NCBI RefSeq assembly: GCF_003018255.1
Contig: NZ_CP027440.1
Length of the DNA: 64,000 nt
Source: Escherichia coli
GTDB lineage: Bacteria; Pseudomonadota; Gammaproteobacteria; Enterobacterales; Enterobacteriaceae
Strand: one strand, 5' to 3'
Shown: positions 1 through 64,000 of the stretch, one piece after another
How positions within the stretch are numbered: the stretch's first letter is position 1
Layout: every line of letters begins with the position of its first letter
The notes under the pieces: model-generated
Databases searched by the model: none
What the model saw: only the letters and a program-made list of their open reading frames with translations
Told to the model about the DNA's origin: nothing
Made by a program: the position numbers and the translations under genes

Positions 1-10010: not shown

Positions 10011-11546
10011 TTAGTGTTTCTTGTCATTCATCACAATATAGTGTGGTGAACGTGCACGCGGGTGCAGGAAGAAGTGACCTTTTGGTGCGTTCTGACTGTT
10101 GATTGGCTCCAGAGTGACGCCGGTATTCGCTTTGCTTTTACGATCATGAACAGCATAGAGAATAAAGGGCAGGGCAAGTACCACCAGGAAACTCACGACC
10201 AGTAATTCAACATACATATCGGTAGAGTCACCCTGGATGTTATCCGGCGGCAGGAAGGAAACAATAAACGCCATAATTGAAGTCAGCAGACCGACAATAG
10301 CCACGACCAGTTTCACCCCTTTACCACCAGGGATATTAAATGTGCGTTTTAAGTCAGGATGTTTAAGAACCAACACAATGTAGCCAATAAACAGCATGAA
10401 ATAAGCACACAGATAAATCACCACCGTCAGCGCCAGTGCGATCAGGAAGGACATGTTGTTACCGCCACCGGTATTGGTGAGGATGATCAACGCGATAGAA
10501 GTAATCACCAACTGCGAAATGACCAGCGTTACCGGTACGCCATTTTTGTTCATTTTAGCGAATGCCGCTGGCAGCAGGTTTTTCTGCGCTGTGACATACA
10601 TCCCGCGAGAAGGACCAACAATCCAGGAAGCGATTTCCGCCAGAACACCCAGCAACAGCAGTGCGGAGATCACGCGAACCGTCCACTCAATTTCCGGTGC
10701 CACATGTGACATCAGAACGGTAAAGGTTTGCATTACCCCTGCGGAGAGGTTGATTTCATTACCCGGAATGACCATCGCAATAGACAAACCGCCAACAGAG
10801 CTTAAGCAGATTGCCGCCACCATCAGCAGTAACATAGCCAGTGGATAGTCGCGCCCGGGATTGCTCATTTCATTGACGTGGGTTGCGGAAGCTTCAACGC
10901 CCATATAACTCAAAATGAAGGCAACAAATACAACCAGGGTGCCCACTTTAGAGAAGTCAGGGAAGAAGGTCTTCGAATCCATTTCGATAGCAACGGGGGC
11001 ACCGGAGTGCAGATAAATAGCCGCTAATGCGATCAAAATAAATGCAGGTAACAGGATACCGGCGAAGAAGCCAACTTTAGCAATTCGCGCCGTGTATTTC
11101 GTGCCACCAAACTGCGTTAATGCCAGCGCCCAAAGAATGATGAGTGCTGCAATAGTTTTGGTAATGGGGTCTTCATTCAGCGCTGGCCATTTCAGGATGT
11201 AGGAGAGTGCCCCTAACACGAAATAGAGCATCGGAATAAAACCAATGGCGATTTGCAGATAGCCAAATGAGATCGCTGCAAATCCCCATCTCGGCCCCAG
11301 AGTATTTGATACCCAGGCGAAGACGCCACCTTCTTCCCAGCCGTCGACGGTAGCCATTTCCGCAGCACAAAGTCCCACGGGAATAAACCATAAAATCCCG
11401 CCTAATAGCAGGAAGAAGACTAATGAAAAGCCCGATGTTGCGAAGGTAGGGTATTCATAAACAGCCATTACCATCGATGCCGTTATGGCAAAAAATCCGA
11501 GTAATGTGAGCTGCTTAGCTTTACCTGTCTGTACTGATGTAGCCAT
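10011..11546 (-). CDS. gadC: Glutamate:GABA antiporter GadC (511 aa)
   Basis: 511-aa polytopic membrane ORF downstream of gadB; sequence recognised. Confidence 0.95.
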
Positions 11547-11655
11547 ATTATCCCCCTAAAACGGTATTCCTGTCGGAACCGCACCTGTTTTGTTCTGAAG
11601 CGTATTCAGAACAATATTTTCCGTTGCTAATGCCAGTGAACAGACTTTGGAAATT

Positions 11656-11681
11656 GTCCCGAAACGGCTTCGTTTCGGGAC
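11656..11681 (-). other. Intercistronic stem-loop between gadB and gadC (10-bp perfect stem, no U-tract)
   Basis: gtcccgaaac-N6-gtttcgggac. Confidence 0.4.
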
Positions 11682-11701
11682 ACCGTTACCGTTAAACGTT
11701 A

Positions 11702-13102
11702 TCAGGTGTGTTTAAAGCTGTTCTGCTGGGCAATACCCTGCAGTTTCGGGTGGTCGCTGAGATATTTCAGGGAGGCTTTGTAGTCTTCCAGCAACAGTTC
11801 AGCAAAGTCCATTTCGAAGCCGCGACGGCACATAATGCGCATCACCACGATGTCGGTGGCTTCACCGCCTAGAGTGAAAGCCGGAACCTGCCAGCCGCGC
11901 AGACGCAAACGTTCAGAGAGGTCATACAGGGTGTATCCCGGATCTTCACCATCTTTCAGTTTGAAGCAAACCGCCGGGATGCCTTCGTCCGGGCGACCCG
12001 TACAGATGAACTCATACGGCCCCAGTTTGGCGATTTCATCCGCCAGATAAGCAGCAACCTGGTAGGAAGCGTTCTGTACTTTGGTATAGCCTTCACGACC
12101 GAGGCGCAGGAATTCATAGTACTGTGCAATCACCTGACCCGCCGGGCGGGAGAAGTTGATGGCGAAAGTACCAATCTGACCGCCGAGGTAGTCAACGTTG
12201 AACACCAGTTCCTGCGGCAGCGCTTCTTCATCACGCCAGATAACCCAGCCGCAGCCCAGCGGAGCCAGACCGAATTTATGGCCTGAAGCACTGATCGATT
12301 TCACACGCGGCAGGCGGAAGTCCCAGACGATATCCGGGGCGACGAACGGTGCCAGGAAGCCACCGCTGGCGGCGTCGATGTGCATGTCGATGTCGATACC
12401 GGTGTCGGCCTGGAATTTATCCAGCGCATCGTGCAGCGGCTGCGGGAACTCATAGTTACCGGTGTAGGTCACGCCGAAAGTCGGCACCACGCCGATGGTG
12501 TTTTCGTCGCAGGCTTCAATCATGCGTTTCGGGTCCATAAACAACTGACCGGGGCGCATAGGGATCTCACGCAGCTCCACATCCCAGTAGCGGGCGAATT
12601 TATGCCAGCAGATTTGCACCGGACCGCACACCAGGTTGGGTTTATCCGTTGGTTTGCCTGCAGCTTCCATACGCTTGCGCCAACGCCATTTCATCGCCAT
12701 CCCGCCGAGCATACAGGCCTCGGAAGAACCAATGGTGTTGGTGCCAACGGCCTGACCATTTTTCGGCGCAGGCGCATGCCACAGATCGGCAACCATGTTT
12801 ACGCAACGCAGGTCGATGGCTGCAGATTGCGGATATTCTTCTTTGTCGATCCAGTTTTTATTGATCGACAAATCCATCAATTTATGGACGTTTTCGTCGT
12901 CCCAGGTCTGGCAGAAAGTGGCCAGGTTCTGACGAGCGTTGCCATCAAGATATAATTCATCATTGATAATCTGAAATGCAACATCATCGCGCATTTCGTG
13001 CAGCGGAAAACGTTTTGATTCTGCGATAGTGGAAATAGACTTCGCACCAAAACGTGAATCGAGTAGTTCCGACCTTAAATCCGTTACTAGCTTCTTATCC
13101 AT
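11702..13102 (-). CDS. gadB: Glutamate decarboxylase GadB (466 aa), start ATG at 13102
   Basis: ORF 11702..13171 trimmed to [24 protein letters not shown]-dependent decarboxylase; called gadB rather than gadA because of adjacent gadC. Confidence 0.93.
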
Positions 13103-13181
13103 TTTAAACTCCTTAAAATGATTGGATCGCATTAAAAAAGTAGGATTTATCGATAAAGTAAGCAAGTGCAAAGGACTCGTG

Positions 13182-13201
13182 TTTAAATAACAAAATCCTA
13201 A
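13182..13201 (-). promoter_or_regulatory. GAD box (GadE/GadX-GadW binding site) upstream of gadB
   Basis: Reverse complement reads TTAGGATTTTGTTATTTAAA, the conserved 20-bp GAD box, about 80 bp upstream of the gadB start. Confidence 0.75.
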
Positions 13202-13424
13202 TGTTATTTATCGTGAGATATTATGCGAATAATATTTTTTCATTGAAAATCAATACATTATTGAATTATTGGGTGGTAGCAAGGTGTTTTGTGTTGTTAT
13301 TTTTATGCACTTTCTACGCCTCCTGAATTATCACGTAAAAATCAGACCTTAAAATATCACTATTAGTACTTGGTTATTATTTTGAACGCATTTATAAAAT
13401 TATTACATAAAAATAGCGAATATT

Positions 13425-13457
13425 GATAAAATCCCCGCCAACGATGTGTTGACGGGG
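13425..13457 (-). terminator. Rho-independent terminator downstream of pqqL
   Basis: Reverse strand: hairpin ccccgtcaac...gttggcgggg followed by attttatc. Confidence 0.55.
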
Positions 13458-13463
13458 CTGTTA

Positions 13464-16259
13464 TTATTTTGGCAATAATACTCCGGTATAGGTATTCACC
13501 GGATGAGAAAGATATTGTTTAACGGCAGTGTTAACATTCTCTACCGTCATTTGTTTCAATAATTGCTCCTGCTCAGTCCATGCTGCAGGATCGTCATATT
13601 GAATAAGACTATTTACAATGGTGTTCGCTAATTGTTGAACGCTACGCTGTTGGATATCGAGGCTGCGCTGAACGTTTTGCTGGTATTCGTTCAGTTCTTG
13701 CTCACTGATCCCTTTAGCCAGACGCTTAACCATCACTTCATTCGCTAACGTTAACAGTTCATCATGTCGTTCCGGTTGACAAGTAAAAGCCAGCAAATGA
13801 CTGATATCTTTGGCCTGAGGATCAACCGAGAGGCGAGAAGAAACGCTGTATGCCCCAGAGGCCTGTTCACGAATATTAACGCGTAGATCTTTTGCCAGTG
13901 CGACGTTAAAAGCATCGAGCGCCATACGCGTCTCCAGATTAACCGGTGTCCGGGAATCATAACGCTTCCACTGTGAAACCTGTGCCACAGGTTCATTTTG
14001 TTCTTTTACAGTAACCGATGCGTTGTCCGTCGCGCGAGTTAATGGTTTACCTGCGGCTAATGGCGAATCAGAGTGTTTGATTGATCCTAAGTAAAGCGTA
14101 ATTAACGGCAGGAGTTTGTCTTCTGCGACATTACCGACAATGACAAACGTGATATCCGCTGGAGATGAAAACAACTGGCGATCGGCAGCCAGCGCATCTG
14201 CGGCAGTAAACTGTGCAATCTGATTTTCTTGCAGTAATTTCGTGCGGTCATCAGCATAGCGCGTCTCATACATCTGCTGGGCGAATTTCTCCGCTGGACG
14301 CTGGTCGAGCGTTTTCAACGCCTGAATTTGAGCATTTTGTAGCGATGCCCAAATATTATCGTTAATCGTGCTGTGGGTGATTCGCTGGTTAATCAACTGG
14401 AAACCAGGTTCAGGGTTATTAGTCCGCGCGCTAACAGAGAGCAATGTATTCATGCCACTGACTTTACTGCTCATGGTTACCGAGTTTTCCGCACTCCAGC
14501 GTTTCAGGCTGGAAGAGGAGAGTTCACCAACGCCGCTTCCGCTTACTGCTTTATTTGCCAGCGCGATAAGTGATTTTTGCTGCGCAGGGAAACTTAAATC
14601 GCCTTTATTAGATACGGCAGTAATTTGTAGCTTTTGCTCTTCACCCGCGGATTTTGCCAGAATAACCCTGGCACCATTGGAAAGTGTTAATGATGTCAGA
14701 TTCTCAGCCAGCGTTTCTTTGCTGCTAATTTCCGCCTGTGGGTCAGCGTCTACTGTTAACGATAAATTTCTGCCTGGGAAGATGTAAGCCGCCAGCTTTT
14801 TGTTGGCGTACTCTTTTTCCAGCGCCAGGATAGCCGCAGGAGACAATGCTTTTTTGGCAGCAACCTCATTGTTTACCATTTGCTCCCAAAATGCATCCTG
14901 GTTCTTTCTTAACTGCTGCCATTTTTCCGCCAGACTTTGCACGGTAATTTGCTGCCACAGACGTTTCGAAAGTTGATATGTCTCTTCCGGCGACAAGAAC
15001 GGCGTATTATTTAATGAGCTGGATGCCAGGCGACTGGTCAGCATACGTAAATCACGCTCAGCTTGCTGATCAACCGCATTTTTCAGCCAGGTAAGGCGGG
15101 TAGATTTAACATCATCGAGTTCTTCAGCAGAAAAGCCATGCTGATCAATGGTTGCCAACTCTGCCATTAATGCATTCGCAGCATCCTGCATATTATCGTC
15201 TTGTGCATTTACACGGAAAAACAGCGACTGATAATCGGGTGCAATTTTGACGCTGCGCGCAGTGCCGCCAGAAATAGTCTTCAACTCGCCCGACTGTATG
15301 CGTTCTTGCAGACGTTGGTTGAACAGCTGAACCAACATGCTCCATTCAGCTTGTTCGATAAAGCTTTGCTCATCGTTCACTTGTACCATTGGCAGGCGAT
15401 AATAGAGTGCGATGCCGTTCACCCGGTTTTCTTTATCATTGATGATATTAAAGCGCAGGTGGTTTTCGGCTTTTGTCGGCCAGACGCGATTTTCAGCTGC
15501 TTTGTTAGCCGGAAGCTTACTTAAATTATCCTTTATCAGCGCCAGCGCTTCTTTACTGTCGATATCGCCGACCACAATAAAGGTCATATTATTTGGTTGA
15601 TACCAGCGTTGATAAAATTGGCGCAATTGTGCCGGTGTGACCGTAGCGACAGTATCCATCAGGCCGATAGGTTCACGGTCTAAATTACGGGTATTTGCCA
15701 GCAGGAAAGGGCGGCGCGCCTGAGAGGTGCGCCATTTCGCATCCTGATGGGCACGCCATTCCTCAGTAATTACGCCGCGTTCAGCGTCTACTTCGAGTTT
15801 TTCAAAGGTTGCGGCATTACTCCATTCACTGAAGATTGCCATCACTTGTTGCAGATTTTGTTTCTGCGTAGTCGGCAAACTCACCTGATACACTGTTTCG
15901 TCATAGCTGGTATAGGCATTAACATCGCGACCAAAACGCAGGCCCATTGACTCAAATGTTTCGATGACTTTATTACCCGGCCATGTTTTTGTGCCGTTAA
16001 ACATCATATGTTCTACAAAATGAGCCACGCCGCGCTCATTGTCCTCTTCCTGCAATGAACCGGTATGAATTTGCAGCCATAAATTTACCTGATCCTTTGG
16101 TTGAGCATGCGGATAAATCATATATCGCAAGCCATTGTCCAGTTGCCCGGTAATTAACTTTTCATCCTGCGGTAAGGCGGCGGCAATCAGTCGCCCGGGG
16201 AGCAACAGAGTTGCCACTAACATCAGTAAGAAACAGAGGTTTCTCATAATTATCTCCAT
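13464..16259 (-). CDS. pqqL: Periplasmic M16-family zinc metallopeptidase PqqL (~931 aa); the ATG at 16247 has the better RBS and may be the true start
   Basis: 936-codon ORF with HFVEH zinc-binding motif; sequence and position after yddB recognised. Confidence 0.9.
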   Translation of the reverse strand: MEIIMRNLCFLLMLVATLLLPGRLIAAALPQDEKLITGQLDNGLRYMIYPHAQPKDQVNLWLQIHTGSLQEEDNERGVAHFVEHMMFNGTKTWPGNKVIETFESMGLRFGRDVNAYTSYDETVYQVSLPTTQKQNLQQVMAIFSEWSNAATFEKLEVDAERGVITEEWRAHQDAKWRTSQARRPFLLANTRNLDREPIGLMDTVATVTPAQLRQFYQRWYQPNNMTFIVVGDIDSKEALALIKDNLSKLPANKAAENRVWPTKAENHLRFNIINDKENRVNGIALYYRLPMVQVNDEQSFIEQAEWSMLVQLFNQRLQERIQSGELKTISGGTARSVKIAPDYQSLFFRVNAQDDNMQDAANALMAELATIDQHGFSAEELDDVKSTRLTWLKNAVDQQAERDLRMLTSRLASSSLNNTPFLSPEETYQLSKRLWQQITVQSLAEKWQQLRKNQDAFWEQMVNNEVAAKKALSPAAILALEKEYANKKLAAYIFPGRNLSLTVDADPQAEISSKETLAENLTSLTLSNGARVILAKSAGEEQKLQITAVSNKGDLSFPAQQKSLIALANKAVSGSGVGELSSSSLKRWSAENSVTMSSKVSGMNTLLSVSARTNNPEPGFQLINQRITHSTINDNIWASLQNAQIQALKTLDQRPAEKFAQQMYETRYADDRTKLLQENQIAQFTAADALAADRQLFSSPADITFVIVGNVAEDKLLPLITLYLGSIKHSDSPLAAGKPLTRATDNASVTVKEQNEPVAQVSQWKRYDSRTPVNLETRMALDAFNVALAKDLRVNIREQASGAYSVSSRLSVDPQAKDISHLLAFTCQPERHDELLTLANEVMVKRLAKGISEQELNEYQQNVQRSLDIQQRSVQQLANTIVNSLIQYDDPAAWTEQEQLLKQMTVENVNTAVKQYLSHPVNTYTGVLLPK

Positions 16260-16303
16260 GCGAAAACCGGGCAAATTTACCCGGTAAAGTAAAATCCGAA
16301 CTA

Positions 16304-18676
16304 TTAAAATTTCATGCTGACATCAAGCCAGAAAGTACGGCCACTGGCGTAGGTCGCCACGCCGGTATTCGTTGTATCAACCGCGGTTTTGCTATCCAGT
16401 ACATTGAGAATATCGGCACTGATCGTCAGGTTTTGTTGTTTCAGAAATTGTGGCGTCCAGGACAAGCGGGTGTCCCAGGTCAGGCTGCTATCCAGTTTCT
16501 CGTCAACATACTGCTTGTAATCTGAATATTCGTTGATGTATTGCGCATTCGTCTTACCCAGGATAATGCGAGCTTTACGCGCTTCTTGCCAGGTCAGCGT
16601 ATTCGCCCACACCAACCCGCTCGGTTGATGCGTGAAATCCATGTTTAAGGAGATCTTTAATGGATTATTAAAATCCGCCACTGGAACGCTATCATAAGAG
16701 ACCAGATTACCGTTATAAACCACCCGGTTATCATCGGTATTGCTTTCCTCATAACCATTGTTTAACGACAAGTTGCCCTTGCTCTTGATATAGCTAAAGA
16801 CAATTTGCGGGTTAACATCTACCTGGCTGATATGCAGGGGTTCGGCCAGTTCAAAACTGAGGTTGAACGAATGCGTTTTGGTTTTGCCGTCGTTGTTATA
16901 TTCAGTAATGGTGGTTTTAGTCGCGCTGTCGGTACGACTGCTTTTGCTGATTTGATCATGCGCTTCACGGTAAACATAGTTTGCGCGCGCAATAACGTTC
17001 TTACCGATTTTCTGCTGCAACCCCATTGCCAGTTCATCGTTATAAGGCGTTTTCAAATCCTGATAACGCGTCAGGGTTTTATTGCCTGATACCGATTCCG
17101 TCCAGCTATTGCGGATATCACGTAATCCCATATCAAGAATATTCCCGCCATAGTAACGGTTATAACCTGCGGTAATCATTGAGGTTTGATCAGCAAAAAT
17201 ATCCCATTCCGTCATAAAGCGCGGGGAGATATTGTGGTTTGACAGATAGTTGTCATAGTCATACCGCACACCGGGCATTAACGACACATTCCGCCAGCTA
17301 ATGCGATCCGCCATATACAGCGTGTAGTTGTCAATTCCCAGACTGCCTTTACCTTTATGGTAAATGGTATGGTTAGTTTTCTTTCCTGCAGCATTAATCA
17401 CATAGGATTCAGACTGGTTATGGCGTTCAGTCCATGCATCGGAATAGATGTATTCCGCGCCGAAGTAGGGTTGATGCGAAACATCACCCACGGCGAATTT
17501 TTGCCAGTCCAGGCGTGTTTTGAAGGTGTAATTATCTACAGCCTGGGAAATGTGTCCTAATCCACCACGGGTGCAACGACCTGAAATATCACCATATGTA
17601 CATGAAAGTTCGGTGTACCAGATGTCATGATCGTGACGGGTATAATCACTAATATGATCCCAACCAACGGTAGTACGTAGTTTGGCCCATGCGAGCTGCG
17701 TATCCATATCCCATGCCAGACCGTAGGATTTATTACCCATTTCGCGATCAGACTGCGGGAAGGTGCTGGTATTATAATCACGACTGGAGCCGGTATATTT
17801 TAAGGTAAAATCGTGGGTAAAGCGGTCGCTGGCAAACCAAGTAAATTTGCTCAATGCGGTATCGATAACGTTTTTATACTGTGCCCGACCGGCGACAATG
17901 CCGTCATTCGAAACATAATCCGCGCGGGTGATATCAGACTGGCGGCGCGATAAACCGGCGGTAACGCCAAAGTTATCAGCGAGTTCCTGATTAAACGACA
18001 AGGTATAAAAGTTCTTTTTAAAATCTGGAGAGTAATAAGTACTTCCTGAAGAACCTTGATTAAATGCGCTCTTGTTATTCTCATCGATATGCGATGTTAA
18101 CCAGTCCGAACGCGTAGTGCGATAACCCAGTTTCACGCTGCTATCATCAGCGTTGAAGCGTTTGATCTTTGCATCAATTACCCCGCCATTGAAGCGACCG
18201 AATTCAACCGGCACAAAACTGTCATAAAGCGTCACATTGTCCAGTAAGCTGACATCAAGATAATAGCCCTGTGACATCCCGCTAATATTGGTTGCACTAC
18301 TGGCATCGGACTCATTCGCTGGGTTCAGGTTATTAGTTGCACTAATACCATCAATCAAATAGGCATTCTGGTAGGGCGACGCACCGTGAATAGAGATTTT
18401 CTCCGGGCGAATATCTCCCTGGTTCAATGAGGTACTTTGCGTTGAATCCATGCGCACCGCAGGGTTGGTTCTCAGCAGATCGCTGATATTGCCATTCCCG
18501 GTCGGTAAACGCTCGATGCTTTCACTGGTGTAATGCGTGTTGCCGTTTACGGGTACAGGGACAGGAGCATAGACCGTCATCTCTTCAAAAACATGCATGT
18601 ACATGTTTTTGTCATCGACGGCCTGCGCTACATCAGCGCCACATAAAATGACGCCAGGAATAAGAACTCGCTTCAT
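16304..18676 (-). CDS. yddB: TonB-dependent outer-membrane receptor YddB (790 aa)
   Basis: 790-aa ORF ending in a C-terminal aromatic residue; recognised. Confidence 0.92.
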   Translation of the reverse strand: MKRVLIPGVILCGADVAQAVDDKNMYMHVFEEMTVYAPVPVPVNGNTHYTSESIERLPTGNGNISDLLRTNPAVRMDSTQSTSLNQGDIRPEKISIHGASPYQNAYLIDGISATNNLNPANESDASSATNISGMSQGYYLDVSLLDNVTLYDSFVPVEFGRFNGGVIDAKIKRFNADDSSVKLGYRTTRSDWLTSHIDENNKSAFNQGSSGSTYYSPDFKKNFYTLSFNQELADNFGVTAGLSRRQSDITRADYVSNDGIVAGRAQYKNVIDTALSKFTWFASDRFTHDFTLKYTGSSRDYNTSTFPQSDREMGNKSYGLAWDMDTQLAWAKLRTTVGWDHISDYTRHDHDIWYTELSCTYGDISGRCTRGGLGHISQAVDNYTFKTRLDWQKFAVGDVSHQPYFGAEYIYSDAWTERHNQSESYVINAAGKKTNHTIYHKGKGSLGIDNYTLYMADRISWRNVSLMPGVRYDYDNYLSNHNISPRFMTEWDIFADQTSMITAGYNRYYGGNILDMGLRDIRNSWTESVSGNKTLTRYQDLKTPYNDELAMGLQQKIGKNVIARANYVYREAHDQISKSSRTDSATKTTITEYNNDGKTKTHSFNLSFELAEPLHISQVDVNPQIVFSYIKSKGNLSLNNGYEESNTDDNRVVYNGNLVSYDSVPVADFNNPLKISLNMDFTHQPSGLVWANTLTWQEARKARIILGKTNAQYINEYSDYKQYVDEKLDSSLTWDTRLSWTPQFLKQQNLTISADILNVLDSKTAVDTTNTGVATYASGRTFWLDVSMKF

Positions 18677-18713
18677 TTATTTATATCTCCGTACAGCAGG
18701 GCTTTTATTGTTT

Positions 18714-20399
18714 TTATATAACCGCGCTAATGTCACAAATATCATCAGCCAGGTTCCAGACACCGGGTTGATGTGTAACCATAATGACGCCGCTTGTGGG
18801 TAGTTTTTCACGCACTAAACGCAGTAAGCGGATAGCCTCTTGTTCCTCAAGATGAGAGGTAGTTTCGTCAAGAAATATCCATTTCGGACGTCGTAAAATT
18901 AATCGTGCCAGGGCGATACGTTGTTTTTCGCCGCTGGAAAGAATATCGCCCCAGCGATCGTGGTCATGAATACGCGCAGCCAATTTCCCCAGACCAACCT
19001 GATGCAGTACTTCGCTCAACGATTTATCGTCTACGGACAGGGGAAGTGCTTTACAAATTATCTCTTTCAGTAAGCCGGTTTTGATTAACGGTGTTTGTGA
19101 CACATACCAACTGTCAGCAGGAGAAGAAATATCACCTTTAAACCACGGCCAGCAGTGGGATAATGTTTTAAGCAGTGTGGTTTTTCCCGCACCAGAGTAA
19201 CCTTTCAGTAATAGCCATTTGCCTGGCGAAACATGAAAGTTCAGGTTCTCTAATATGATCTTATTATCAGGAGTACGAATACTCGCGTCAGCCACTTGTA
19301 CCGCATGTTGGCAATTTTTAGGCTTATTCGTAGGGCGCTGTTCGGTGAGTTGATGGAACTCATACAAACGATCGATAACCGCAGCCAGTTCAGCAAGTTC
19401 GTCATATTTATAAATAAACCAGCTTAAATTGTTCGATACCAGCATAAATGCCTGGCGCGATTTCATCAGTCCGCCCAGATTGATCTGTCCGCTAATAAAC
19501 TGCGGCAATAACAGAAAGTAGGGAAGAACGCTAAGCGAGCGCGAATAAATATTCTGCCAGTAATCAAGCCACCGCTGACGATTCATTAAACGATGCCAGT
19601 TCTCTTTAATGGTATGAAAATTGTCGCTTAACTCCTGGCGTTGTAGAGACTCAGCATTGCTTAGCGCAATCAGTTCTGCCTGCTTATTATGCTGCACAAG
19701 ATTAGTTCGAAATGTCGCTTCGCTACGTTGTTTTTCCACATTAAGCGGACGAATACGTTTACCAACCTTATGGGTAAATAAAGTTCCACCGATCACAATG
19801 AGCACAACGGTATAGACCATATACCCCTGGATATTCCATTCTGTTCCACCAACAGTGAATGAGAGCGTACCCGCGCTTTGCCAAAGAATAACGGTAAAGG
19901 TGATCAACATGCTAAGTGACTGGATGAAGCCAAATGAAAGGCTGAGCGTTTTACTGATCAGTAAGAGAATGTCCTCAGCGATACGTTGGTCAGGGTTATC
20001 TGTATTTTTATGCTCACCGTAGATCTGCGTGAAGTAGTAGTTTTTATCTGCAAACCAGCGATTAAGGTAGTAATCTGTTAACCATTCGCGCCAGCGAATA
20101 GTCAGTAGTTTAATTAGCCATGTTTTGTTTACGGATATTAATACAAAGATCCCCAGCAGGGCAGGGAACCAAAGGACAAGCTGCCAAAGCTTATCGGTTT
20201 CTTTCTGGCTTAGCGCATTGAAAAAATCATTATTCCAGTCGTTTAACCAGACCTGAATTTTAACCACGCCAAGGATCATGGCGAGGATAATAATGATTAA
20301 CAACACTGAAGTTTTATTATTCTTACGCAGCCAAAATGGCTTCAGCAGACAGAGATACTTTGCTATCAACATACAAAACGTAATGGGAATGGTTATCAT
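18714..20399 (-). CDS. yddA: Fused permease/ATPase ABC transporter YddA (561 aa)
   Basis: 561-aa ORF with N-terminal TM segments and C-terminal Walker A GYSGAGKT; recognised. Confidence 0.92.
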   Translation of the reverse strand: MITIPITFCMLIAKYLCLLKPFWLRKNNKTSVLLIIIILAMILGVVKIQVWLNDWNNDFFNALSQKETDKLWQLVLWFPALLGIFVLISVNKTWLIKLLTIRWREWLTDYYLNRWFADKNYYFTQIYGEHKNTDNPDQRIAEDILLLISKTLSLSFGFIQSLSMLITFTVILWQSAGTLSFTVGGTEWNIQGYMVYTVVLIVIGGTLFTHKVGKRIRPLNVEKQRSEATFRTNLVQHNKQAELIALSNAESLQRQELSDNFHTIKENWHRLMNRQRWLDYWQNIYSRSLSVLPYFLLLPQFISGQINLGGLMKSRQAFMLVSNNLSWFIYKYDELAELAAVIDRLYEFHQLTEQRPTNKPKNCQHAVQVADASIRTPDNKIILENLNFHVSPGKWLLLKGYSGAGKTTLLKTLSHCWPWFKGDISSPADSWYVSQTPLIKTGLLKEIICKALPLSVDDKSLSEVLHQVGLGKLAARIHDHDRWGDILSSGEKQRIALARLILRRPKWIFLDETTSHLEEQEAIRLLRLVREKLPTSGVIMVTHQPGVWNLADDICDISAVI

Positions 20400-20689
20400 T
20401 AGCGAAAATTGATTGTGCCATCCAATGATTATCTATGGCAATGATTTACTGATAAAATTTATTTAAGTATCATTTAACAATATGAAATATAAAGAAATAT
20501 TTCATTTTCAGTGGTTATGGTTATGCTATTGATAATCAAGGGTATTGCTAATGCCCTGACGCATGCCGCGTAAGCCAGAATTTTCGCAAGGGAAGATGAT
20601 GATGACGAAACACCCAACAGGAATTTATGTCGGGTGCTTTGTTAAGGTCATAAGACGGAGGCTAAGACTGGAGCAAAGAAGGAGCGTTA

Positions 20690-21847
20690 TTAATTATTCT
20701 CCATTTGTTTTGCAACATCCATAATGTGGTAAAGCGGTACTCTGTTCTTGGCTAACTCCACCATGGCGTTCATATAAGGTACCATGGTTGAAAAAAGGAT
20801 TTTATAACCTTCGCAAAAATAGGAAATAGTCTCATTGTTTACTTTAGTAATACGATGCTTAGGGCAACCACCATTGCAGATAGGTTTATATACACATTGC
20901 TGACATTTCGCTGAAATCCGTTTTTTTTGCGCTGTCAGTTGTACACTGTTCATCGTTTTGAGTTCCGATTTATTAATGTTTCCAATTTTGTACTGTGGAT
21001 AGACAAAATGGTCGCATTCGTAAATGTCTCCATTACTTTCAACAACCAGATTATCCTTGCAGGACTCCTGGAAAATACAACTGGTATGCCCATTCCCCAA
21101 AAAACGGCTGACAAAGCTTTCAAACTGACGGATGAAAATTTCACCCACATCGTTTTTAACCCATTGCATAAAAATGGTTGACATAAACTTGCCATAAGCC
21201 GTGGGAGGCACAGAAAAATCAATGATACGGAATGTATTCTCAGTATGACCACTGAAATCAATATTCGGCGTCCCGGTTTCGAGCAATTCGATAAATTGCA
21301 TATGTTTACTGCCGATAGATTTTAAAAAATGATAAACCTCAAGAGGGTAATGGACATTAATGTTATTAATAACGGTTAACGTATTAAACTCTATTTGATA
21401 TGATTTCAGACGCTCGATGGCTGCTATCACTTTTGCAAAAGTACCGTTACCTGAATTACTGCGTCTGTAACGGTCATGTAGCTCTTGGGGGCCATCGATC
21501 GAGATACCAACCAGAAACTCATGTTCTTTGAGAAAGGCACACCATTCATTATTCAATAAAATGCCATTCGTTTGTAATGCATTAAAAATACGTTTTTGGC
21601 CTGCATAGCGTTGTTGATAGTGAATAACTTTACGGAAAAAATCCAGGCCAGCCAGAGTGGGTTCACCGCCTTGCCAGGTAAAATAGACCTGATTGCCAGA
21701 CGCTGCGATATATTGTTTGATGAACTCTTTCAGAGTGCTGTCATCCATCCATTTTTCATGAGTAAACTGCGACTCTTTTTCAAGGTAAAAACAGTAATCA
21801 CATTTGAGATTACATTGAAAACTGGAGGGCTTGGCTGTAACGTGCAT
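20690..21847 (-). CDS. ydeM: Radical-SAM anaerobic sulfatase-maturating enzyme homologue YdeM (385 aa), start ATG at 21847
   Basis: CxxxCxxC motif (CNLKCDYC) near the N-terminus; adjacent to sulfatase ydeN. Confidence 0.9.
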
Positions 21848-21898
21848 CGCTATCTCGCTCAATAAGGCGGCGGAAAAATCCGCCGCATGAAGGTTTAG

Positions 21899-23581
21899 TT
21901 ATTTCGCTTCGCTTAGTGCTTTCTTGATATTGTTAAACTTCTCCTGATTTACCTCGCTAAGCGGTGGCTGGCTGTTGTCGATAAACTCTCTTACCACGCC
22001 TTGCATCTCTTTAACGACCTGCGGATTGGCGGCGGCAAGGTTATCTTTTTGCTGTAGATCCGTCAGTTTGTAGAGACCTAACTGATTATTTTCTACTGTA
22101 TAGACAAGCGAATAATCGTTATTTCTCACCGTATAAGAGAATTGGCTTAAGTCCTCGGTGTTGGGGTTATGCGGGTAATCGTCTGACTGATGGCGGACAA
22201 ATTTGTGGTAATTATCCCAGAATGGAATATTTTCCTCATCAAACCAGTGAGAATAAGAGGTTATCCAGGTCAGATTTTTATGTGGCTCGCCTTGTTTCTT
22301 ATCTTGCAACCAGGGCAGCAAGGAAACGCCATCCAGCTTAAGGTCTTTTGGAATGCTGATATCGGCTGCATCAAGAGCTGTCGGGTAGAAATCCATTGCG
22401 GAAATCAGCTTGTCATAATTACCGGGTTGAAGTTTTCCTTTCCACCACATAAACATTGGGGTGTGAGTACCGCCAGGATAGGTCTGACTCTTATAGCCTT
22501 TTTGCGCCCCGTTCAGCGGCAGAGGACCATCGATAACCGCACCATTATCGGAGGTAAAGAGAATAATAGTATTGTCATACTGTCCGTTTTTCTTCAGTTG
22601 TTCGAGAATGCGTTTTACACCCTGATCAACAGAATAAACGGAAGCGTAGTAGTTATCTGCTGTTTGACTACCGGTATTAAATTGCTTCTGATATTGCTCC
22701 GGTGCAGGATTATCATTTGGCAGATGCGGAGCATTATAAGCCAGGTAAAGCATAAAAGGCTGGTCAAGTGTTTTGGCACGATCAACAACGCCAATTGCCT
22801 CATCGGTTAACTGATCGCTGATATAACCTTTTGCGGGGACGCGTTCACGGTTTTTGAACAGTGAAGGGGAGTTGTAATATGCCGTTCCTGCAGCGTGGAA
22901 TCCCATAAAGTAATCAAAGCCACGGTTTTGCGGTTGCCATTCTTCCGCAGAATAGGTGGTGAAGTTGTCATGATAGTCACGCGTTTGTTTATCTTCCGGT
23001 ACCGGCACATTACTGATTTTTGACAAGTGCCATTTACCTACTGCTGCAGTGTAATAACCATGATTCTGGAATAATTCAGGCAGGAAAGTTTCTGTTAGCG
23101 GAATACCATCCTGAGCATCGGTATTGGAATAGACACCAAAGCGGGCGGGCGCTCGACCGGTCATTATTGCGGCGCGGGAGGGGCCGGAAACACCGTGCGC
23201 CACATAGCCGTTAGTAAAACGTACGCCTTCATCCATTAATGACAGGAGCGTCGGCGTTGATTTTTGCGCAGCTTCAATGGCTTTATCTATCCCTATTTTG
23301 TAGGTATCGACAACTTCACGATTTTCCATTGTTTTTGGGTCAAAAGATCCCTTATCAAAAGGAAGTTGTCCATAACCAAGATCATCCATAGTCAGTACGA
23401 TAATATTTGGCTTTCCCTTGGTACTGTATTCAGTCGGCGTAAAGTCTGAGAAAGCAACGTTTGTTTTGGTTGCTTTCAGCTTTACATCATCTGCCGCATG
23501 AGCAGCAAATGCAGCCATACCAGATGCCAGTATCAAAGATATCGAGGTACTTACGACACTTTTCTTTAATGCAGACTTCAT
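21899..23581 (-). CDS. ydeN: Putative sulfatase YdeN (560 aa), start ATG at 23581 (MKSALKK...)
   Basis: ORF 21899..23614 trimmed to a signal-peptide start; recognised. Confidence 0.9.
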   Translation of the reverse strand: MKSALKKSVVSTSISLILASGMAAFAAHAADDVKLKATKTNVAFSDFTPTEYSTKGKPNIIVLTMDDLGYGQLPFDKGSFDPKTMENREVVDTYKIGIDKAIEAAQKSTPTLLSLMDEGVRFTNGYVAHGVSGPSRAAIMTGRAPARFGVYSNTDAQDGIPLTETFLPELFQNHGYYTAAVGKWHLSKISNVPVPEDKQTRDYHDNFTTYSAEEWQPQNRGFDYFMGFHAAGTAYYNSPSLFKNRERVPAKGYISDQLTDEAIGVVDRAKTLDQPFMLYLAYNAPHLPNDNPAPEQYQKQFNTGSQTADNYYASVYSVDQGVKRILEQLKKNGQYDNTIILFTSDNGAVIDGPLPLNGAQKGYKSQTYPGGTHTPMFMWWKGKLQPGNYDKLISAMDFYPTALDAADISIPKDLKLDGVSLLPWLQDKKQGEPHKNLTWITSYSHWFDEENIPFWDNYHKFVRHQSDDYPHNPNTEDLSQFSYTVRNNDYSLVYTVENNQLGLYKLTDLQQKDNLAAANPQVVKEMQGVVREFIDNSQPPLSEVNQEKFNNIKKALSEAK

Positions 23582-23896
23582 AAATGTTCCTCTTCTTATT
23601 GTACTTAATTCCAAAGTAATTTTACGAAGAGAAATAAGTGGATGTAAGTGAAGTTAGTCACATAAAGAGATAGCAGATTAAGCTAAAAAAAGAGAAATAA
23701 CAGTCCATAAACTGTTGACATTACTTTCTATTCTACTAAGTAATTTCTCGCCGATAAACAACTAATCTATTGATATTTAATAAATTATTGTATTTTACTG
23801 ACAAAATTCCGAATTGAGATCATAAATAATCATGCAACAGGTTATGCAAATGCATAAATATGTGATGAATGTCACTTATTTATTTCAATAATATAT

Positions 23897-23933
23897 CGCC
23901 TAAAAACAACGCGGGGCAGGGAATGGCTGCCCC
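23897..23933 (-). terminator. Rho-independent terminator downstream of ydeO
   Basis: Hairpin ggggcag-N7-ctgcccc followed on the reverse strand by gcgttgttttt. Confidence 0.55.
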
Positions 23934-23982
23934 ATTTTAATTTCTACGTAACGTGCGTGGTTGACTACTCGTTAGCAAATAA

Positions 23983-24744
23983 TCAAATAGCTAAAGCACT
24001 CATCGTGTTATCCGTGTTCATACCCGTGTGCCTTTGACAACGGTACTCCTTAGAAACTCTCTTCGGACTGTTGCCGAAATGTTTGCGGAACGCATAAATA
24101 AAATAAGATGTACTCGCATAACCACATTGTTCGGCAATTTTATTGACTGAACCTTCTACGCGTATCAAATTTTTTGCGTGCTGCATTCTGGCATCTAAAA
24201 GAATCTGTGAGAATGTCGTTTGCTCTTGCTTTAGTTTTTTCTTCAACAGGCTTTCACTAATGTACAGGCAGTCACAAATATCTTTCAGCTTCCATGGGTG
24301 CGCCAGCTTCATGTTGACAATATTTCTCACTTTCCCGGAAACGGATAGCACACCGTTAGTTAATAGTGTAATGAAACCTTTGCATGTGGCAAAAATAGAC
24401 AGGCAAGAAAAAAGCAAAAGTTCTGAAAAGTTATGATGATTGCGTTCTTCCGAGTTGAGATAAGCAATCATTTCATTAAGCAATCCAGTCGGTACATTTG
24501 AAGCACGTAAAAACTTCGCAGGGACAGGCATCGTCACTGTCTGGATGTTAGTGCATTGTAGATATTTTTTAATGGTGTTTTCATTAAATCCGATTTCTTT
24601 GAAATGCCGCTCATAAGGTTCAAAATGCGTACGAACAGCGTTATCTACCATCAGGATCTCGCCGTCAGAGAAGGCGTAATCTTTATCTGAAATGTTAGCG
24701 TTGAAGGCATGATGAATAAATATAACAGAACAAACGAGCGACAT
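23983..24744 (-). CDS. ydeO: AraC-family acid-resistance regulator YdeO (253 aa)
   Basis: 253-aa ORF with C-terminal AraC HTH; downstream of safA. Confidence 0.93.
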   Translation of the reverse strand: MSLVCSVIFIHHAFNANISDKDYAFSDGEILMVDNAVRTHFEPYERHFKEIGFNENTIKKYLQCTNIQTVTMPVPAKFLRASNVPTGLLNEMIAYLNSEERNHHNFSELLLFSCLSIFATCKGFITLLTNGVLSVSGKVRNIVNMKLAHPWKLKDICDCLYISESLLKKKLKQEQTTFSQILLDARMQHAKNLIRVEGSVNKIAEQCGYASTSYFIYAFRKHFGNSPKRVSKEYRCQRHTGMNTDNTMSALAI

Positions 24745-24818
24745 TTTATCTCCTTAAAATAATAAAGTTTTTATCGATAATTTTTTAACATTTCATATTT
24801 ATAATTTGCTGTTTATTT

Positions 24819-25016
24819 TCAGTCTTGCAAACTATTGATAATGAAATGTGTAAGATCTCTTGCAATGCGACCCATTTCTGAAATACCCAGCTGATCAATT
24901 GCCGAAAAAATGGCTATCAACGTAAGTGTCAGTAATAAGACAACCACAATTACAGACATGATTTCTTTATAGTTGTCTCTTTGCGTGATTTTGTTTTTCA
25001 CTGTGGTCGCATGCAT
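24819..25016 (-). CDS. safA: Small membrane connector protein SafA (65 aa), links EvgS/EvgA to PhoQ
   Basis: 65-aa ORF MHATTVKNKITQRDNYKEIMSVIVVVLLLTLTLIAIF... with a single TM segment. Confidence 0.9.
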   Translation of the reverse strand: MHATTVKNKITQRDNYKEIMSVIVVVLLLTLTLIAIFSAIDQLGISEMGRIARDLTHFIINSLQD

Positions 25017-25127
25017 TTCAAATATGTTAATTTAGCGGATAACGTTAAAAATCGTTAATCAGTATGCTTAATATAACAGGCTGGAGAAAAGAGGAAATAG
25101 GACTGGCACTTCAGTACTGAGCGGAGT

Positions 25128-25148
25128 TTCTTACAGCTGTAGGCAGAA
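25128..25148 (-). promoter_or_regulatory. Candidate EvgA box upstream of safA-ydeO
   Basis: TTCTTACA-GC-TGTAGGCAGAA resembles the EvgA inverted-repeat consensus TTCPyTACA-N2-TGTAPuGAA, about 110 bp upstream of safA. Confidence 0.55.
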
Positions 25149-25263
25149 GTTTATATCTTATAGGATGTGGTTTAATTTAATCCATGTGAGCAAATTGCGC
25201 GATAATAGTCAATGAGGAATTCTTCTGCTGTGCGGATGACAGCAGAAGAAATGAGAAGAGGCA

Positions 25264-27543
25264 TTAATTTGATGGTTCTAATTCAACCGGAATACTTTTA
25301 TAGCCTGGAATGCCACTTAATGGATCGTGGTTATCAAGTGTTAGCATGTGATTCGATTCTGGAAAATAGGTCACCAGTGAGCGGTCAGCCATAGGGTAAA
25401 TGACCACTTTTAATCTATCCATGCGGCGTGAGCTTCGCTTACCGTCTGGCGTAAGCGCAATAAGATTAACTCTTTCGCCGTTTTTTACACGGCAAATTTT
25501 AGCTTGTTTAGCACTCATAAAGACCACATCTCGTTGACCGAATACCCCTCGATAGCGATCATCCATACCATAAATCGTCGTGTTGTACTGATCGTGACTG
25601 CGTACTGTCGCCATGACTAGCTTACTGTTAAACGCTGAAGAGGGATCTTCTAACAGCCCTTTACTGGTAATGAAATTAGCCTTACCTGACGACGTCCTCC
25701 AGCGCCTTTCAGCAGCTGCGTTTATCAGGTGAAAACCTCCAGGATGTCGGATGCGCTGGTTATAGTCGGCGAACTCTGGCAGTACAGCTTCAATGTCATT
25801 GCGAATGCGATCATAATCTTCCACCAGATACTCCCAGGCTACCACGCTCTGGGGGAGTGCTGCCTGCGCGATTCCCGCAACCACTGCACACTCTGATTTC
25901 AGCATTACACCGGCGGGTTTTAACACGCCACGCGAGGCATGAATCATCGACATTGAATCCTCAACGGTTACCGCCTGCGTACCGCTTTTTTGCATGTCAA
26001 TCTCGCTGCGTCCCAGAACCGGCAGAATATAGCTATGCCGTGCGGTCAGCAGATGAGAGCGGTTAAGCTTAGTGGCAACGTGTACCGCCAGATCTAATTG
26101 CGTTAACGGTACAGCGCTCGCTTCCCGATCTGGCATTGCCAGTGCAAAGTTGCCCCCCATGCAGATCAATGCGCGAGCCTGCCCCGTACATATTGCTTGC
26201 ATGCTGGCAATTGCAGCATGTCCAGGTGCATGAGGTGGGGTGAAACCATAGCGCTCACCCAGGCGAGCCAGAAACTCTGCAGACGGTTTCTCGGTGATAC
26301 CGACGGTTCGGTCGCCCTGTACATTAGAGTGACCTCGTAGTGGGCAGATACCCGCACCAGGCTTACCAATGTTACCTTTCATCAACAGCAGATTGACCAG
26401 TTGCTGTACGTTCTGGGTACCATGTTCGTGCTGAGTGATCCCCATTCCGTAACAGATAATGGTTCGTTCGGCAGCGGCATATGCATCAGCAAGTTCGGCG
26501 ATTTGTGTCTGACTTAGTCCAGAAATACGTTCGATATCTTTCCACTCGGAATTGAGCACGTCACGGCGTAGCTCGTCAAAGCCGATGGTATGCGTTTGAA
26601 TAAATTCGTCATCCAGCAATGAGGGCCGACCTGCGGCGCTTGCAGCATCATCGCGCTCAATTAACAGGCGCATCATCCCCTTGAGCAACGCCATATCACC
26701 ACCAATGCGCACGTTGTAGTAGGCACTGGCCAACTGAGTCTCAGAGTTCGTCAGCATTTCAAACGGGTTTTGCGGTGCGGTAAATCGCTCCAGGCCACGT
26801 TCCTGTAGAGGATTGATGGCGATCATTTTCGCTCCCCGTTTCACTAAAGCGCGCAACGAAGTCAACATGCGAGGGTGGTTTGTACCAGGGTTATGCCCAA
26901 TGCAAATGACTAAATCGCATTTCTCAAAGTCTTCCAGCAACACGGTCCCTTTACCTACACCGATACTCGCTGCCAAACCCACACTGGTCGGTTCATGGCA
27001 CATGTTGGAGCAGTCGGGGAAGTTATTGCTCCCGTATTCACGGGCAAAAAGCTGATAAAGAAAGGCAGCTTCATTGGAAGTGCGGCCCGAAGTATAGAAT
27101 TCAACCTGATTGGGATCACTATAGCTTTGAAGGCGTTCGCCAATTTCGTCGAAAGCTTGTTGCCAGCTTAATGGCTTGTAACAGTCGCTGACGTCATCAT
27201 ATTTCAAAGGCTGAGTGAGACGTCCCGCAGCCTCAAGCTCGTGATCTCCCCAGGTAAGTAATGATTGAACCGTATTCTCAGCAAAGAAAGAGGCATTTAC
27301 CTGCTTATCCGTGACTTCCCAGGCGATTGCTTTTGCGCCGTTTTCACAAATGTCGAATGACGCACTGTGCTTAGGATCTGGCCATGCACATCCCGGACAG
27401 TCAAAGCCCTCTGGCTTATTCATATCAAACATGGCAATAACATCCTGGCGTATATCCATCTGCTTACGTACTGCATTTGCTACGGATTTAACAGCACCCC
27501 AACCACCGGCAGCTCCCTGGTAGGATTCAATTTTTTTCTTCAT
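25264..27543 (-). CDS. ydeP: Molybdopterin-type oxidoreductase YdeP (759 aa), acid resistance
   Basis: 759-aa ORF; recognised. Confidence 0.93.
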
Positions 27544-27785
27544 CTGCTTATCCTGTGTGGAAATGAATTATTAGGATTTGTAATAGCGATGATGCACAGT
27601 ATATACAAAGGGATTATCGTCAACATGGATATATAAGAGTAGGGGACTACTCTCTTTCTATTTTAATCTATTATCGTTAAACAAAAGATTAAATACGATA
27701 AATTAAGCATCATCTCTCATAGTGTTTAAATTAACATATTTTTCAATATAAAAAATAAGACTCTGGCGTTAATTGTGCGCGGATT

Positions 27786-27803
27786 TTCTTACAGGTGTAG
27801 GAT
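27786..27803 (-). promoter_or_regulatory. Candidate EvgA box upstream of ydeP
   Basis: TTCTTACA-GG-TGTAGGA matches the EvgA consensus, about 245 bp upstream of the ydeP start. Confidence 0.5.
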
Positions 27804-27875
27804 AATAGCCTTCACAAAATAATTATCCGCGCAATTTTCGCGAATGGAGCGCATAGACTAAGGTCAAAATCACAA

Positions 27876-28790
27876 TTATTCATAGATAAAAGTGACACCA
27901 ATGACTGACTGAACTGTTCCGGCTGAAACTTTGTTTCCTGTTTGTCCATAGGTTGCGCTTAAACCCAGAGGTACTTTGCTTTTATTTACTGTCCCCAGGG
28001 AGACGTTTTCTCCCGTAGCCAGTATTTTTCCATTACGCATCAGAGAGACACCCACTCCCGATGCTTTTGTTGCATCTGGTGCTGTGTTAGCAAACACTTG
28101 TCTGGCACTGTCAGTGGTAGCACCCGAAAGATAAAATGAGAGCTTTTGTTCACTTGAGCAATATACGCCAAGGGGTATTTCTGCGCTTCCAAGAAAGTCC
28201 GGGAGATTCACGTTGACATTACGACTATCAACGGTGCAGCCGCCTGTTGGCATAACAACACTGTTATTTGAAATAATATTCCACGTAAAATTACGCGGAT
28301 TTCCGCTTCCTAACGTGGCAATTTTATACATATGAATACGGGCAATAACTTCCCCTGCTTTTATGACAACTCCACCGGCCACTCCGACTGGGGTAATATA
28401 GAGTTTTAACGGTAATGGCATCGGTGTCTTATCACCAATATCCAATACGTTGGTATTTGTCGTCAACGGGAAGGGGTAGGTCACATTATTCCAGTACAGT
28501 GATCCTTTATATGACTGTAGGGAGCCTGCGAAAGCTGATCCTTGTACCAGGTTTATATGATCAGTGTCGTACCAGCCGCCGTAATCATTCCAGCAACTTA
28601 TATGCTGAGACAAGTCTACAACCAGATTCTGGCCCGGTTGTATTACAGGATCGAGATTAACATAAACAGAGGTTGTACCTGCTCCAATACTTGACCCGCC
28701 ATCGACATTACAACTGAAGGCAAAAACTTTGCCTGCCATTAATAGAAGATAAATACCGAACAGGACCTTTATACTGAATGTTTTATCCAT
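27876..28790 (-). CDS. ydeQ: F9 fimbrial tip adhesin, FimH-like (304 aa)
   Basis: 304-aa ORF with signal peptide and lectin plus pilin domain organisation; last gene of the fimbrial operon. Confidence 0.9.
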
Positions 28791-28849
28791 GATATATCCT
28801 AAGGTTAAAAAATTGATTTAAAAAGGAGGCAAAAAAAATCAAATTGATG

Positions 28850-29353
28850 TTATTGCCAGGTATAGATCACATTGATTAGCGCCTCGATCGTTCCCTGGCT
28901 TGCGTTTCCATTCACCGTGATAGCTCTTGCCTTAAGTGGAAACTGTGCATTACGAGTGATCTCATCAACAATAACCGTTTTGCTATCGCCATTTTTTAAC
29001 GTCGCATCCTGGTCATCCCTTAGCTCTATCTGAATATTTTCGGCAGTACCTTCATTTTTGTAATAACCCGTATTGTCAGTTGAACCTGTCACGATTGCCG
29101 TCACTGCACTTGTTTCAACCGGACAATCGGTTAATGACAAAGTAATATTGTGCCAGCCTGATGCAGAACCAGGTTGTTGCAGATTGCGCGTATAAAGATC
29201 CCCGAGATTAACGTTAGCTTCTTTGGTTTGAATAGTGCAGGGTTTAGCGACTACCCGACCATTAACAGTGATAGTGACATCGGCGGCCTGGAGAGTTGCT
29301 GTGAATAACGCGCAAAACGTCGCTAACAGGAACCTCTTGTGAAGTCTTTTCAT
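28850..29353 (-). CDS. ydeR: F9 fimbrial minor subunit, FimG-like (167 aa)
   Basis: 167-aa secreted pilin-like ORF. Confidence 0.9.
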   Translation of the reverse strand: MKRLHKRFLLATFCALFTATLQAADVTITVNGRVVAKPCTIQTKEANVNLGDLYTRNLQQPGSASGWHNITLSLTDCPVETSAVTAIVTGSTDNTGYYKNEGTAENIQIELRDDQDATLKNGDSKTVIVDEITRNAQFPLKARAITVNGNASQGTIEALINVIYTWQ

Positions 29354-29365
29354 ATCTGGCTCTGA

Positions 29366-29896
29366 TTATTGAAATTCAAGGGTAAAGGTTGCCGAAGCCC
29401 TCACCAGTCCCGGATTGACGGACTTCTGAGTTGACTTCAGACGAGCGGAGTAAGGCAAAATATTGTTCTGTTCTGGTACCAGTGGGATCCACTGCATCCC
29501 GGCATGAAGGTCATTCAATTTCACCGGACGCATATTTCCGTCCAGTATTTCTATACCCAAACCGGAGGCCGTGTTGCTTCCTTCATCCAGTTTCAACAGA
29601 GTATTATTTTCTGCATCCTCAATACCGTTAAATGCAACCCGAACCCCCGTTGTCCCTTTACTGCATTCACTTAACGTAATCTGAAAAGGGACGGCTGGAC
29701 TTGTGCTACCGGTCGTTGGAAATTGTCTGGCACTGTTTTTTTGGAGATCTACGGTAAAATTAAGCGAATCCGATGAGACTGTGCAGCCATAATCGAGAAC
29801 GCGCCCGCTAATTTTAATAACGCTATCTGCAGATAAAGCAGAATAGGTGGTTAACCCCAGACATAAACCGAGGAAAATAACGTTATTGTATTTCAT
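29366..29896 (-). CDS. ydeS: F9 fimbrial minor subunit, FimF-like (176 aa)
   Basis: 176-aa secreted pilin-like ORF. Confidence 0.9.
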   Translation of the reverse strand: MKYNNVIFLGLCLGLTTYSALSADSVIKISGRVLDYGCTVSSDSLNFTVDLQKNSARQFPTTGSTSPAVPFQITLSECSKGTTGVRVAFNGIEDAENNTLLKLDEGSNTASGLGIEILDGNMRPVKLNDLHAGMQWIPLVPEQNNILPYSARLKSTQKSVNPGLVRASATFTLEFQ

Positions 29897-29909
29897 AATC
29901 TATTGTTCC

Positions 29910-32561
29910 TTAGCGACAGATTGCTGTCTGCTGGTTCAGCAAGGTTTCAGGAGAGACTGCAGGAAGCTTGTACTCGACAATACAGTTTGAGTTTTTATCT
30001 TTGCCCCATGAAACCTGTAATTTCCCTGACTGTGGAAGTCCAGTCAGATAAACCTGACCGTTTTCCGCGACAATGCTGCCATTTTTATTCTCCCCATGTG
30101 TGACAATTGCACCGAATGGAACGCTCTTATTACCGTACTTCAACGTCATTAATACTTTCCCGCCGATTTGTGCATTAAATGTTGCTCTGGCAATAGCACC
30201 GTGAGTTGGGATGACAGTGACAACGGTTTCATCCAGTTCAACATTATCTGCAAGGGAATTCGCGTTAAGAGCGACACGATTTTCTCTATATTCTGTCGCA
30301 AATGGTAATATGGCATAGCCACGCCAGTCGGTATGAATTCCGGTCTGGTTCTCTATTTTGACATTATCAGCGCCAGGAGCCTTAACCAGAACCATTGTGT
30401 CGCCCAGCGGCTGTCCAAAGGTGATGCCATCAGCATGAGCAATAATGCCACCACTCATTCCGTAATAAATCTGGCTGCTGTCACCACTCCGACTGTAACC
30501 GACATTCGTATTACCGTAAGCTCCACGATAATTAAGAGAACTGTAACCACTGGTGCCAGACGATGTATTACCCCCTTGGGTGTTACCGACCTGAACGCTA
30601 TAATTCAGGTTATTATCCGGCAGCAGAGTGCCATAAACCCCTGATAGGTTGGTCATGCCGCCTTTCAAATCGTTTGACATACTGTAACTGGCGTTTGAAT
30701 TACGAAATGCCGACTGACTGTCTGTACGCATCCAATGACTGAAGGGAACATTAAGCGTAAAAGCAAGTAAATGATCCCGATCGTTTTGCCATATATTATT
30801 GGAATAGCTGTAATTCAGCGAAGTCGTAATATCACCAAACGGCACATTTAATCCAAATGATATTTGCTGGTCGCTGCGTGACGTGTTCCAGTAACTTTGG
30901 CGACTGGCACTGAAAAATGTCGTACCGTAATGTCCAAGCTGCTGAGAGATGCTTATTTGTTCCTGACCACGCTTACTGTAAAACAGATTAAAATAATCAA
31001 TAAATAGTGTCTGCTCATTGCTGTCTCCGGTAGGAGGCTTGACGGTGTAACCACTCATTCGACTGTAGGCACTGTCGGATAAGTTATAAAAACCTTGCGT
31101 AGAATAGCGATATCCTGCGACCTGGATATTGGTTCCCGTCTGGTAGAAGGATTTGCTGTAGACGGATTTAACCGATTGTCCGCTGTGACGGGTGTCATCT
31201 GCAAGCGTCGTATTGGCCTGCGTGATATCGAAAGAAAAGGCACCAAAAAGTCCTAAATCTTTACCAATACCAAGGTTGAAGGCCTGATATTCTTCTGCAA
31301 TTTGCATTCCGCCATAAGGTGTCCAGTTTCCTTCCAGTCCATGCATCAAGCTACCTTGTATGAATTTGGGGGAGCTTTGCAGGTTATTTCCACTACGATA
31401 TTCCCCCATGGCAAGCGCATAACGCGTATATCCAGCACGTTGGAGAACCGGAACAGACGAATAAGGAACATATAATGTCTGAATACTGCCGTCTGCATCT
31501 TTTATGGTTACTTGCAGATCACCACCATTGGCCGCAGAGTTGATATCATCAATAGTAAAAGGGCCGGGTGGGACAGTAGTCTGATAAACATCGTATCCAT
31601 TCTGTTTTACACTCACTTGTGCGGTGCCGCGGGCAATACCATGAATCACCGGAGCGAAACCATGTTGGCTATCGGGCAACATCGCTTCTGTTGAATTTAT
31701 TTTGAGGCCACGAAAGTTTACACTATCAAAAATATCGCCATCGGTATAACTATCACCTACCGTTAAGCGTGAGCGTAAGGGAATAATGTCACGTTCAGCC
31801 GACGTATTGATATGCTGCCATTTATTGCTGTCAGATGAATTGCTACTCCCACTGTTATAACTCCACGTTGAGTTATCGCGCAGTCGCCAACTACCAATGT
31901 TGATGCCACTCTGTAAATTCAAATATGCATAGTTGGATTTTCCTGCATTATGGTTACTACGATTATTAATAGAATTACCATTAAAACTATAGTTTAGTAG
32001 CCCAGCATTTATTCCTTCTTCCCACAGATCCGGAGAAACATAGCCGCGAGCCATTCTGCCAACATAAATTTGCGGAACGGAGAGTGATAGATGTTGCTGA
32101 CCAACATTAAACTCAGATGATGCGTCAGCCAAACGATCCCGAAGTGGTGTGCATGCGCTGTTGTCCGACACATGTTTTTCTGCCGAATGTTCCTTATTGT
32201 CTAATAATGCAGATTTTTTTATGCCAAGACTGACAAGAAGATCTGTACTCAGGCATGGGATGAGATCTGCGTTATTATCATCTGCAATAAAAGTAATATC
32301 CCGACTAGTCATAAATTCGTCGTTCAAATAAATGTCGACCCGATATGTACCAGGTGGTGCCTCGTGTCCCTTAGTAAAGGCGGATAAATCGACAGATTCA
32401 GCAAGATCATTGCTTAAAAACCGTGGATTAAAATAATACTCTGCGTCAACGGGAAAAACCGCAGTTGCTAAGCCAAGGGCAATGGTAAGCCGTGCAAAGC
32501 GAGGCAGTAGTAACACCTGATGCATACGATATGCCTTAAATGCGGCACGAAAGGCTGTCAT
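29910..32561 (-). CDS. ydeT: Full-length F9 fimbrial outer-membrane usher, FimD-like (871-883 aa depending on start)
   Basis: 883-codon ORF collinear with FimD throughout (for example YLNLQSGINIGSWRLRDNSTWSYN, FAPVIHGIARGTAQV); N-terminal half present. Confidence 0.9.
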   Translation of the reverse strand: MTAFRAAFKAYRMHQVLLLPRFARLTIALGLATAVFPVDAEYYFNPRFLSNDLAESVDLSAFTKGHEAPPGTYRVDIYLNDEFMTSRDITFIADDNNADLIPCLSTDLLVSLGIKKSALLDNKEHSAEKHVSDNSACTPLRDRLADASSEFNVGQQHLSLSVPQIYVGRMARGYVSPDLWEEGINAGLLNYSFNGNSINNRSNHNAGKSNYAYLNLQSGINIGSWRLRDNSTWSYNSGSSNSSDSNKWQHINTSAERDIIPLRSRLTVGDSYTDGDIFDSVNFRGLKINSTEAMLPDSQHGFAPVIHGIARGTAQVSVKQNGYDVYQTTVPPGPFTIDDINSAANGGDLQVTIKDADGSIQTLYVPYSSVPVLQRAGYTRYALAMGEYRSGNNLQSSPKFIQGSLMHGLEGNWTPYGGMQIAEEYQAFNLGIGKDLGLFGAFSFDITQANTTLADDTRHSGQSVKSVYSKSFYQTGTNIQVAGYRYSTQGFYNLSDSAYSRMSGYTVKPPTGDSNEQTLFIDYFNLFYSKRGQEQISISQQLGHYGTTFFSASRQSYWNTSRSDQQISFGLNVPFGDITTSLNYSYSNNIWQNDRDHLLAFTLNVPFSHWMRTDSQSAFRNSNASYSMSNDLKGGMTNLSGVYGTLLPDNNLNYSVQVGNTQGGNTSSGTSGYSSLNYRGAYGNTNVGYSRSGDSSQIYYGMSGGIIAHADGITFGQPLGDTMVLVKAPGADNVKIENQTGIHTDWRGYAILPFATEYRENRVALNANSLADNVELDETVVTVIPTHGAIARATFNAQIGGKVLMTLKYGNKSVPFGAIVTHGENKNGSIVAENGQVYLTGLPQSGKLQVSWGKDKNSNCIVEYKLPAVSPETLLNQQTAICR

Positions 32562-32602
32562 TATTAATTCCGATTGAGTTTATTATTAATTAAGTCACTG
32601 CT

Positions 32603-33313
32603 TTACTGCATGGTTGCCTTAATACGCGGAGTTAATGCACCGTAATCATTGATCGTCTGAAAACTGATATCTCCGGATGCGGCATGCGGGATATCCACCG
32701 ATACTTCACCTTTTGGCGGCACCATGGTGTTTGGGAGATTGCTATTTCCTGCTTTCATATTCGTTACGGTAATGAAGTAGGGCGTTGGATTAATAAGAGT
32801 AAGTTTGCTACCGCTGCGACGAAACCGAAGCATTGCAGGCGCTTCTTCAGGTGCCATTGCCAGGTTCGTGGGGCGATAAAACATTTTTATGCGGCTAATA
32901 ATTGCCAGCTGTAATGTATTCTCATTCTTCTGGTCTTTTTCCATAGCAGGAATAGCTTTAACATTCACCCAGAACAGGCTTTCACGGTCGCCTGGTAACT
33001 GATGATTAGTGGCGTTGATTATCCGCAGCGTGTTCTCTTTTTTACCTTGCATGGAAAAAAGCGGTGGCGTAATGACAAACTGGGTGTCTTTTTGGTCACC
33101 CGCATTTTCTATCCATGACTGAATGAGATAGACACTGGCAGGATCATTATTCGTGACAGGCAATAAAACCTGTTTCTGGTTTGCCGGATAAATTACCCGC
33201 GTCGCACCCAGTGCGACAGCTGCGTTGGCAACGGTGCTATGGCAAGCAAAGAGCAATAAAAGTAACACTGTCGCCATAAAGGAAACAGAGTAGGGGGGAC
33301 GCGTAGTTTGCAT
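32603..33313 (-). CDS. F9 fimbrial periplasmic chaperone, FimC-like (about 236 aa); start uncertain between 33322, 33313 and 33277
   Basis: Strong similarity to FimC (GATRVIYPA...KENTLRI...LQLAIISRIK...INDYGALTP); GGAGA RBS upstream. Confidence 0.88.
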   Translation of the reverse strand: MQTTRPPYSVSFMATVLLLLLFACHSTVANAAVALGATRVIYPANQKQVLLPVTNNDPASVYLIQSWIENAGDQKDTQFVITPPLFSMQGKKENTLRIINATNHQLPGDRESLFWVNVKAIPAMEKDQKNENTLQLAIISRIKMFYRPTNLAMAPEEAPAMLRFRRSGSKLTLINPTPYFITVTNMKAGNSNLPNTMVPPKGEVSVDIPHAASGDISFQTINDYGALTPRIKATMQ

Positions 33314-33675
33314 CTGATGCATTCTCCATGTGTTAAGAGGATAAGCGGGGAAACCGTTACATCAGACAATCGGTAAATGTTGCTAATACATTGGCGAGTC
33401 GCCGGGTTTCCAGACTTAATGCGTTTGAAATAAATGTTGGTTCTCTTTTAATAGGAAAACCTTGCTATAAAGTAAATATTTTAAATAACAGTAAGTTTAA
33501 CTACTGTTGTTTATTGAACGTTTAGATATTATGTGATTTTTTCATACCGCTCCAAAACACAAACTATTCCTCATTAATAATGAGATGAACATTGGTGAAT
33601 TTCTCGGGTGTGCGTAGCCATGCCACACACACCCTGTTTCAATTTCAGATGACGTATAGCCATCTTAAGATTGAA

Positions 33676-34239
33676 TTATAGATATTGAACTTTGAAGGTC
33701 GCATCAGCGTTTGCAGTACCAGCTACTGACTGCCCGAGAGCAATATAACGAGCCTGGAACGGCAATATATTCGTGCCATCAATCAAGTCAGTTTTAGCGC
33801 TAAAAGTGGCACCATCAAGTATTAATACCTCCCCCGTACGGTCCAAAATTTGAATACCGACATTTTGGGCAGAGCCTGCCGCTGAACTCTGCAGCGCTAA
33901 CGTATCGTCATTACTGGTGACAGTAGTACCCAGGAATGCAACAGCTGCATTACTGGAAACATTGGTATCACAATCATTCAGCTTGATATTGAAGCCAACG
34001 GCGGAGCTGAGGTCACCCGCTTTAGCCAGACGAGAAGAACGGACCTGACCCAGCTCAACCGTTTGGTTCATTGATTCTGAATCAATCGCACAAGCGGCAT
34101 TTACCACTTCACCTTTAAAATGAATAACACCGCCATTAACAGTGGTCGTTACTGATTCATCACCCTCGGCTGCGCTTACCGCAGCAGACGACATCGCCAA
34201 TACAGAAACGACAATCATACCGACATGTTTGAGTTTCAT
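33676..34239 (-). CDS. F9 fimbrial major subunit, FimA-like (187 aa), start ATG at 34239 ([23 protein letters not shown])
   Basis: Strong similarity to FimA ([21 protein letters not shown]...[12 protein letters not shown]...[11 protein letters not shown]); GGAG RBS 6 nt upstream. Confidence 0.88.
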
Positions 34240-34672
34240 AATTCTCCAAAATTTATATTTAAGTAGCTGAATAAAGAGAGTTAACAATTAAGTCATTCTG
34301 TTATTGCTTATAAAACAAGAATCATTCTTAATTGGTAGTTGCCCTGAGAATATAGTTTCCAGGGTTATTACATTTCACGAAGAACGATAATATCTTTAAA
34401 TTACAAGGACACCTAATCACAACAAGTTTATTGCAGCACTTGTTGTAGAGAGTATTTGCAAAGACATTTTATGTCGCTAAATAACATGACGATTTCATTA
34501 TGCATGTTATTTATAAACCGTGACTAAACAGAATATTATTGCGAACAAGGGAAGTGTCAGGAAAGGTCAAGAGCGACCAATGGTTTATATGGCTATAAAT
34601 CATTAGCCATAGTTAATGTTTGCCTGGTGTAACTAACACGGAATTGCTCTAAACAGATAAGTGTAGGGTTTA

Positions 34673-34927
34673 TTAAAGCTGACCGACAGACTTTCTTAAC
34701 CTGGTAATATCTCTCTTAGGTGACTCTCCAAACATCCGCGAATATTCCCGACTGAAATGGGATAAGCTTTCGTAACCGACAGCATAGGCTGCAGTGGTGA
34801 CATCGTAATGTTCATTCAGCATCAGTCGCCTGGCTTCATTGAGGCTTAGCCATTTCCGATACCGGAGTGGACTCATTCCCGCAAGCTGTCTGAAATGTTG
34901 ATGGAAAGAGGGGGTGTTCATTTGCAC
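34673..34927 (-). pseudogene. yneL: AraC-family regulator C-terminal fragment (84 codons)
   Basis: ORF encodes only the second HTH of an AraC-type domain (...LSHFSREYSRMFGESP...); no N-terminal domain upstream in frame. Confidence 0.7.
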
Positions 34928-35214
34928 GCGGTTTGCCAGCCTGACTCTTCAACGCTGAGAAGATGCGGCAAACGGCAAACCTGCATACCAGCCAGCCTAT
35001 ATCCGGTATGCACAGGCCAATTATGAAAGAGGAGAGGCTTTATGTTCTGGAACCTTGAAGTAATAACGTCGACCGGAAAATCACTCTGCATCATCACTCA
35101 GATTCAATTTAACATAATATACATTATGCGCACCAACATAAACCAAGGGAGAATCCAGCCGTTGGCGGTCATGATTGTCCTGCTCATTAACAACGGCCAC
35201 ACCCCATATCTTAC

Positions 35215-36531
35215 TTAATACCATTCTCGGCTTAACCGACGGTGCAACCTCAACACATTGGTTTCAACTGCCGTCACCACGTTCTCCGGAAAATCTGTCG
35301 GTAATGAAGTCTTCACGTTATCCAGTGCTGCCGGAATCATTCTGGCAAAGTCACTCAGGATTTCATGCATCTGCACTTGCGGAAATTTCAGCACCTTTGC
35401 TGTCGCCAGAAAATGTCGCGGATAAATTTTATCGATTGCCGTTTTTTTGCCTTTGGATGCGTTAAGCCCCATTGCCAGTTTGAGATCGCTGATGTGTATT
35501 CCTGCACCACCCAATACCGGAAATGCTGAAATGATGTCGTAAAATGGCGTGAGTCGATAACTGCCGCCAGCCTGAATAAATACGGAGAAGTTTTTTGCAT
35601 GGCCATCCGTTGCGCCAATCAACCACTGGAACACCTGAAACTTCATAAAATCATAGCGATCTTTCAGCGCCTCGCTGGACCCCATCAAAAAAGCCATGAT
35701 CCGCGCGATGCCTGGGCCTCCATCTGATTCATATTTCACCGATGAAGGTAAACCGAATGTCTGACACATATCCTCCTGTGGCAAGCGAAGTAAAACCGTT
35801 CGCTCAGCATTCCAACGCCTGTCAAAACGTTCGACCGCTAACGCGCGCACATTTCCCGCTTTAATGATTTCTGCGTCCGGCACATTCAACCCAAGTTCTT
35901 TAGCCAGCAGCAGACAGTAATACTCATTATCAACGCTTTGGCTGAGATCGAGCGTCGCATTGGGCTGCCTGATTTCGCCAATCGGTAATTTAATGATGTG
36001 CGTCGTCGGCGTTATTCCTTTCGGAATGCACCAGTCATTGCCTATTCTGAGCAGCGCTGTCTTCTCCTGCGCGCCAGCAACCGAGATGCGAAAGTCATTT
36101 TCTTCTCTAATCATGCCCAGAGGGATATCTGCTTTATAAGCCGTTAATACTTCTTCAAACCTGGCTTCAGTGAGCTGTTCCCATGCCATTATCGGGCGCG
36201 TTATGGTTTCATTTTCGGGTAATAACGTTACGGCACCAACGCTGTCTCGCCCTATTTCTGACAATAAATCAAACGGTTGTCTGGATTTAGCATGATAACG
36301 TTTAACGATCCGATCACGTACAATCGGGCTATCGGGTAACAGGTTATCGAAGAAGTTAAATACGGCATCAGAGGTGATATTCCCCCTCTGCAATGGCAGC
36401 GAAAGTGACAACGGTCTGGCATAACGGCTGGCTAACCACTCCGGTGCATACTTAAAGGTGTGCGCGCCATTGGCTAACTTCGTTAACTCGCCTACCCGCT
36501 GGTTGTTCATCCAAGTGACAAGTTTAGGCAT
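35215..36531 (-). CDS. hipA: Serine/threonine kinase toxin HipA of the HipBA toxin-antitoxin system (438 aa)
   Basis: ORF 35215..36588 trimmed to MPKLVTWMNNQRVGEL; start ATG overlaps the hipB stop by 1 nt (TAATG). Confidence 0.93.
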   Translation of the reverse strand: MPKLVTWMNNQRVGELTKLANGAHTFKYAPEWLASRYARPLSLSLPLQRGNITSDAVFNFFDNLLPDSPIVRDRIVKRYHAKSRQPFDLLSEIGRDSVGAVTLLPENETITRPIMAWEQLTEARFEEVLTAYKADIPLGMIREENDFRISVAGAQEKTALLRIGNDWCIPKGITPTTHIIKLPIGEIRQPNATLDLSQSVDNEYYCLLLAKELGLNVPDAEIIKAGNVRALAVERFDRRWNAERTVLLRLPQEDMCQTFGLPSSVKYESDGGPGIARIMAFLMGSSEALKDRYDFMKFQVFQWLIGATDGHAKNFSVFIQAGGSYRLTPFYDIISAFPVLGGAGIHISDLKLAMGLNASKGKKTAIDKIYPRHFLATAKVLKFPQVQMHEILSDFARMIPAALDNVKTSLPTDFPENVVTAVETNVLRLHRRLSREWY

Positions 36532-36797
36532 TACCACTCCAGATCTTGCTGTTCTGTTGATTCTGGCGAGGCATTTTTCGTGTCGCATAGCGTCATTGAG
36601 AGTTCAAGCGACTGTAAAATCTTAAAAAAGGTCGTCAGCGTGGTATTGTCAGGGTTGTTTTCGAAATTGGAAATCGTCGCCTGCTTAATACCAATTTTTT
36701 TCGCCAGCTCGCTCTGCGTCCAGCCATTTTGCTGGCGAACCAGTTTCATTGCATTCGCCAATTGCGTTGGGCTATAGATCTTCTGAAAGCTCATCAT
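36531..36797 (-). CDS. hipB: Antitoxin and transcriptional repressor HipB (88 aa)
   Basis: MMSFQKIYSPTQLANAMKLVRQQNGWTQSELAKKIG... Xre-type HTH; recognised. Confidence 0.93.
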   Translation of the reverse strand: MMSFQKIYSPTQLANAMKLVRQQNGWTQSELAKKIGIKQATISNFENNPDNTTLTTFFKILQSLELSMTLCDTKNASPESTEQQDLEW

Positions 36798-36818
36798 GTC
36801 ATACGTCCACAGCAAATT

Positions 36819-36931
36819 TATCCGCTTAAGGGGATATTATCAGTTTTATCCTTTAGTGAGGATAAGTCAATCTGGAAACACATCTTATCCGCTCTACGGG
36901 ATAAACACTGTGATATCCGCGATCGCGGATA
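36819..36931 (-). promoter_or_regulatory. hipBA promoter with four HipB operators (TATCC-N8-GGATA)
   Basis: Four sites: tatccgcttaaggggata (36819-36836), tatcctttagtgaggata (36847-36864), tatccgctctacgggata (36886-36903), tatccgcgatcgcggata (36914-36931). Confidence 0.85.
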
Positions 36932-36968
36932 AAAAGGAGGATTTAAAAGTCGTTTGAAGTCGGCAATA

Positions 36969-38945
36969 TTAAGCCGCATGCATCTTCGACATGCGGCTAT
37001 TCCCTTGGGTATCGCCTTTTACGTTCATCTTATCGGTGGGCGAATTATCGCCGCCCAGCGTCGCGTTGAACGTCATCAGGCCATTGTTTCCGGTATAGTT
37101 ACCGTTAACGGTCAGTACATTCCCCGGTTTCCCCCCTTCGCTGTTCATTTGAACCGTGCCACCATTCTCCAGGTTACCGCCGACAGTGGTTTTAGCGACA
37201 CGCAGTGTCCCCCCTGGCATAACGTTCACATCACCTGCAGTGGTGACATTTCCCGACATCACACCGCTGTTATGGATATTAATGTGCTGACTTGCCATAT
37301 TAATGGCAGAGTCGGAACCGAAAGCAATTTCACCACCCACGATATCCGTCGTACCCTTATACGCCGCGGAATCTTTGTTAAGCGTCAGGATCCCGGTACC
37401 CAGTTTTGTCACATCACCGCTACCGCTGATACTGTGCGTCATCACCCAGCTACGCTCAGTGGAGATGGTGAGCAGGCCATTATTGATAACGGAAGCATCA
37501 CCCAGGTTTTTCTGCTCGTTGACGCTAAGCGCGCTGCCTGTATCAATGTTGAATTGCCCCACAAAGCGGCTATTATCGCCATCCAGCTCTACGTCTGTCC
37601 TGGCGGTTGCGCTCACGATACCCTTCCCGCTTATGCTATTACGCAGTTCGCCGGTCACGTTTTTTAGCGTTAACAGACCGTCATTGGCAATATTTCCTCT
37701 GCCTAACCCCTGCGTATTATCGAGGCTGACTTCCGCATTTGGGCTAATGCTGGTTAACGCATTGTAGCGTGCATTAAGCCCCTCGATAGCCAGTGTTCCC
37801 CCTGTAACATTCAGGTTTCCGCCACCTGTCAGTTCGCCCTGACTGATCCCACCTTTATTCACCGTCAGCGACCCCTCTTTAAACAAAACAGTCGAACCCA
37901 TTTGCCCGGTGAATGTCTCTACCGTCTGGGTCGATCCATTAAGATCGACGATGGCCGCGTTGCTGATGTTCAGTTCCCGGGTGTTGCCCAGCGCGCCATC
38001 CGCATCGGTACGTAATGTCCCCATCTGAACGTAGGTTGCCCCCTGATAGTCGTTCTGACCGTTGGAAAGCGAAACCTGTCGTACCGTATTGATTGCCAGA
38101 TCCCCTTCGCCACCGATTTTTGCCGACATATCGACCGTTGCGCCATAAGCTCCGCCATGTTCGGCTAACGTCAGCTTTTGCCCACCATGGATGTTCAGCG
38201 CTTTCAGCCCATAGTTAACATACAAACCATCACCAGGTGCGGTCGTGAGGCGGAATCCATAATCACCCTCGGCGACCACCGTTCCGTTTTGCGCAATATG
38301 TAACGTTTTGTCCGCTTCCACCTCGTCGCCCTGTAAATCACGTAACGTTAATGAACCACCCGATCCAATAACCGTTTGCGCCTTCACCAGTTGAACGCCG
38401 ACATGGCTATCGTCGTGTTCCATCAAATTGAGCGTCGTCAGAGGGTTATTCGCCATGGGATCATTCCACGGTTTAGGCACGTCGATAAGCACGTCGCCCA
38501 TCCCGTTTACCTGATAGTTACGGCCTTTCCAGGTGTAGTCACCCGCGCCGACAACCAGCGTATCGACGCTGATATATCCCTCCGCAAGCGTCGCAGCAGG
38601 TATATCCGTATCGAACGTGAGCGTACCGCCATTCATGGCTAGTCCACCAATGGATTGCTCTCCCACTTTTACCGATGTGGTATTTTCACTGTCAGACTGC
38701 AGCATCGCGTAAGTAAGCGCAGCGGTGTTGTCGCGTTCCAGTGCGAAGGTACTGGCTTTCAGTTGGGCAACACCGGCGAATTCAGTCCCTGCTGCATGGG
38801 TAAAGCCAAACATTTTGTCGGAGGATGACAGCTGCACTCGCATCAAGCCATCGCCTTTGAGCGCATTGATCAGCGTGAATAGCAATTTCCCCTTGAATAT
38901 AGTACTGGTGATGGAACGATGAATCTGCAAGCTGGCATTTAACAA
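36969..38945 (-). pseudogene. yneO: AIDA-like autotransporter passenger-domain fragment; no signal peptide, no C-terminal beta-barrel
   Basis: 658-codon ORF of glycine-rich beta-helix repeats (GGTL, NGG, TLN motifs), starts without a signal sequence and ends ...GNSRMSKMHAA; lies between hipB and lsrK where the yneO pseudogene sits. Confidence 0.7.
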
Positions 38946-39028
38946 GCCAGCTCTAAAAGAAGGGAAATGAGAATACCAATACTCAAAAACTAACAGCCAC
39001 GGTCATCATGGTGTGGCTGTCAATGAAA

Positions 39029-40621
39029 CTATAACCCAGGCGCTTTCCATAACGACGTCGTCAGTCCATGATCAACCAGCCCCAGCTGATCCTGATAAAC
39101 TGCCTGCCACTTATCGCGTGAATCCTGATAAAGTTCATGCTTTTCCGGGTCTGGTGTGTGCGTCCGTTCCCAACGAACCAGGCGTTCTCCGGTTTCTGCC
39201 ATTGATGAAAAAATTCCGGCACCGACGCCAGCTGCAATGGCACATCCTAATGCAGTGGCTTCTTTGACCACCGGAATATTGACGGGTAATCCCGAGACAT
39301 CAGCGAGAATTTGACTCCATAATTTCCCTTTTGAACCTCCGCCAGCAAAAACCAGCGAGGTGGGATGAATATTCGAGAAATCAGCAATTTGCTGTAAGTT
39401 ACACGCTGATACAATCGCCGCATTTTCTTCCAGCGCACGGAACAATGTCGCTTTGTTACATTTATCCGGGTCAATGGACAAGTTAATAAAGGAAGGCGCA
39501 GCGTGATACCAGGTTTTAAAGCGCATTCTGTCGGAGAATATCGGCATTACGCCCCACGACCCAGGCGGCACCCGACTGGCCATCTCTTCCAGCAGCGTAT
39601 AGGTGTCGATGCCTAAACGTTCGGCAATCAGTTTTTCTTCGGCACAGAAAGCATCGCGGAACCAGCGCATGGTGAGTCCGGTAAAAAAGCTTATAGATTC
39701 AGCTTGTACCATGCCAGGAATAACATGGGGATTAACGCGCACGTTCATTTCTGGGTCTGTCACCGGCGCGGCTAAGTTTACAACTTGCTGCCAGAATGTG
39801 CCGCCAAGAACCGCGGTTTGTGCCGGACGTACAACGCCTAACCCCAGGCAACCAAGCTGCACGTCACCTCCTCCAACGACCACCGGAGTGCCCGCCTTCA
39901 GACCGCAGAGTTCCGCCGCTTGTGAACTTACCACACCCAGCAATGTGCCGGTTTCTTTGACAGGAGAAAGAATATCGGCACGCAGGCCAGCCATATCCAG
40001 CAATGCAGGTTTCCAGTCACGGGTGGTTAGATCAATAAGTCCCGTGGTGCCAGCGTTAGAGGGATCCACCGCAAGTTCACCGCTGAGCATATAGGCCAGC
40101 CAGTCGCTGATCATGGTGATGGTTGATGCCTGACGGTAAATATCGGAACGATGGTGCGCCAGCCAAAGTAATCTGGGGATGGCGCTTAAAGCCAGCGTTT
40201 GCCCGGTCGCTCGATAAACTTTGTTTTCAAAGGTATTGTTGTGCAGTTCTTTAAGTTCGTTAACTTCGCGCGCCGCTCTGGCATCCACATTGGCGCAGGC
40301 CCAGATCGGTGTTCCTTCATTGTTATATAAAACAATGCCTTCACGCATCGAACATGCCGAAACAGCAGCGATATACTCCGGGGCTATGCCGGCGTTGTGC
40401 AGCGCCTGGCGCATACACTCACACGCCAGTTGCCAGTTTTTGTTGAGATCAAATTCCATAGAACCAGGAACGTCCGGTACTGCCAGATGCCGCCACTCCG
40501 CCTGTCCCACGGCTATTTGATTGCCTTCCGGGTCGAATATCACAGCCCGAATACTTCCGGTGCCTGCATCCAGCGCCATCAGGTAGTACTTTGATTCTGA
40601 AGGGGTAAAGAGTCGAGCCAT
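39029..40621 (-). CDS. lsrK: Autoinducer-2 kinase LsrK (530 aa)
   Basis: 530-aa FGGY-family sugar kinase ORF; recognised. Confidence 0.94.
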
Positions 40622-40699
40622 TAGATTATCCTCGGCTTATGCGTTCTGTCTGTTCCTCTATACGTTCTCCATCATTCCCGGTAACAAGGTCATGCAAAT

Positions 40700-41653
40700 T
40701 TAACTACGTAAAATCGCCGCTGCTGTGTCCTGATCGGTAACCAGTGCGTTGATATAGCCGCCTTTCATTGCAGCGGCAATGGCTTCGGCTTTATTTTCTC
40801 CCCCTGCCACGCCAACCCGGACGGGTATGGTCTTCAGCGCGCTTAAAGGTAAGCCAATCAGTTCGTTATGTATTTTAATATCCGTGACAACGTCACCTTT
40901 TGCATCAAAAAAGTAGCCTAAAATGTCGCCAACAGCCCCTTTTCGACCAATCATTAACTGTTCGCCCTGGCTGATATAGCCGGAGCGAATGATTGTTGCG
41001 TCGTCTTGTTGACTCACAGCCCCAATGCCGACAATCGCCACATCCGCTGCTTGCGCGGCTAGCAGAACATCTTTGACGCAATTTTCATTTTTTAGCGTAC
41101 GGGCAATGTCAGCGGAGGATGCCCGCAACGGAGCCGGAATAATATTCACACTGCACGCCGCGTTAAGCTGCCCGATACCCGTCATATAAGAACCGACTCC
41201 ACCGGAGAGCGTGACCAGGCGAATTTGCTGTGACGAAATAAAACCACTTAAGCGTTGCAGCGTATTCATAGTTGCCTCGCCAAAACCAATCGCCAGCATC
41301 TGTTGTGGTTGAAGTAAACTCATCAACATATGCGCCGCGCCTATCCCTAGTCGCCCGCCGACATCAGCATCCGCAAGCCCTGGGATCACCCGGACATGTT
41401 GCAGCGAAAACTGACGACGTAATTGTGTTTCATATTCCAGACAGCCTTCAAAGCGAGAATTAATCTGTACGCGAATAATGCCGGATTGATGCCCTTTCTC
41501 CAGTAATCGCGACACTTTCAAACGGGTCAGGCCGAGACGATCGCTGATCTCACTCTGGGTCAGCCCGTCGTGGTAGTAAAACCACGCAATCCGCGCGACC
41601 TGTTCTTCTTCACACATTCCCTGTTCTGAAATTACCGAATCGTTGATTGTCAT
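40700..41653 (-). CDS. lsrR: lsr operon repressor LsrR (317 aa)
   Basis: 317-aa SorC-family ORF, divergent from lsrA. Confidence 0.94.
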
Positions 41654-41837
41654 AATTCATTCTTCACTTTGAACATATTTAAATCTTTAATGCAATTGTT
41701 CAGTTCTTGCGCATTTATATCTGTGATAGCAACCACAGTTTGACTCTACGAGCATGAACAAACGCAACCGTGAAAATCAAAATAGCATAAATTGTGATCT
41801 ATTCGTCGGAAATATGTGCAATGTCCACCTAAGGTTA

Positions 41838-41870
41838 TGAACAAATTAAAAGCAGAAATACATTTGTTCA
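41838..41870 (+). promoter_or_regulatory. Perfect 9-bp inverted repeat in the lsrR-lsrA intergenic region; candidate LsrR operator at the lsrA promoter
   Basis: tgaacaaat-N15-atttgttca, 32-64 bp upstream of the lsrA ATG; a TGTGA CRP half-site lies at 41793-41797. Confidence 0.4.
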
Positions 41871-41901
41871 AAACTCACCTGCAAAACTGAACGGGGGAAA
41901 T

Positions 41902-43437
41902 ATGCAAACGAGTGATACCCGCGCGTTACCGCTACTTTGCGCCCGCTCGGTTTATAAACAGTATTCAGGGGTTAATGTCCTGAAAGGCATCGATTTTACG
42001 TTGCATCAGGGGGAGGTCCACGCCCTGCTCGGCGGCAATGGTGCCGGTAAATCGACGTTAATGAAGATTATTGCCGGTATTACCCCTGCTGATAGCGGTA
42101 CGCTGGAGATTGGGGGCAATAATTACACCAGATTAACGCCAGTTCATGCTCATCAGCTGGGCATTTATCTCGTTCCCCAGGAACCGCTGCTTTTTCCAAG
42201 CCTGTCGATAAAAGAAAACATCCTGTTTGGTCTGGCAAAAAAACAACTCTCCATACAGAAAATGAATAACTTGCTGGTGGCGCTGGGCTGCCAGTTTGAT
42301 CTGCATAGTCTGGCAGGATCGCTGGATGTCGCCGATCGCCAAATGGTGGAAATCCTCCGCGGCCTGATGCGCGACTCGCGGATTCTGATCCTCGATGAAC
42401 CTACAGCCTCGCTTACCCCTGCGGAAACCGAACGTTTGTTTCGTCGCTTGCAAGAGCTGCTTGCTACTGGCGTGGGTATTGTTTTTATCTCGCATAAGCT
42501 GCCGGAAATTCGCCAGATTGCCGATCGAATTAGCGTGATGCGCGACGGAACCATCGCCTTAAGCGGCAAAACCAGCGAACTGTCTACCGACGACATTATT
42601 CAGGCCATCACGCCAGCGCTACGGGAAAAATCGCTCTCTGCCAGCCAAAAATTATGGCTGGAATTACCTGGCAACCGCCCACAACATGCCGCGGGAACGC
42701 CGGTGCTGACACTGGAAAATCTGACCGGCGAAGGTTTCAGGAATGTCAGCCTGACGCTCAATGCCGGAGAAATTCTGGGCTTGGCTGGGCTGGTGGGAGC
42801 CGGACGCACAGAACTGGCCGAGACGCTCTATGGTCTGCGTACTTTGCGTGGCGGACGCATTATGCTGAATGGTAAAGAGATCAATAGATTATCCACCGGA
42901 GATCGTTTACTGCGCGGTCTGGTTTATCTGCCGGAAGATCGCCAGTCATCCGGACTTAATCTCGATGCTTCACTGGCGTGGAACGTCTGCGCCCTTACTC
43001 ATAACCTTCGTGGATTCTGGGCGAAAACCGCGAAAGATAATGCCACCCTGGAACGATATCGCCGGGCGCTGAATATTAAATTTAACCAACCGGAACAAGC
43101 TGCGCGGACCTTATCCGGCGGCAACCAGCAAAAAATCCTGATTGCCAAATGTCTGGAAGCTTCGCCGCAAGTTTTGATTGTCGATGAGCCGACGCGCGGC
43201 GTGGATGTCTCTGCGCGTAATGATATCTACCAACTGTTGCGCAGCATCGCCGCACAAAATGTGGCTGTGCTGCTTATCTCCTCTGATCTGGAAGAGATCG
43301 AACTGATGGCAGATCGCGTGTATGTGATGCATCAGGGCGAAATTGCCCACTCTGCACTGACCGGACGCGATATTAATGTCGAGACCATTATGCGCGTTGC
43401 CTTCGGAGATAGTCAGCGTCAGGAGGCGTCATGCTGA
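41902..43437 (+). CDS. lsrA: AI-2 ABC transporter ATP-binding protein LsrA (511 aa)
   Basis: Two Walker A motifs ([17 protein letters not shown]); recognised. Confidence 0.94.
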
Positions 43438-44459
43438 AATTTATTCAGAACAACCGTGAAATCACGGCACTGCTGGCGGTGGTGCTGCTGTTTGTATTAC
43501 CCGGTTTTCTCGACCGTCAGTATTTAAGTGTGCAAACGCTGACCATGGTTTATAGCAGCGCGCAAATCCTGATCCTGCTGGCAATGGGCGCGACGCTGGT
43601 AATGCTTACGCGCAATATTGATGTTTCAGTGGGTTCGATTACCGGAATGTGCGCGGTGCTGTTGGGGATGTTACTGAACGCGGGGTATTCACTACCTGTT
43701 GCTTGTGTCGCGACTTTACTGCTTGGTTTGCTCGCGGGATTTTTCAACGGTGTCCTGGTCGCGTGGCTAAAGATCCCTGCCATTGTTGCCACCCTTGGCA
43801 CGTTAGGGTTGTACAGAGGCATCATGTTGCTGTGGACTGGCGGTAAATGGATTGAGGGATTACCCGCCGAACTGAAACAACTCTCCGCCCCGCTGCTGTT
43901 TGGCGTTTCCGCGATTGGTTGGTTGACGATAATTCTGGTGGCATTTATGGCCTGGCTGCTGGCAAAGACGGCGTTTGGACGCAGTTTTTATGTCACGGGC
44001 GATAATTTACAGGGCGCTCGTCAACTGGGCGTTCGTACGGAAGCCATTCGCATTGTGGCATTTTCGTTGAACGGCTGCATGGCGGCACTGGCGGGAATTG
44101 TGTTTGCTTCGCAGATTGGTTTTATCCCCAACCAGACCGGTACCGGGCTGGAGATGAAAGCAATTGCAGCCTGCGTGCTGGGCGGCATTAGTTTGCTCGG
44201 CGGTTCCGGCGCGATCATCGGTGCGGTACTCGGCGCATGGTTCCTGACGCAGATCGATAGTGTACTGGTGCTGTTGCGCATTCCGGCATGGTGGAATGAT
44301 TTTATCGCGGGCATGGTTCTGCTGGCGGTGCTGGTGTTTGATGGACGCCTGCGTTGTGCGCTGGAACGTAATCTGCGGCGGCAAAAATATGCCCGCTTTA
44401 TGATGCCACCGCCATCCGTTAAACCCGCTTCGTCAGGTAAAAAACGGGAGGCCGCGTAA
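43431..44459 (+). CDS. lsrC: AI-2 ABC transporter permease LsrC (342 aa)
   Basis: Hydrophobic 342-aa ORF overlapping the lsrA stop. Confidence 0.93.
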
Positions 44460-45451
44460 TGCGTATTCGCTACGGTTGGGAACTGGCTCTTGCCGCACTG
44501 CTCGTTATTGAGATTGTTGCATTTGGTGCAATTAACCCGCGGATGTTAGATCTCAATATGTTGCTGTTCAGCACCAGTGACTTTATCTGCATTGGCATTG
44601 TCGCCCTACCGCTGACGATGGTGATTGTCAGTGGCGGGATCGATATTTCGTTTGGTTCGACCATCGGCCTCTGCGCCATTGCATTGGGCGTACTGTTTCA
44701 AAGTGGTGTGCCGATGCCGCTGGCGATTCTTCTGACCTTACTGCTCGGCGCATTGTGCGGGCTGATCAACGCCGGATTAATTATCTATACCAAAGTTAAC
44801 CCGCTGGTGATTACGCTTGGCACGCTGTATCTGTTTGCCGGAAGCGCCCTGCTGCTTTCCGGGATGGCCGGAGCGACGGGGTACGAAGGTATTGGTGGAT
44901 TCCCGATGGCGTTTACAGATTTCGCTAACCTGGATGTGCTGGGGCTCCCCGTTCCGCTGATTATCTTCCTGATATGTCTCCTCGTTTTCTGGCTCTGGCT
45001 GCATAAAACCCATGCCGGACGTAACGTGTTTTTAATTGGGCAAAGCCCGCGTGTGGCGGTTTATAGCGCGATTCCAGTTAACCGCACCTTGTGTGCGCTC
45101 TATGCCATGACGGGGCTGGCGTCTGCGGTCGCCGCTGTGCTGCTGGTATCGTATTTTGGTTCAGCACGTTCCGATCTCGGTGCGTCGTTTCTGATGCCCG
45201 CCATCACCGCCGTAGTGCTCGGCGGTGCCAATATTTATGGTGGTTCTGGTTCCATTATCGGCACCGCCATAGCGGTTTTATTAGTGGGATATTTGCAACA
45301 AGGTTTGCAAATGGCAGGAGTGCCAAATCAGGTGTCCAGCGCCCTTTCCGGTGCGCTACTTATCGTCGTTGTCGTAGGTCGTTCCGTTAGCCTGCATCGC
45401 CAGCAAATTAAAGAGTGGCTGGCGCGTCGGGCCAATAACCCATTGCCATAA
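44459..45451 (+). CDS. lsrD: AI-2 ABC transporter permease LsrD (330 aa)
   Basis: Hydrophobic 330-aa ORF. Confidence 0.93.
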
Positions 45452-45462
45452 AGGATATCTTC

Positions 45463-46485
45463 ATGACACTTCATCGCTTTAAGAAAATCGCCTTACTTAG
45501 CGCGCTTGGCATTGCCGTAATCTCTATGAATGTGCAGGCGGCAGAGCGTATTGCATTTATTCCCAAACTGGTTGGCGTGGGATTTTTTACCAGCGGTGGC
45601 AACGGCGCACAACAAGCGGGTAAAGAGTTGGGCGTTGATGTGACCTACGACGGGCCGACAGAACCCAGTGTTTCTGGTCAGGTACAGTTGATTAATAACT
45701 TCGTCAATCAGGGGTATAACGCCATTATCGTTTCTGCGGTTTCGCCTGATGGCTTGTGTCCGGCACTGAAACGCGCCATGCAACGTGGTGTGAGAGTGCT
45801 GACCTGGGACTCTGATACTAAACCGGAGTGCCGCTCTTACTACATTAATCAGGGAACGCCCGCCCAGTTGGGAGGTATGTTGGTGGATATGGCGGCGCGT
45901 CAGGTGAATAAAGACAAAGCCAAAGTCGCGTTTTTCTACTCAAGCCCCACCGTTACGGACCAAAACCAGTGGGTGAAAGAAGCGAAAGCGAAAATCGCCA
46001 AAGAGCATCCAGGCTGGGAAATTGTCACTACGCAGTTTGGCTATAACGATGCCACTAAATCGTTACAAACCGCAGAAGGAATATTAAAAGCCTATAGCGA
46101 TCTCGACGCCATTATCGCCCCCGATGCCAATGCCCTGCCCGCTGCCGCACAAGCCGCAGAAAACCTGAAAAATGACAAAGTTGCGATTGTCGGATTCAGT
46201 ACGCCAAACGTGATGCGTCCATATGTGGAACGCGGCACGGTGAAAGAATTTGGCCTGTGGGATGTGGTTCAGCAAGGCAAAATATCAGTTTATGTCGCGG
46301 ATGCATTATTGAAAAAAGGATCAATGAAAACGGGCGACAAGCTGGATATCCAGGGCGTAGGTCAGGTGGAAGTCTCGCCAAACAGCGTTCAGGGCTATGA
46401 CTACGAAGCTGATGGTAATGGCATCGTACTGTTACCGGAGCGCGTGATATTCAACAAAGAGAATATCGGCAAATACGATTTCTGA
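45463..46485 (+). CDS. lsrB: AI-2 periplasmic binding protein LsrB (340 aa)
   Basis: Signal peptide plus periplasmic binding fold; recognised. Confidence 0.94.
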
Positions 46486-46511
46486 TGTGCATTACTTAAC
46501 CGGAGTACGTT

Positions 46512-47387
46512 ATGGCAGATTTAGATGATATTAAAGATGGTAAAGATTTTCGTACCGATCAACCGCAACAAAATATCCCTTTTACCCTGAAAGGTTGCGG
46601 TGCACTGGATTGGGGAATGCAGTCACGCTTATCGCGGATATTTAATCCGAAAACGGGTAAAACCGTGATGCTGGCCTTTGATCATGGTTATTTTCAGGGG
46701 CCGACTACCGGACTTGAACGCATTGATATAAATATCGCCCCGCTGTTTGAACATGCCGATGTATTAATGTGTACGCGCGGCATTTTGCGCAGCGTAGTCC
46801 CCCCTGCGACCAATAAGCCGGTGGTACTGCGGGCGTCAGGTGCGAACTCTATTCTGGCGGAATTAAGTAATGAAGCCGTGGCGTTATCGATGGATGATGC
46901 CGTGCGCCTGAACAGTTGCGCGGTGGCGGCGCAGGTTTATATCGGCAGCGAATATGAACATCAGTCGATCAAAAATATTATTCAGCTGGTCGATGCCGGA
47001 ATGAAAGCGGGAATACCGACCATGGCCGTGACTGGTGTGGGCAAAGATATGGTGCGCGATCAGCGTTATTTCTCGCTCGCGACTCGAATCGCCGCTGAAA
47101 TGGGGGCGCAGATTATCAAAACTTATTATGTCGATAAAGGTTTTGAACGGATTGTTGCCGGATGTCCGGTACCCATTGTTATTGCTGGCGGTAAAAAGTT
47201 ACCGGAGCGCGAGGCGCTTGAAATGTGCTGGCAGGCTATCGATCAGGGCGCTTCTGGTGTGGATATGGGGCGTAATATTTTCCAGTCTGACCATCCGGTG
47301 GCGATGATGAAAGCCGTACAGGCGGTGGTACACCATAACGAAACGGCTGATCGGGCATATGAACTCTATCTGAGTGAAAAACAGTAA
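46512..47387 (+). CDS. lsrF: LsrF, aldolase-family 3-hydroxy-2,4-pentanedione-5-phosphate thiolase (291 aa)
   Basis: 291-aa ORF; recognised. Confidence 0.93.
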
Positions 47388-47410
47388 CTGCGGATTTAAG
47401 GAGAAGAATT

Positions 47411-47701
47411 ATGCACGTCACACTGGTTGAAATTAACGTTCATGAAGATAAGGTTGACGAGTTTATCGAAGTTTTTCGCCAGAACCACCTGGGCTCTGTA
47501 CAGGAAGAAGGCAATTTGCGCTTCGATGTCTTACAGGACCCGGAAGTGAATTCGCGCTTTTATATCTACGAAGCCTATAAAGATGAAGACGCAGTGGCAT
47601 TCCATAAAACCACGCCCCACTACAAAACCTGTGTCGCGAAACTGGAATCTTTAATGACCGGGCCGCGTAAAAAACGTCTGTTCAATGGGTTGATGCCGTG
47701 A
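47411..47701 (+). CDS. lsrG: LsrG, phospho-AI-2 isomerase (96 aa)
   Basis: 96-aa [43 protein letters not shown]... Confidence 0.93.
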
Positions 47702-47757
47702 GGCGAATTTATCAGTTTTATCTACAATTGGGGTAACGCGCTGACGGGAGTAAATAA

Positions 47758-48516
47758 ATGTCTGACTGGAACCCCTCTTTATATCTGCACTTTGCCGCTG
47801 AACGATCGCGTCCGGCGGTGGAGCTGCTTGCCAGAGTGCCGCTGGAGAATATCAAATACGTTGCCGATCTTGGCTGTGGCCCAGGTAACAGCACCACCCT
47901 GCTGCATCAACGTTGGCCTGCGGCCAGGATAACAGGCATCGACTCGTCTCCGGCGATGATTGCTGAAGCGCGCAGTACTTTGCCAGACTGCCAGTTCGTG
48001 GAAGCAGACATCCGCAACTGGCAACCGGAACAGGCACTCGATCTGATTTTTGCTAATGCCTCACTGCAATGGCTGCCCGACCACTACGAATTGTTCCCTC
48101 ATCTGGTTTCTTTACTTAATTCGCATGGTGTGTTGGCAGTACAGATGCCAGATAACTGGCTAGAGCCAACCCATGTGCTCATGCGCGAAGTCGCCTGGGA
48201 ACAAAATTATCCGGATCGCGGGCGTGAGCCGCTGGCTGGCGTTCATGCTTACTACGATATTCTGAGTGAAGCCGGATGTGAGGTCGATATCTGGCGAACC
48301 ACTTACTATCACCAGATGCCGTCGCACCAGTCGATTATCGATTGGGTGACCGCCACTGGATTACGTCCGTGGTTACAGGATCTGACCGAGAGCGAACAGC
48401 AGCATTTTCTTACGCGCTACCATCAGATGCTGGAAGAGCAATATCCCCTCCAGGAGAACGGACAGATATTGCTGGCATTTCCGCGTCTGTTTATTGTTGC
48501 CCGCCGTACGGAGTAA
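47758..48516 (+). CDS. tam: Trans-aconitate 2-methyltransferase Tam (252 aa)
   Basis: SAM-binding motif [10 protein letters not shown]; recognised. Confidence 0.93.
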
Positions 48517-48519
48517 TTA

Positions 48520-49434
48520 TCACGTCAGCTGGTAATGGCGATCGGGAAGAATTTTCGCTGGAATTTCTGCTTCATCGTTCATCTGTAACAGGTCAATTTC
48601 AATAGCGTTGCAGATGGCATCCAGCGGTAAGTCATTGTTTTCAGTACCGAAGGGATCTTCCAGTTCTTCCGCCAGACAATCCAGCGAAATAAAAGTGTAG
48701 GAAATCAGCACAGAGATAAAAGGCGTCATGTAATGCAGGTCCACGACCAGCGCAAACGGCAGCATGATACAAAACAGATACACGGTGCGATGCAAAATCA
48801 GGGTGTAGGCAAAGGGAATTGGCGTATAGGCAATGCGCTCGCATCCTGCCAGGACCACTGAAATATCATTAAGCCGATCGTTGAGGCTAATAAACAGGAT
48901 ATCTGAAAGTTGTCCATTGCGTCGCTGAACCGCCAACCACTCCCCCATTATTAACAAGATGCGGTTAGCTGGAGAGTTAGAAGCCAGTACACGCTGAAGA
49001 TCTTCAGTCTTGAGATAATGAGCCAGCACTTCCGCCTGTGGCTGTTTGCGTAATGTCATGCGTAAACAGTGGGCGAAGGCGATTTGCAGCCGGGCAAACT
49101 CCCTTACACTTGCCGAATCCGGCAATGTCGTTTTTACCTCGCGCAGTAACGACCGCGAGGCAATCATCAACTGCCCCCAAAGTTTTCGCGCTTCAACGTA
49201 ACGAGCGTAACCGGCATTATTACGAAAACCAAGAAAAATGGCGATGGCGACACCGAGAATGCTGAACGGTGCGAGGGTGAATTTAATGCCCAAATGCGTG
49301 TACCAGGGCAGCATGAAAATAACAGCGATAGAAAAGAGAAAATTGAGTAGTAAGCGCGAGGATATCTTGGATAATACTGAACCGTGCCAGACAAAAATAC
49401 GGCGCAGCCAGTGTTGTTGTGGACGAACAATCAT
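48520..49434 (-). CDS. yneE: Bestrophin-family membrane protein YneE (304 aa), start ATG at 49434
   Basis: ORF 48520..49485 trimmed to MIVRPQQHWLRRIF; convergent with tam with only 3 bp between the stops. Confidence 0.88.
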   Translation of the reverse strand: MIVRPQQHWLRRIFVWHGSVLSKISSRLLLNFLFSIAVIFMLPWYTHLGIKFTLAPFSILGVAIAIFLGFRNNAGYARYVEARKLWGQLMIASRSLLREVKTTLPDSASVREFARLQIAFAHCLRMTLRKQPQAEVLAHYLKTEDLQRVLASNSPANRILLIMGEWLAVQRRNGQLSDILFISLNDRLNDISVVLAGCERIAYTPIPFAYTLILHRTVYLFCIMLPFALVVDLHYMTPFISVLISYTFISLDCLAEELEDPFGTENNDLPLDAICNAIEIDLLQMNDEAEIPAKILPDRHYQLT

Positions 49435-49589
49435 GGTTATCTTCAGGCGTGGAAAAGTCGCCCTATTAAACGTGATTACGATCACATTCTCAAGACACTA
49501 CTTACAAATTACCTACAAGCTTACAACATTAACAGGTGCTGCATGTGGCACCTGTTAATGATAAAGGCGCATAGGATGTTGTAACTAAT

Positions 49590-49624
49590 ATAGTGAAATA
49601 AGAAACCCGGTCGAAACCGGGTTC
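49590..49624 (-). terminator. Rho-independent terminator downstream of uxaB
   Basis: Reverse strand: hairpin aacccggtttcgaccgggtt followed by a T-rich run. Confidence 0.6.
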
Positions 49625-49630
49625 AGAGTA

Positions 49631-51082
49631 TTAGCACAACGGACGTACAGCTTCGCGCATTCCTTTTTTGAGAATCGCATCCAGGTCATTAGCCACCTGC
49701 TCGACCAGACCAGGCACTTGCGTCAGGTCCTGCTCCCAGTGGTCTTTTTCTGCCAACACAATCGCTACCAGTTCCTGGGTACCGATAACACGGTCACGAT
49801 GCTGGCTCCAGAGTTGCTGATAACGTTCCAGCCAGTGTGCATCGTCCTGTACCGGATATGTTTCTCCATTACGCTCACCGCGATAAAACGCAATCAATGC
49901 CGCTAATGCGAAAGTCAGGCGCGCCGGAAGTGTGCCGTTTGCCTTCTGCCCTGCCAGCAGCTGCGGCAGGATACGGGTGCGGAACTTGGTCATACCGTTA
50001 AGCGCGATAGACAGCAGCTGATGCTTGATGTACGGATTACGGAAACGTCCGGTGACTGCACTGGCGAAAGATTCCAGTTCATCACGAGGCAAATCCAGTA
50101 CCGGAATAATCTCTTCGTAGATGGCTTTTTCAACGAATGCGCAAATTTCAGCATCGTTCATCGCTTCACCTACGGTATCCAGTCCTGCCTGGAACGCCAC
50201 CGGCACCAGCGCGGTGTGCGCACCGTTGAGGATTGCCACTTTGCGCTCTTTATACGGTTTAATATCGTCAACAATCAGCACGTTGAGCGGATATTTGTCC
50301 AGACGCAGTTCAGTCGCTAAGGATTTCGGCCCCTGAATCACAAACAGGTAAAAGTGTTCAGCGGTGTCGAGGAAACCATCGTGATAACCCAGTTCTTCTT
50401 CCAGTTTAGCCACTTCATCGCGCGGATAACCGGTAACGATACGGTCCACCAGCGTAGAACAGAAGCTGTTAGCCTGATCCAGCCATTGAATAAATGCTTC
50501 TGGCAGTGCCCACTCTTGCGCATAGCGCAGCACCAGTTCACGCAACGCGTCGCCATTGTAGTCGATCAACTCACACGGGATGATGATCCAACCTTTATCC
50601 AGCGCACCGTTGAAATGGCTAAAACGTTCGAACAGCAGACGGGTCAGTTTTGCCGGATAACTTACCGCCGGCGCGTCATCGAATTTATCGCCCGCATGGT
50701 AGCTGATACCCGCTTCGGTGGTGTTAGAGAAAACAAAGCGCATTTCCGGCTTGTGCGCCAGTTTCAGGAATTCATCGTATTCACTGTAGACGCTGATTTC
50801 ACGATTAACCGAGCGAATCAGACGCGCATCGCTGACCGCTTCACCCTTCTCATTCAGGCCACGGATAATGGTGGTGTACAGACCATCCTGTGTGCTCAGT
50901 GACGGTGGGAATGAAGTTTCAATCGGACGAACAACGACCACGCCAGAATTCAGATCGGTGTGCTCATTCAGGAGATCAATTTGCCAGTCAACAAAGGCGC
51001 GCAGGAAGTTACCTTCACCAAACTGAATGATACGTTCTGGATACTGTGCACCGGGAAAATCGCGACGATTTAGTGTTTTCAC
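49631..51082 (-). CDS. uxaB: Altronate oxidoreductase UxaB (483 aa)
   Basis: 483-aa mannitol-dehydrogenase-family ORF; recognised. Confidence 0.94.
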
Positions 51083-51309
51083 AATGGGTTCCCTTCTGAT
51101 TAGTCATACAACCTGTTTGAATTGGTACGACAGGTTAGCAAACTTTAATACGCCGAACCCCTGTTTTGATCAACTCCTGATGATTAATGAGCAGTTTTAT
51201 GAGAAAAGTGTGGCGCGGATCATGGTTTAAACGAGGAACTACGCCTTTTATTCGCTCAATAAAGTGGTAGAACACATTCCGTTAAAATCGCTGTGAATGA
51301 ATAAAGATG

Positions 51310-52728
51310 TCAGACAACTTCCTCACCGTAACGCATAGTGCTGGTACGGTTGCGCCCATCTTTCTTCGAGCGATACAGACATGTATCGGCTTCGACCATC
51401 AATTTATTAAAGTCATCGGTCAGCGTTCGGTACGATGCGCAACCACTACCGACGCCAATACTTACCGTGAGATAAAGCGTTTTTTGTTGCCAGGTGAACG
51501 GTTGCAGTTCAACGCCTTTACGGATTTTTTCCGCCATTAGCAGACCATCGACAGGATTCACCGATGGCACTGCAACAGCAAATTCTTCGCCGCCCATTCG
51601 CGCCACCAGCCCCTTATCACCGACAATCTTCTGAATATGCTGGGCAAACACGCTTAACACTTTATCGCCACATTCATGTCCATCGTTATCGTTAATGCTT
51701 TTGAAATAGTCGATATCAAGCAGCATGACAGTCAGATGTTGTGTCTGTTTCAGCGATGGACTTTTCAGCGCCTCATAAAGACCGGACCGTGAGTAAACCT
51801 GAGTCAGAAAATCAAAGTCGGCTCGCAGCGCAACTTGCTTCATTAGCGAATTGATCGCTGCCACGCTAAAAGAAACCATAATTGGGCATATCGCCATCGT
51901 AGCAATACCGAGACGTGCGGAGAACATTTGCGGAATGGAGAACGGCGAACCGACCGAGATATCAATCACCGAATTTGCCACCAGTACGATTTCCACCGCA
52001 CCGGTGACAAAGGTCAACAGACATGTTACCTGCGGCGTATAGCGCACGGCACACCAGATTAATGCAGGCAGCGGGAACGCCAGACTCCCCGCTCCGCCAA
52101 TGACTACCGAGGCAATAACCGACACAATAAGCGCGATGGCGGGCATCATCTGTTCTGCTTTAAAGCGCGGCAGCACTCCCGGAATAGCCAACGTCAGCAT
52201 ACAAGGCACGATCAACACGCCCGTTGAGAATTGCTCACTGAACCAGTCGGCAAGCAAAGGCCAGAAATCCAGACTATCAATACTGACCGAACCAATCGCC
52301 CCGACAATAGCACATAATAATGCGGCAATCAGACAGTAATTAAATAGCCGTAAGGCACTTACTGGCTCATACTTATTTTTTCCCAGACGCTTATCCCGCG
52401 CGACCAGTAAGGCGACGGTAACAATAAACATCATATTGGAGAAATTGATAGCCAGTGAAACCAGCCCCCATTCGGTGGTTATGGCATCATAAACCAGCAT
52501 CGCCACATAACTGATCGCATAGTAATGCAGTCGATTAAGCCAGACATAGCGGGCAAACACCCCCGCCATTACGCCATTCAGCGGCCAGAAAAGAGAAAGT
52601 TCGTGAACCAGCCGTAACTCTGCACCAATAAAATAGAACAGCGTGGTTAGCACAAAAATAGCGATGCTATTACGTAGCAGATGACCTTCCTGGAACAAAC
52701 GGAAAGTTGAAATGGGCTGTACATGCAT
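51310..52728 (-). CDS. yneF: Membrane-anchored GGDEF diguanylate cyclase YneF/DgcF (up to 472 aa; true start may be internal)
   Basis: N-terminal TM sensor region plus C-terminal GGDEF domain with motif RMGGEEF. Confidence 0.85.
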   Translation of the reverse strand: MHVQPISTFRLFQEGHLLRNSIAIFVLTTLFYFIGAELRLVHELSLFWPLNGVMAGVFARYVWLNRLHYYAISYVAMLVYDAITTEWGLVSLAINFSNMMFIVTVALLVARDKRLGKNKYEPVSALRLFNYCLIAALLCAIVGAIGSVSIDSLDFWPLLADWFSEQFSTGVLIVPCMLTLAIPGVLPRFKAEQMMPAIALIVSVIASVVIGGAGSLAFPLPALIWCAVRYTPQVTCLLTFVTGAVEIVLVANSVIDISVGSPFSIPQMFSARLGIATMAICPIMVSFSVAAINSLMKQVALRADFDFLTQVYSRSGLYEALKSPSLKQTQHLTVMLLDIDYFKSINDNDGHECGDKVLSVFAQHIQKIVGDKGLVARMGGEEFAVAVPSVNPVDGLLMAEKIRKGVELQPFTWQQKTLYLTVSIGVGSGCASYRTLTDDFNKLMVEADTCLYRSKKDGRNRTSTMRYGEEVV

Positions 52729-52866
52729 TAATTATCTGTCCATACAATTGCGGGTGGCAATTATCTCAACGCAATAAGTAAATTCTTAGAAAGGATAGCA
52801 TGTTCGCGGACAACGGCGGCAACTAAAGATATCCTGGGAATGCTATTTTATCGATTTCCGTAATTA

Positions 52867-53226
52867 TCATGGCTGATTCATCTGTATAACCAGCCAGTGG
52901 TAGATTACCGTCACAATATAACGTTGTTGCTCCTCACTTAACGCTTCCCCCTGAGGAATGTTATGCCACTTAGCCAGACAACCGCGACAACAGGTCGCGG
53001 TGGCGTGTTGAGCGATAAAAACCGGATGCCCGCGCATGGGGGTTTGCTTACCGTCGTTAGCCGGTAATGCCGGAGCAAGACGTTTAGCGACAAAATCCGC
53101 CGCATGTTGTTCAATGACTGGCGCGCCTTTCTCCAGACAATACTGACGCTCTTTCACACCCAAACGAAAGCGAGAGCGAAATTTTGAACGGGATAAACGC
53201 ACGAAGAGTGGATCGAGAGACTGCAT
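52867..53226 (-). CDS. yneG: DUF4186-family protein YneG (119 aa)
   Basis: 119-aa ORF in the yneG-glsB-sad arrangement. Confidence 0.85.
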   Translation of the reverse strand: MQSLDPLFVRLSRSKFRSRFRLGVKERQYCLEKGAPVIEQHAADFVAKRLAPALPANDGKQTPMRGHPVFIAQHATATCCRGCLAKWHNIPQGEALSEEQQRYIVTVIYHWLVIQMNQP

Positions 53227-54152
53227 TAATAAACTGAACGCCCTAATTGTTTCGTCAATTGTTCAAGGACGGCAATGCCCGCAAGCGAGTTACCGGCATC
53301 ATCCAGTTCCGGACTCCAGACTGCGATGGCCATTTCATGCGGAACAATCGCCACAATACCGCCACCAACGCCAGATTTTGCCGGTAGTCCCACCCGCCAG
53401 GCAAACTCCCCCGCGTTCTGGTACATACCGCTGGTCGCCATCAGCGCGTTAATTTGCCGCGCCTGCATTGGCGTCACCACAGGTTCATCAATATGAATAG
53501 CTTTCCCCTGATTCGCCAGAAAGACAAACGTCCGGGCCAGCTCTACACAGCTCATTTTCAGAGCGCAGTAATGAAAGTAGTTTTGCAGAACGGTTGTCAC
53601 GTCATGATGGAAATTGCCAAACGACTTCATCAGCCAGGCGATAGCCGCATTTCGCGCGGAATGTTCAAATTCGGAACGCGCTACCACCGTATCGTAGGAA
53701 ATATCAGACACACCACTTAAGCCGCGCACGACTTCCAGCATACGTTGCCGAGGAGCGCTTAATCGCCCTTGCAACATATCGCAGACCACCAGCGCACCGG
53801 CATTAATAAACGGATTACGCGGAATACCCTGCTCCATTTCCAGTTGCACTAAAGAATTGAACGGTGATCCAGACGGATCTTTGCCGACGCGTTGCCAGAT
53901 TTCCTCTTCGGAGTAATGACGCATGGCGACAACGAGACTCAGCACTTTGGAAATAGACTGAATGGAAAAACGTTCTTGTGCGTCTCCGGCCTGAAAAAGC
54001 TGTCCGTCAACGGTACAGATAGCAATCCCCAATCGGGAACCGTCTACCGTAGCCAGCGCCGGAATATAATCCGCGACTTTACCCTGACCAATGAGCGGCC
54101 GCACTTGCCGCAAGATGTTTTCTAAAATTGCATTATCCATGGCGACTGCCAC
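53226..54152 (-). CDS. glsB: Glutaminase 2 GlsB (308 aa)
   Basis: 308-aa serine-dependent glutaminase-family ORF; recognised. Confidence 0.92.
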
Positions 54153-54215
54153 TTTCTACTCCTGGACCGCAGGTCTGAAAAGACCTGCGAGTATATCAGA
54201 GCTGAATATATAGCG

Positions 54216-55604
54216 TCAGACCCGGTCTTTCCACACCGTCTGGATATTACAGAATTCGTGTAAGCCAAAATGGGAAAGCTCACGCCCAAAGCCACTCTTC
54301 TTCACGCCACCAAAGGCAACTCGCGCATCGCTGGCACAATAACCATTGATAAACACCCCACCGCATTCCAGACGTGCCGCCATCTGTCTGGCCCGGGTTT
54401 CGTCGGTGGTGAAAATGGTCGCTGAAAGGCCGAACTCGCTATTATTAGCCAGTTCCAGTGCATGTTCTGCATCTTTCGCAATGGTGATTGCCGCAACGGG
54501 GCCAAACATTTCTTCCTGAAACGCGGTCATTTCTGGGGTAACATTCGCCAGAACCGTTGGCGGATAGTAGTTACCTGCCCCAGCCATCTTTTCCCCGCCC
54601 AGTAACAAACGCGCACCCTGCGCCAGTGTTTTTTCCACCTGATGATGCAGCTCATCACGTAAATCAAAACGAGCCATTGGTCCGAGAGTGTTCTCTTCGT
54701 CACGGGGATCGCCCATTTTCAAGGCTGCCGCAGCTGCCACAAAACGTTCGGTAAATGCCGAAGCAATTCCCTCTTCGATGATAAAGCGTTTTGCCGCTGC
54801 ACAAACCTGTCCGGTATTCTGATAACGTCCGGCTACCGCCGCTTTAACCGCCAGTTCCAGATCGGCATCGTTAAGCACAATAAATGGATCCGAACCGCCA
54901 AGTTCCAGTACGCATTTTTTCAGTGCCGCTCCAGCCTGTGCGCCAATAGCCGCTCCCGCACGAACACTTCCGGTCACCGTGACAGCAGCAATGCGCGAGT
55001 CTTTAATCATCTGACTGACGCCGTCGTTGTCGGCATTCAGCCAGCCATATACGCCTTGTGGGATACCCGCATCTTTAAACACCTGGGCAATGAGCTGTGC
55101 ACAGCCCATCACATTCGGCGCATGTTTAAGTAAGTAGCCGTTACCTGCAAGAATGATGGGAACCGCGCCACGCATCACCTGCCATAACGGAAAATTCCAC
55201 GGCATAATCGCCAGAATTGTCCCCAACGGTCGATACTCAATAACTGCCTGCTGATTTTCCACCAGCGTAGGTTCCGCCTTCAGCATTGTCGGACCATGTT
55301 CTGCATACCAGTCACACAAATTCGCCGATTTCGCCACTTCAGCGCGCGCCTGGTTGATTGGTTTGCCCATTTCACGGGTGATCATTTGCGCCATTTCTTC
55401 GCTACGGACACGCAGAGCCTTACCGATATCACGCAGTTTTTCAGCACGATAATCTATATTTGTCTCGCGCCAGTCGCGAAAGCCTGCTGCCGCCAGCTGA
55501 AGTGCGTTTTCGATATCATCAGCGCCAGCCCACGGCAGCACAGAAAGTTGTTCACCGGTGGCAGGATTTATCGAAATTGCATGAGTTGCCGGAGTAATGG
55601 TCAT
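54216..55604 (-). CDS. sad: NAD+-dependent succinate-semialdehyde dehydrogenase Sad (462 aa)
   Basis: 462-aa aldehyde-dehydrogenase ORF; recognised. Confidence 0.93.
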
Positions 55605-55683
55605 CGGGGTATCTCCTTTATGAGTTATGGTAAAAAGATACGCAGATTTACTCTTGCTTGAAAATGAATAATATTAAGCCACT

Positions 55684-55695
55684 TATTCACGAATA
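55684..55695 (+). promoter_or_regulatory. Palindromic T-N11-A-like motif just upstream of yneJ; candidate LysR-type autoregulatory site
   Basis: TATTC-AC-GAATA about 10 bp upstream of the yneJ ATG, in the sad/yneJ divergent region. Confidence 0.3.
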
Positions 55696-55704
55696 GAGAA
55701 TATT

Positions 55705-56586
55705 ATGGATCTGACCCAACTGGAGATGTTCAACGCGGTTGCCGAAGCTGGCAGCATTACCCAGGCTGCAGCAAAAGTGCATCGCGTGCCGTCGAATCTC
55801 ACTACCCGTCTACGCCAGCTGGAAACAGAACTGGGGGTTGATCTGTTTATTCGCGAGAATCAGCGTTTACGTCTCTCGCCTGCCGGGCATAACTTTTTAC
55901 GCTATAGCCAACAAATTCTCGCGTTAGTGGATGAAGCGCGGAGCGTTGTCGCTGGCGATGAGCCGCAAGGTTTATTTTCTCTTGGTTCGCTGGAAAGCAC
56001 CGCAGCAGTGCGCATTCCGGCCATGCTGGCGGAATTTAACCGTCGTTATCCCAAAATTCAGTTTTCACTTTCCACCGGCCCTTCCGGCACTATGCTGGAA
56101 GGTGTGCTGGAGGGAAAACTGAATGCGGCGTTTATTGATGGACCCATTAACCATACTGCCATCGACGGGATACCGGTATACCGCGAGGAACTAATGATCG
56201 TCACGCCACAAGGACATGCGCCAGTCACCCGTGCCAGTCAGGTGAATGGCAGTAACATTTATGCCTTCCGCGCCAATTGTTCGTATCGTCGCCACTTCGA
56301 AAGCTGGTTTCATGCTGACGGTGCCGCTCCGGGAACTATTCACGAGATGGAGTCTTATCACGGGATGTTGGCCTGTGTGGTCGCAGGAGCAGGCATTGCG
56401 CTTATTCCACGCTCTATGCTGGAAAGTATGCCGGGGCATCACCAGGTTGAAGCGTGGCCGTTAGCTGAGCAATGGCGTTGGTTAACAACCTGGCTGGTCT
56501 GGCGTCGTGGTGCGAAAACGCGTCCGCTTGAGGCATTTATTCAACTGCTGGATGCGCCTGACTCGGCAAAACAGGGTTACCAATGA
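55705..56586 (+). CDS. yneJ: LysR-family transcriptional regulator YneJ (293 aa)
   Basis: N-terminal HTH plus LysR substrate-binding domain. Confidence 0.92.
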
Positions 56587-56924
56587 GCTATTTTTGATAG
56601 TTCATGCGGCTAATATGCTCTATATAGTGATGCTCCGATGACTTATGACTATATGGGGCAAATATGGTTACGCCAGTAAGCATCAGCAATTTCATCTCAC
56701 TTCCTGATGATTTTCCCGTTCGCAATATTGCACCTCAGGTAAAAGAAGAACAGGCCCCCTTCCTGATCGTCATTAAAATGTGATGTTAACAACTCTCTGA
56801 TGCGTGACAGAACAACCGTCAGAGAGATGGAAATGCGATCCAGATCACAAATGCATTGTATTCACATCATTAACCGTTTTAAGATCATTTCATCACTTTT
56901 TCGCAACTCACCCGATAATCTGTT

Positions 56925-64000: not shown

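Follow-up and report, generated by a model that had tools for sequence, protein, structure and literature searches.

The minus strand of a 64,000-nucleotide stretch of Escherichia coli DNA (GCF_003018255.1, NZ_CP027440.1; hereafter the window) carries what its sequence identifies as an intact F9 (Fml/Yde) chaperone-usher fimbrial operon. Our explanation as a whole, in which an intact F9 copy is silenced by H-NS, its products are assembled by the chaperone-usher pathway, a hairpin behind the first gene has a regulatory role and the K-12 allele is a derived deletion, is very probably correct. Everything central on F9/Fml was already published between 2014 and 2018; an 11-nt palindrome around the -10 hexamer and transcription start, and selection on the hairpin behind fmlA, are small details that have remained undescribed.

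Gene Content and Chromosomal Position

ORF calling yields six closely packed, uninterrupted minus-strand ORFs between positions 27876 and 34239, which encode in order a FimA-like major subunit, a PapD/FimC-type chaperone, an 883-aa usher, the FimF-like YdeS, the FimG-like YdeR and the adhesin YdeQ/FmlH. Each of the six proteins contains the expected Pfam domains, all far over the curated cut-offs (in operon order: Fimbrial; PapD_N and PapD_C; PapC_N, Usher and PapC_C; Fimbrial; Fimbrial; FimH_man-bind). Their lengths equal those of the counterparts c1936-c1931 in the UPEC strain CFT073, at identities of 97.4-98.8%, and in the nearest complete genome all six are annotated by PGAP as intact coding sequences. 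A sequence-only reading of this DNA had proposed a six-gene F9-type operon with uninterrupted ORFs and had suggested the comparison with F9 proteins; coordinates, domains and CFT073 lengths bear the proposal out, and a search for frameshifts or stops in the usher and chaperone genes found none.

The first gene, fmlA (33676-34239, minus strand; 187 aa; c1936 homologue; Pfam Fimbrial, 5.9e-31), encodes the F9 major subunit and starts at the ATG at 34239, not at an upstream TTG at 34287. Its product is identical to that of CFT073 at 184 of 187 residues and shares 70% with FimA. The gene for the periplasmic chaperone (32603-33313, minus strand; 236 aa; c1935 homologue; PapD_N, 8e-40; PapD_C, 7e-12) lies in an ORF open to 33322, for which the start at 33313 is favored by GGAG spacing and the PGAP annotation; 231 of its 236 residues are those of CFT073, and it is 61% identical to FimC. 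Two-domain chaperones of the PapD/FimC (FGS) type anchor their subunits through Arg8 and Lys112, and the R in AVALGATR and the K in NVKAIP of the F9 chaperone align with FimC R8 and K112. The outer-membrane usher (29910-32561, minus strand; c1934 homologue; Usher, 4.5e-199), whose domains span residues 43-195 (PapC_N), 213-795 (Usher) and 804-867 (PapC_C), had been estimated from sequence alone at about 880 aa and full length. At 883 aa it is indeed matched over its full extent by FimD structures (residues 18-883, 1164 bits), and 22 of its residues depart from those in CFT073 (861/883 identical). Two adaptor subunits follow, both with the Pfam Fimbrial domain: YdeS (29366-29896, minus strand; 176 aa; c1933), which is identical to CFT073 at 173 and to K-12 at 174 of 176 residues and finds its best PDB match in FimF (45%), and YdeR (28850-29353, minus strand; 167 aa; c1932), which is identical to CFT073 at 165 of 167 residues, with FimG as best PDB match (57%) and an identical mature N-terminus, ADVTITVNG. 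The tip adhesin gene ydeQ/fmlH (27876-28790, minus strand; 304 aa; c1931; FimH_man-bind, 3.4e-77) closes the operon. Behind it, the terminator-scan candidate (27825-27845) is no more stable as a fold than shuffled sequence (z = 0.31), and an Rfam search of the window returned no family in or near the operon, its single match being STnc560 at 62633-62846.

The signal peptides that had been claimed for all six products are supported by alignment to PDB mature chains, which begin directly after the cleavage points in VSA/AEGD, ANA/AVALGATR, VDA/EYYFNPRF, ALS/ADS and LQA/ADVTITVNG. In alignments, the N-terminal donor-strand extensions of FmlA, YdeS and YdeR pair with their counterparts in FimA, FimF and FimG, and the mature two-domain adhesin begins with lectin-domain residue F1, without a donor strand.

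The operon is flanked by ydeP on its 3' side (25264-27543) and by hipA/hipB on its 5' side (35215-36815). The same neighbors are annotated in the nearest genome, and both this slot and the six-gene order have been described likewise for F9 (PMC3966885), a system reported as restricted to E. coli and Shigella, whose cloned CFT073 cluster (pF9) makes fimbriae (PMC3966885 and citation therein). Gene order, lengths, position, promoter and a 251-nt leader are thus shared with F9/Fml/Yde as known from CFT073 (c1931-c1936), UTI89 (fml) and EHEC O157:H7 (F9), and the differences from CFT073 are allelic only. The leftover AraC-family piece (yneL) that the sequence-only reading had placed directly upstream is found at 34673-34927 (minus strand) as an 84-aa C-terminal fragment with HTH_18 as its only domain (1.9e-21), annotated by PGAP as 'incomplete; missing N-terminus'. 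It is a neighbor outside the operon: the fragment is likewise present in K-12 and O157 and is not found upstream of f9 in strain 1105 or in CFT073, where SDR and LysR genes take its place.

The Adhesin and the Relation to Type 1 Fimbriae

The lectin domain of the adhesin is identical at 159 of 160 residues to the crystallized FmlH of PDB 6AOW; the sole difference, A113V, falls outside the binding loops (residues 10-15, 44-53 and 132-142), and over the whole protein 8 residues differ from CFT073. All six residues listed for the galactoside pocket of FmlH, F1, Y46, D53, K132, N140 and R142 (PMC5866590), are present. It is this lectin domain, together with CFT073 orthology, the six-gene order and the shared chromosomal slot, that identifies the locus as F9/Fml.

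Could the locus nevertheless be a mannose-binding type 1 (fim) operon? PGAP calls the major subunit 'type 1 fimbrial major subunit FimA', some genomes label ydeS and ydeR as fimF and fimG, the adhesin matches the Pfam family 'FimH, mannose binding', and identities of the products to Fim proteins run from 45 to 70%, with FimD and FimH matched full length. The F9 operon is in fact the closest paralogue of type 1 fimbriae (fimAICDFGH), with the same gamma-type chaperone-usher architecture and subunit roles. However, against FmlH the lectin domain reaches 360 bits, and against the lectin-domain chains of FimH only about 130 bits, its pocket is the galactoside-binding set, and the slot between ydeP and hipBA is not the fim locus. 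Unlike in fim, neither fimB/fimE nor fimI was found in or next to the locus, nor were repeats of the fimS type round the promoter, and the position of fimI is taken by a non-coding gap. The type 1 identity is thus refuted by the sequence comparisons and can be given practically no probability. As an F9 adhesin, the protein is predicted to bind galactosides, in contrast to the mannose binding of type 1 fimbriae (PMC5866590).

Promoter and Leader

A promoter scan places the f9 promoter at 34497-34526 on the minus strand, with a -35 hexamer TAGTCA (34526-34521), an 18-nt spacer and a -10 hexamer CATAAT (34502-34497). The predicted transcription start, G 34490, lies 251 nt before the fmlA ATG, exactly as in CFT073, where the start was mapped by 5'-RACE (PMC3966885). 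The two promoters agree nearly base for base, with TAGTCA here against TAGTCG in CFT073 and both CATAAT and the G at -251 kept. Among 5,426 complete E. coli genomes, the 61-bp promoter segment is found in 4879 and is identical in 3399.

About 430 bp of very AT-rich DNA had been noticed upstream of the major subunit gene, and the 433 bp in question (34240-34672) do have a GC content of 32.3%, against 47.8% for the window, which puts them among the lowest 0.7% of 433-bp windows. The 5' leader itself (34240-34490, minus strand; 251 nt) has 29.9% GC and corresponds to the 251-bp CFT073 fragment that binds H-NS by gel shift (PMC3966885). H-NS silencing of the present copy is therefore supported by transfer from CFT073, given the near-identical promoter. 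An inverted-repeat search finds a 9-bp hairpin within the leader, at 34419-34446; the notion of a structured leader or RNA thermometer is not convincing, as z is -2.3 and the minimum free energy structure makes up only 0.0001 of the ensemble. For Dam/Lrp control of the pap type, GATC sites were sought between 34200 and 34950 and none was found, and a search upstream for flanking repeats of a fim-type invertible switch returned only an 11-nt palindrome and small hairpins.

This palindrome, the perfect inverted repeat TAAATAACATG(N14)CATGTTATTTA at 34478-34513 (minus strand), has the -10 hexamer and the start between its arms, which cover -23 to -13 and +3 to +13. A repeat at least this long turns up in only 8 of 1000 dinucleotide shuffles of the 433-bp region, and the palindrome is kept in CFT073, O157, O111 and K-12; it goes unmentioned in the study that mapped the promoter (PMC3966885). 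That F9 has two undescribed cis-regulatory elements, with the palindrome as operator of a dimeric repressor and the hairpin behind fmlA under selection, is a proposal we regard as doubtful. Such a repressor, acting besides H-NS, is perhaps to be sought among the variable regulators encoded beside the operon.

The Hairpin and Gap behind fmlA

Between fmlA and the chaperone gene lies a non-coding gap of 362 nt (33314-33675, minus strand; 36% GC), which is 98% identical to CFT073 and occupies the position of fimI in the fim operon. An ORF scan of the gap yields only ORFs of at most 58 aa, none of them pilin-like, so that a fimI relic was rejected, and neither ORF scanning nor the comparison of the subunits with PDB chains disclosed a FimI-like terminator subunit elsewhere in the operon.

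Starting 42 nt past the fmlA stop, the gap contains a hairpin of 13 pairs with a 3-nt loop, GGGUGUGUGUGGC-AUG-GCUACGCACACCC, at 33606-33634 (minus strand). A stem-loop had been claimed around 33620-33650; it exists, slightly to the left of the position given. For a 91-nt segment including it, the folding energy is -35.8 kcal/mol (z = -6.6), a stability that none of 200 shuffles attained. In eight strains picked for divergence, the hairpin is unchanged in seven, with variation at 1 of its 29 columns against 9 of 21 in the flank (Fisher p = 0.0009), which suggests that it is under constraint by purifying selection. It does not qualify as a canonical intrinsic terminator, since its 3' flank, GAGAAAUUCACC, holds no U-tract and it is absent from the terminator-scan output.

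What could such a hairpin do? The processing of papBA in pap and the decay model of CFA/I likewise involve a stable hairpin directly after the major-subunit gene and before the assembly genes (PMC5927463). There, differential mRNA stability is the precedent, and the arrangement yields more pilin than assembly proteins (PMC5927463). The likeness of F9 to these systems is one of gene and hairpin layout only. By this analogy, the stoichiometry control that the sequence-only reading had in mind is plausible, and the hairpin may set the ratio of pilin to assembly proteins via protection of 3' ends or partial termination. We consider it rather unlikely that neither the hairpin nor the AT-rich intergenic DNA serves in regulation, and that the hairpin is conserved merely because the locus is young or recombines as a block. 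Such a reading would draw on the overall divergence of E. coli F9 alleles of only 2-3%, on the missing U-tract and on the invariant stem, which offers no compensatory base changes and leaves energy and conservation as the support for the structure. It is opposed by the contrast between hairpin and flank columns in the eight strains and by a fold 6.6 standard deviations more stable than the shuffles.

The Deleted Allele of K-12

In K-12, the DNA corresponding to window positions 31137-34417 (3,281 bp) is missing, and with it codons 1-475 of the usher gene, the genes for the chaperone and the major subunit, and 178 of the 251 leader nt. What is retained are the f9 promoter with the initial 73 nt of the leader, intact ydeQ, ydeR and ydeS, and ydeT, a 408-codon 3' fragment of the usher (codons 476-883), the shared genes being 96.7-99.4% identical between the two alleles; the flanks, ydeP, the AraC fragment and hipBA, are the same as here. 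The truncation of K-12 to ydeQ, ydeR, ydeS and an usher pseudogene, as given in the sequence-only reading, was therefore accurate, and K-12 does not carry all six full-length genes. K-12 has the derived state, produced by deletion of 3,281 bp, and the complete operon is ancestral.

The implied rarity of an intact operon was overstated. At least 80% of the segment missing from K-12, our measure for carrying it, is held by 3514 of the 5,426 complete E. coli genomes, so that the intact F9 operon is the majority state, at about two thirds of sequenced strains, as already published. In about a thousand E. coli genomes, K-12 included, the promoter is fused to the 3' half of the usher gene and ydeSRQ, and such deleted genomes could still transcribe an orphan FmlH adhesin.

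Discussion

Our analysis suggests the following working of the operon. A sigma-70 promoter (-35 TAGTCA, -10 CATAAT) would fire at G 34490 and give a transcript running from the 251-nt AT-rich leader through fmlA, the chaperone and usher genes, ydeS and ydeR to ydeQ. H-NS, coating the AT-rich promoter and leader, would keep the operon mostly silent at 37 C, as shown in CFT073 and expected here by near-identity. When expressed, the six precursors should follow the established pathway of Sec export and signal peptide cleavage. The chaperone would then cap the subunits by donor-strand complementation, with R8 and K112 holding the subunit C-terminus, and the usher would assemble FmlH, YdeR and YdeS, in this order, and then a rod of many FmlA via donor-strand exchange. 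By analogy with papA and CFA/I, the most likely effect of the hairpin behind fmlA is a higher ratio of FmlA to the assembly proteins, which it could bring about by blocking 3' exonucleases on processed fmlA mRNA, by partial termination, or by both.

H-NS represses F9 at 37 C and wild-type CFT073 shows very weak expression (PMC3966885); a combined transcriptome and proteome study of CFT073 in 2025 likewise found F9 expression to be low, without thermoregulation between 23 and 37 C (PMC12890032), so that the 2014 report of induction at low temperature cannot be called robust. Part of the operon is missing from roughly a third of E. coli genomes, which shows selection for it to be dispensable in some lineages, and the 22 substitutions in the usher and 8 in the adhesin relative to CFT073 could in principle be inactivating, most of them recurring in K-12 or other strains. 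The present operon might thus be intact and yet cryptic, with H-NS never relieved or the usher or adhesin disabled by a substitution, and no F9 fimbriae made. We judge this unlikely: six ORFs have been kept over 6.4 kb without one frameshift or stop, the lectin pocket is invariant, promoter, leader and hairpin are conserved, wild-type CFT073 was observed to bear F9 fimbriae at 20 C (PMC3966885), and FmlH has a part in chronic urinary infection of mice (PMC5866590).

For annotation, it follows that automatic pipelines mislabel the F9 major subunit as type 1 FimA, and that the K-12 reference represents a deleted, derived allele, in which the limits of the deletion show the promoter to be kept; beyond correct annotation, the importance of the finding is slight. 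For the strain itself, the sequence indicates a genetic capacity for a galactoside-binding adhesin, FmlH, which has been implicated in chronic infection of the urinary tract, in biofilm at low temperature and in binding to plants.

Results

What does the window hold at the F9 (Fml, Yde) chaperone-usher fimbrial locus? Flanked by ydeP (25264-27543, minus strand) on one side and, on the other, by an AraC-type fragment and then hipA/hipB (34673-36815, minus), six closely packed ORFs are called on the minus strand. These are the major-subunit gene fmlA (33676-34239; Pfam Fimbrial), a chaperone gene (32603-33313; PapD_N and PapD_C), the gene of an 883-residue usher (29910-32561; PapC_N, Usher and PapC_C), ydeS (29366-29896; Fimbrial), ydeR (28850-29353; Fimbrial) and ydeQ, encoding the adhesin FmlH (27876-28790; FimH_man-bind), and each Pfam assignment scores well over the family's own curated cut-off. 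The listed fmlA ORF begins at an upstream TTG; the ATG at 34239, preceded by GGAG, is the annotated start in related genomes. In uropathogenic strain CFT073 (c1931-c1936, 12499-18861 of the extracted locus), all six genes have the same lengths as in the window, and the products are 98.4% (FmlA), 97.9% (chaperone), 97.5% (usher), 98.3% (YdeS), 98.8% (YdeR) and 97.4% (YdeQ) identical.

Of the adhesin's first 160 mature residues, 159 are identical to those of the 'F9 pilus adhesin FmlH' in its crystal structures (PDB 6AOW and ten other entries), which substantiates the assignment. The lectin domain scores 360 bits against FmlH and about 130 bits against FimH lectin-domain chains. The sole difference from 6AOW, A113V, lies outside all three binding loops, and all six galactoside-pocket residues (F1, D53, K132, N140, Y46 and R142), which in FmlH contact the Thomsen-Friedenreich disaccharide or inhibitors (PMC5866590), are kept. 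The six signal peptides are supported as well, since for all six products the mature PDB chains start directly after an Ala-X-Ala-type site preceded by a hydrophobic stretch. Thus, the ORFs, their Pfam domains and the CFT073 and FmlH matches bear out the intact six-gene F9-type operon described in the sequence-only reading and support its interpretation.

All the other products can be aligned with type 1 proteins: identity is 70% between FmlA and FimA and 61% between the chaperone and FimC (R8 and K112 positions aligned), usher residues 18-883 align with FimD, and the best matches of YdeS and YdeR are FimF (45%) and FimG (57%), respectively. The last five genes are separated by gaps of 41, 13, 12 and 59 nt, and fmlA and the chaperone gene are 362 nt apart (33314-33675). 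While type 1 fimbriae carry fimI at this position, the F9 gap is AT-rich and non-coding, and the search for ORFs within it found no counterpart of the fimI-like terminator subunit gene.

A stem-loop after the major-subunit gene had also been proposed. It is present, stable and conserved, but sits at 33606-33634 rather than around 33620-33650. On the minus strand, 42 nt past the fmlA stop, GGGUGUGUGUGGC-AUG-GCUACGCACACCC forms 13 pairs, two of them G-U, and the 91-nt segment that holds it has a folding energy of -35.8 kcal/mol as against -16.8 +/- 2.9 for shuffled sequences (z = -6.6). Among eight strains, some of them picked as most divergent over a 50-nt stretch, 1 of 29 hairpin columns varies compared with 9 of 21 in the flanks (Fisher p = 0.0009), which argues for constraint on the hairpin, though not through covariation. 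A canonical intrinsic terminator was considered and rejected, as the sequence directly 3' is GAGAAAUUCACC; the terminator scan of the window did not report the hairpin either.

The DNA upstream of fmlA is indeed very AT-rich, as had been noted: GC content is 32.3% at 34240-34672 and 29.9% in the 251-nt leader (34240-34490), as against 47.8% in the whole window, where just 0.7% of 433-bp segments are equally AT-rich. In CFT073, 5'-RACE placed the f9 transcription start at a G that precedes the ATG by 251 nt, downstream of a promoter composed of TAGTCG, an 18-nt spacer and CATAAT, and purified H-NS shifted the 251-bp fragment (PMC3966885). The window promoter matches, with TAGTCA (34526-34521), an 18-nt spacer and CATAAT (34502-34497) on the minus strand, and a G at 34490, at exactly the same distance from the ATG. 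The -10 hexamer and the mapped start are surrounded by a perfect 11-nt inverted repeat, TAAATAACATG / CATGTTATTTA (34503-34513 and 34478-34488; span 34478-34513); dinucleotide shuffling of the upstream region yields a repeat of that length in just 8 of 1,000 cases. The repeat is kept in CFT073, O157, O111 and K-12 and finds no mention in the 2014 promoter paper (PMC3966885).

Homology among lineages starts roughly 50 nt ahead of the -35 hexamer; farther upstream, the DNA of CFT073 and strain 1105 differs, which makes the AraC fragment a neighbour rather than part of the conserved unit. That it is a leftover, as had been suggested, is confirmed: the 84-residue ORF (34673-34927) has HTH_18 as its only domain, and the nearest genome annotates it as 'incomplete; missing N-terminus'. 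In the freshwater isolate TB06051 (3501-3960 of its locus, corresponding to window ~34503 onward), unrelated DNA adjoined by hipA replaces everything upstream of the -10, the -35 included, and the operon is otherwise intact.

K-12 does not carry the same full-length genes, and the truncation that the sequence-only reading gave for it proved correct. There, ydeQ, ydeR and ydeS are complete, ydeT is reduced to a 408-codon 3' usher fragment flagged as a pseudogene, and BLAST maps a deletion of 3,281 bp corresponding to window 31137-34417, with one base common to both junction sides. Lost are usher codons 1-475, the chaperone and major-subunit genes and 178 nt of leader; the f9 promoter and the first 73 leader nucleotides are kept, fused to usher codon 476 (about position 6637 of the K-12 locus). 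A 9-bp leader hairpin (34419-34446) directly abuts the upstream endpoint. The K-12 AraC fragment is frameshifted.

Among 5,426 complete E. coli genomes, 5,419 match the 7.7-kb region at least partially and 3,567 over at least 80% of it. The nearest (2017.09.02CC, JNE112863 and JNE23-011) are 99.9-100% identical, most others about 97-98.5%. The segment missing from K-12 is covered to at least 80% in 3,514 genomes and has zero match in 1,607. As 4,879 genomes have a 61-bp promoter segment and 3,819 have a match to the deleted segment, about 1,060 carry the promoter without any of that segment, pointing to roughly a thousand K-12-like layouts that have lost the 5' genes.

Elsewhere in the window, dosP (5596-8019) and digH (8561-9880) lie just ~540 bp apart (8020-8560), so that dosC, a diguanylate cyclase gene that precedes dosP in K-12, is reduced to a short remnant, annotated as a partial pseudogene in the nearest genome. 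The ddp operon (ddpXABCD, 1-5519), for D-Ala-D-Ala dipeptide transport and a dipeptidase, is present in the window but has no alignment in the stretch compared from 2017.09.02CC, otherwise the closest relative; positions 1-6000 are 100% identical to JNE23-011 and JNE112863. At ~56748-56758, about 1 kb of yneK present in 2017.09.02CC is absent; yneK is also truncated in CFT073. A 658-residue ORF (36969-38945) is the remnant of a large autotransporter gene; its annotation in the nearest genome lacks the N-terminus as well as the C-terminus, and the K-12 counterpart is labelled frameshifted. The sole Rfam match in the window, full-length and located near or inside ydeE, is to the Hfq-binding sRNA STnc560 (62633-62846, minus; 280 bits, E = 5e-64).

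Discussion

What can be discerned about the control of this operon? Transferred from CFT073, silencing by H-NS is a well-founded prediction for the window operon. The inverted repeat may be an operator, or may simply belong to the H-NS nucleation sites that are predicted at +8 and +14. Low-temperature induction of F9 is contested, a 2025 study having found low expression and no thermoregulation in CFT073 (PMC12890032). The hairpin would enrich the major-subunit message over that of the assembly genes, the likeliest role by analogy with papA and CFA/I (PMC5927463).

Our population figures agree with published surveys, in which the operon was found intact in 25 of 42 genomes, in 61% of the ECOR strains and in 80% of the UPEC isolates, with every phylogroup A genome examined carrying a disrupted one; the order of the six genes, the flanking ydeP and hipBA and a variable 5' neighbourhood with hypothetical regulators were likewise described (PMC3966885). 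The F9 locus is a textbook example of a system characterised before, with published crystal structures, inhibitors, population surveys and a mapped promoter. In NZ_AP025214.2 and many other genomes, the NCBI pipeline gives its major subunit the name 'fimA: type 1 fimbrial major subunit FimA', and in some genomes ydeS and ydeR are labelled 'fimF' and 'fimG'. Such labels can make F9 pass for type 1 fimbriae.

Follow-up and report, generated by a model that had tools for sequence, protein, structure and literature searches.

The open reading frame between hipB and lsrK

The window, as we call the whole 64,000-nucleotide stretch of Escherichia coli DNA that was analyzed (contig NZ_CP027440.1), carries hipA, hipB, the yneO locus, lsrK, and lsrR in the same order as K-12, SE11, and others. 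According to the ORF list, hipB (36531/36588..36815, minus strand) has hipA downstream of it, and lsrK occupies 39029..40621 on the minus strand with lsrR and lsrA beyond it. The hipA gene (35215-36531, minus strand) is intact and encodes a protein of 438 aa, compared with 440 aa in K-12, with 97% identity; its C-terminus reads ...HRRLSREWY here and ...HGRLSREY plus three more residues in K-12. The 457-aa hipA ORF of the mechanical list is an extension to an upstream ATG that overlaps hipB.

At the yneO position lies an ORF of 658 codons (36969..38945, minus strand), which starts with a TTG codon, ends in ...GNSRMSKMHAA, and follows lsrK on the same strand at a distance of 84 bp. It is as described in the initial annotation, which had been made from the sequence without database searches and had recognized in it a Gly- and Asn-rich passenger fragment of the yneO autotransporter, devoid of signal peptide and β-barrel. 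The composition agrees with this description: glycine accounts for 14.1% of the residues, threonine for 10.2%, and asparagine for 8.5%, and cysteine is absent. Type Va autotransporters need a signal peptide for Sec export across the inner membrane and, for outer-membrane insertion and passenger translocation, their own C-terminal 12-stranded β-barrel. Searches against Pfam matched neither the ESPR (PF13018) nor another signal peptide in the ORF, nor the autotransporter β-domain PF03797. The matches obtained were limited to a PATR repeat and the initial ~60% of the AC_1 autochaperone profile (PF18883 AC_1/Pertactin; positions 5-68 of 114, against 5-114 in the SE11 protein), leaving the autochaperone incomplete.

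Residues 23-652 of the ORF align with positions 764-1393 of the 1806 positions of the NCBIfam model NF011422 (ECSE_1600 family autotransporter). With 1406.8 bits, the match stays under the cutoff of 2335 bits that applies to full-length proteins, and the ORF represents only part of a family member, not a complete one. The intact reference, E. coli SE11 WP_001443608.1 (1806 aa), is also encoded between hipB and lsrK; by BLASTP, its residues 764-1393 are identical to the same part of the ORF at 612 of 630 positions (97%), without gaps. These matches and the orthologous position between hipB and lsrK confirm that the ORF is a yneO passenger-domain fragment. In the SE11 protein, the ESPR covers residues 1-47, PATR 1253-1281, AC_1/Pertactin 1332-1452 (AC_1 1332-1438), and the β-barrel 1525-1784. 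The pieces of the K-12 pseudogene give the same domain picture, ESPR included.

The coding remnant derived from yneO extends over 36990..38879 (minus strand), ORF codons 23-652 corresponding to ECSE_1600 residues 764-1393. Both extremities of the ORF have another origin. The artificial N-terminus, made of 22 codons with the TTG (38880..38945, minus strand), is former lsrK-yneO intergenic DNA read in frame; in SE11 and K-12 it corresponds, by alignment, to spacer DNA located 380-450 bp before the yneO ATG. Inspection of the sequence revealed no Shine-Dalgarno motif upstream of this TTG "start." At the other end, the final six codons (...SKMHAA) and the stop codon are the DNA of a hairpin located after yneO, likewise read in frame.

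The ORF had also been credited with β-helix repeats, which were held to generate long spurious antisense ORFs. A β-helical passenger fold is indeed predicted by the PATR and AC_1 matches and by homology to IcsA. However, TRF and a repeat finder showed the hipB-lsrK interval to be free of DNA repeats exceeding 17 nt, whether tandem or dispersed, and any repetitiveness is structural only. The antisense ORFs exist (plus strand, 36954-37667, 237 aa, and 37303-37767, 154 aa, from the ORF list), and no plus-strand feature over 36954..37767 is annotated in any RefSeq record inspected. The 237-aa ORF is read in exact reverse-complement register with the sense codons, a register in which only sense TTA, CTA, or TCA codons produce stops. 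These represent 15 of the 659 sense codons, none of them among the last 232. The resulting open run of 232 codons exceeds the 95th percentile (208) of codon-shuffled controls, whose longest run in that frame averaged 136 ± 38 codons. According to these controls, antisense ORFs of such order are expected from codon usage. Their length is therefore due mainly to the rarity of TTA, CTA, and TCA and not to sequence repeats.

Two deletions and the surrounding regulatory elements

We aligned positions 36500-39200 of the window with the loci of K-12 DH1, EC581, O139:H1 W13-16, and SE11. Three collinear blocks were obtained against the four loci and, compared with SE11 and K-12, segments of 1260 and 2666 bp are missing. 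Measured between the start codon of hipB (36815) and the stop of lsrK (39029), the interval is 2213 bp long here, 6174 bp in K-12 DH1, and 6159 bp in SE11. The initial annotation had put it at about 2.1 kb and the pseudogene region of K-12 at roughly 5 kb; in DH1, the pseudogene amounts to 5422 bp.

Junction A (36998..36999) is the scar of the deletion of 1260 bp, with SE11 and K-12 as references. The missing segment comprises codons 1394-1806 together with the stop codon and extends 8 nt further. AC_1 thereby lost its second half, and both the linker and the PF03797 β-barrel disappeared. The endpoint of this deletion is the exact foot of the hairpin 3' of yneO. Junction B (38877..38880, with the breakpoint at about 38877/38878) is the scar of the 2666-bp deletion, again relative to SE11 and K-12, which removed about 380 bp of the lsrK-yneO spacer, the yneO promoter, the start codon, the ESPR, and passenger codons 1-763. 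Both the signal peptide and the β-barrel, correctly reported as missing, fall inside segments deleted relative to SE11. Each deletion has one endpoint outside the coding region. Microhomology is limited to ~1 nt at junction A and 0 nt at junction B, the locus alignments contain no IS remnant at either junction, and TRF and repeat searches found no repeats able to mediate the deletions. Both events therefore look like simple illegitimate deletions.

A one-deletion intermediate was searched for with a chimeric query in which junction A is present and the junction B site is intact. No genome gave a one-piece match; the top matches were undeleted alleles aligned in two pieces with at most 98.4% identity. 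The closest undeleted relatives, with 98.1-98.4% identity, are those of EC581 (yneO at 5420-10212) and O139:H1 W13-16 (4069-8861). Both are pseudogenes of 4793 nt that miss about 630 bp in the 5' third and are frameshifted near nt 400-470. Judging from these alleles, yneO may have been inactive even before deletions A and B took place.

The regulatory region of hipBA was unaffected by either deletion. Four hipB operators of the form TATCC-N8-GGATA, for which 0.02 matches per window are expected by chance, were found by pattern search at 36819..36931. They overlap the hipBA promoter TTGACT-16-TAAAAC (36843-36870, minus strand), whose motif is listed in PMC3946193, and operators and promoter are both intact. 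The stop codon of the ORF (36969-36971) is 37 bp from the outermost operator, where about 40 bp had been estimated. A fifth perfect match to the operator pattern, at 31111-31128 and 5.7 kb from hipBA, is probably due to chance.

Conversely, the ORF is left without a recognizable promoter of its own. In K-12, yneO has a constitutive RpoD promoter, CTGACA-17-TTTAAT (Shimada et al. 2014, PMC3946193), which maps to positions 10907-10935 of the K-12 locus (L002), within the deleted span 8567-11232. No counterpart of this promoter is present in the hipB-lsrK interval of the window. A promoter scan, in which the total number of sites was not above that of shuffled sequence, gave no minus-strand promoter-like site upstream of the ORF. 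The lsrK intrinsic terminator (38980..39024, minus strand), a 12-bp stem followed by UAGUUUUUG (-16.9 kcal/mol, z = -2.75), is retained between lsrK and the remnant. Beyond the other end of the remnant, the hairpin at 36972..36998 (minus strand; fold of -19.9 kcal/mol, z = -3.2) is located 8 nt past the yneO stop codon in intact alleles, as deduced from the alignment to K-12, SE11, and O139:H1, and it is probably the ancestral yneO terminator stem. A simple terminator scan did not call it because of its weak T-tract. An Rfam scan of 36500-39300 (E ≤ 1) gave no credible RNA family, the only match being a chance one to an lncRNA, of 18 bits.

The other side of hipBA also differs among strains. 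A fimA-like major subunit gene is kept there (33676-34927 and leftwards), as in SE11 and strain 104, both of which have an intact chaperone and an intact usher gene upstream of it. In the K-12 region compared with it (L002 1620-3309), the fimA-like and chaperone genes are missing and the usher (ydeT) is truncated. K-12 is therefore the more decayed of the two at this side, and the genome studied here the more decayed at yneO. A pseudogene fragment of an AraC-type HTH gene (34673-34927) is common to the window, SE11, strain 104, and K-12.

Distribution of the short allele and selection

The population counts are based on 5426 complete E. coli genomes, 5340 of which gave some match to the interval. 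In 3734 genomes (~69%), at least 80% of the hipB-lsrK query is covered in one place; the rows sampled among these consist of two pieces spanning a longer locus. Junction A was found in 85 genomes and junction B in 74, and the short form represents ~1.5% of complete E. coli genomes. Avian sources (chicken, turkey, poultry, other) account for 32 of the 60 junction-A genomes listed out of the 85, and the carriers of this junction include APEC O2-211 and O78:H4 APEC strains. With many carriers being poultry or APEC isolates, junctions A and B provide simple lineage markers. In strains 2017.09.02CC and 104, PGAP annotates the equivalent of 36990-38879 as a pseudogene, "incomplete; missing N-terminus and C-terminus."

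Eleven genomes have junction A without junction B. The two that we inspected, MDR_56 (NZ_CP019903.1) and E7 (NZ_CP104523.1), lost junction B through later, larger deletions. MDR_56 lacks the equivalent of window positions 38522-39454 and E7 that of 37729-40061. These nested deletions remove, together with junction B, the 5' part of the remnant, 22% of it in MDR_56 and 62% in E7. The remnant is therefore still eroding and dispensable. The same deletions take the 3' part of lsrK (426 bp in MDR_56 and 1033 bp in E7). From these sequences, both strains should lack the AI-2 kinase and be defective in AI-2 processing and lsr operon induction. The lsrK-truncating deletions of these sister strains carry more biological weight than the remnant itself; the allele of the window does not have them.

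Over the 630 codons shared with SE11, dN/dS is 0.13 and dS is 0.10. We rejected this low ratio as a sign of current function: it integrates a long period with an intact gene and mostly reflects divergence from that time. Within the deletion clade, the remnant differs from those of strains 104 and MDR_56 at only 11-12 positions, which are too few for selection testing. Ten of these differences are clustered in 220 bp (38280-38500), and eight of the ten are synonymous. The clustering suggests a small patch of homologous recombination inside the pseudogene in the deletion-bearing lineage.

Status of the remnant and its known relatives

We conclude that the ORF is almost certainly a nonfunctional remnant of yneO (ECSE_1600 family) that lost both ends by two illegitimate deletions. 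These would have occurred in an ancestor of the lineage. At the 5' end, the gene lost its promoter, start codon, and signal peptide along with the N-terminal 763 residues; at the 3' end, it lost the final 413 residues, among them half of the autochaperone and the whole outer-membrane β-barrel. Without signal peptide and barrel, the remnant cannot be secreted. It lies behind the lsrK terminator with neither a promoter nor a ribosome-binding site of its own, and we infer that it is neither expressed nor functional, although some read-through of the lsrK terminator is possible. At face value, the open 658-codon frame and the dN/dS of 0.13 against SE11 speak against a dead remnant. However, the frame is open because it is an in-frame middle piece of a gene that was long under purifying selection. 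Both junctions are also, by chance, free of stops until the flanking noncoding DNA supplies the TTG and the TAA. Compared with its intact orthologues the ORF is truncated and lacks its own promoter, start, and native stop, and close relatives (MDR_56 and E7) tolerate further loss, as is typical of a pseudogene. The decayed adhesin gene proposed in the initial annotation is thus a doubly truncated yneO remnant, in agreement with the call made by PGAP. It is an ordinary pseudogene that has already been annotated as such.

It is very improbable that the truncated ORF is instead a new functional gene, although it is open, has the orientation of lsrK, starts 84 bp downstream of it, and persists as an allele in 74-85 complete genomes. 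Read-through from lsrRK would in that case produce a cytoplasmic or retained β-helix fragment, which would hence be induced by AI-2. We consider it just as improbable that such a fragment has a selectable effect in this mostly avian-associated lineage. The TTG lies in former spacer DNA with no promoter and no Shine-Dalgarno sequence, the lsrK terminator intervenes, and a passenger deprived of signal peptide and barrel cannot reach the surface. Moreover, the deletion of 22% and 62% of the remnant in sister strains gives no sign of constraint, and PGAP treats the fragment as a pseudogene.

We give still less credence to an assembly artefact or a repeat collapse, by recombination between passenger repeats, in place of two illegitimate deletions. 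The structural repetitiveness of autotransporter passengers, and the fact that collapsed repeats are a common artefact in genes of this kind, would favor it. Here, however, the interval has no tandem or dispersed DNA repeats above 17 nt, the junctions show 0-1 nt of microhomology with one noncoding endpoint each, and they are found identical in 85 (A) and 74 (B) independent complete genomes. Within the limits of the tools used, these results refute an artefact or a collapse. The short form might also be thought ancestral, the 1806-aa gene having arisen from it by insertions. This is equally implausible, and we found no support for it. The fragment lacks a native start codon, signal peptide, barrel, and stop codon; what bounds it is spacer and terminator-hairpin DNA, located outside a complete gene in all other genomes; and ~1.5% of the genomes have the short form against ~69% with at least 80% query coverage, in which the sampled rows show a longer locus. 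An ancestral short form is refuted by this ORF anatomy. The doubly deleted remnant has a practical consequence for annotation: ORF-based annotators will call a 658-aa "autotransporter" that is unsecretable, and the pseudogene flag applied by PGAP is apt.

Among known autotransporters, the protein had been assigned to the AIDA type, which is correct only in a loose sense. The label "AIDA-I family autotransporter YneO" is used by EcoCyc (as quoted in PMC10782963). However, the Pfam AIDA repeat PF16168 matched neither the fragment (E ≤ 0.1) nor the full SE11 protein (E ≤ 0.01), and "AIDA-I family" is a database name only. The second-best family is that of the fibronectin-binding autotransporter adhesin ShdA (NCBIfam NF011847; E = 2.3e-19, residues 274-562). 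ShdA is of the same general passenger type, but at 68 bits, against a cutoff of 2249, the fragment falls far short of membership. Among solved structures, sequence similarity was detectable only to those of IcsA (VirG), the actin-nucleation factor of Shigella (PDB 3ML3, E = 2.3e-5, and 5KE1, E = 5.5e-4), hence the nearest solved relatives; both are β-helical passenger or autochaperone pieces of this protein. This similarity is distant, is confined to the C-terminal third of the fragment (residues 454-650), and implies no functional equivalence.

The closest comparison remains with yneO itself. Relative to SE11 WP_001443608.1, the remnant lacks residues 1-763, including the ESPR, as well as the promoter, and residues 1394-1806, with half of AC_1, the linker, and the β-barrel. 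According to Oshima et al. 2008 (PMC2608844), SE11 and HS have an intact ECSE_1600, the gene is disrupted in MG1655, E24377A, and O157 Sakai, and B2 strains lack it. The locus described here adds another example of a decaying adhesin gene at a site whose variability among E. coli strains is already documented (PMC2608844). The orthologous yneO of K-12 (b4696; formerly ydeK/ydeU) is a pseudogene too. It has kept all of its 5422 nt and carries one +1 frameshift near codon 1320, whereas the remnant is open across that site and has lost 3.9 kb in two deletions. As originally proposed, the gene is more reduced here than in K-12: the locus is ~3.9 kb shorter than that of the full-length, singly frameshifted K-12 gene.

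Follow-up and report, generated by a model that had tools for sequence, protein, structure and literature searches.

tam and yneE are tail-to-tail neighbours on opposite strands of the Escherichia coli chromosome, within the 64,000-nucleotide stretch of DNA that was analysed here as a whole (the window). Window positions 47400-49700 are E. coli chromosome: 5418 of the 5426 complete E. coli genomes match them, with a top identity of 99.9%. In a near-identical genome the genes run in the order lsrF, lsrG, tam (plus strand), yneE (minus strand) and uxaB (minus strand). The product of tam is trans-aconitate 2-methyltransferase (252 aa), and that of yneE is a bestrophin-family inner-membrane protein with 99.7% amino-acid identity to K-12 YneE. 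The two coding sequences and the junction between them were read as follows:

47758..48516, plus strand: tam coding sequence (ORF list and RefSeq annotation of a 99.9%-identical E. coli genome)
48514..48516, plus strand: tam stop codon, TAA (direct reading)
48517..48519, no strand: spacer of 3 nt, tta (direct reading)
48520..48522, minus strand: yneE stop codon, TGA, which reads TCA on the plus strand (direct reading)
48520..49434, minus strand: yneE coding sequence, 304 aa, with its ATG at 49434 (ORF list and RefSeq annotation)

The junction sequence is cgtacggagTAAttaTCAcgtcagc, and the window reads ggagTAAttaTCAcgtc across the tam and yneE stops. A sequence-only reading of this DNA had counted 3 nt between the convergent stop codons, a count that direct reading, the ORF list and the RefSeq annotation all confirmed. 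K-12 MG1655 likewise has a 3-bp gap between tam (1607346-1608104) and yneE (1608108-1609022), with the spacer ATA rather than TTA. This geometry is that of a convergent excludon. The window's Tam is 94.8% identical to K-12 Tam, compared to 99.7% for YneE, and a match of at least 99% to 47400-49700 was found in only 77 of about 5400 E. coli records; together these observations indicate that the junction may lie close to the point where a divergent lsr-tam allele gives way to a conserved yneE side.

Spacing of this kind is not unusual for E. coli. In the annotation of three 50-kb E. coli stretches (150 kb), 21 convergent pairs had gaps of -38, -35, -4, -4, -4, 3, 24, 30, 31, 35, 39, 39, 43, 44, 56, 69, 75, 114, 114, 195 and 220 bp, and 6 of the 21 overlapped or lay no more than 5 bp apart (zapC/ycbX, -4; yccX/tusE, -4; yqfG/yqfH, -4; sxy/yccS, -38; ydeM and a small ORF, -35; tam/yneE, 3). 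Genome-wide, 3' ends were reported to overlap in 276 of 370 convergent operons (75%), by a mean of 286 nt (Conway et al. 2014, PMC4161252). Further tight junctions occur in the same neighbourhood of E. coli strain 104 (locus L039), namely eamA/marB at 30 bp (3865-3896), marC/ydeA at 24 bp (5861-5886) and ydeM with a small ORF overlapping by 35 bp (43282-43316); marB-eamA and yneP-ydeM also appear in the published excludome list (PMC12288877).

The sequence-only reading had also seen no terminator hairpin between tam and yneE, and this was borne out by a consensus scan, by folding and by hairpin percentiles. The scan of 47300-49700 found no canonical terminator at or near the junction and no plus-strand terminator-like site between lsrG and the tam stop; its four weak terminator-like sites, which include 48457..48444 on the minus strand and 49110..49125 on the plus strand, are no excess over the 2.3 expected in shuffles. 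No stem-loop followed by a U-tract, the signature of an intrinsic (Rho-independent) terminator, was found past either stop, the two hairpins discussed below (I1 and I2) lacking U-tracts. Folds of 201 nt across the junction showed no unusual structure compared to shuffles (z = -1.21 on the plus strand and -0.04 on the minus strand). The best 45-nt hairpin within 150 nt past the tam stop reached -12.7 kcal/mol and that within 150 nt past the yneE stop -16.0 kcal/mol, at the 58th and 25th percentile, respectively, of random 150-nt segments of the window, and five other tight convergent pairs each carry a hairpin of -18 to -28 kcal/mol in the same zone on at least one side. Because the hairpins past both stops are unremarkable, the statement that there is no terminator is true even within the partner's coding sequence. 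Among Rfam families, only a chance-level match to RAGATH-25 (E = 0.77) was found in 47000-50000.

Polymerase leaving either gene therefore transcribes the coding sequence of its partner, and the earlier claim that the tam and yneE transcripts overlap as antisense RNA is supported by published K-12 data. ExcludonFinder lists tam-yneE among 165 convergent excludons found in at least 50% of 58 RNA-seq data sets (Sanmartin et al., NAR 2025, PMC12288877), with the proviso that a 3-bp gap almost automatically satisfies its criterion, which asks for coverage past the coding sequence at more than 50% of the gene's mean. Huang et al. 2020 (PMC7373196, Table S3) report two p19-captured, perfectly paired RNase III duplexes of about 21 nt with 2-nt overhangs (UUGUUGCCCGGCGUAUGGAGU / UCCAUACGCCGGGCAACAAUA and UUGCCCGGCGUAUGGAGUAAA / UACUCCAUACGCCGGGCAACA), which match the last ~25 nt of K-12 tam in the alignment of the window with K-12. 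Their equivalent in the window is:

48492..48517, no strand: counterpart of the K-12 p19 dsRNA region with at least 1 RPM on both strands (coordinates transferred from K-12)

The presence of these duplexes at the tam 3' end indicates in vivo pairing of tam mRNA with a minus-strand RNA that continues for 28 nt or more past the yneE stop. Reads from dsRNA also cover both gene bodies, at 38-256 RPM for tam and 41-437 RPM for yneE; in that study a dsRNA level of at least 100 RPM marks the top 13.5% of genes in the stationary-phase set (PMC7373196). Published K-12 data thus show, for this pair, both the transcript overlap and the RNase III cleavage of a convergent excludon. The overlap is already known, since the pair is catalogued and the phenomenon is decades old (dnaQ-rnh, ilvA-ilvY).

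Total RNA from the same study (Table S1c, PMC7373196) gives 71.7 sense and 3.4 antisense RPM for tam, and 11.3 and 19.4 RPM in the yneE row. yneE and uxaB (b1520, b1521) are labelled '+' in Table S1c and '-' in Table S1b (PMC7373196), a conflict indicating that the sense and antisense columns for these two genes are probably swapped and making density ratios uncertain; with the columns swapped, plus-strand RNA over uxaB (15.7 RPM) would exceed its sense RNA (2.3 RPM). Depending on the strand label, the antisense-to-sense ratio for yneE is 0.6 or 1.7, either of which is far above typical. With the Table S1c label taken to be wrong, the antisense density over yneE amounts to about 13% of the sense density of tam, and that over tam to about 21% of the sense density of yneE. 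These ratios would fit full-level read-through of about 100-200 nt, suggesting limited penetration of each gene by its neighbour's transcript.

We consider it likely that tam-yneE is an ordinary compact convergent excludon, in which the genes share no intergenic terminator, their overlapping 3' ends are cut by RNase III, termination is diffuse and probably Rho-dependent, and the overlap is a tolerated by-product of compaction. The 3' UTR of each mRNA is antisense to the 3' end of its partner, and when both genes are expressed the complementary 3' ends pair and undergo RNase III cleavage, overlap and cleavage both being shown by the published K-12 data. Because ribosomes leave at the stop codon and read-through RNA is untranslated, diffuse Rho-dependent termination about 100-400 nt inside the partner would be the most likely outcome; polymerase collisions, alone or together with Rho, may also end read-through within a few hundred nt. 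Exonucleases would then trim the RNAs as far as local stem-loops, which would fix the mature 3' ends; for yneE this stem-loop may be I1. The C/G ratio stays near 1 over the first 200 nt past the stop on the minus strand and the first 360 nt on the plus strand, and the first 80-nt windows with a C/G ratio of at least 1.5 lie at +221..+300 on the minus strand (1.65) and +361..+440 on the plus strand (1.57). Dar and Sorek 2018 (PMC6061677) found the ends of Rho-dependent mRNAs immediately past stem-loops without U-tracts, with rut sites following closely.

The curated Term-seq table of Adams et al. 2021 holds no 3' end labelled tam or yneE except one upstream of yneE, supplementary file 2 of that study lists no bicyclomycin-sensitive (Rho) region in either gene, the nearest being internal to uxaB, and the SMRT-Cappable-seq supplements have no entry for tam or yneE 3' ends. 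These absences weigh against a defined 3' end and against Rho dependence, although low expression of tam and yneE may explain why they are missing from the Term-seq and Rho tables. As to the overlap itself, the most likely interpretation is that it is a tolerated by-product of genome compaction and not a dedicated regulatory device.

Perfect inverted repeats of at least 9 bp with loops of 3-25 nt occur at 0.33 per kb in the window, and a search for inverted repeats found a hairpin inside each coding sequence near the junction:

48437..48473, minus strand: hairpin I1 inside tam, 9-bp stem AGCAATATC / GATATTGCT (arms 48437-45 / 48465-73) with a 19-nt loop
48580..48616, plus strand: hairpin I2 inside yneE, 10-bp stem (arms 48580-89 / 48607-16) with a 17-nt loop

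On the minus strand I1 falls 47-85 nt past the yneE stop, within tam codons 227-239, and no U-tract comes after it. I2 lies at the yneE 3' end, 64-100 nt downstream of the tam stop; its stem has one G.U pair on the plus strand, which is A.C on the minus strand. The plus-strand form, perfect in Escherichia, reaches -12.5 kcal/mol, versus -7.9 kcal/mol for the minus-strand form. As a conserved structure I2 was rejected, given that 160-244 of 500 shuffles reach the observed covariation values, and we do not rely on it beyond its being a weak candidate.

The sequence-only reading overlooked hairpins within the partner's coding sequence as possible definers of 3' ends, and I1 is a candidate for such an element. 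Under this alternative, which we regard as possible but a minority view, I1 would act as a protective or pause hairpin on minus-strand RNA and set the 3' end of whichever gene abuts tam, I2 would perhaps do likewise for tam, and the overlap would be built in and bounded at about 190 bp. Comparison of 35 distinct tam sequences found standard pairs on the minus strand in 96.5% of cells, including 24 cells with G.U pairs that are A.C mismatches on the plus strand, and the observed pairing, number of compensated cells or covariation score was reached in 0 of 500 shuffles. Between the window (AGCAATATC / GATATTGCT) and K-12 (AGCAGTATC / GATACTGCT) the stem has undergone a compensatory, doubly synonymous A-T/G-C exchange; the rare Ile codon ATA is kept in the stem, and the region has the lowest synonymous diversity in tam (0.36 versus a mean of 0.50). 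As judged from 50-nt MFE values, the I1 segment has the most minus-strand structure of 40 segments tiled along tam in lineages where a convergent gene abuts it (mean -19.1 kcal/mol), and in 26 of 27 sequences from these lineages the minus strand is stabler than the plus strand. In the C. freundii-complex clade, in which tam is followed by a co-directional ORF of about 130 aa, the value falls to -7.6 kcal/mol, a far larger drop than in any other segment. Its shape also matches the U-less protective hairpins of Rho-dependent mRNAs (PMC6061677). Against these points, I1 in E. coli is unremarkable at -15 to -16 kcal/mol (25th-36th percentile of background), has no downstream U-tract, and coincides with no Term-seq 3' end reported at the site (Adams et al. 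2021). Moreover, the residues encoded by its arms (EEQY / QILL) are conserved, minus-strand wobble would be favoured a priori by 5 of the 7 possible synonymous transitions, and the difference from the C. freundii complex comes down essentially to a single phylogenetic event. The extension to I2 as a tam 3'-end element is weakened by covariation that does not exceed shuffles and by stability at the 58th percentile of background. The conservation of I1, which extends across genera to all lineages where tam has an abutting convergent gene, hints at an element more specific than passive read-through implies.

Two further explanations seem to us less probable. In one, which we consider unlikely, the pair is a functional excludon, a selected device in which induction of lsr-tam (by AI-2 and cAMP-CRP) represses yneE, and vice versa, through polymerase collision and RNase III. 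tam is the last gene of the lsrACDBFG-tam transcription unit (PMC8085971), and with no plus-strand terminator before its stop, induced lsr transcription would run antisense into yneE. This explanation draws on the membership of tam-yneE in the core excludome (PMC12288877), on dsRNA that is made and cut (PMC7373196), on the 3-bp gap found throughout Escherichia, and on a concept established for other pairs (PMC12288877), with a collision model available (bioRxiv 2022.10.23.513370). However, no expression anticorrelation or phenotype is reported for tam-yneE, conservation of the spacer over this divergence is expected without selection, the two genes lie 44-977 bp apart in Citrobacter, yneE is largely deleted in one Escherichia lineage, and the junction serves as a chromosomal site for reporter insertions, which are tolerated (bioRxiv 2020.07.07.191791). 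The partner of tam also differs between genera, so no logic specific to tam-yneE is conserved. No evidence was found in support of the earlier suggestion that the overlap could couple expression of tam and yneE. In the other, which we judge very improbable, the antisense RNAs start at independent promoters inside tam and yneE, and the mRNAs stop near their stop codons. Antisense RNA over yneE could stem from internal promoters instead of tam read-through, given that antisense transcription is known to start pervasively in E. coli and that no reported 3' end at the junction ties the antisense reads to either source. Yet no mechanism would end transcription so close (3 bp) to a stop codon, the site has no hairpin, a promoter scan found no sigma-70-like site on the minus strand in 48520-49216 or on the plus strand in 47300-49700, and the dsRNA duplexes sit right at the junction.

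Conservation of the gap and the identity of the partners of tam were assessed in a Tam protein scan with one genome per species (36 loci). The 3-bp tam-yneE gap is exact in all five Escherichia species representatives from the scan, among them E. albertii (Tam identity 88%); lineages that keep it include E. whittamii and two further Escherichia clades. In other Escherichia the spacer is ttg, tta or aag, and the yneE stop is TAA in several. We rejected this conservation as a sign of function, because at this level of divergence no indels would be expected in so small a target (3 bp). Outside Escherichia, the gap between the two genes is 44 bp in C. sedlakii, 199 bp in Pluralibacter and 505-977 bp in the C. 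freundii complex. Other convergent genes abut tam in several lineages, including a 396-aa CcdA/DsbD-like ORF at -4 to +6 bp in Enterobacter and Lelliottia, a porin-like ORF at 8 bp in E. soli and a 160-187-aa ORF at 2 bp in C. amalonaticus. Unrelated convergent genes at -4 to +8 bp were seen in loci L009, L010, L012, L020, L026, L029, L033 and L037 (at about 3256-3268). Synteny breaks at the tam 3' end, where tight tail-to-tail junctions have formed repeatedly. A co-directional ORF of some 130 aa, Cys-rich at its N-terminus, separates tam from yneE in C. portucalensis (L008), where it shares 4 bp with the end of yneE. In Escherichia sp. MOD1-EC7003 (L007:3263-3470), an internal deletion of about 743 bp (equivalent to 48642-49384 in the window) has left a yneE remnant consisting of the last 122 nt, still 3 bp from tam, and the first 50 nt.

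Were I1 functional, it would define and protect the 3' end of any convergent mRNA entering tam, whether from yneE in Escherichia, the CcdA/DsbD-like gene in Enterobacter and Lelliottia or the ORFs in C. amalonaticus, and would shield lsr-tam from deeper antisense transcription; we hold this broader role only tentatively, as somewhat doubtful. If true, this role would explain why tight junctions (-4 to +8 bp) between tam and unrelated genes recur in the absence of any intergenic terminator, and I1 would amount to a terminator-like element owned by the 'receiving' gene. A functional I1 would also mean that coding sequences can hold the 3'-end signal of a neighbour's mRNA, permitting complete loss of the spacer. 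I1 is the only new element of this analysis, and we treat it as a lead.

The ordinary excludon that we favour for tam-yneE shares its tail-to-tail overlap and RNase III-sensitive dsRNA with convergent excludons and overlapping convergent operons described previously (PMC4161252, PMC12288877), and the pair appears in the MG1655 excludome table. In that list, 146 of 165 pairs have a TransTermHP-predicted terminator in the partner's transcript (PMC12288877), whereas tam-yneE has no canonical terminator on either side. The pairs dnaQ-rnhA and ilvA-ilvY (refs 19 and 20 in PMC4161252) have the same convergent overlap with termination inside the neighbour, but were characterised by transcript mapping, while tam-yneE is known from genome-wide data only. 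Overlapping bidirectional terminators (Ju et al. 2019, according to bioRxiv 2022.10.23.513370; for example ynaJ-uspE) are likewise convergent and have a two-strand hairpin in the overlap, a position held here by I1, which, as in those cases, does not resemble an intrinsic terminator (bioRxiv 2022.10.23.513370). Bidirectional terminators are intergenic, however, and produce sharp 3' ends in highly expressed pairs, in contrast to the hairpin within a coding sequence, low expression and lack of reported sharp ends at tam-yneE. I1 is also similar to the pause hairpins of the collision model (bioRxiv 2022.10.23.513370) and to protective 3' stem-loops (PMC6061677), being free of a U-tract, shortly past a stop codon and followed downstream by the first C-rich, G-poor stretch. 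It differs from protective stem-loops (PMC6061677) in that no 3' end past the yneE stop and no Rho-sensitive region in yneE are reported (Adams et al. 2021), and in its modest stability in E. coli. The tam-yneE overlap alone matters little, as 3' overlap is the norm for convergent E. coli operons and the pair is catalogued. Nonetheless, as a clean natural case with no intergenic terminator, beside the well-studied inducible lsr operon, the junction is a convenient test bed for any regulatory cost or benefit of overlap.

The region upstream of yneE holds several features of its own. An exact replication-terminus core (AGGATGTTGTAACTAA), of which none is expected by chance, lies at 49573-49588 on the plus strand between uxaB and yneE; we take this site to be TerC. 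It overlaps two minus-strand sigma-70-like promoter matches (49614..49587 and 49585..49558) that could drive yneE. The yneE 5' leader (49435-49600, minus strand) has a very stable fold (-55 kcal/mol, z = -5.68) and includes a 13-bp perfect inverted repeat (49527-39 / 49548-60), with a hairpin and UUUU just before the ATG; it has no Rfam match in the 47000-50000 search and no ncRNA in the K-12 annotation. A K-12 'orphan' Term-seq 3' end at 1609037 on the minus strand (score 47630; Adams et al. 2021) falls 15 nt upstream of the yneE ATG, directly after the U-run. This 3' end suggests that the leader yields an abundant short RNA or acts as an attenuator controlling yneE.

Follow-up and report, generated by a model that had tools for sequence, protein, structure and literature searches.

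In Escherichia coli K-12 a gene, yneK, lies between yneJ and ydeA, and the question raised by the locus described here is what became of that gene in the window, by which we mean the whole 64,000-nucleotide stretch of E. coli DNA that was analysed. The preliminary description of this DNA had placed the end of yneJ at 56586 and the start of ydeA at 56925, had noted that a K-12 gene of about 370 codons is missing between them, and had tentatively read a short open reading frame (ORF) at 56664-56783 as the 5′ remnant of that gene, joined through a deletion of about 1 kb to sequence further downstream. The coordinates are correct and enclose an interval (56587-56924) of 338 bp. The K-12 gene was described accurately as well: in the record of K-12 strain HMS174, yneK has 371 codons and sits in an interval of 1342 bp, and comparison of the two intervals (338 bp versus 1342 bp) confirmed that an intact yneK is missing from this place. 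The short ORF was verified (ATG to TGA, 39 codons; translation MVTPVSISNFISLPDDFPVRNIAPQVKEEQAPFLIVIKM). When the interval was aligned with the corresponding K-12 region, two collinear blocks were obtained on either side of the missing yneK body. The slot between ptrR/yneJ and ydeA is conserved, with the same gene order in K-12, in E. coli carrying a second class of yneK alleles (class 2), in E. albertii loci and in the window. The parts of the locus are given below; L010, a metagenome contig, and L011, from E. coli 2017-02-2CC, are two loci with class-2 alleles.

55705-56586, + strand: yneJ/ptrR, LysR-type putrescine utilization regulator, intact, 293 aa (ORF list; RefSeq annotation of homologous loci; 97.2% nucleotide identity to K-12 ptrR)
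56587-56663, + strand: ptrR-yneK spacer, the yneK upstream/leader region, kept (74/77 identical to K-12, 67/77 to the E. albertii locus)
56664-56748, + strand: what is left of yneK at its 5′ end, codons 1-28 and the first base of codon 29 (84/85 nt against class-2 L010, 79/85 against K-12)
56664-56783, + strand: 39-codon fusion ORF, YneK residues 1-28 plus 11 out-of-frame residues, EQAPFLIVIKM (TGA at 56781-56783, 7 nt beyond the old stop)
56749-56756, + strand: 8-nt island AACAGGCC from yneK codons 348-350, kept or copied, out of frame (unique match in L011)
56757-56757, + strand: single C that neither parental breakpoint accounts for, either a 1-nt filler or the result of a later change in a C run (against L011 3075-4116)
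56758-56776, + strand: yneK 3′ remnant, the last 19 nt including the native TAA (56774-56776), out of frame (19/19 against class-2 alleles, by L010 and by exact k-mer matches from L011 4098 onward; 17/19 against K-12)
56793-56826, + strand: hairpin directly 3′ of yneK, CTCTCTGATG...CGTCAGAGAG, kept, with no T tract after it (RNA fold, cross-locus comparison)
56836-56924, + strand: ydeA upstream region, unaffected by the deletion (89/89 identical to K-12)
56925-58115, + strand: ydeA, L-arabinose MFS exporter, intact, 396 aa (ORF list; RefSeq annotation of homologous loci; 97.8% nucleotide identity to K-12)

The GC content of the whole window (1-64000) is 47.8%, which is below the figure expected for E. 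coli overall.

Breakpoints and parent allele

The two blocks were delimited by blastn of window positions 56300-57200 against the K-12 locus. The first (56302-56748, 95.5% identity) runs from the last part of ptrR across the spacer to nt 85 of yneK, and the second (56758-57200, 95.7% identity) comprises the last 19 nt of yneK, the following spacer and the start of ydeA; the similarity is well above anything that chance would give. Between them, nine window bases, AACAGGCCC (56749-56757), stand in place of 1012 K-12 bases. The 59 nt past the old stop codon (56777-56835) match K-12 at 47/59 positions, a difference of about 20%, and the 89 nt that follow are identical to K-12. Because these 59 nt are so unlike K-12, a closer parent allele was sought. 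The class-2 allele on contig L010 agreed with the window at 84/85 positions in the 5′ stretch, 19/19 in the 3′ stretch and 58/59 downstream, compared to 79/85, 17/19 and 47/59 for K-12. These matches identify the parent as a deeply divergent class-2 yneK allele and not one of the K-12 type.

A protein search that started from K-12 YneK recovered this second E. coli YneK class as a cluster of 138 member sequences (P0004) with 84% amino acid identity to the query; the dS between class 1 and class 2 genes is 0.58, roughly half of that measured against E. albertii. Among intact genes, the one closest to the remnant is the class-2 gene of 2017-02-2CC (WP_039021833.1, cluster P0004), which, unlike the remnant in the window, is full length at 371 codons. 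At 92.7%, the identity between the ptrR genes of this strain and the window is too low for the strain to be the immediate ancestor. K-12 yneK (b1527) shares with the window its slot, upstream region, start codon, and a recognisable last 19 nt and downstream hairpin, but it belongs to a different allele class from that of the remnant's parent, as the amino acid identity and dS values above indicate. About 90 bp upstream of ydeA the divergent block breaks off abruptly, and the stretch that matches K-12 at 47/59 positions gives way to about 185 nt (56836-57020) without a single K-12 mismatch. This sharp haplotype boundary suggests either an old recombination boundary or an introgressed segment.

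The junction was then read against the class-2 gene in L011 (yneK at 3001-4116). After codon 28, 956 nt (L011 3086-4041) are missing; the next eight, AACAGGCC (L011 4042-4049, part of codons 348-350), are retained; and a further 48 nt (L011 4050-4097) are replaced by one C, after which the window sequence resumes at 4098. The octamer occurs once in the parental region (L011 4042-4049), 48 nt upstream of the right breakpoint, and MAFFT aligned it to the same motif in K-12. The net loss amounts to 1003 bp (blastn against K-12, with the junction compared to L011), in good agreement with the deletion of about 1 kb that had been proposed. A loss of 1003 nt, which three does not divide, puts the island and the gene's final 19 nt out of frame; the ORF passes over the native TAA (56774-56776) and closes with the TGA at 56781-56783. 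The downstream sequence to which the start of the ORF had been suggested to be fused is thus yneK's own 3′ end, out of frame, together with 7 nt past its stop. Relative to the full gene, codons 29-365 are missing except for the 8-nt island. Both ends of the gene are present, as in a pseudogene formed by internal deletion: 85 nt at the 5′ end, 19 nt at the 3′ end and the internal 8-mer are all kept.

From these alignments we consider it very probable that the interval is a yneK pseudogene that arose by an internal deletion of about 1 kb in an intact class-2 ancestor. In the history that we propose, an ancestor with an intact 371-codon class-2 yneK between ptrR/yneJ and ydeA would have undergone an illegitimate, non-homologous deletion without evident microhomology that took almost the whole coding sequence. 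The 956 nt past codon 28 would have been lost, the 8-nt island from codons 348-350 left behind or copied in, and the further 48 nt swapped for one C, giving the net 1003-nt loss and the frameshift. What is left is the yneK upstream region and start, 28 native codons, and 11 out-of-frame codons reading past the old stop as far as the next TGA, along with the post-yneK hairpin and an unaltered ydeA upstream region.

We infer that the deletion came about either in one complex event or in two successive ones. Comparison of the window junction with L011 revealed no visible microhomology at the breakpoints, and the junction has one C more than the simple product of two deletions would have. Slippage between short direct repeats was considered and rejected, as the CCT repeats near the small deletion would yield a product three C's shorter than observed. 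One deletion spanning L011 3086-4097, its gap filled by 9 nt copied through template switching from 48 nt upstream, has, in our estimate, slightly less than an even chance of being the correct description. Eight of the nine filler bases match a unique nearby site, and no genome with just one of the two deletions was seen among the sampled matches, whose listed coverage of the class-2 yneK query is 100% or else 8%. Two sequential deletions that left the island behind fit these data equally, however, and the matches viewed were a spread sample, so that rare intermediates may have escaped.

Downstream of the deletion, the hairpin at 56793-56826 has a predicted folding energy of -19 kcal/mol (z = -2.64, RNA fold of 56780-56845). 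The arms of its stem of 10-12 bp (CTCTCTGAyG...CGTCAGAGAr) are kept in the K-12, class-2 and E. albertii loci, and its loop and flanks vary. A search of 56300-57200 against Rfam gave no match at E <= 1, the hairpin included, and a terminator scan found no terminator-like site and did not call the hairpin. It may act either as a terminator without a T tract or as an RNA-stability element. A promoter scan returned two promoter-like sites, one of them at 56861-56888 upstream of ydeA, against 0.9 expected from shuffled sequences, a count that we judged not above expectation. Given that ydeA and its 89-bp upstream region are unaltered, no effect on arabinose export is expected, and the deletion probably leaves ydeA unaffected.

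Loss versus gain of yneK

The opposite direction of change was also considered, namely that the short form is ancestral and that K-12-type strains gained yneK when about 1 kb of AT-rich foreign DNA was inserted. K-12 yneK is indeed AT-rich, with a GC content of 39.8% versus 51-54% for ptrR and ydeA. A search for YneK among 5.8 billion proteins returned 22 clusters, the named ones all from E. coli, Shigella or E. albertii, and an exhaustive profile search (HMMER) of 1.84 billion representative sequences recovered YneK fragments only. A degenerate 29-nt pattern for the yneK N-terminus that fits both K-12 and the window gave one chance match, in a Caldithrix MAG, in a collection of species-representative genomes that apparently lacks E. 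coli and its close relatives. By these searches YneK appears to be an orphan restricted to the genus Escherichia, and a gene without homologs outside the genus resembles acquired or de novo DNA at some depth. In addition, the named strains with the short allele (Nissle 1917 and O25:H4 and O6:K2:H1 strains) belong to phylogroup B2, an early-branching group.

Several observations nevertheless speak against an insertion. The short form already holds the first 85 nt of the gene, its last 19 nt and an 8-nt internal piece, and the foreign DNA would have needed to land inside a pre-existing 39-codon ORF and to create a 371-codon frame in doing so. Full-length class-2 alleles match the remnant at 99%. 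Moreover, an intact ortholog occupies the corresponding site in the outgroup E. albertii. The gene for the E. albertii YneK (cluster P0010, 68% identity) lies between those for the LysR and MFS proteins in loci L007-L009, Logan contigs whose E. albertii label derives from the names of the members of the YneK protein cluster. The neighbours in these loci follow the order glsB-sad-yneJ-yneK-ydeA-marC-marRAB, as in E. coli, and the flanking genes are 83-85% identical to those of the window. A full yneK in the E. albertii slot indicates that the gene predates the split of E. coli and E. albertii and that the short form is derived. A recent transfer of yneK from E. coli to E. albertii is contradicted by the high divergence of both the flanks and the gene (dS about 1.2).

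Intact copies of yneK are under purifying selection, as expected of a coding gene. Three pairwise comparisons gave dN/dS values of 0.146-0.164 (0.05 for ptrR and 0.01-0.03 for ydeA), and the 371-codon frame is kept in all 11 aligned yneK sequences. With an intact E. albertii gene in place and a dN/dS of about 0.15, the difference between the alleles reflects loss of a real gene and not an insertion elsewhere, and we regard a gain of yneK in K-12-type strains as extremely unlikely.

Distribution of the short allele

A 66-nt probe spanning the junction (56722-56787) was found in 1115 of 5426 complete E. coli genomes, in all cases with 97% coverage and at least 95.5% identity, and none of the genomes matched by the probe has a full-length yneK. 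Queries of 901 bp and 338 bp each matched as one continuous stretch in the same 1114-1115 genomes. That the gap is an assembly or sequencing artefact in the window is vanishingly improbable, considering the identical junction in 1115 independently finished complete genomes. A roughly full-length yneK is present in 4246 of the 5426 genomes, nearly all of the K-12 type and about 85% identical to class 2 at the nucleotide level, and the class-2 gene itself is matched at 99% or more in only 19 records. The class-2 lineage survives almost entirely as its deleted form, and this and the deep yneK dimorphism with its sharp haplotype boundary were the mildly unexpected results of the analysis.

The exact version of the junction probe that occurs in the window is a minority (71/1117 records); the other 1046 records differ from it at about one base and include Nissle 1917 and the O25:H4 and O6:K2:H1 strains mentioned above. 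Over 16.6 kb the best match to the window was 99.4% identical, and its nearest relatives include the avian pathogenic (APEC) strains O78:H4 and APEC O2-211. The yneK pseudogenes annotated by RefSeq in Nissle 1917 (ECOLIN_RS31440) and strain 104 (DDV95_RS16900) have the same junction base for base, as well as the flanking genes and 39-codon ORF length seen in the window. Strain 104 is 99.4% identical to the window over the 338-bp interval. The Nissle copy, which is of the B2 type, has five base differences in the 5′ remnant and encodes Tyr at position 10, where the window encodes Phe. Two of the 1117 records with the deletion junction are labelled as plasmids, and queries with the wider region list eight places on plasmids; these are either chromosomal segments carried on plasmids or mislabelled replicons.

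The deletion is old, lineage-wide and shared with an identical junction. In our proposed history the deleted allele would have had a single origin and would now be fixed in a large share of E. coli, corresponding to about 20% of the complete genomes. The B2-type short alleles have K-12-like and E. albertii-like bases at codons 10-12, where the window has class-2 bases. This pattern indicates that the remnant was reshuffled by recombination after the deletion, which weakens a strictly clonal picture of its single origin.

Other disruptions of yneK or its surroundings were also encountered. In E. coli FDAARGOS_1283 (NZ_CP070162.1), which has the short allele, a frameshifted transposase gene of the IS630-like element ISEc40 lies between ptrR and the remnant (L005 1956-2989), and this insertion parts the yneK remnant from most of its upstream spacer. 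E. coli 1070/13 (NZ_CP171474.1; L004 2863-3976) carries a frameshifted full-length yneK, an independent disruption. The protein search also returned large clusters of shortened YneK (P0011, P0016 and others), such as one of 3818 member sequences with a 258-aa form whose name comes from Shigella sonnei; some of these short forms may have been cut off by contig ends. The independent disruptions hint that yneK is often dispensable.

The 39-codon ORF and the YneK family

The reading of the 39-codon ORF as the 5′ remnant of yneK was borne out by its product, whose codons 1-28 correspond to the YneK N-terminus. Comparison of the 39-aa peptide with the N-terminus of K-12 YneK showed the anticipated similarity, with 27/28 identical residues and one substitution (Y10F), and the match to the class-2 YneK of 2017-02-2CC is 28/28, Phe10 included. 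Against the NCBIfam equivalog model NF033404 ('putative protein YneK') the peptide scored 47.3 bits (E = 1.4e-12), above the curated cutoff of 40 bits. The match covers model positions 1-33 of 371, which falls short of full length, and the true homology is limited to residues 1-28. On this evidence the ORF is predicted to encode a fragment of YneK and not a functional member of the family, and the remnant cannot encode YneK itself. The same assignment is already in public databases, where the pseudogene is known: the exact 39-aa sequence, which occurs on at least 1000 contigs, has been deposited under the name 'putative protein YneK [Escherichia coli]', and RefSeq annotates the corresponding site of Nissle 1917 and strain 104 as a yneK pseudogene, 'incomplete; missing C-terminus'. 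A literature search did not find a paper that discusses the yneK deletion.

The upstream spacer and start codon are retained, as is, 5 nt ahead of the ATG, a GGGG run resembling a Shine-Dalgarno sequence; the 39-codon ORF may therefore be transcribed and perhaps also translated. We asked whether the ORF might have become a new functional small protein with the hydrophobic tail PFLIVIKM. Neither its upstream region (74/77 identical to K-12) nor its start is damaged, the ORF has equal length in the window, Nissle 1917 and strain 104, and it is called as a protein on the contigs mentioned above. Given the close similarity of the short alleles (at least 95.5% at the junction), however, an intact ORF is expected even without selection. 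The tail is an accidental out-of-frame read, no family, structure or RNA match was obtained, ISEc40 sits just upstream of the remnant in one short-allele strain, and the site is a pseudogene in RefSeq. We thus find a functional small protein very unlikely; the 39-aa product probably has no function. The wider proposition starts from two very old yneK allele classes, of which the second persists mainly as the deleted form in B2 strains; it holds that loss of YneK was selected and not neutral, for instance as an adaptation to a host niche in view of the weak adherence association cited below, or that the 39-aa fusion is an expressed new micro-protein. It is given slightly more room but is still unlikely.

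Searches with YneK itself provided few clues to its function. Nothing significant was found in Pfam (best DUF1140, E = 0.16, below its cutoff), among PDB sequences, in PADLOC (one weak SAVED match, E = 0.0046, for the E. albertii protein only) or in PHROGs (E >= 0.011). An AlphaFold2 model built from a shallow 11-sequence alignment (mean pLDDT 42.3, pTM 0.32) was too poor for a fold search. In K-12 the yneJ-yneK spacer was reported as an in vitro target peak in NtrC gSELEX (PMC8743547), and the presence of yneK showed a weak pan-genome association with adherence to bovine recto-anal cells, for which the authors had no explanation (PMC11540155).

The correct label for the 39-codon ORF would be a yneK pseudogene fragment and not a gene, a distinction whose importance is small beyond annotation. 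The shared junction, in turn, would serve as a clean presence/absence marker for a large lineage of E. coli.
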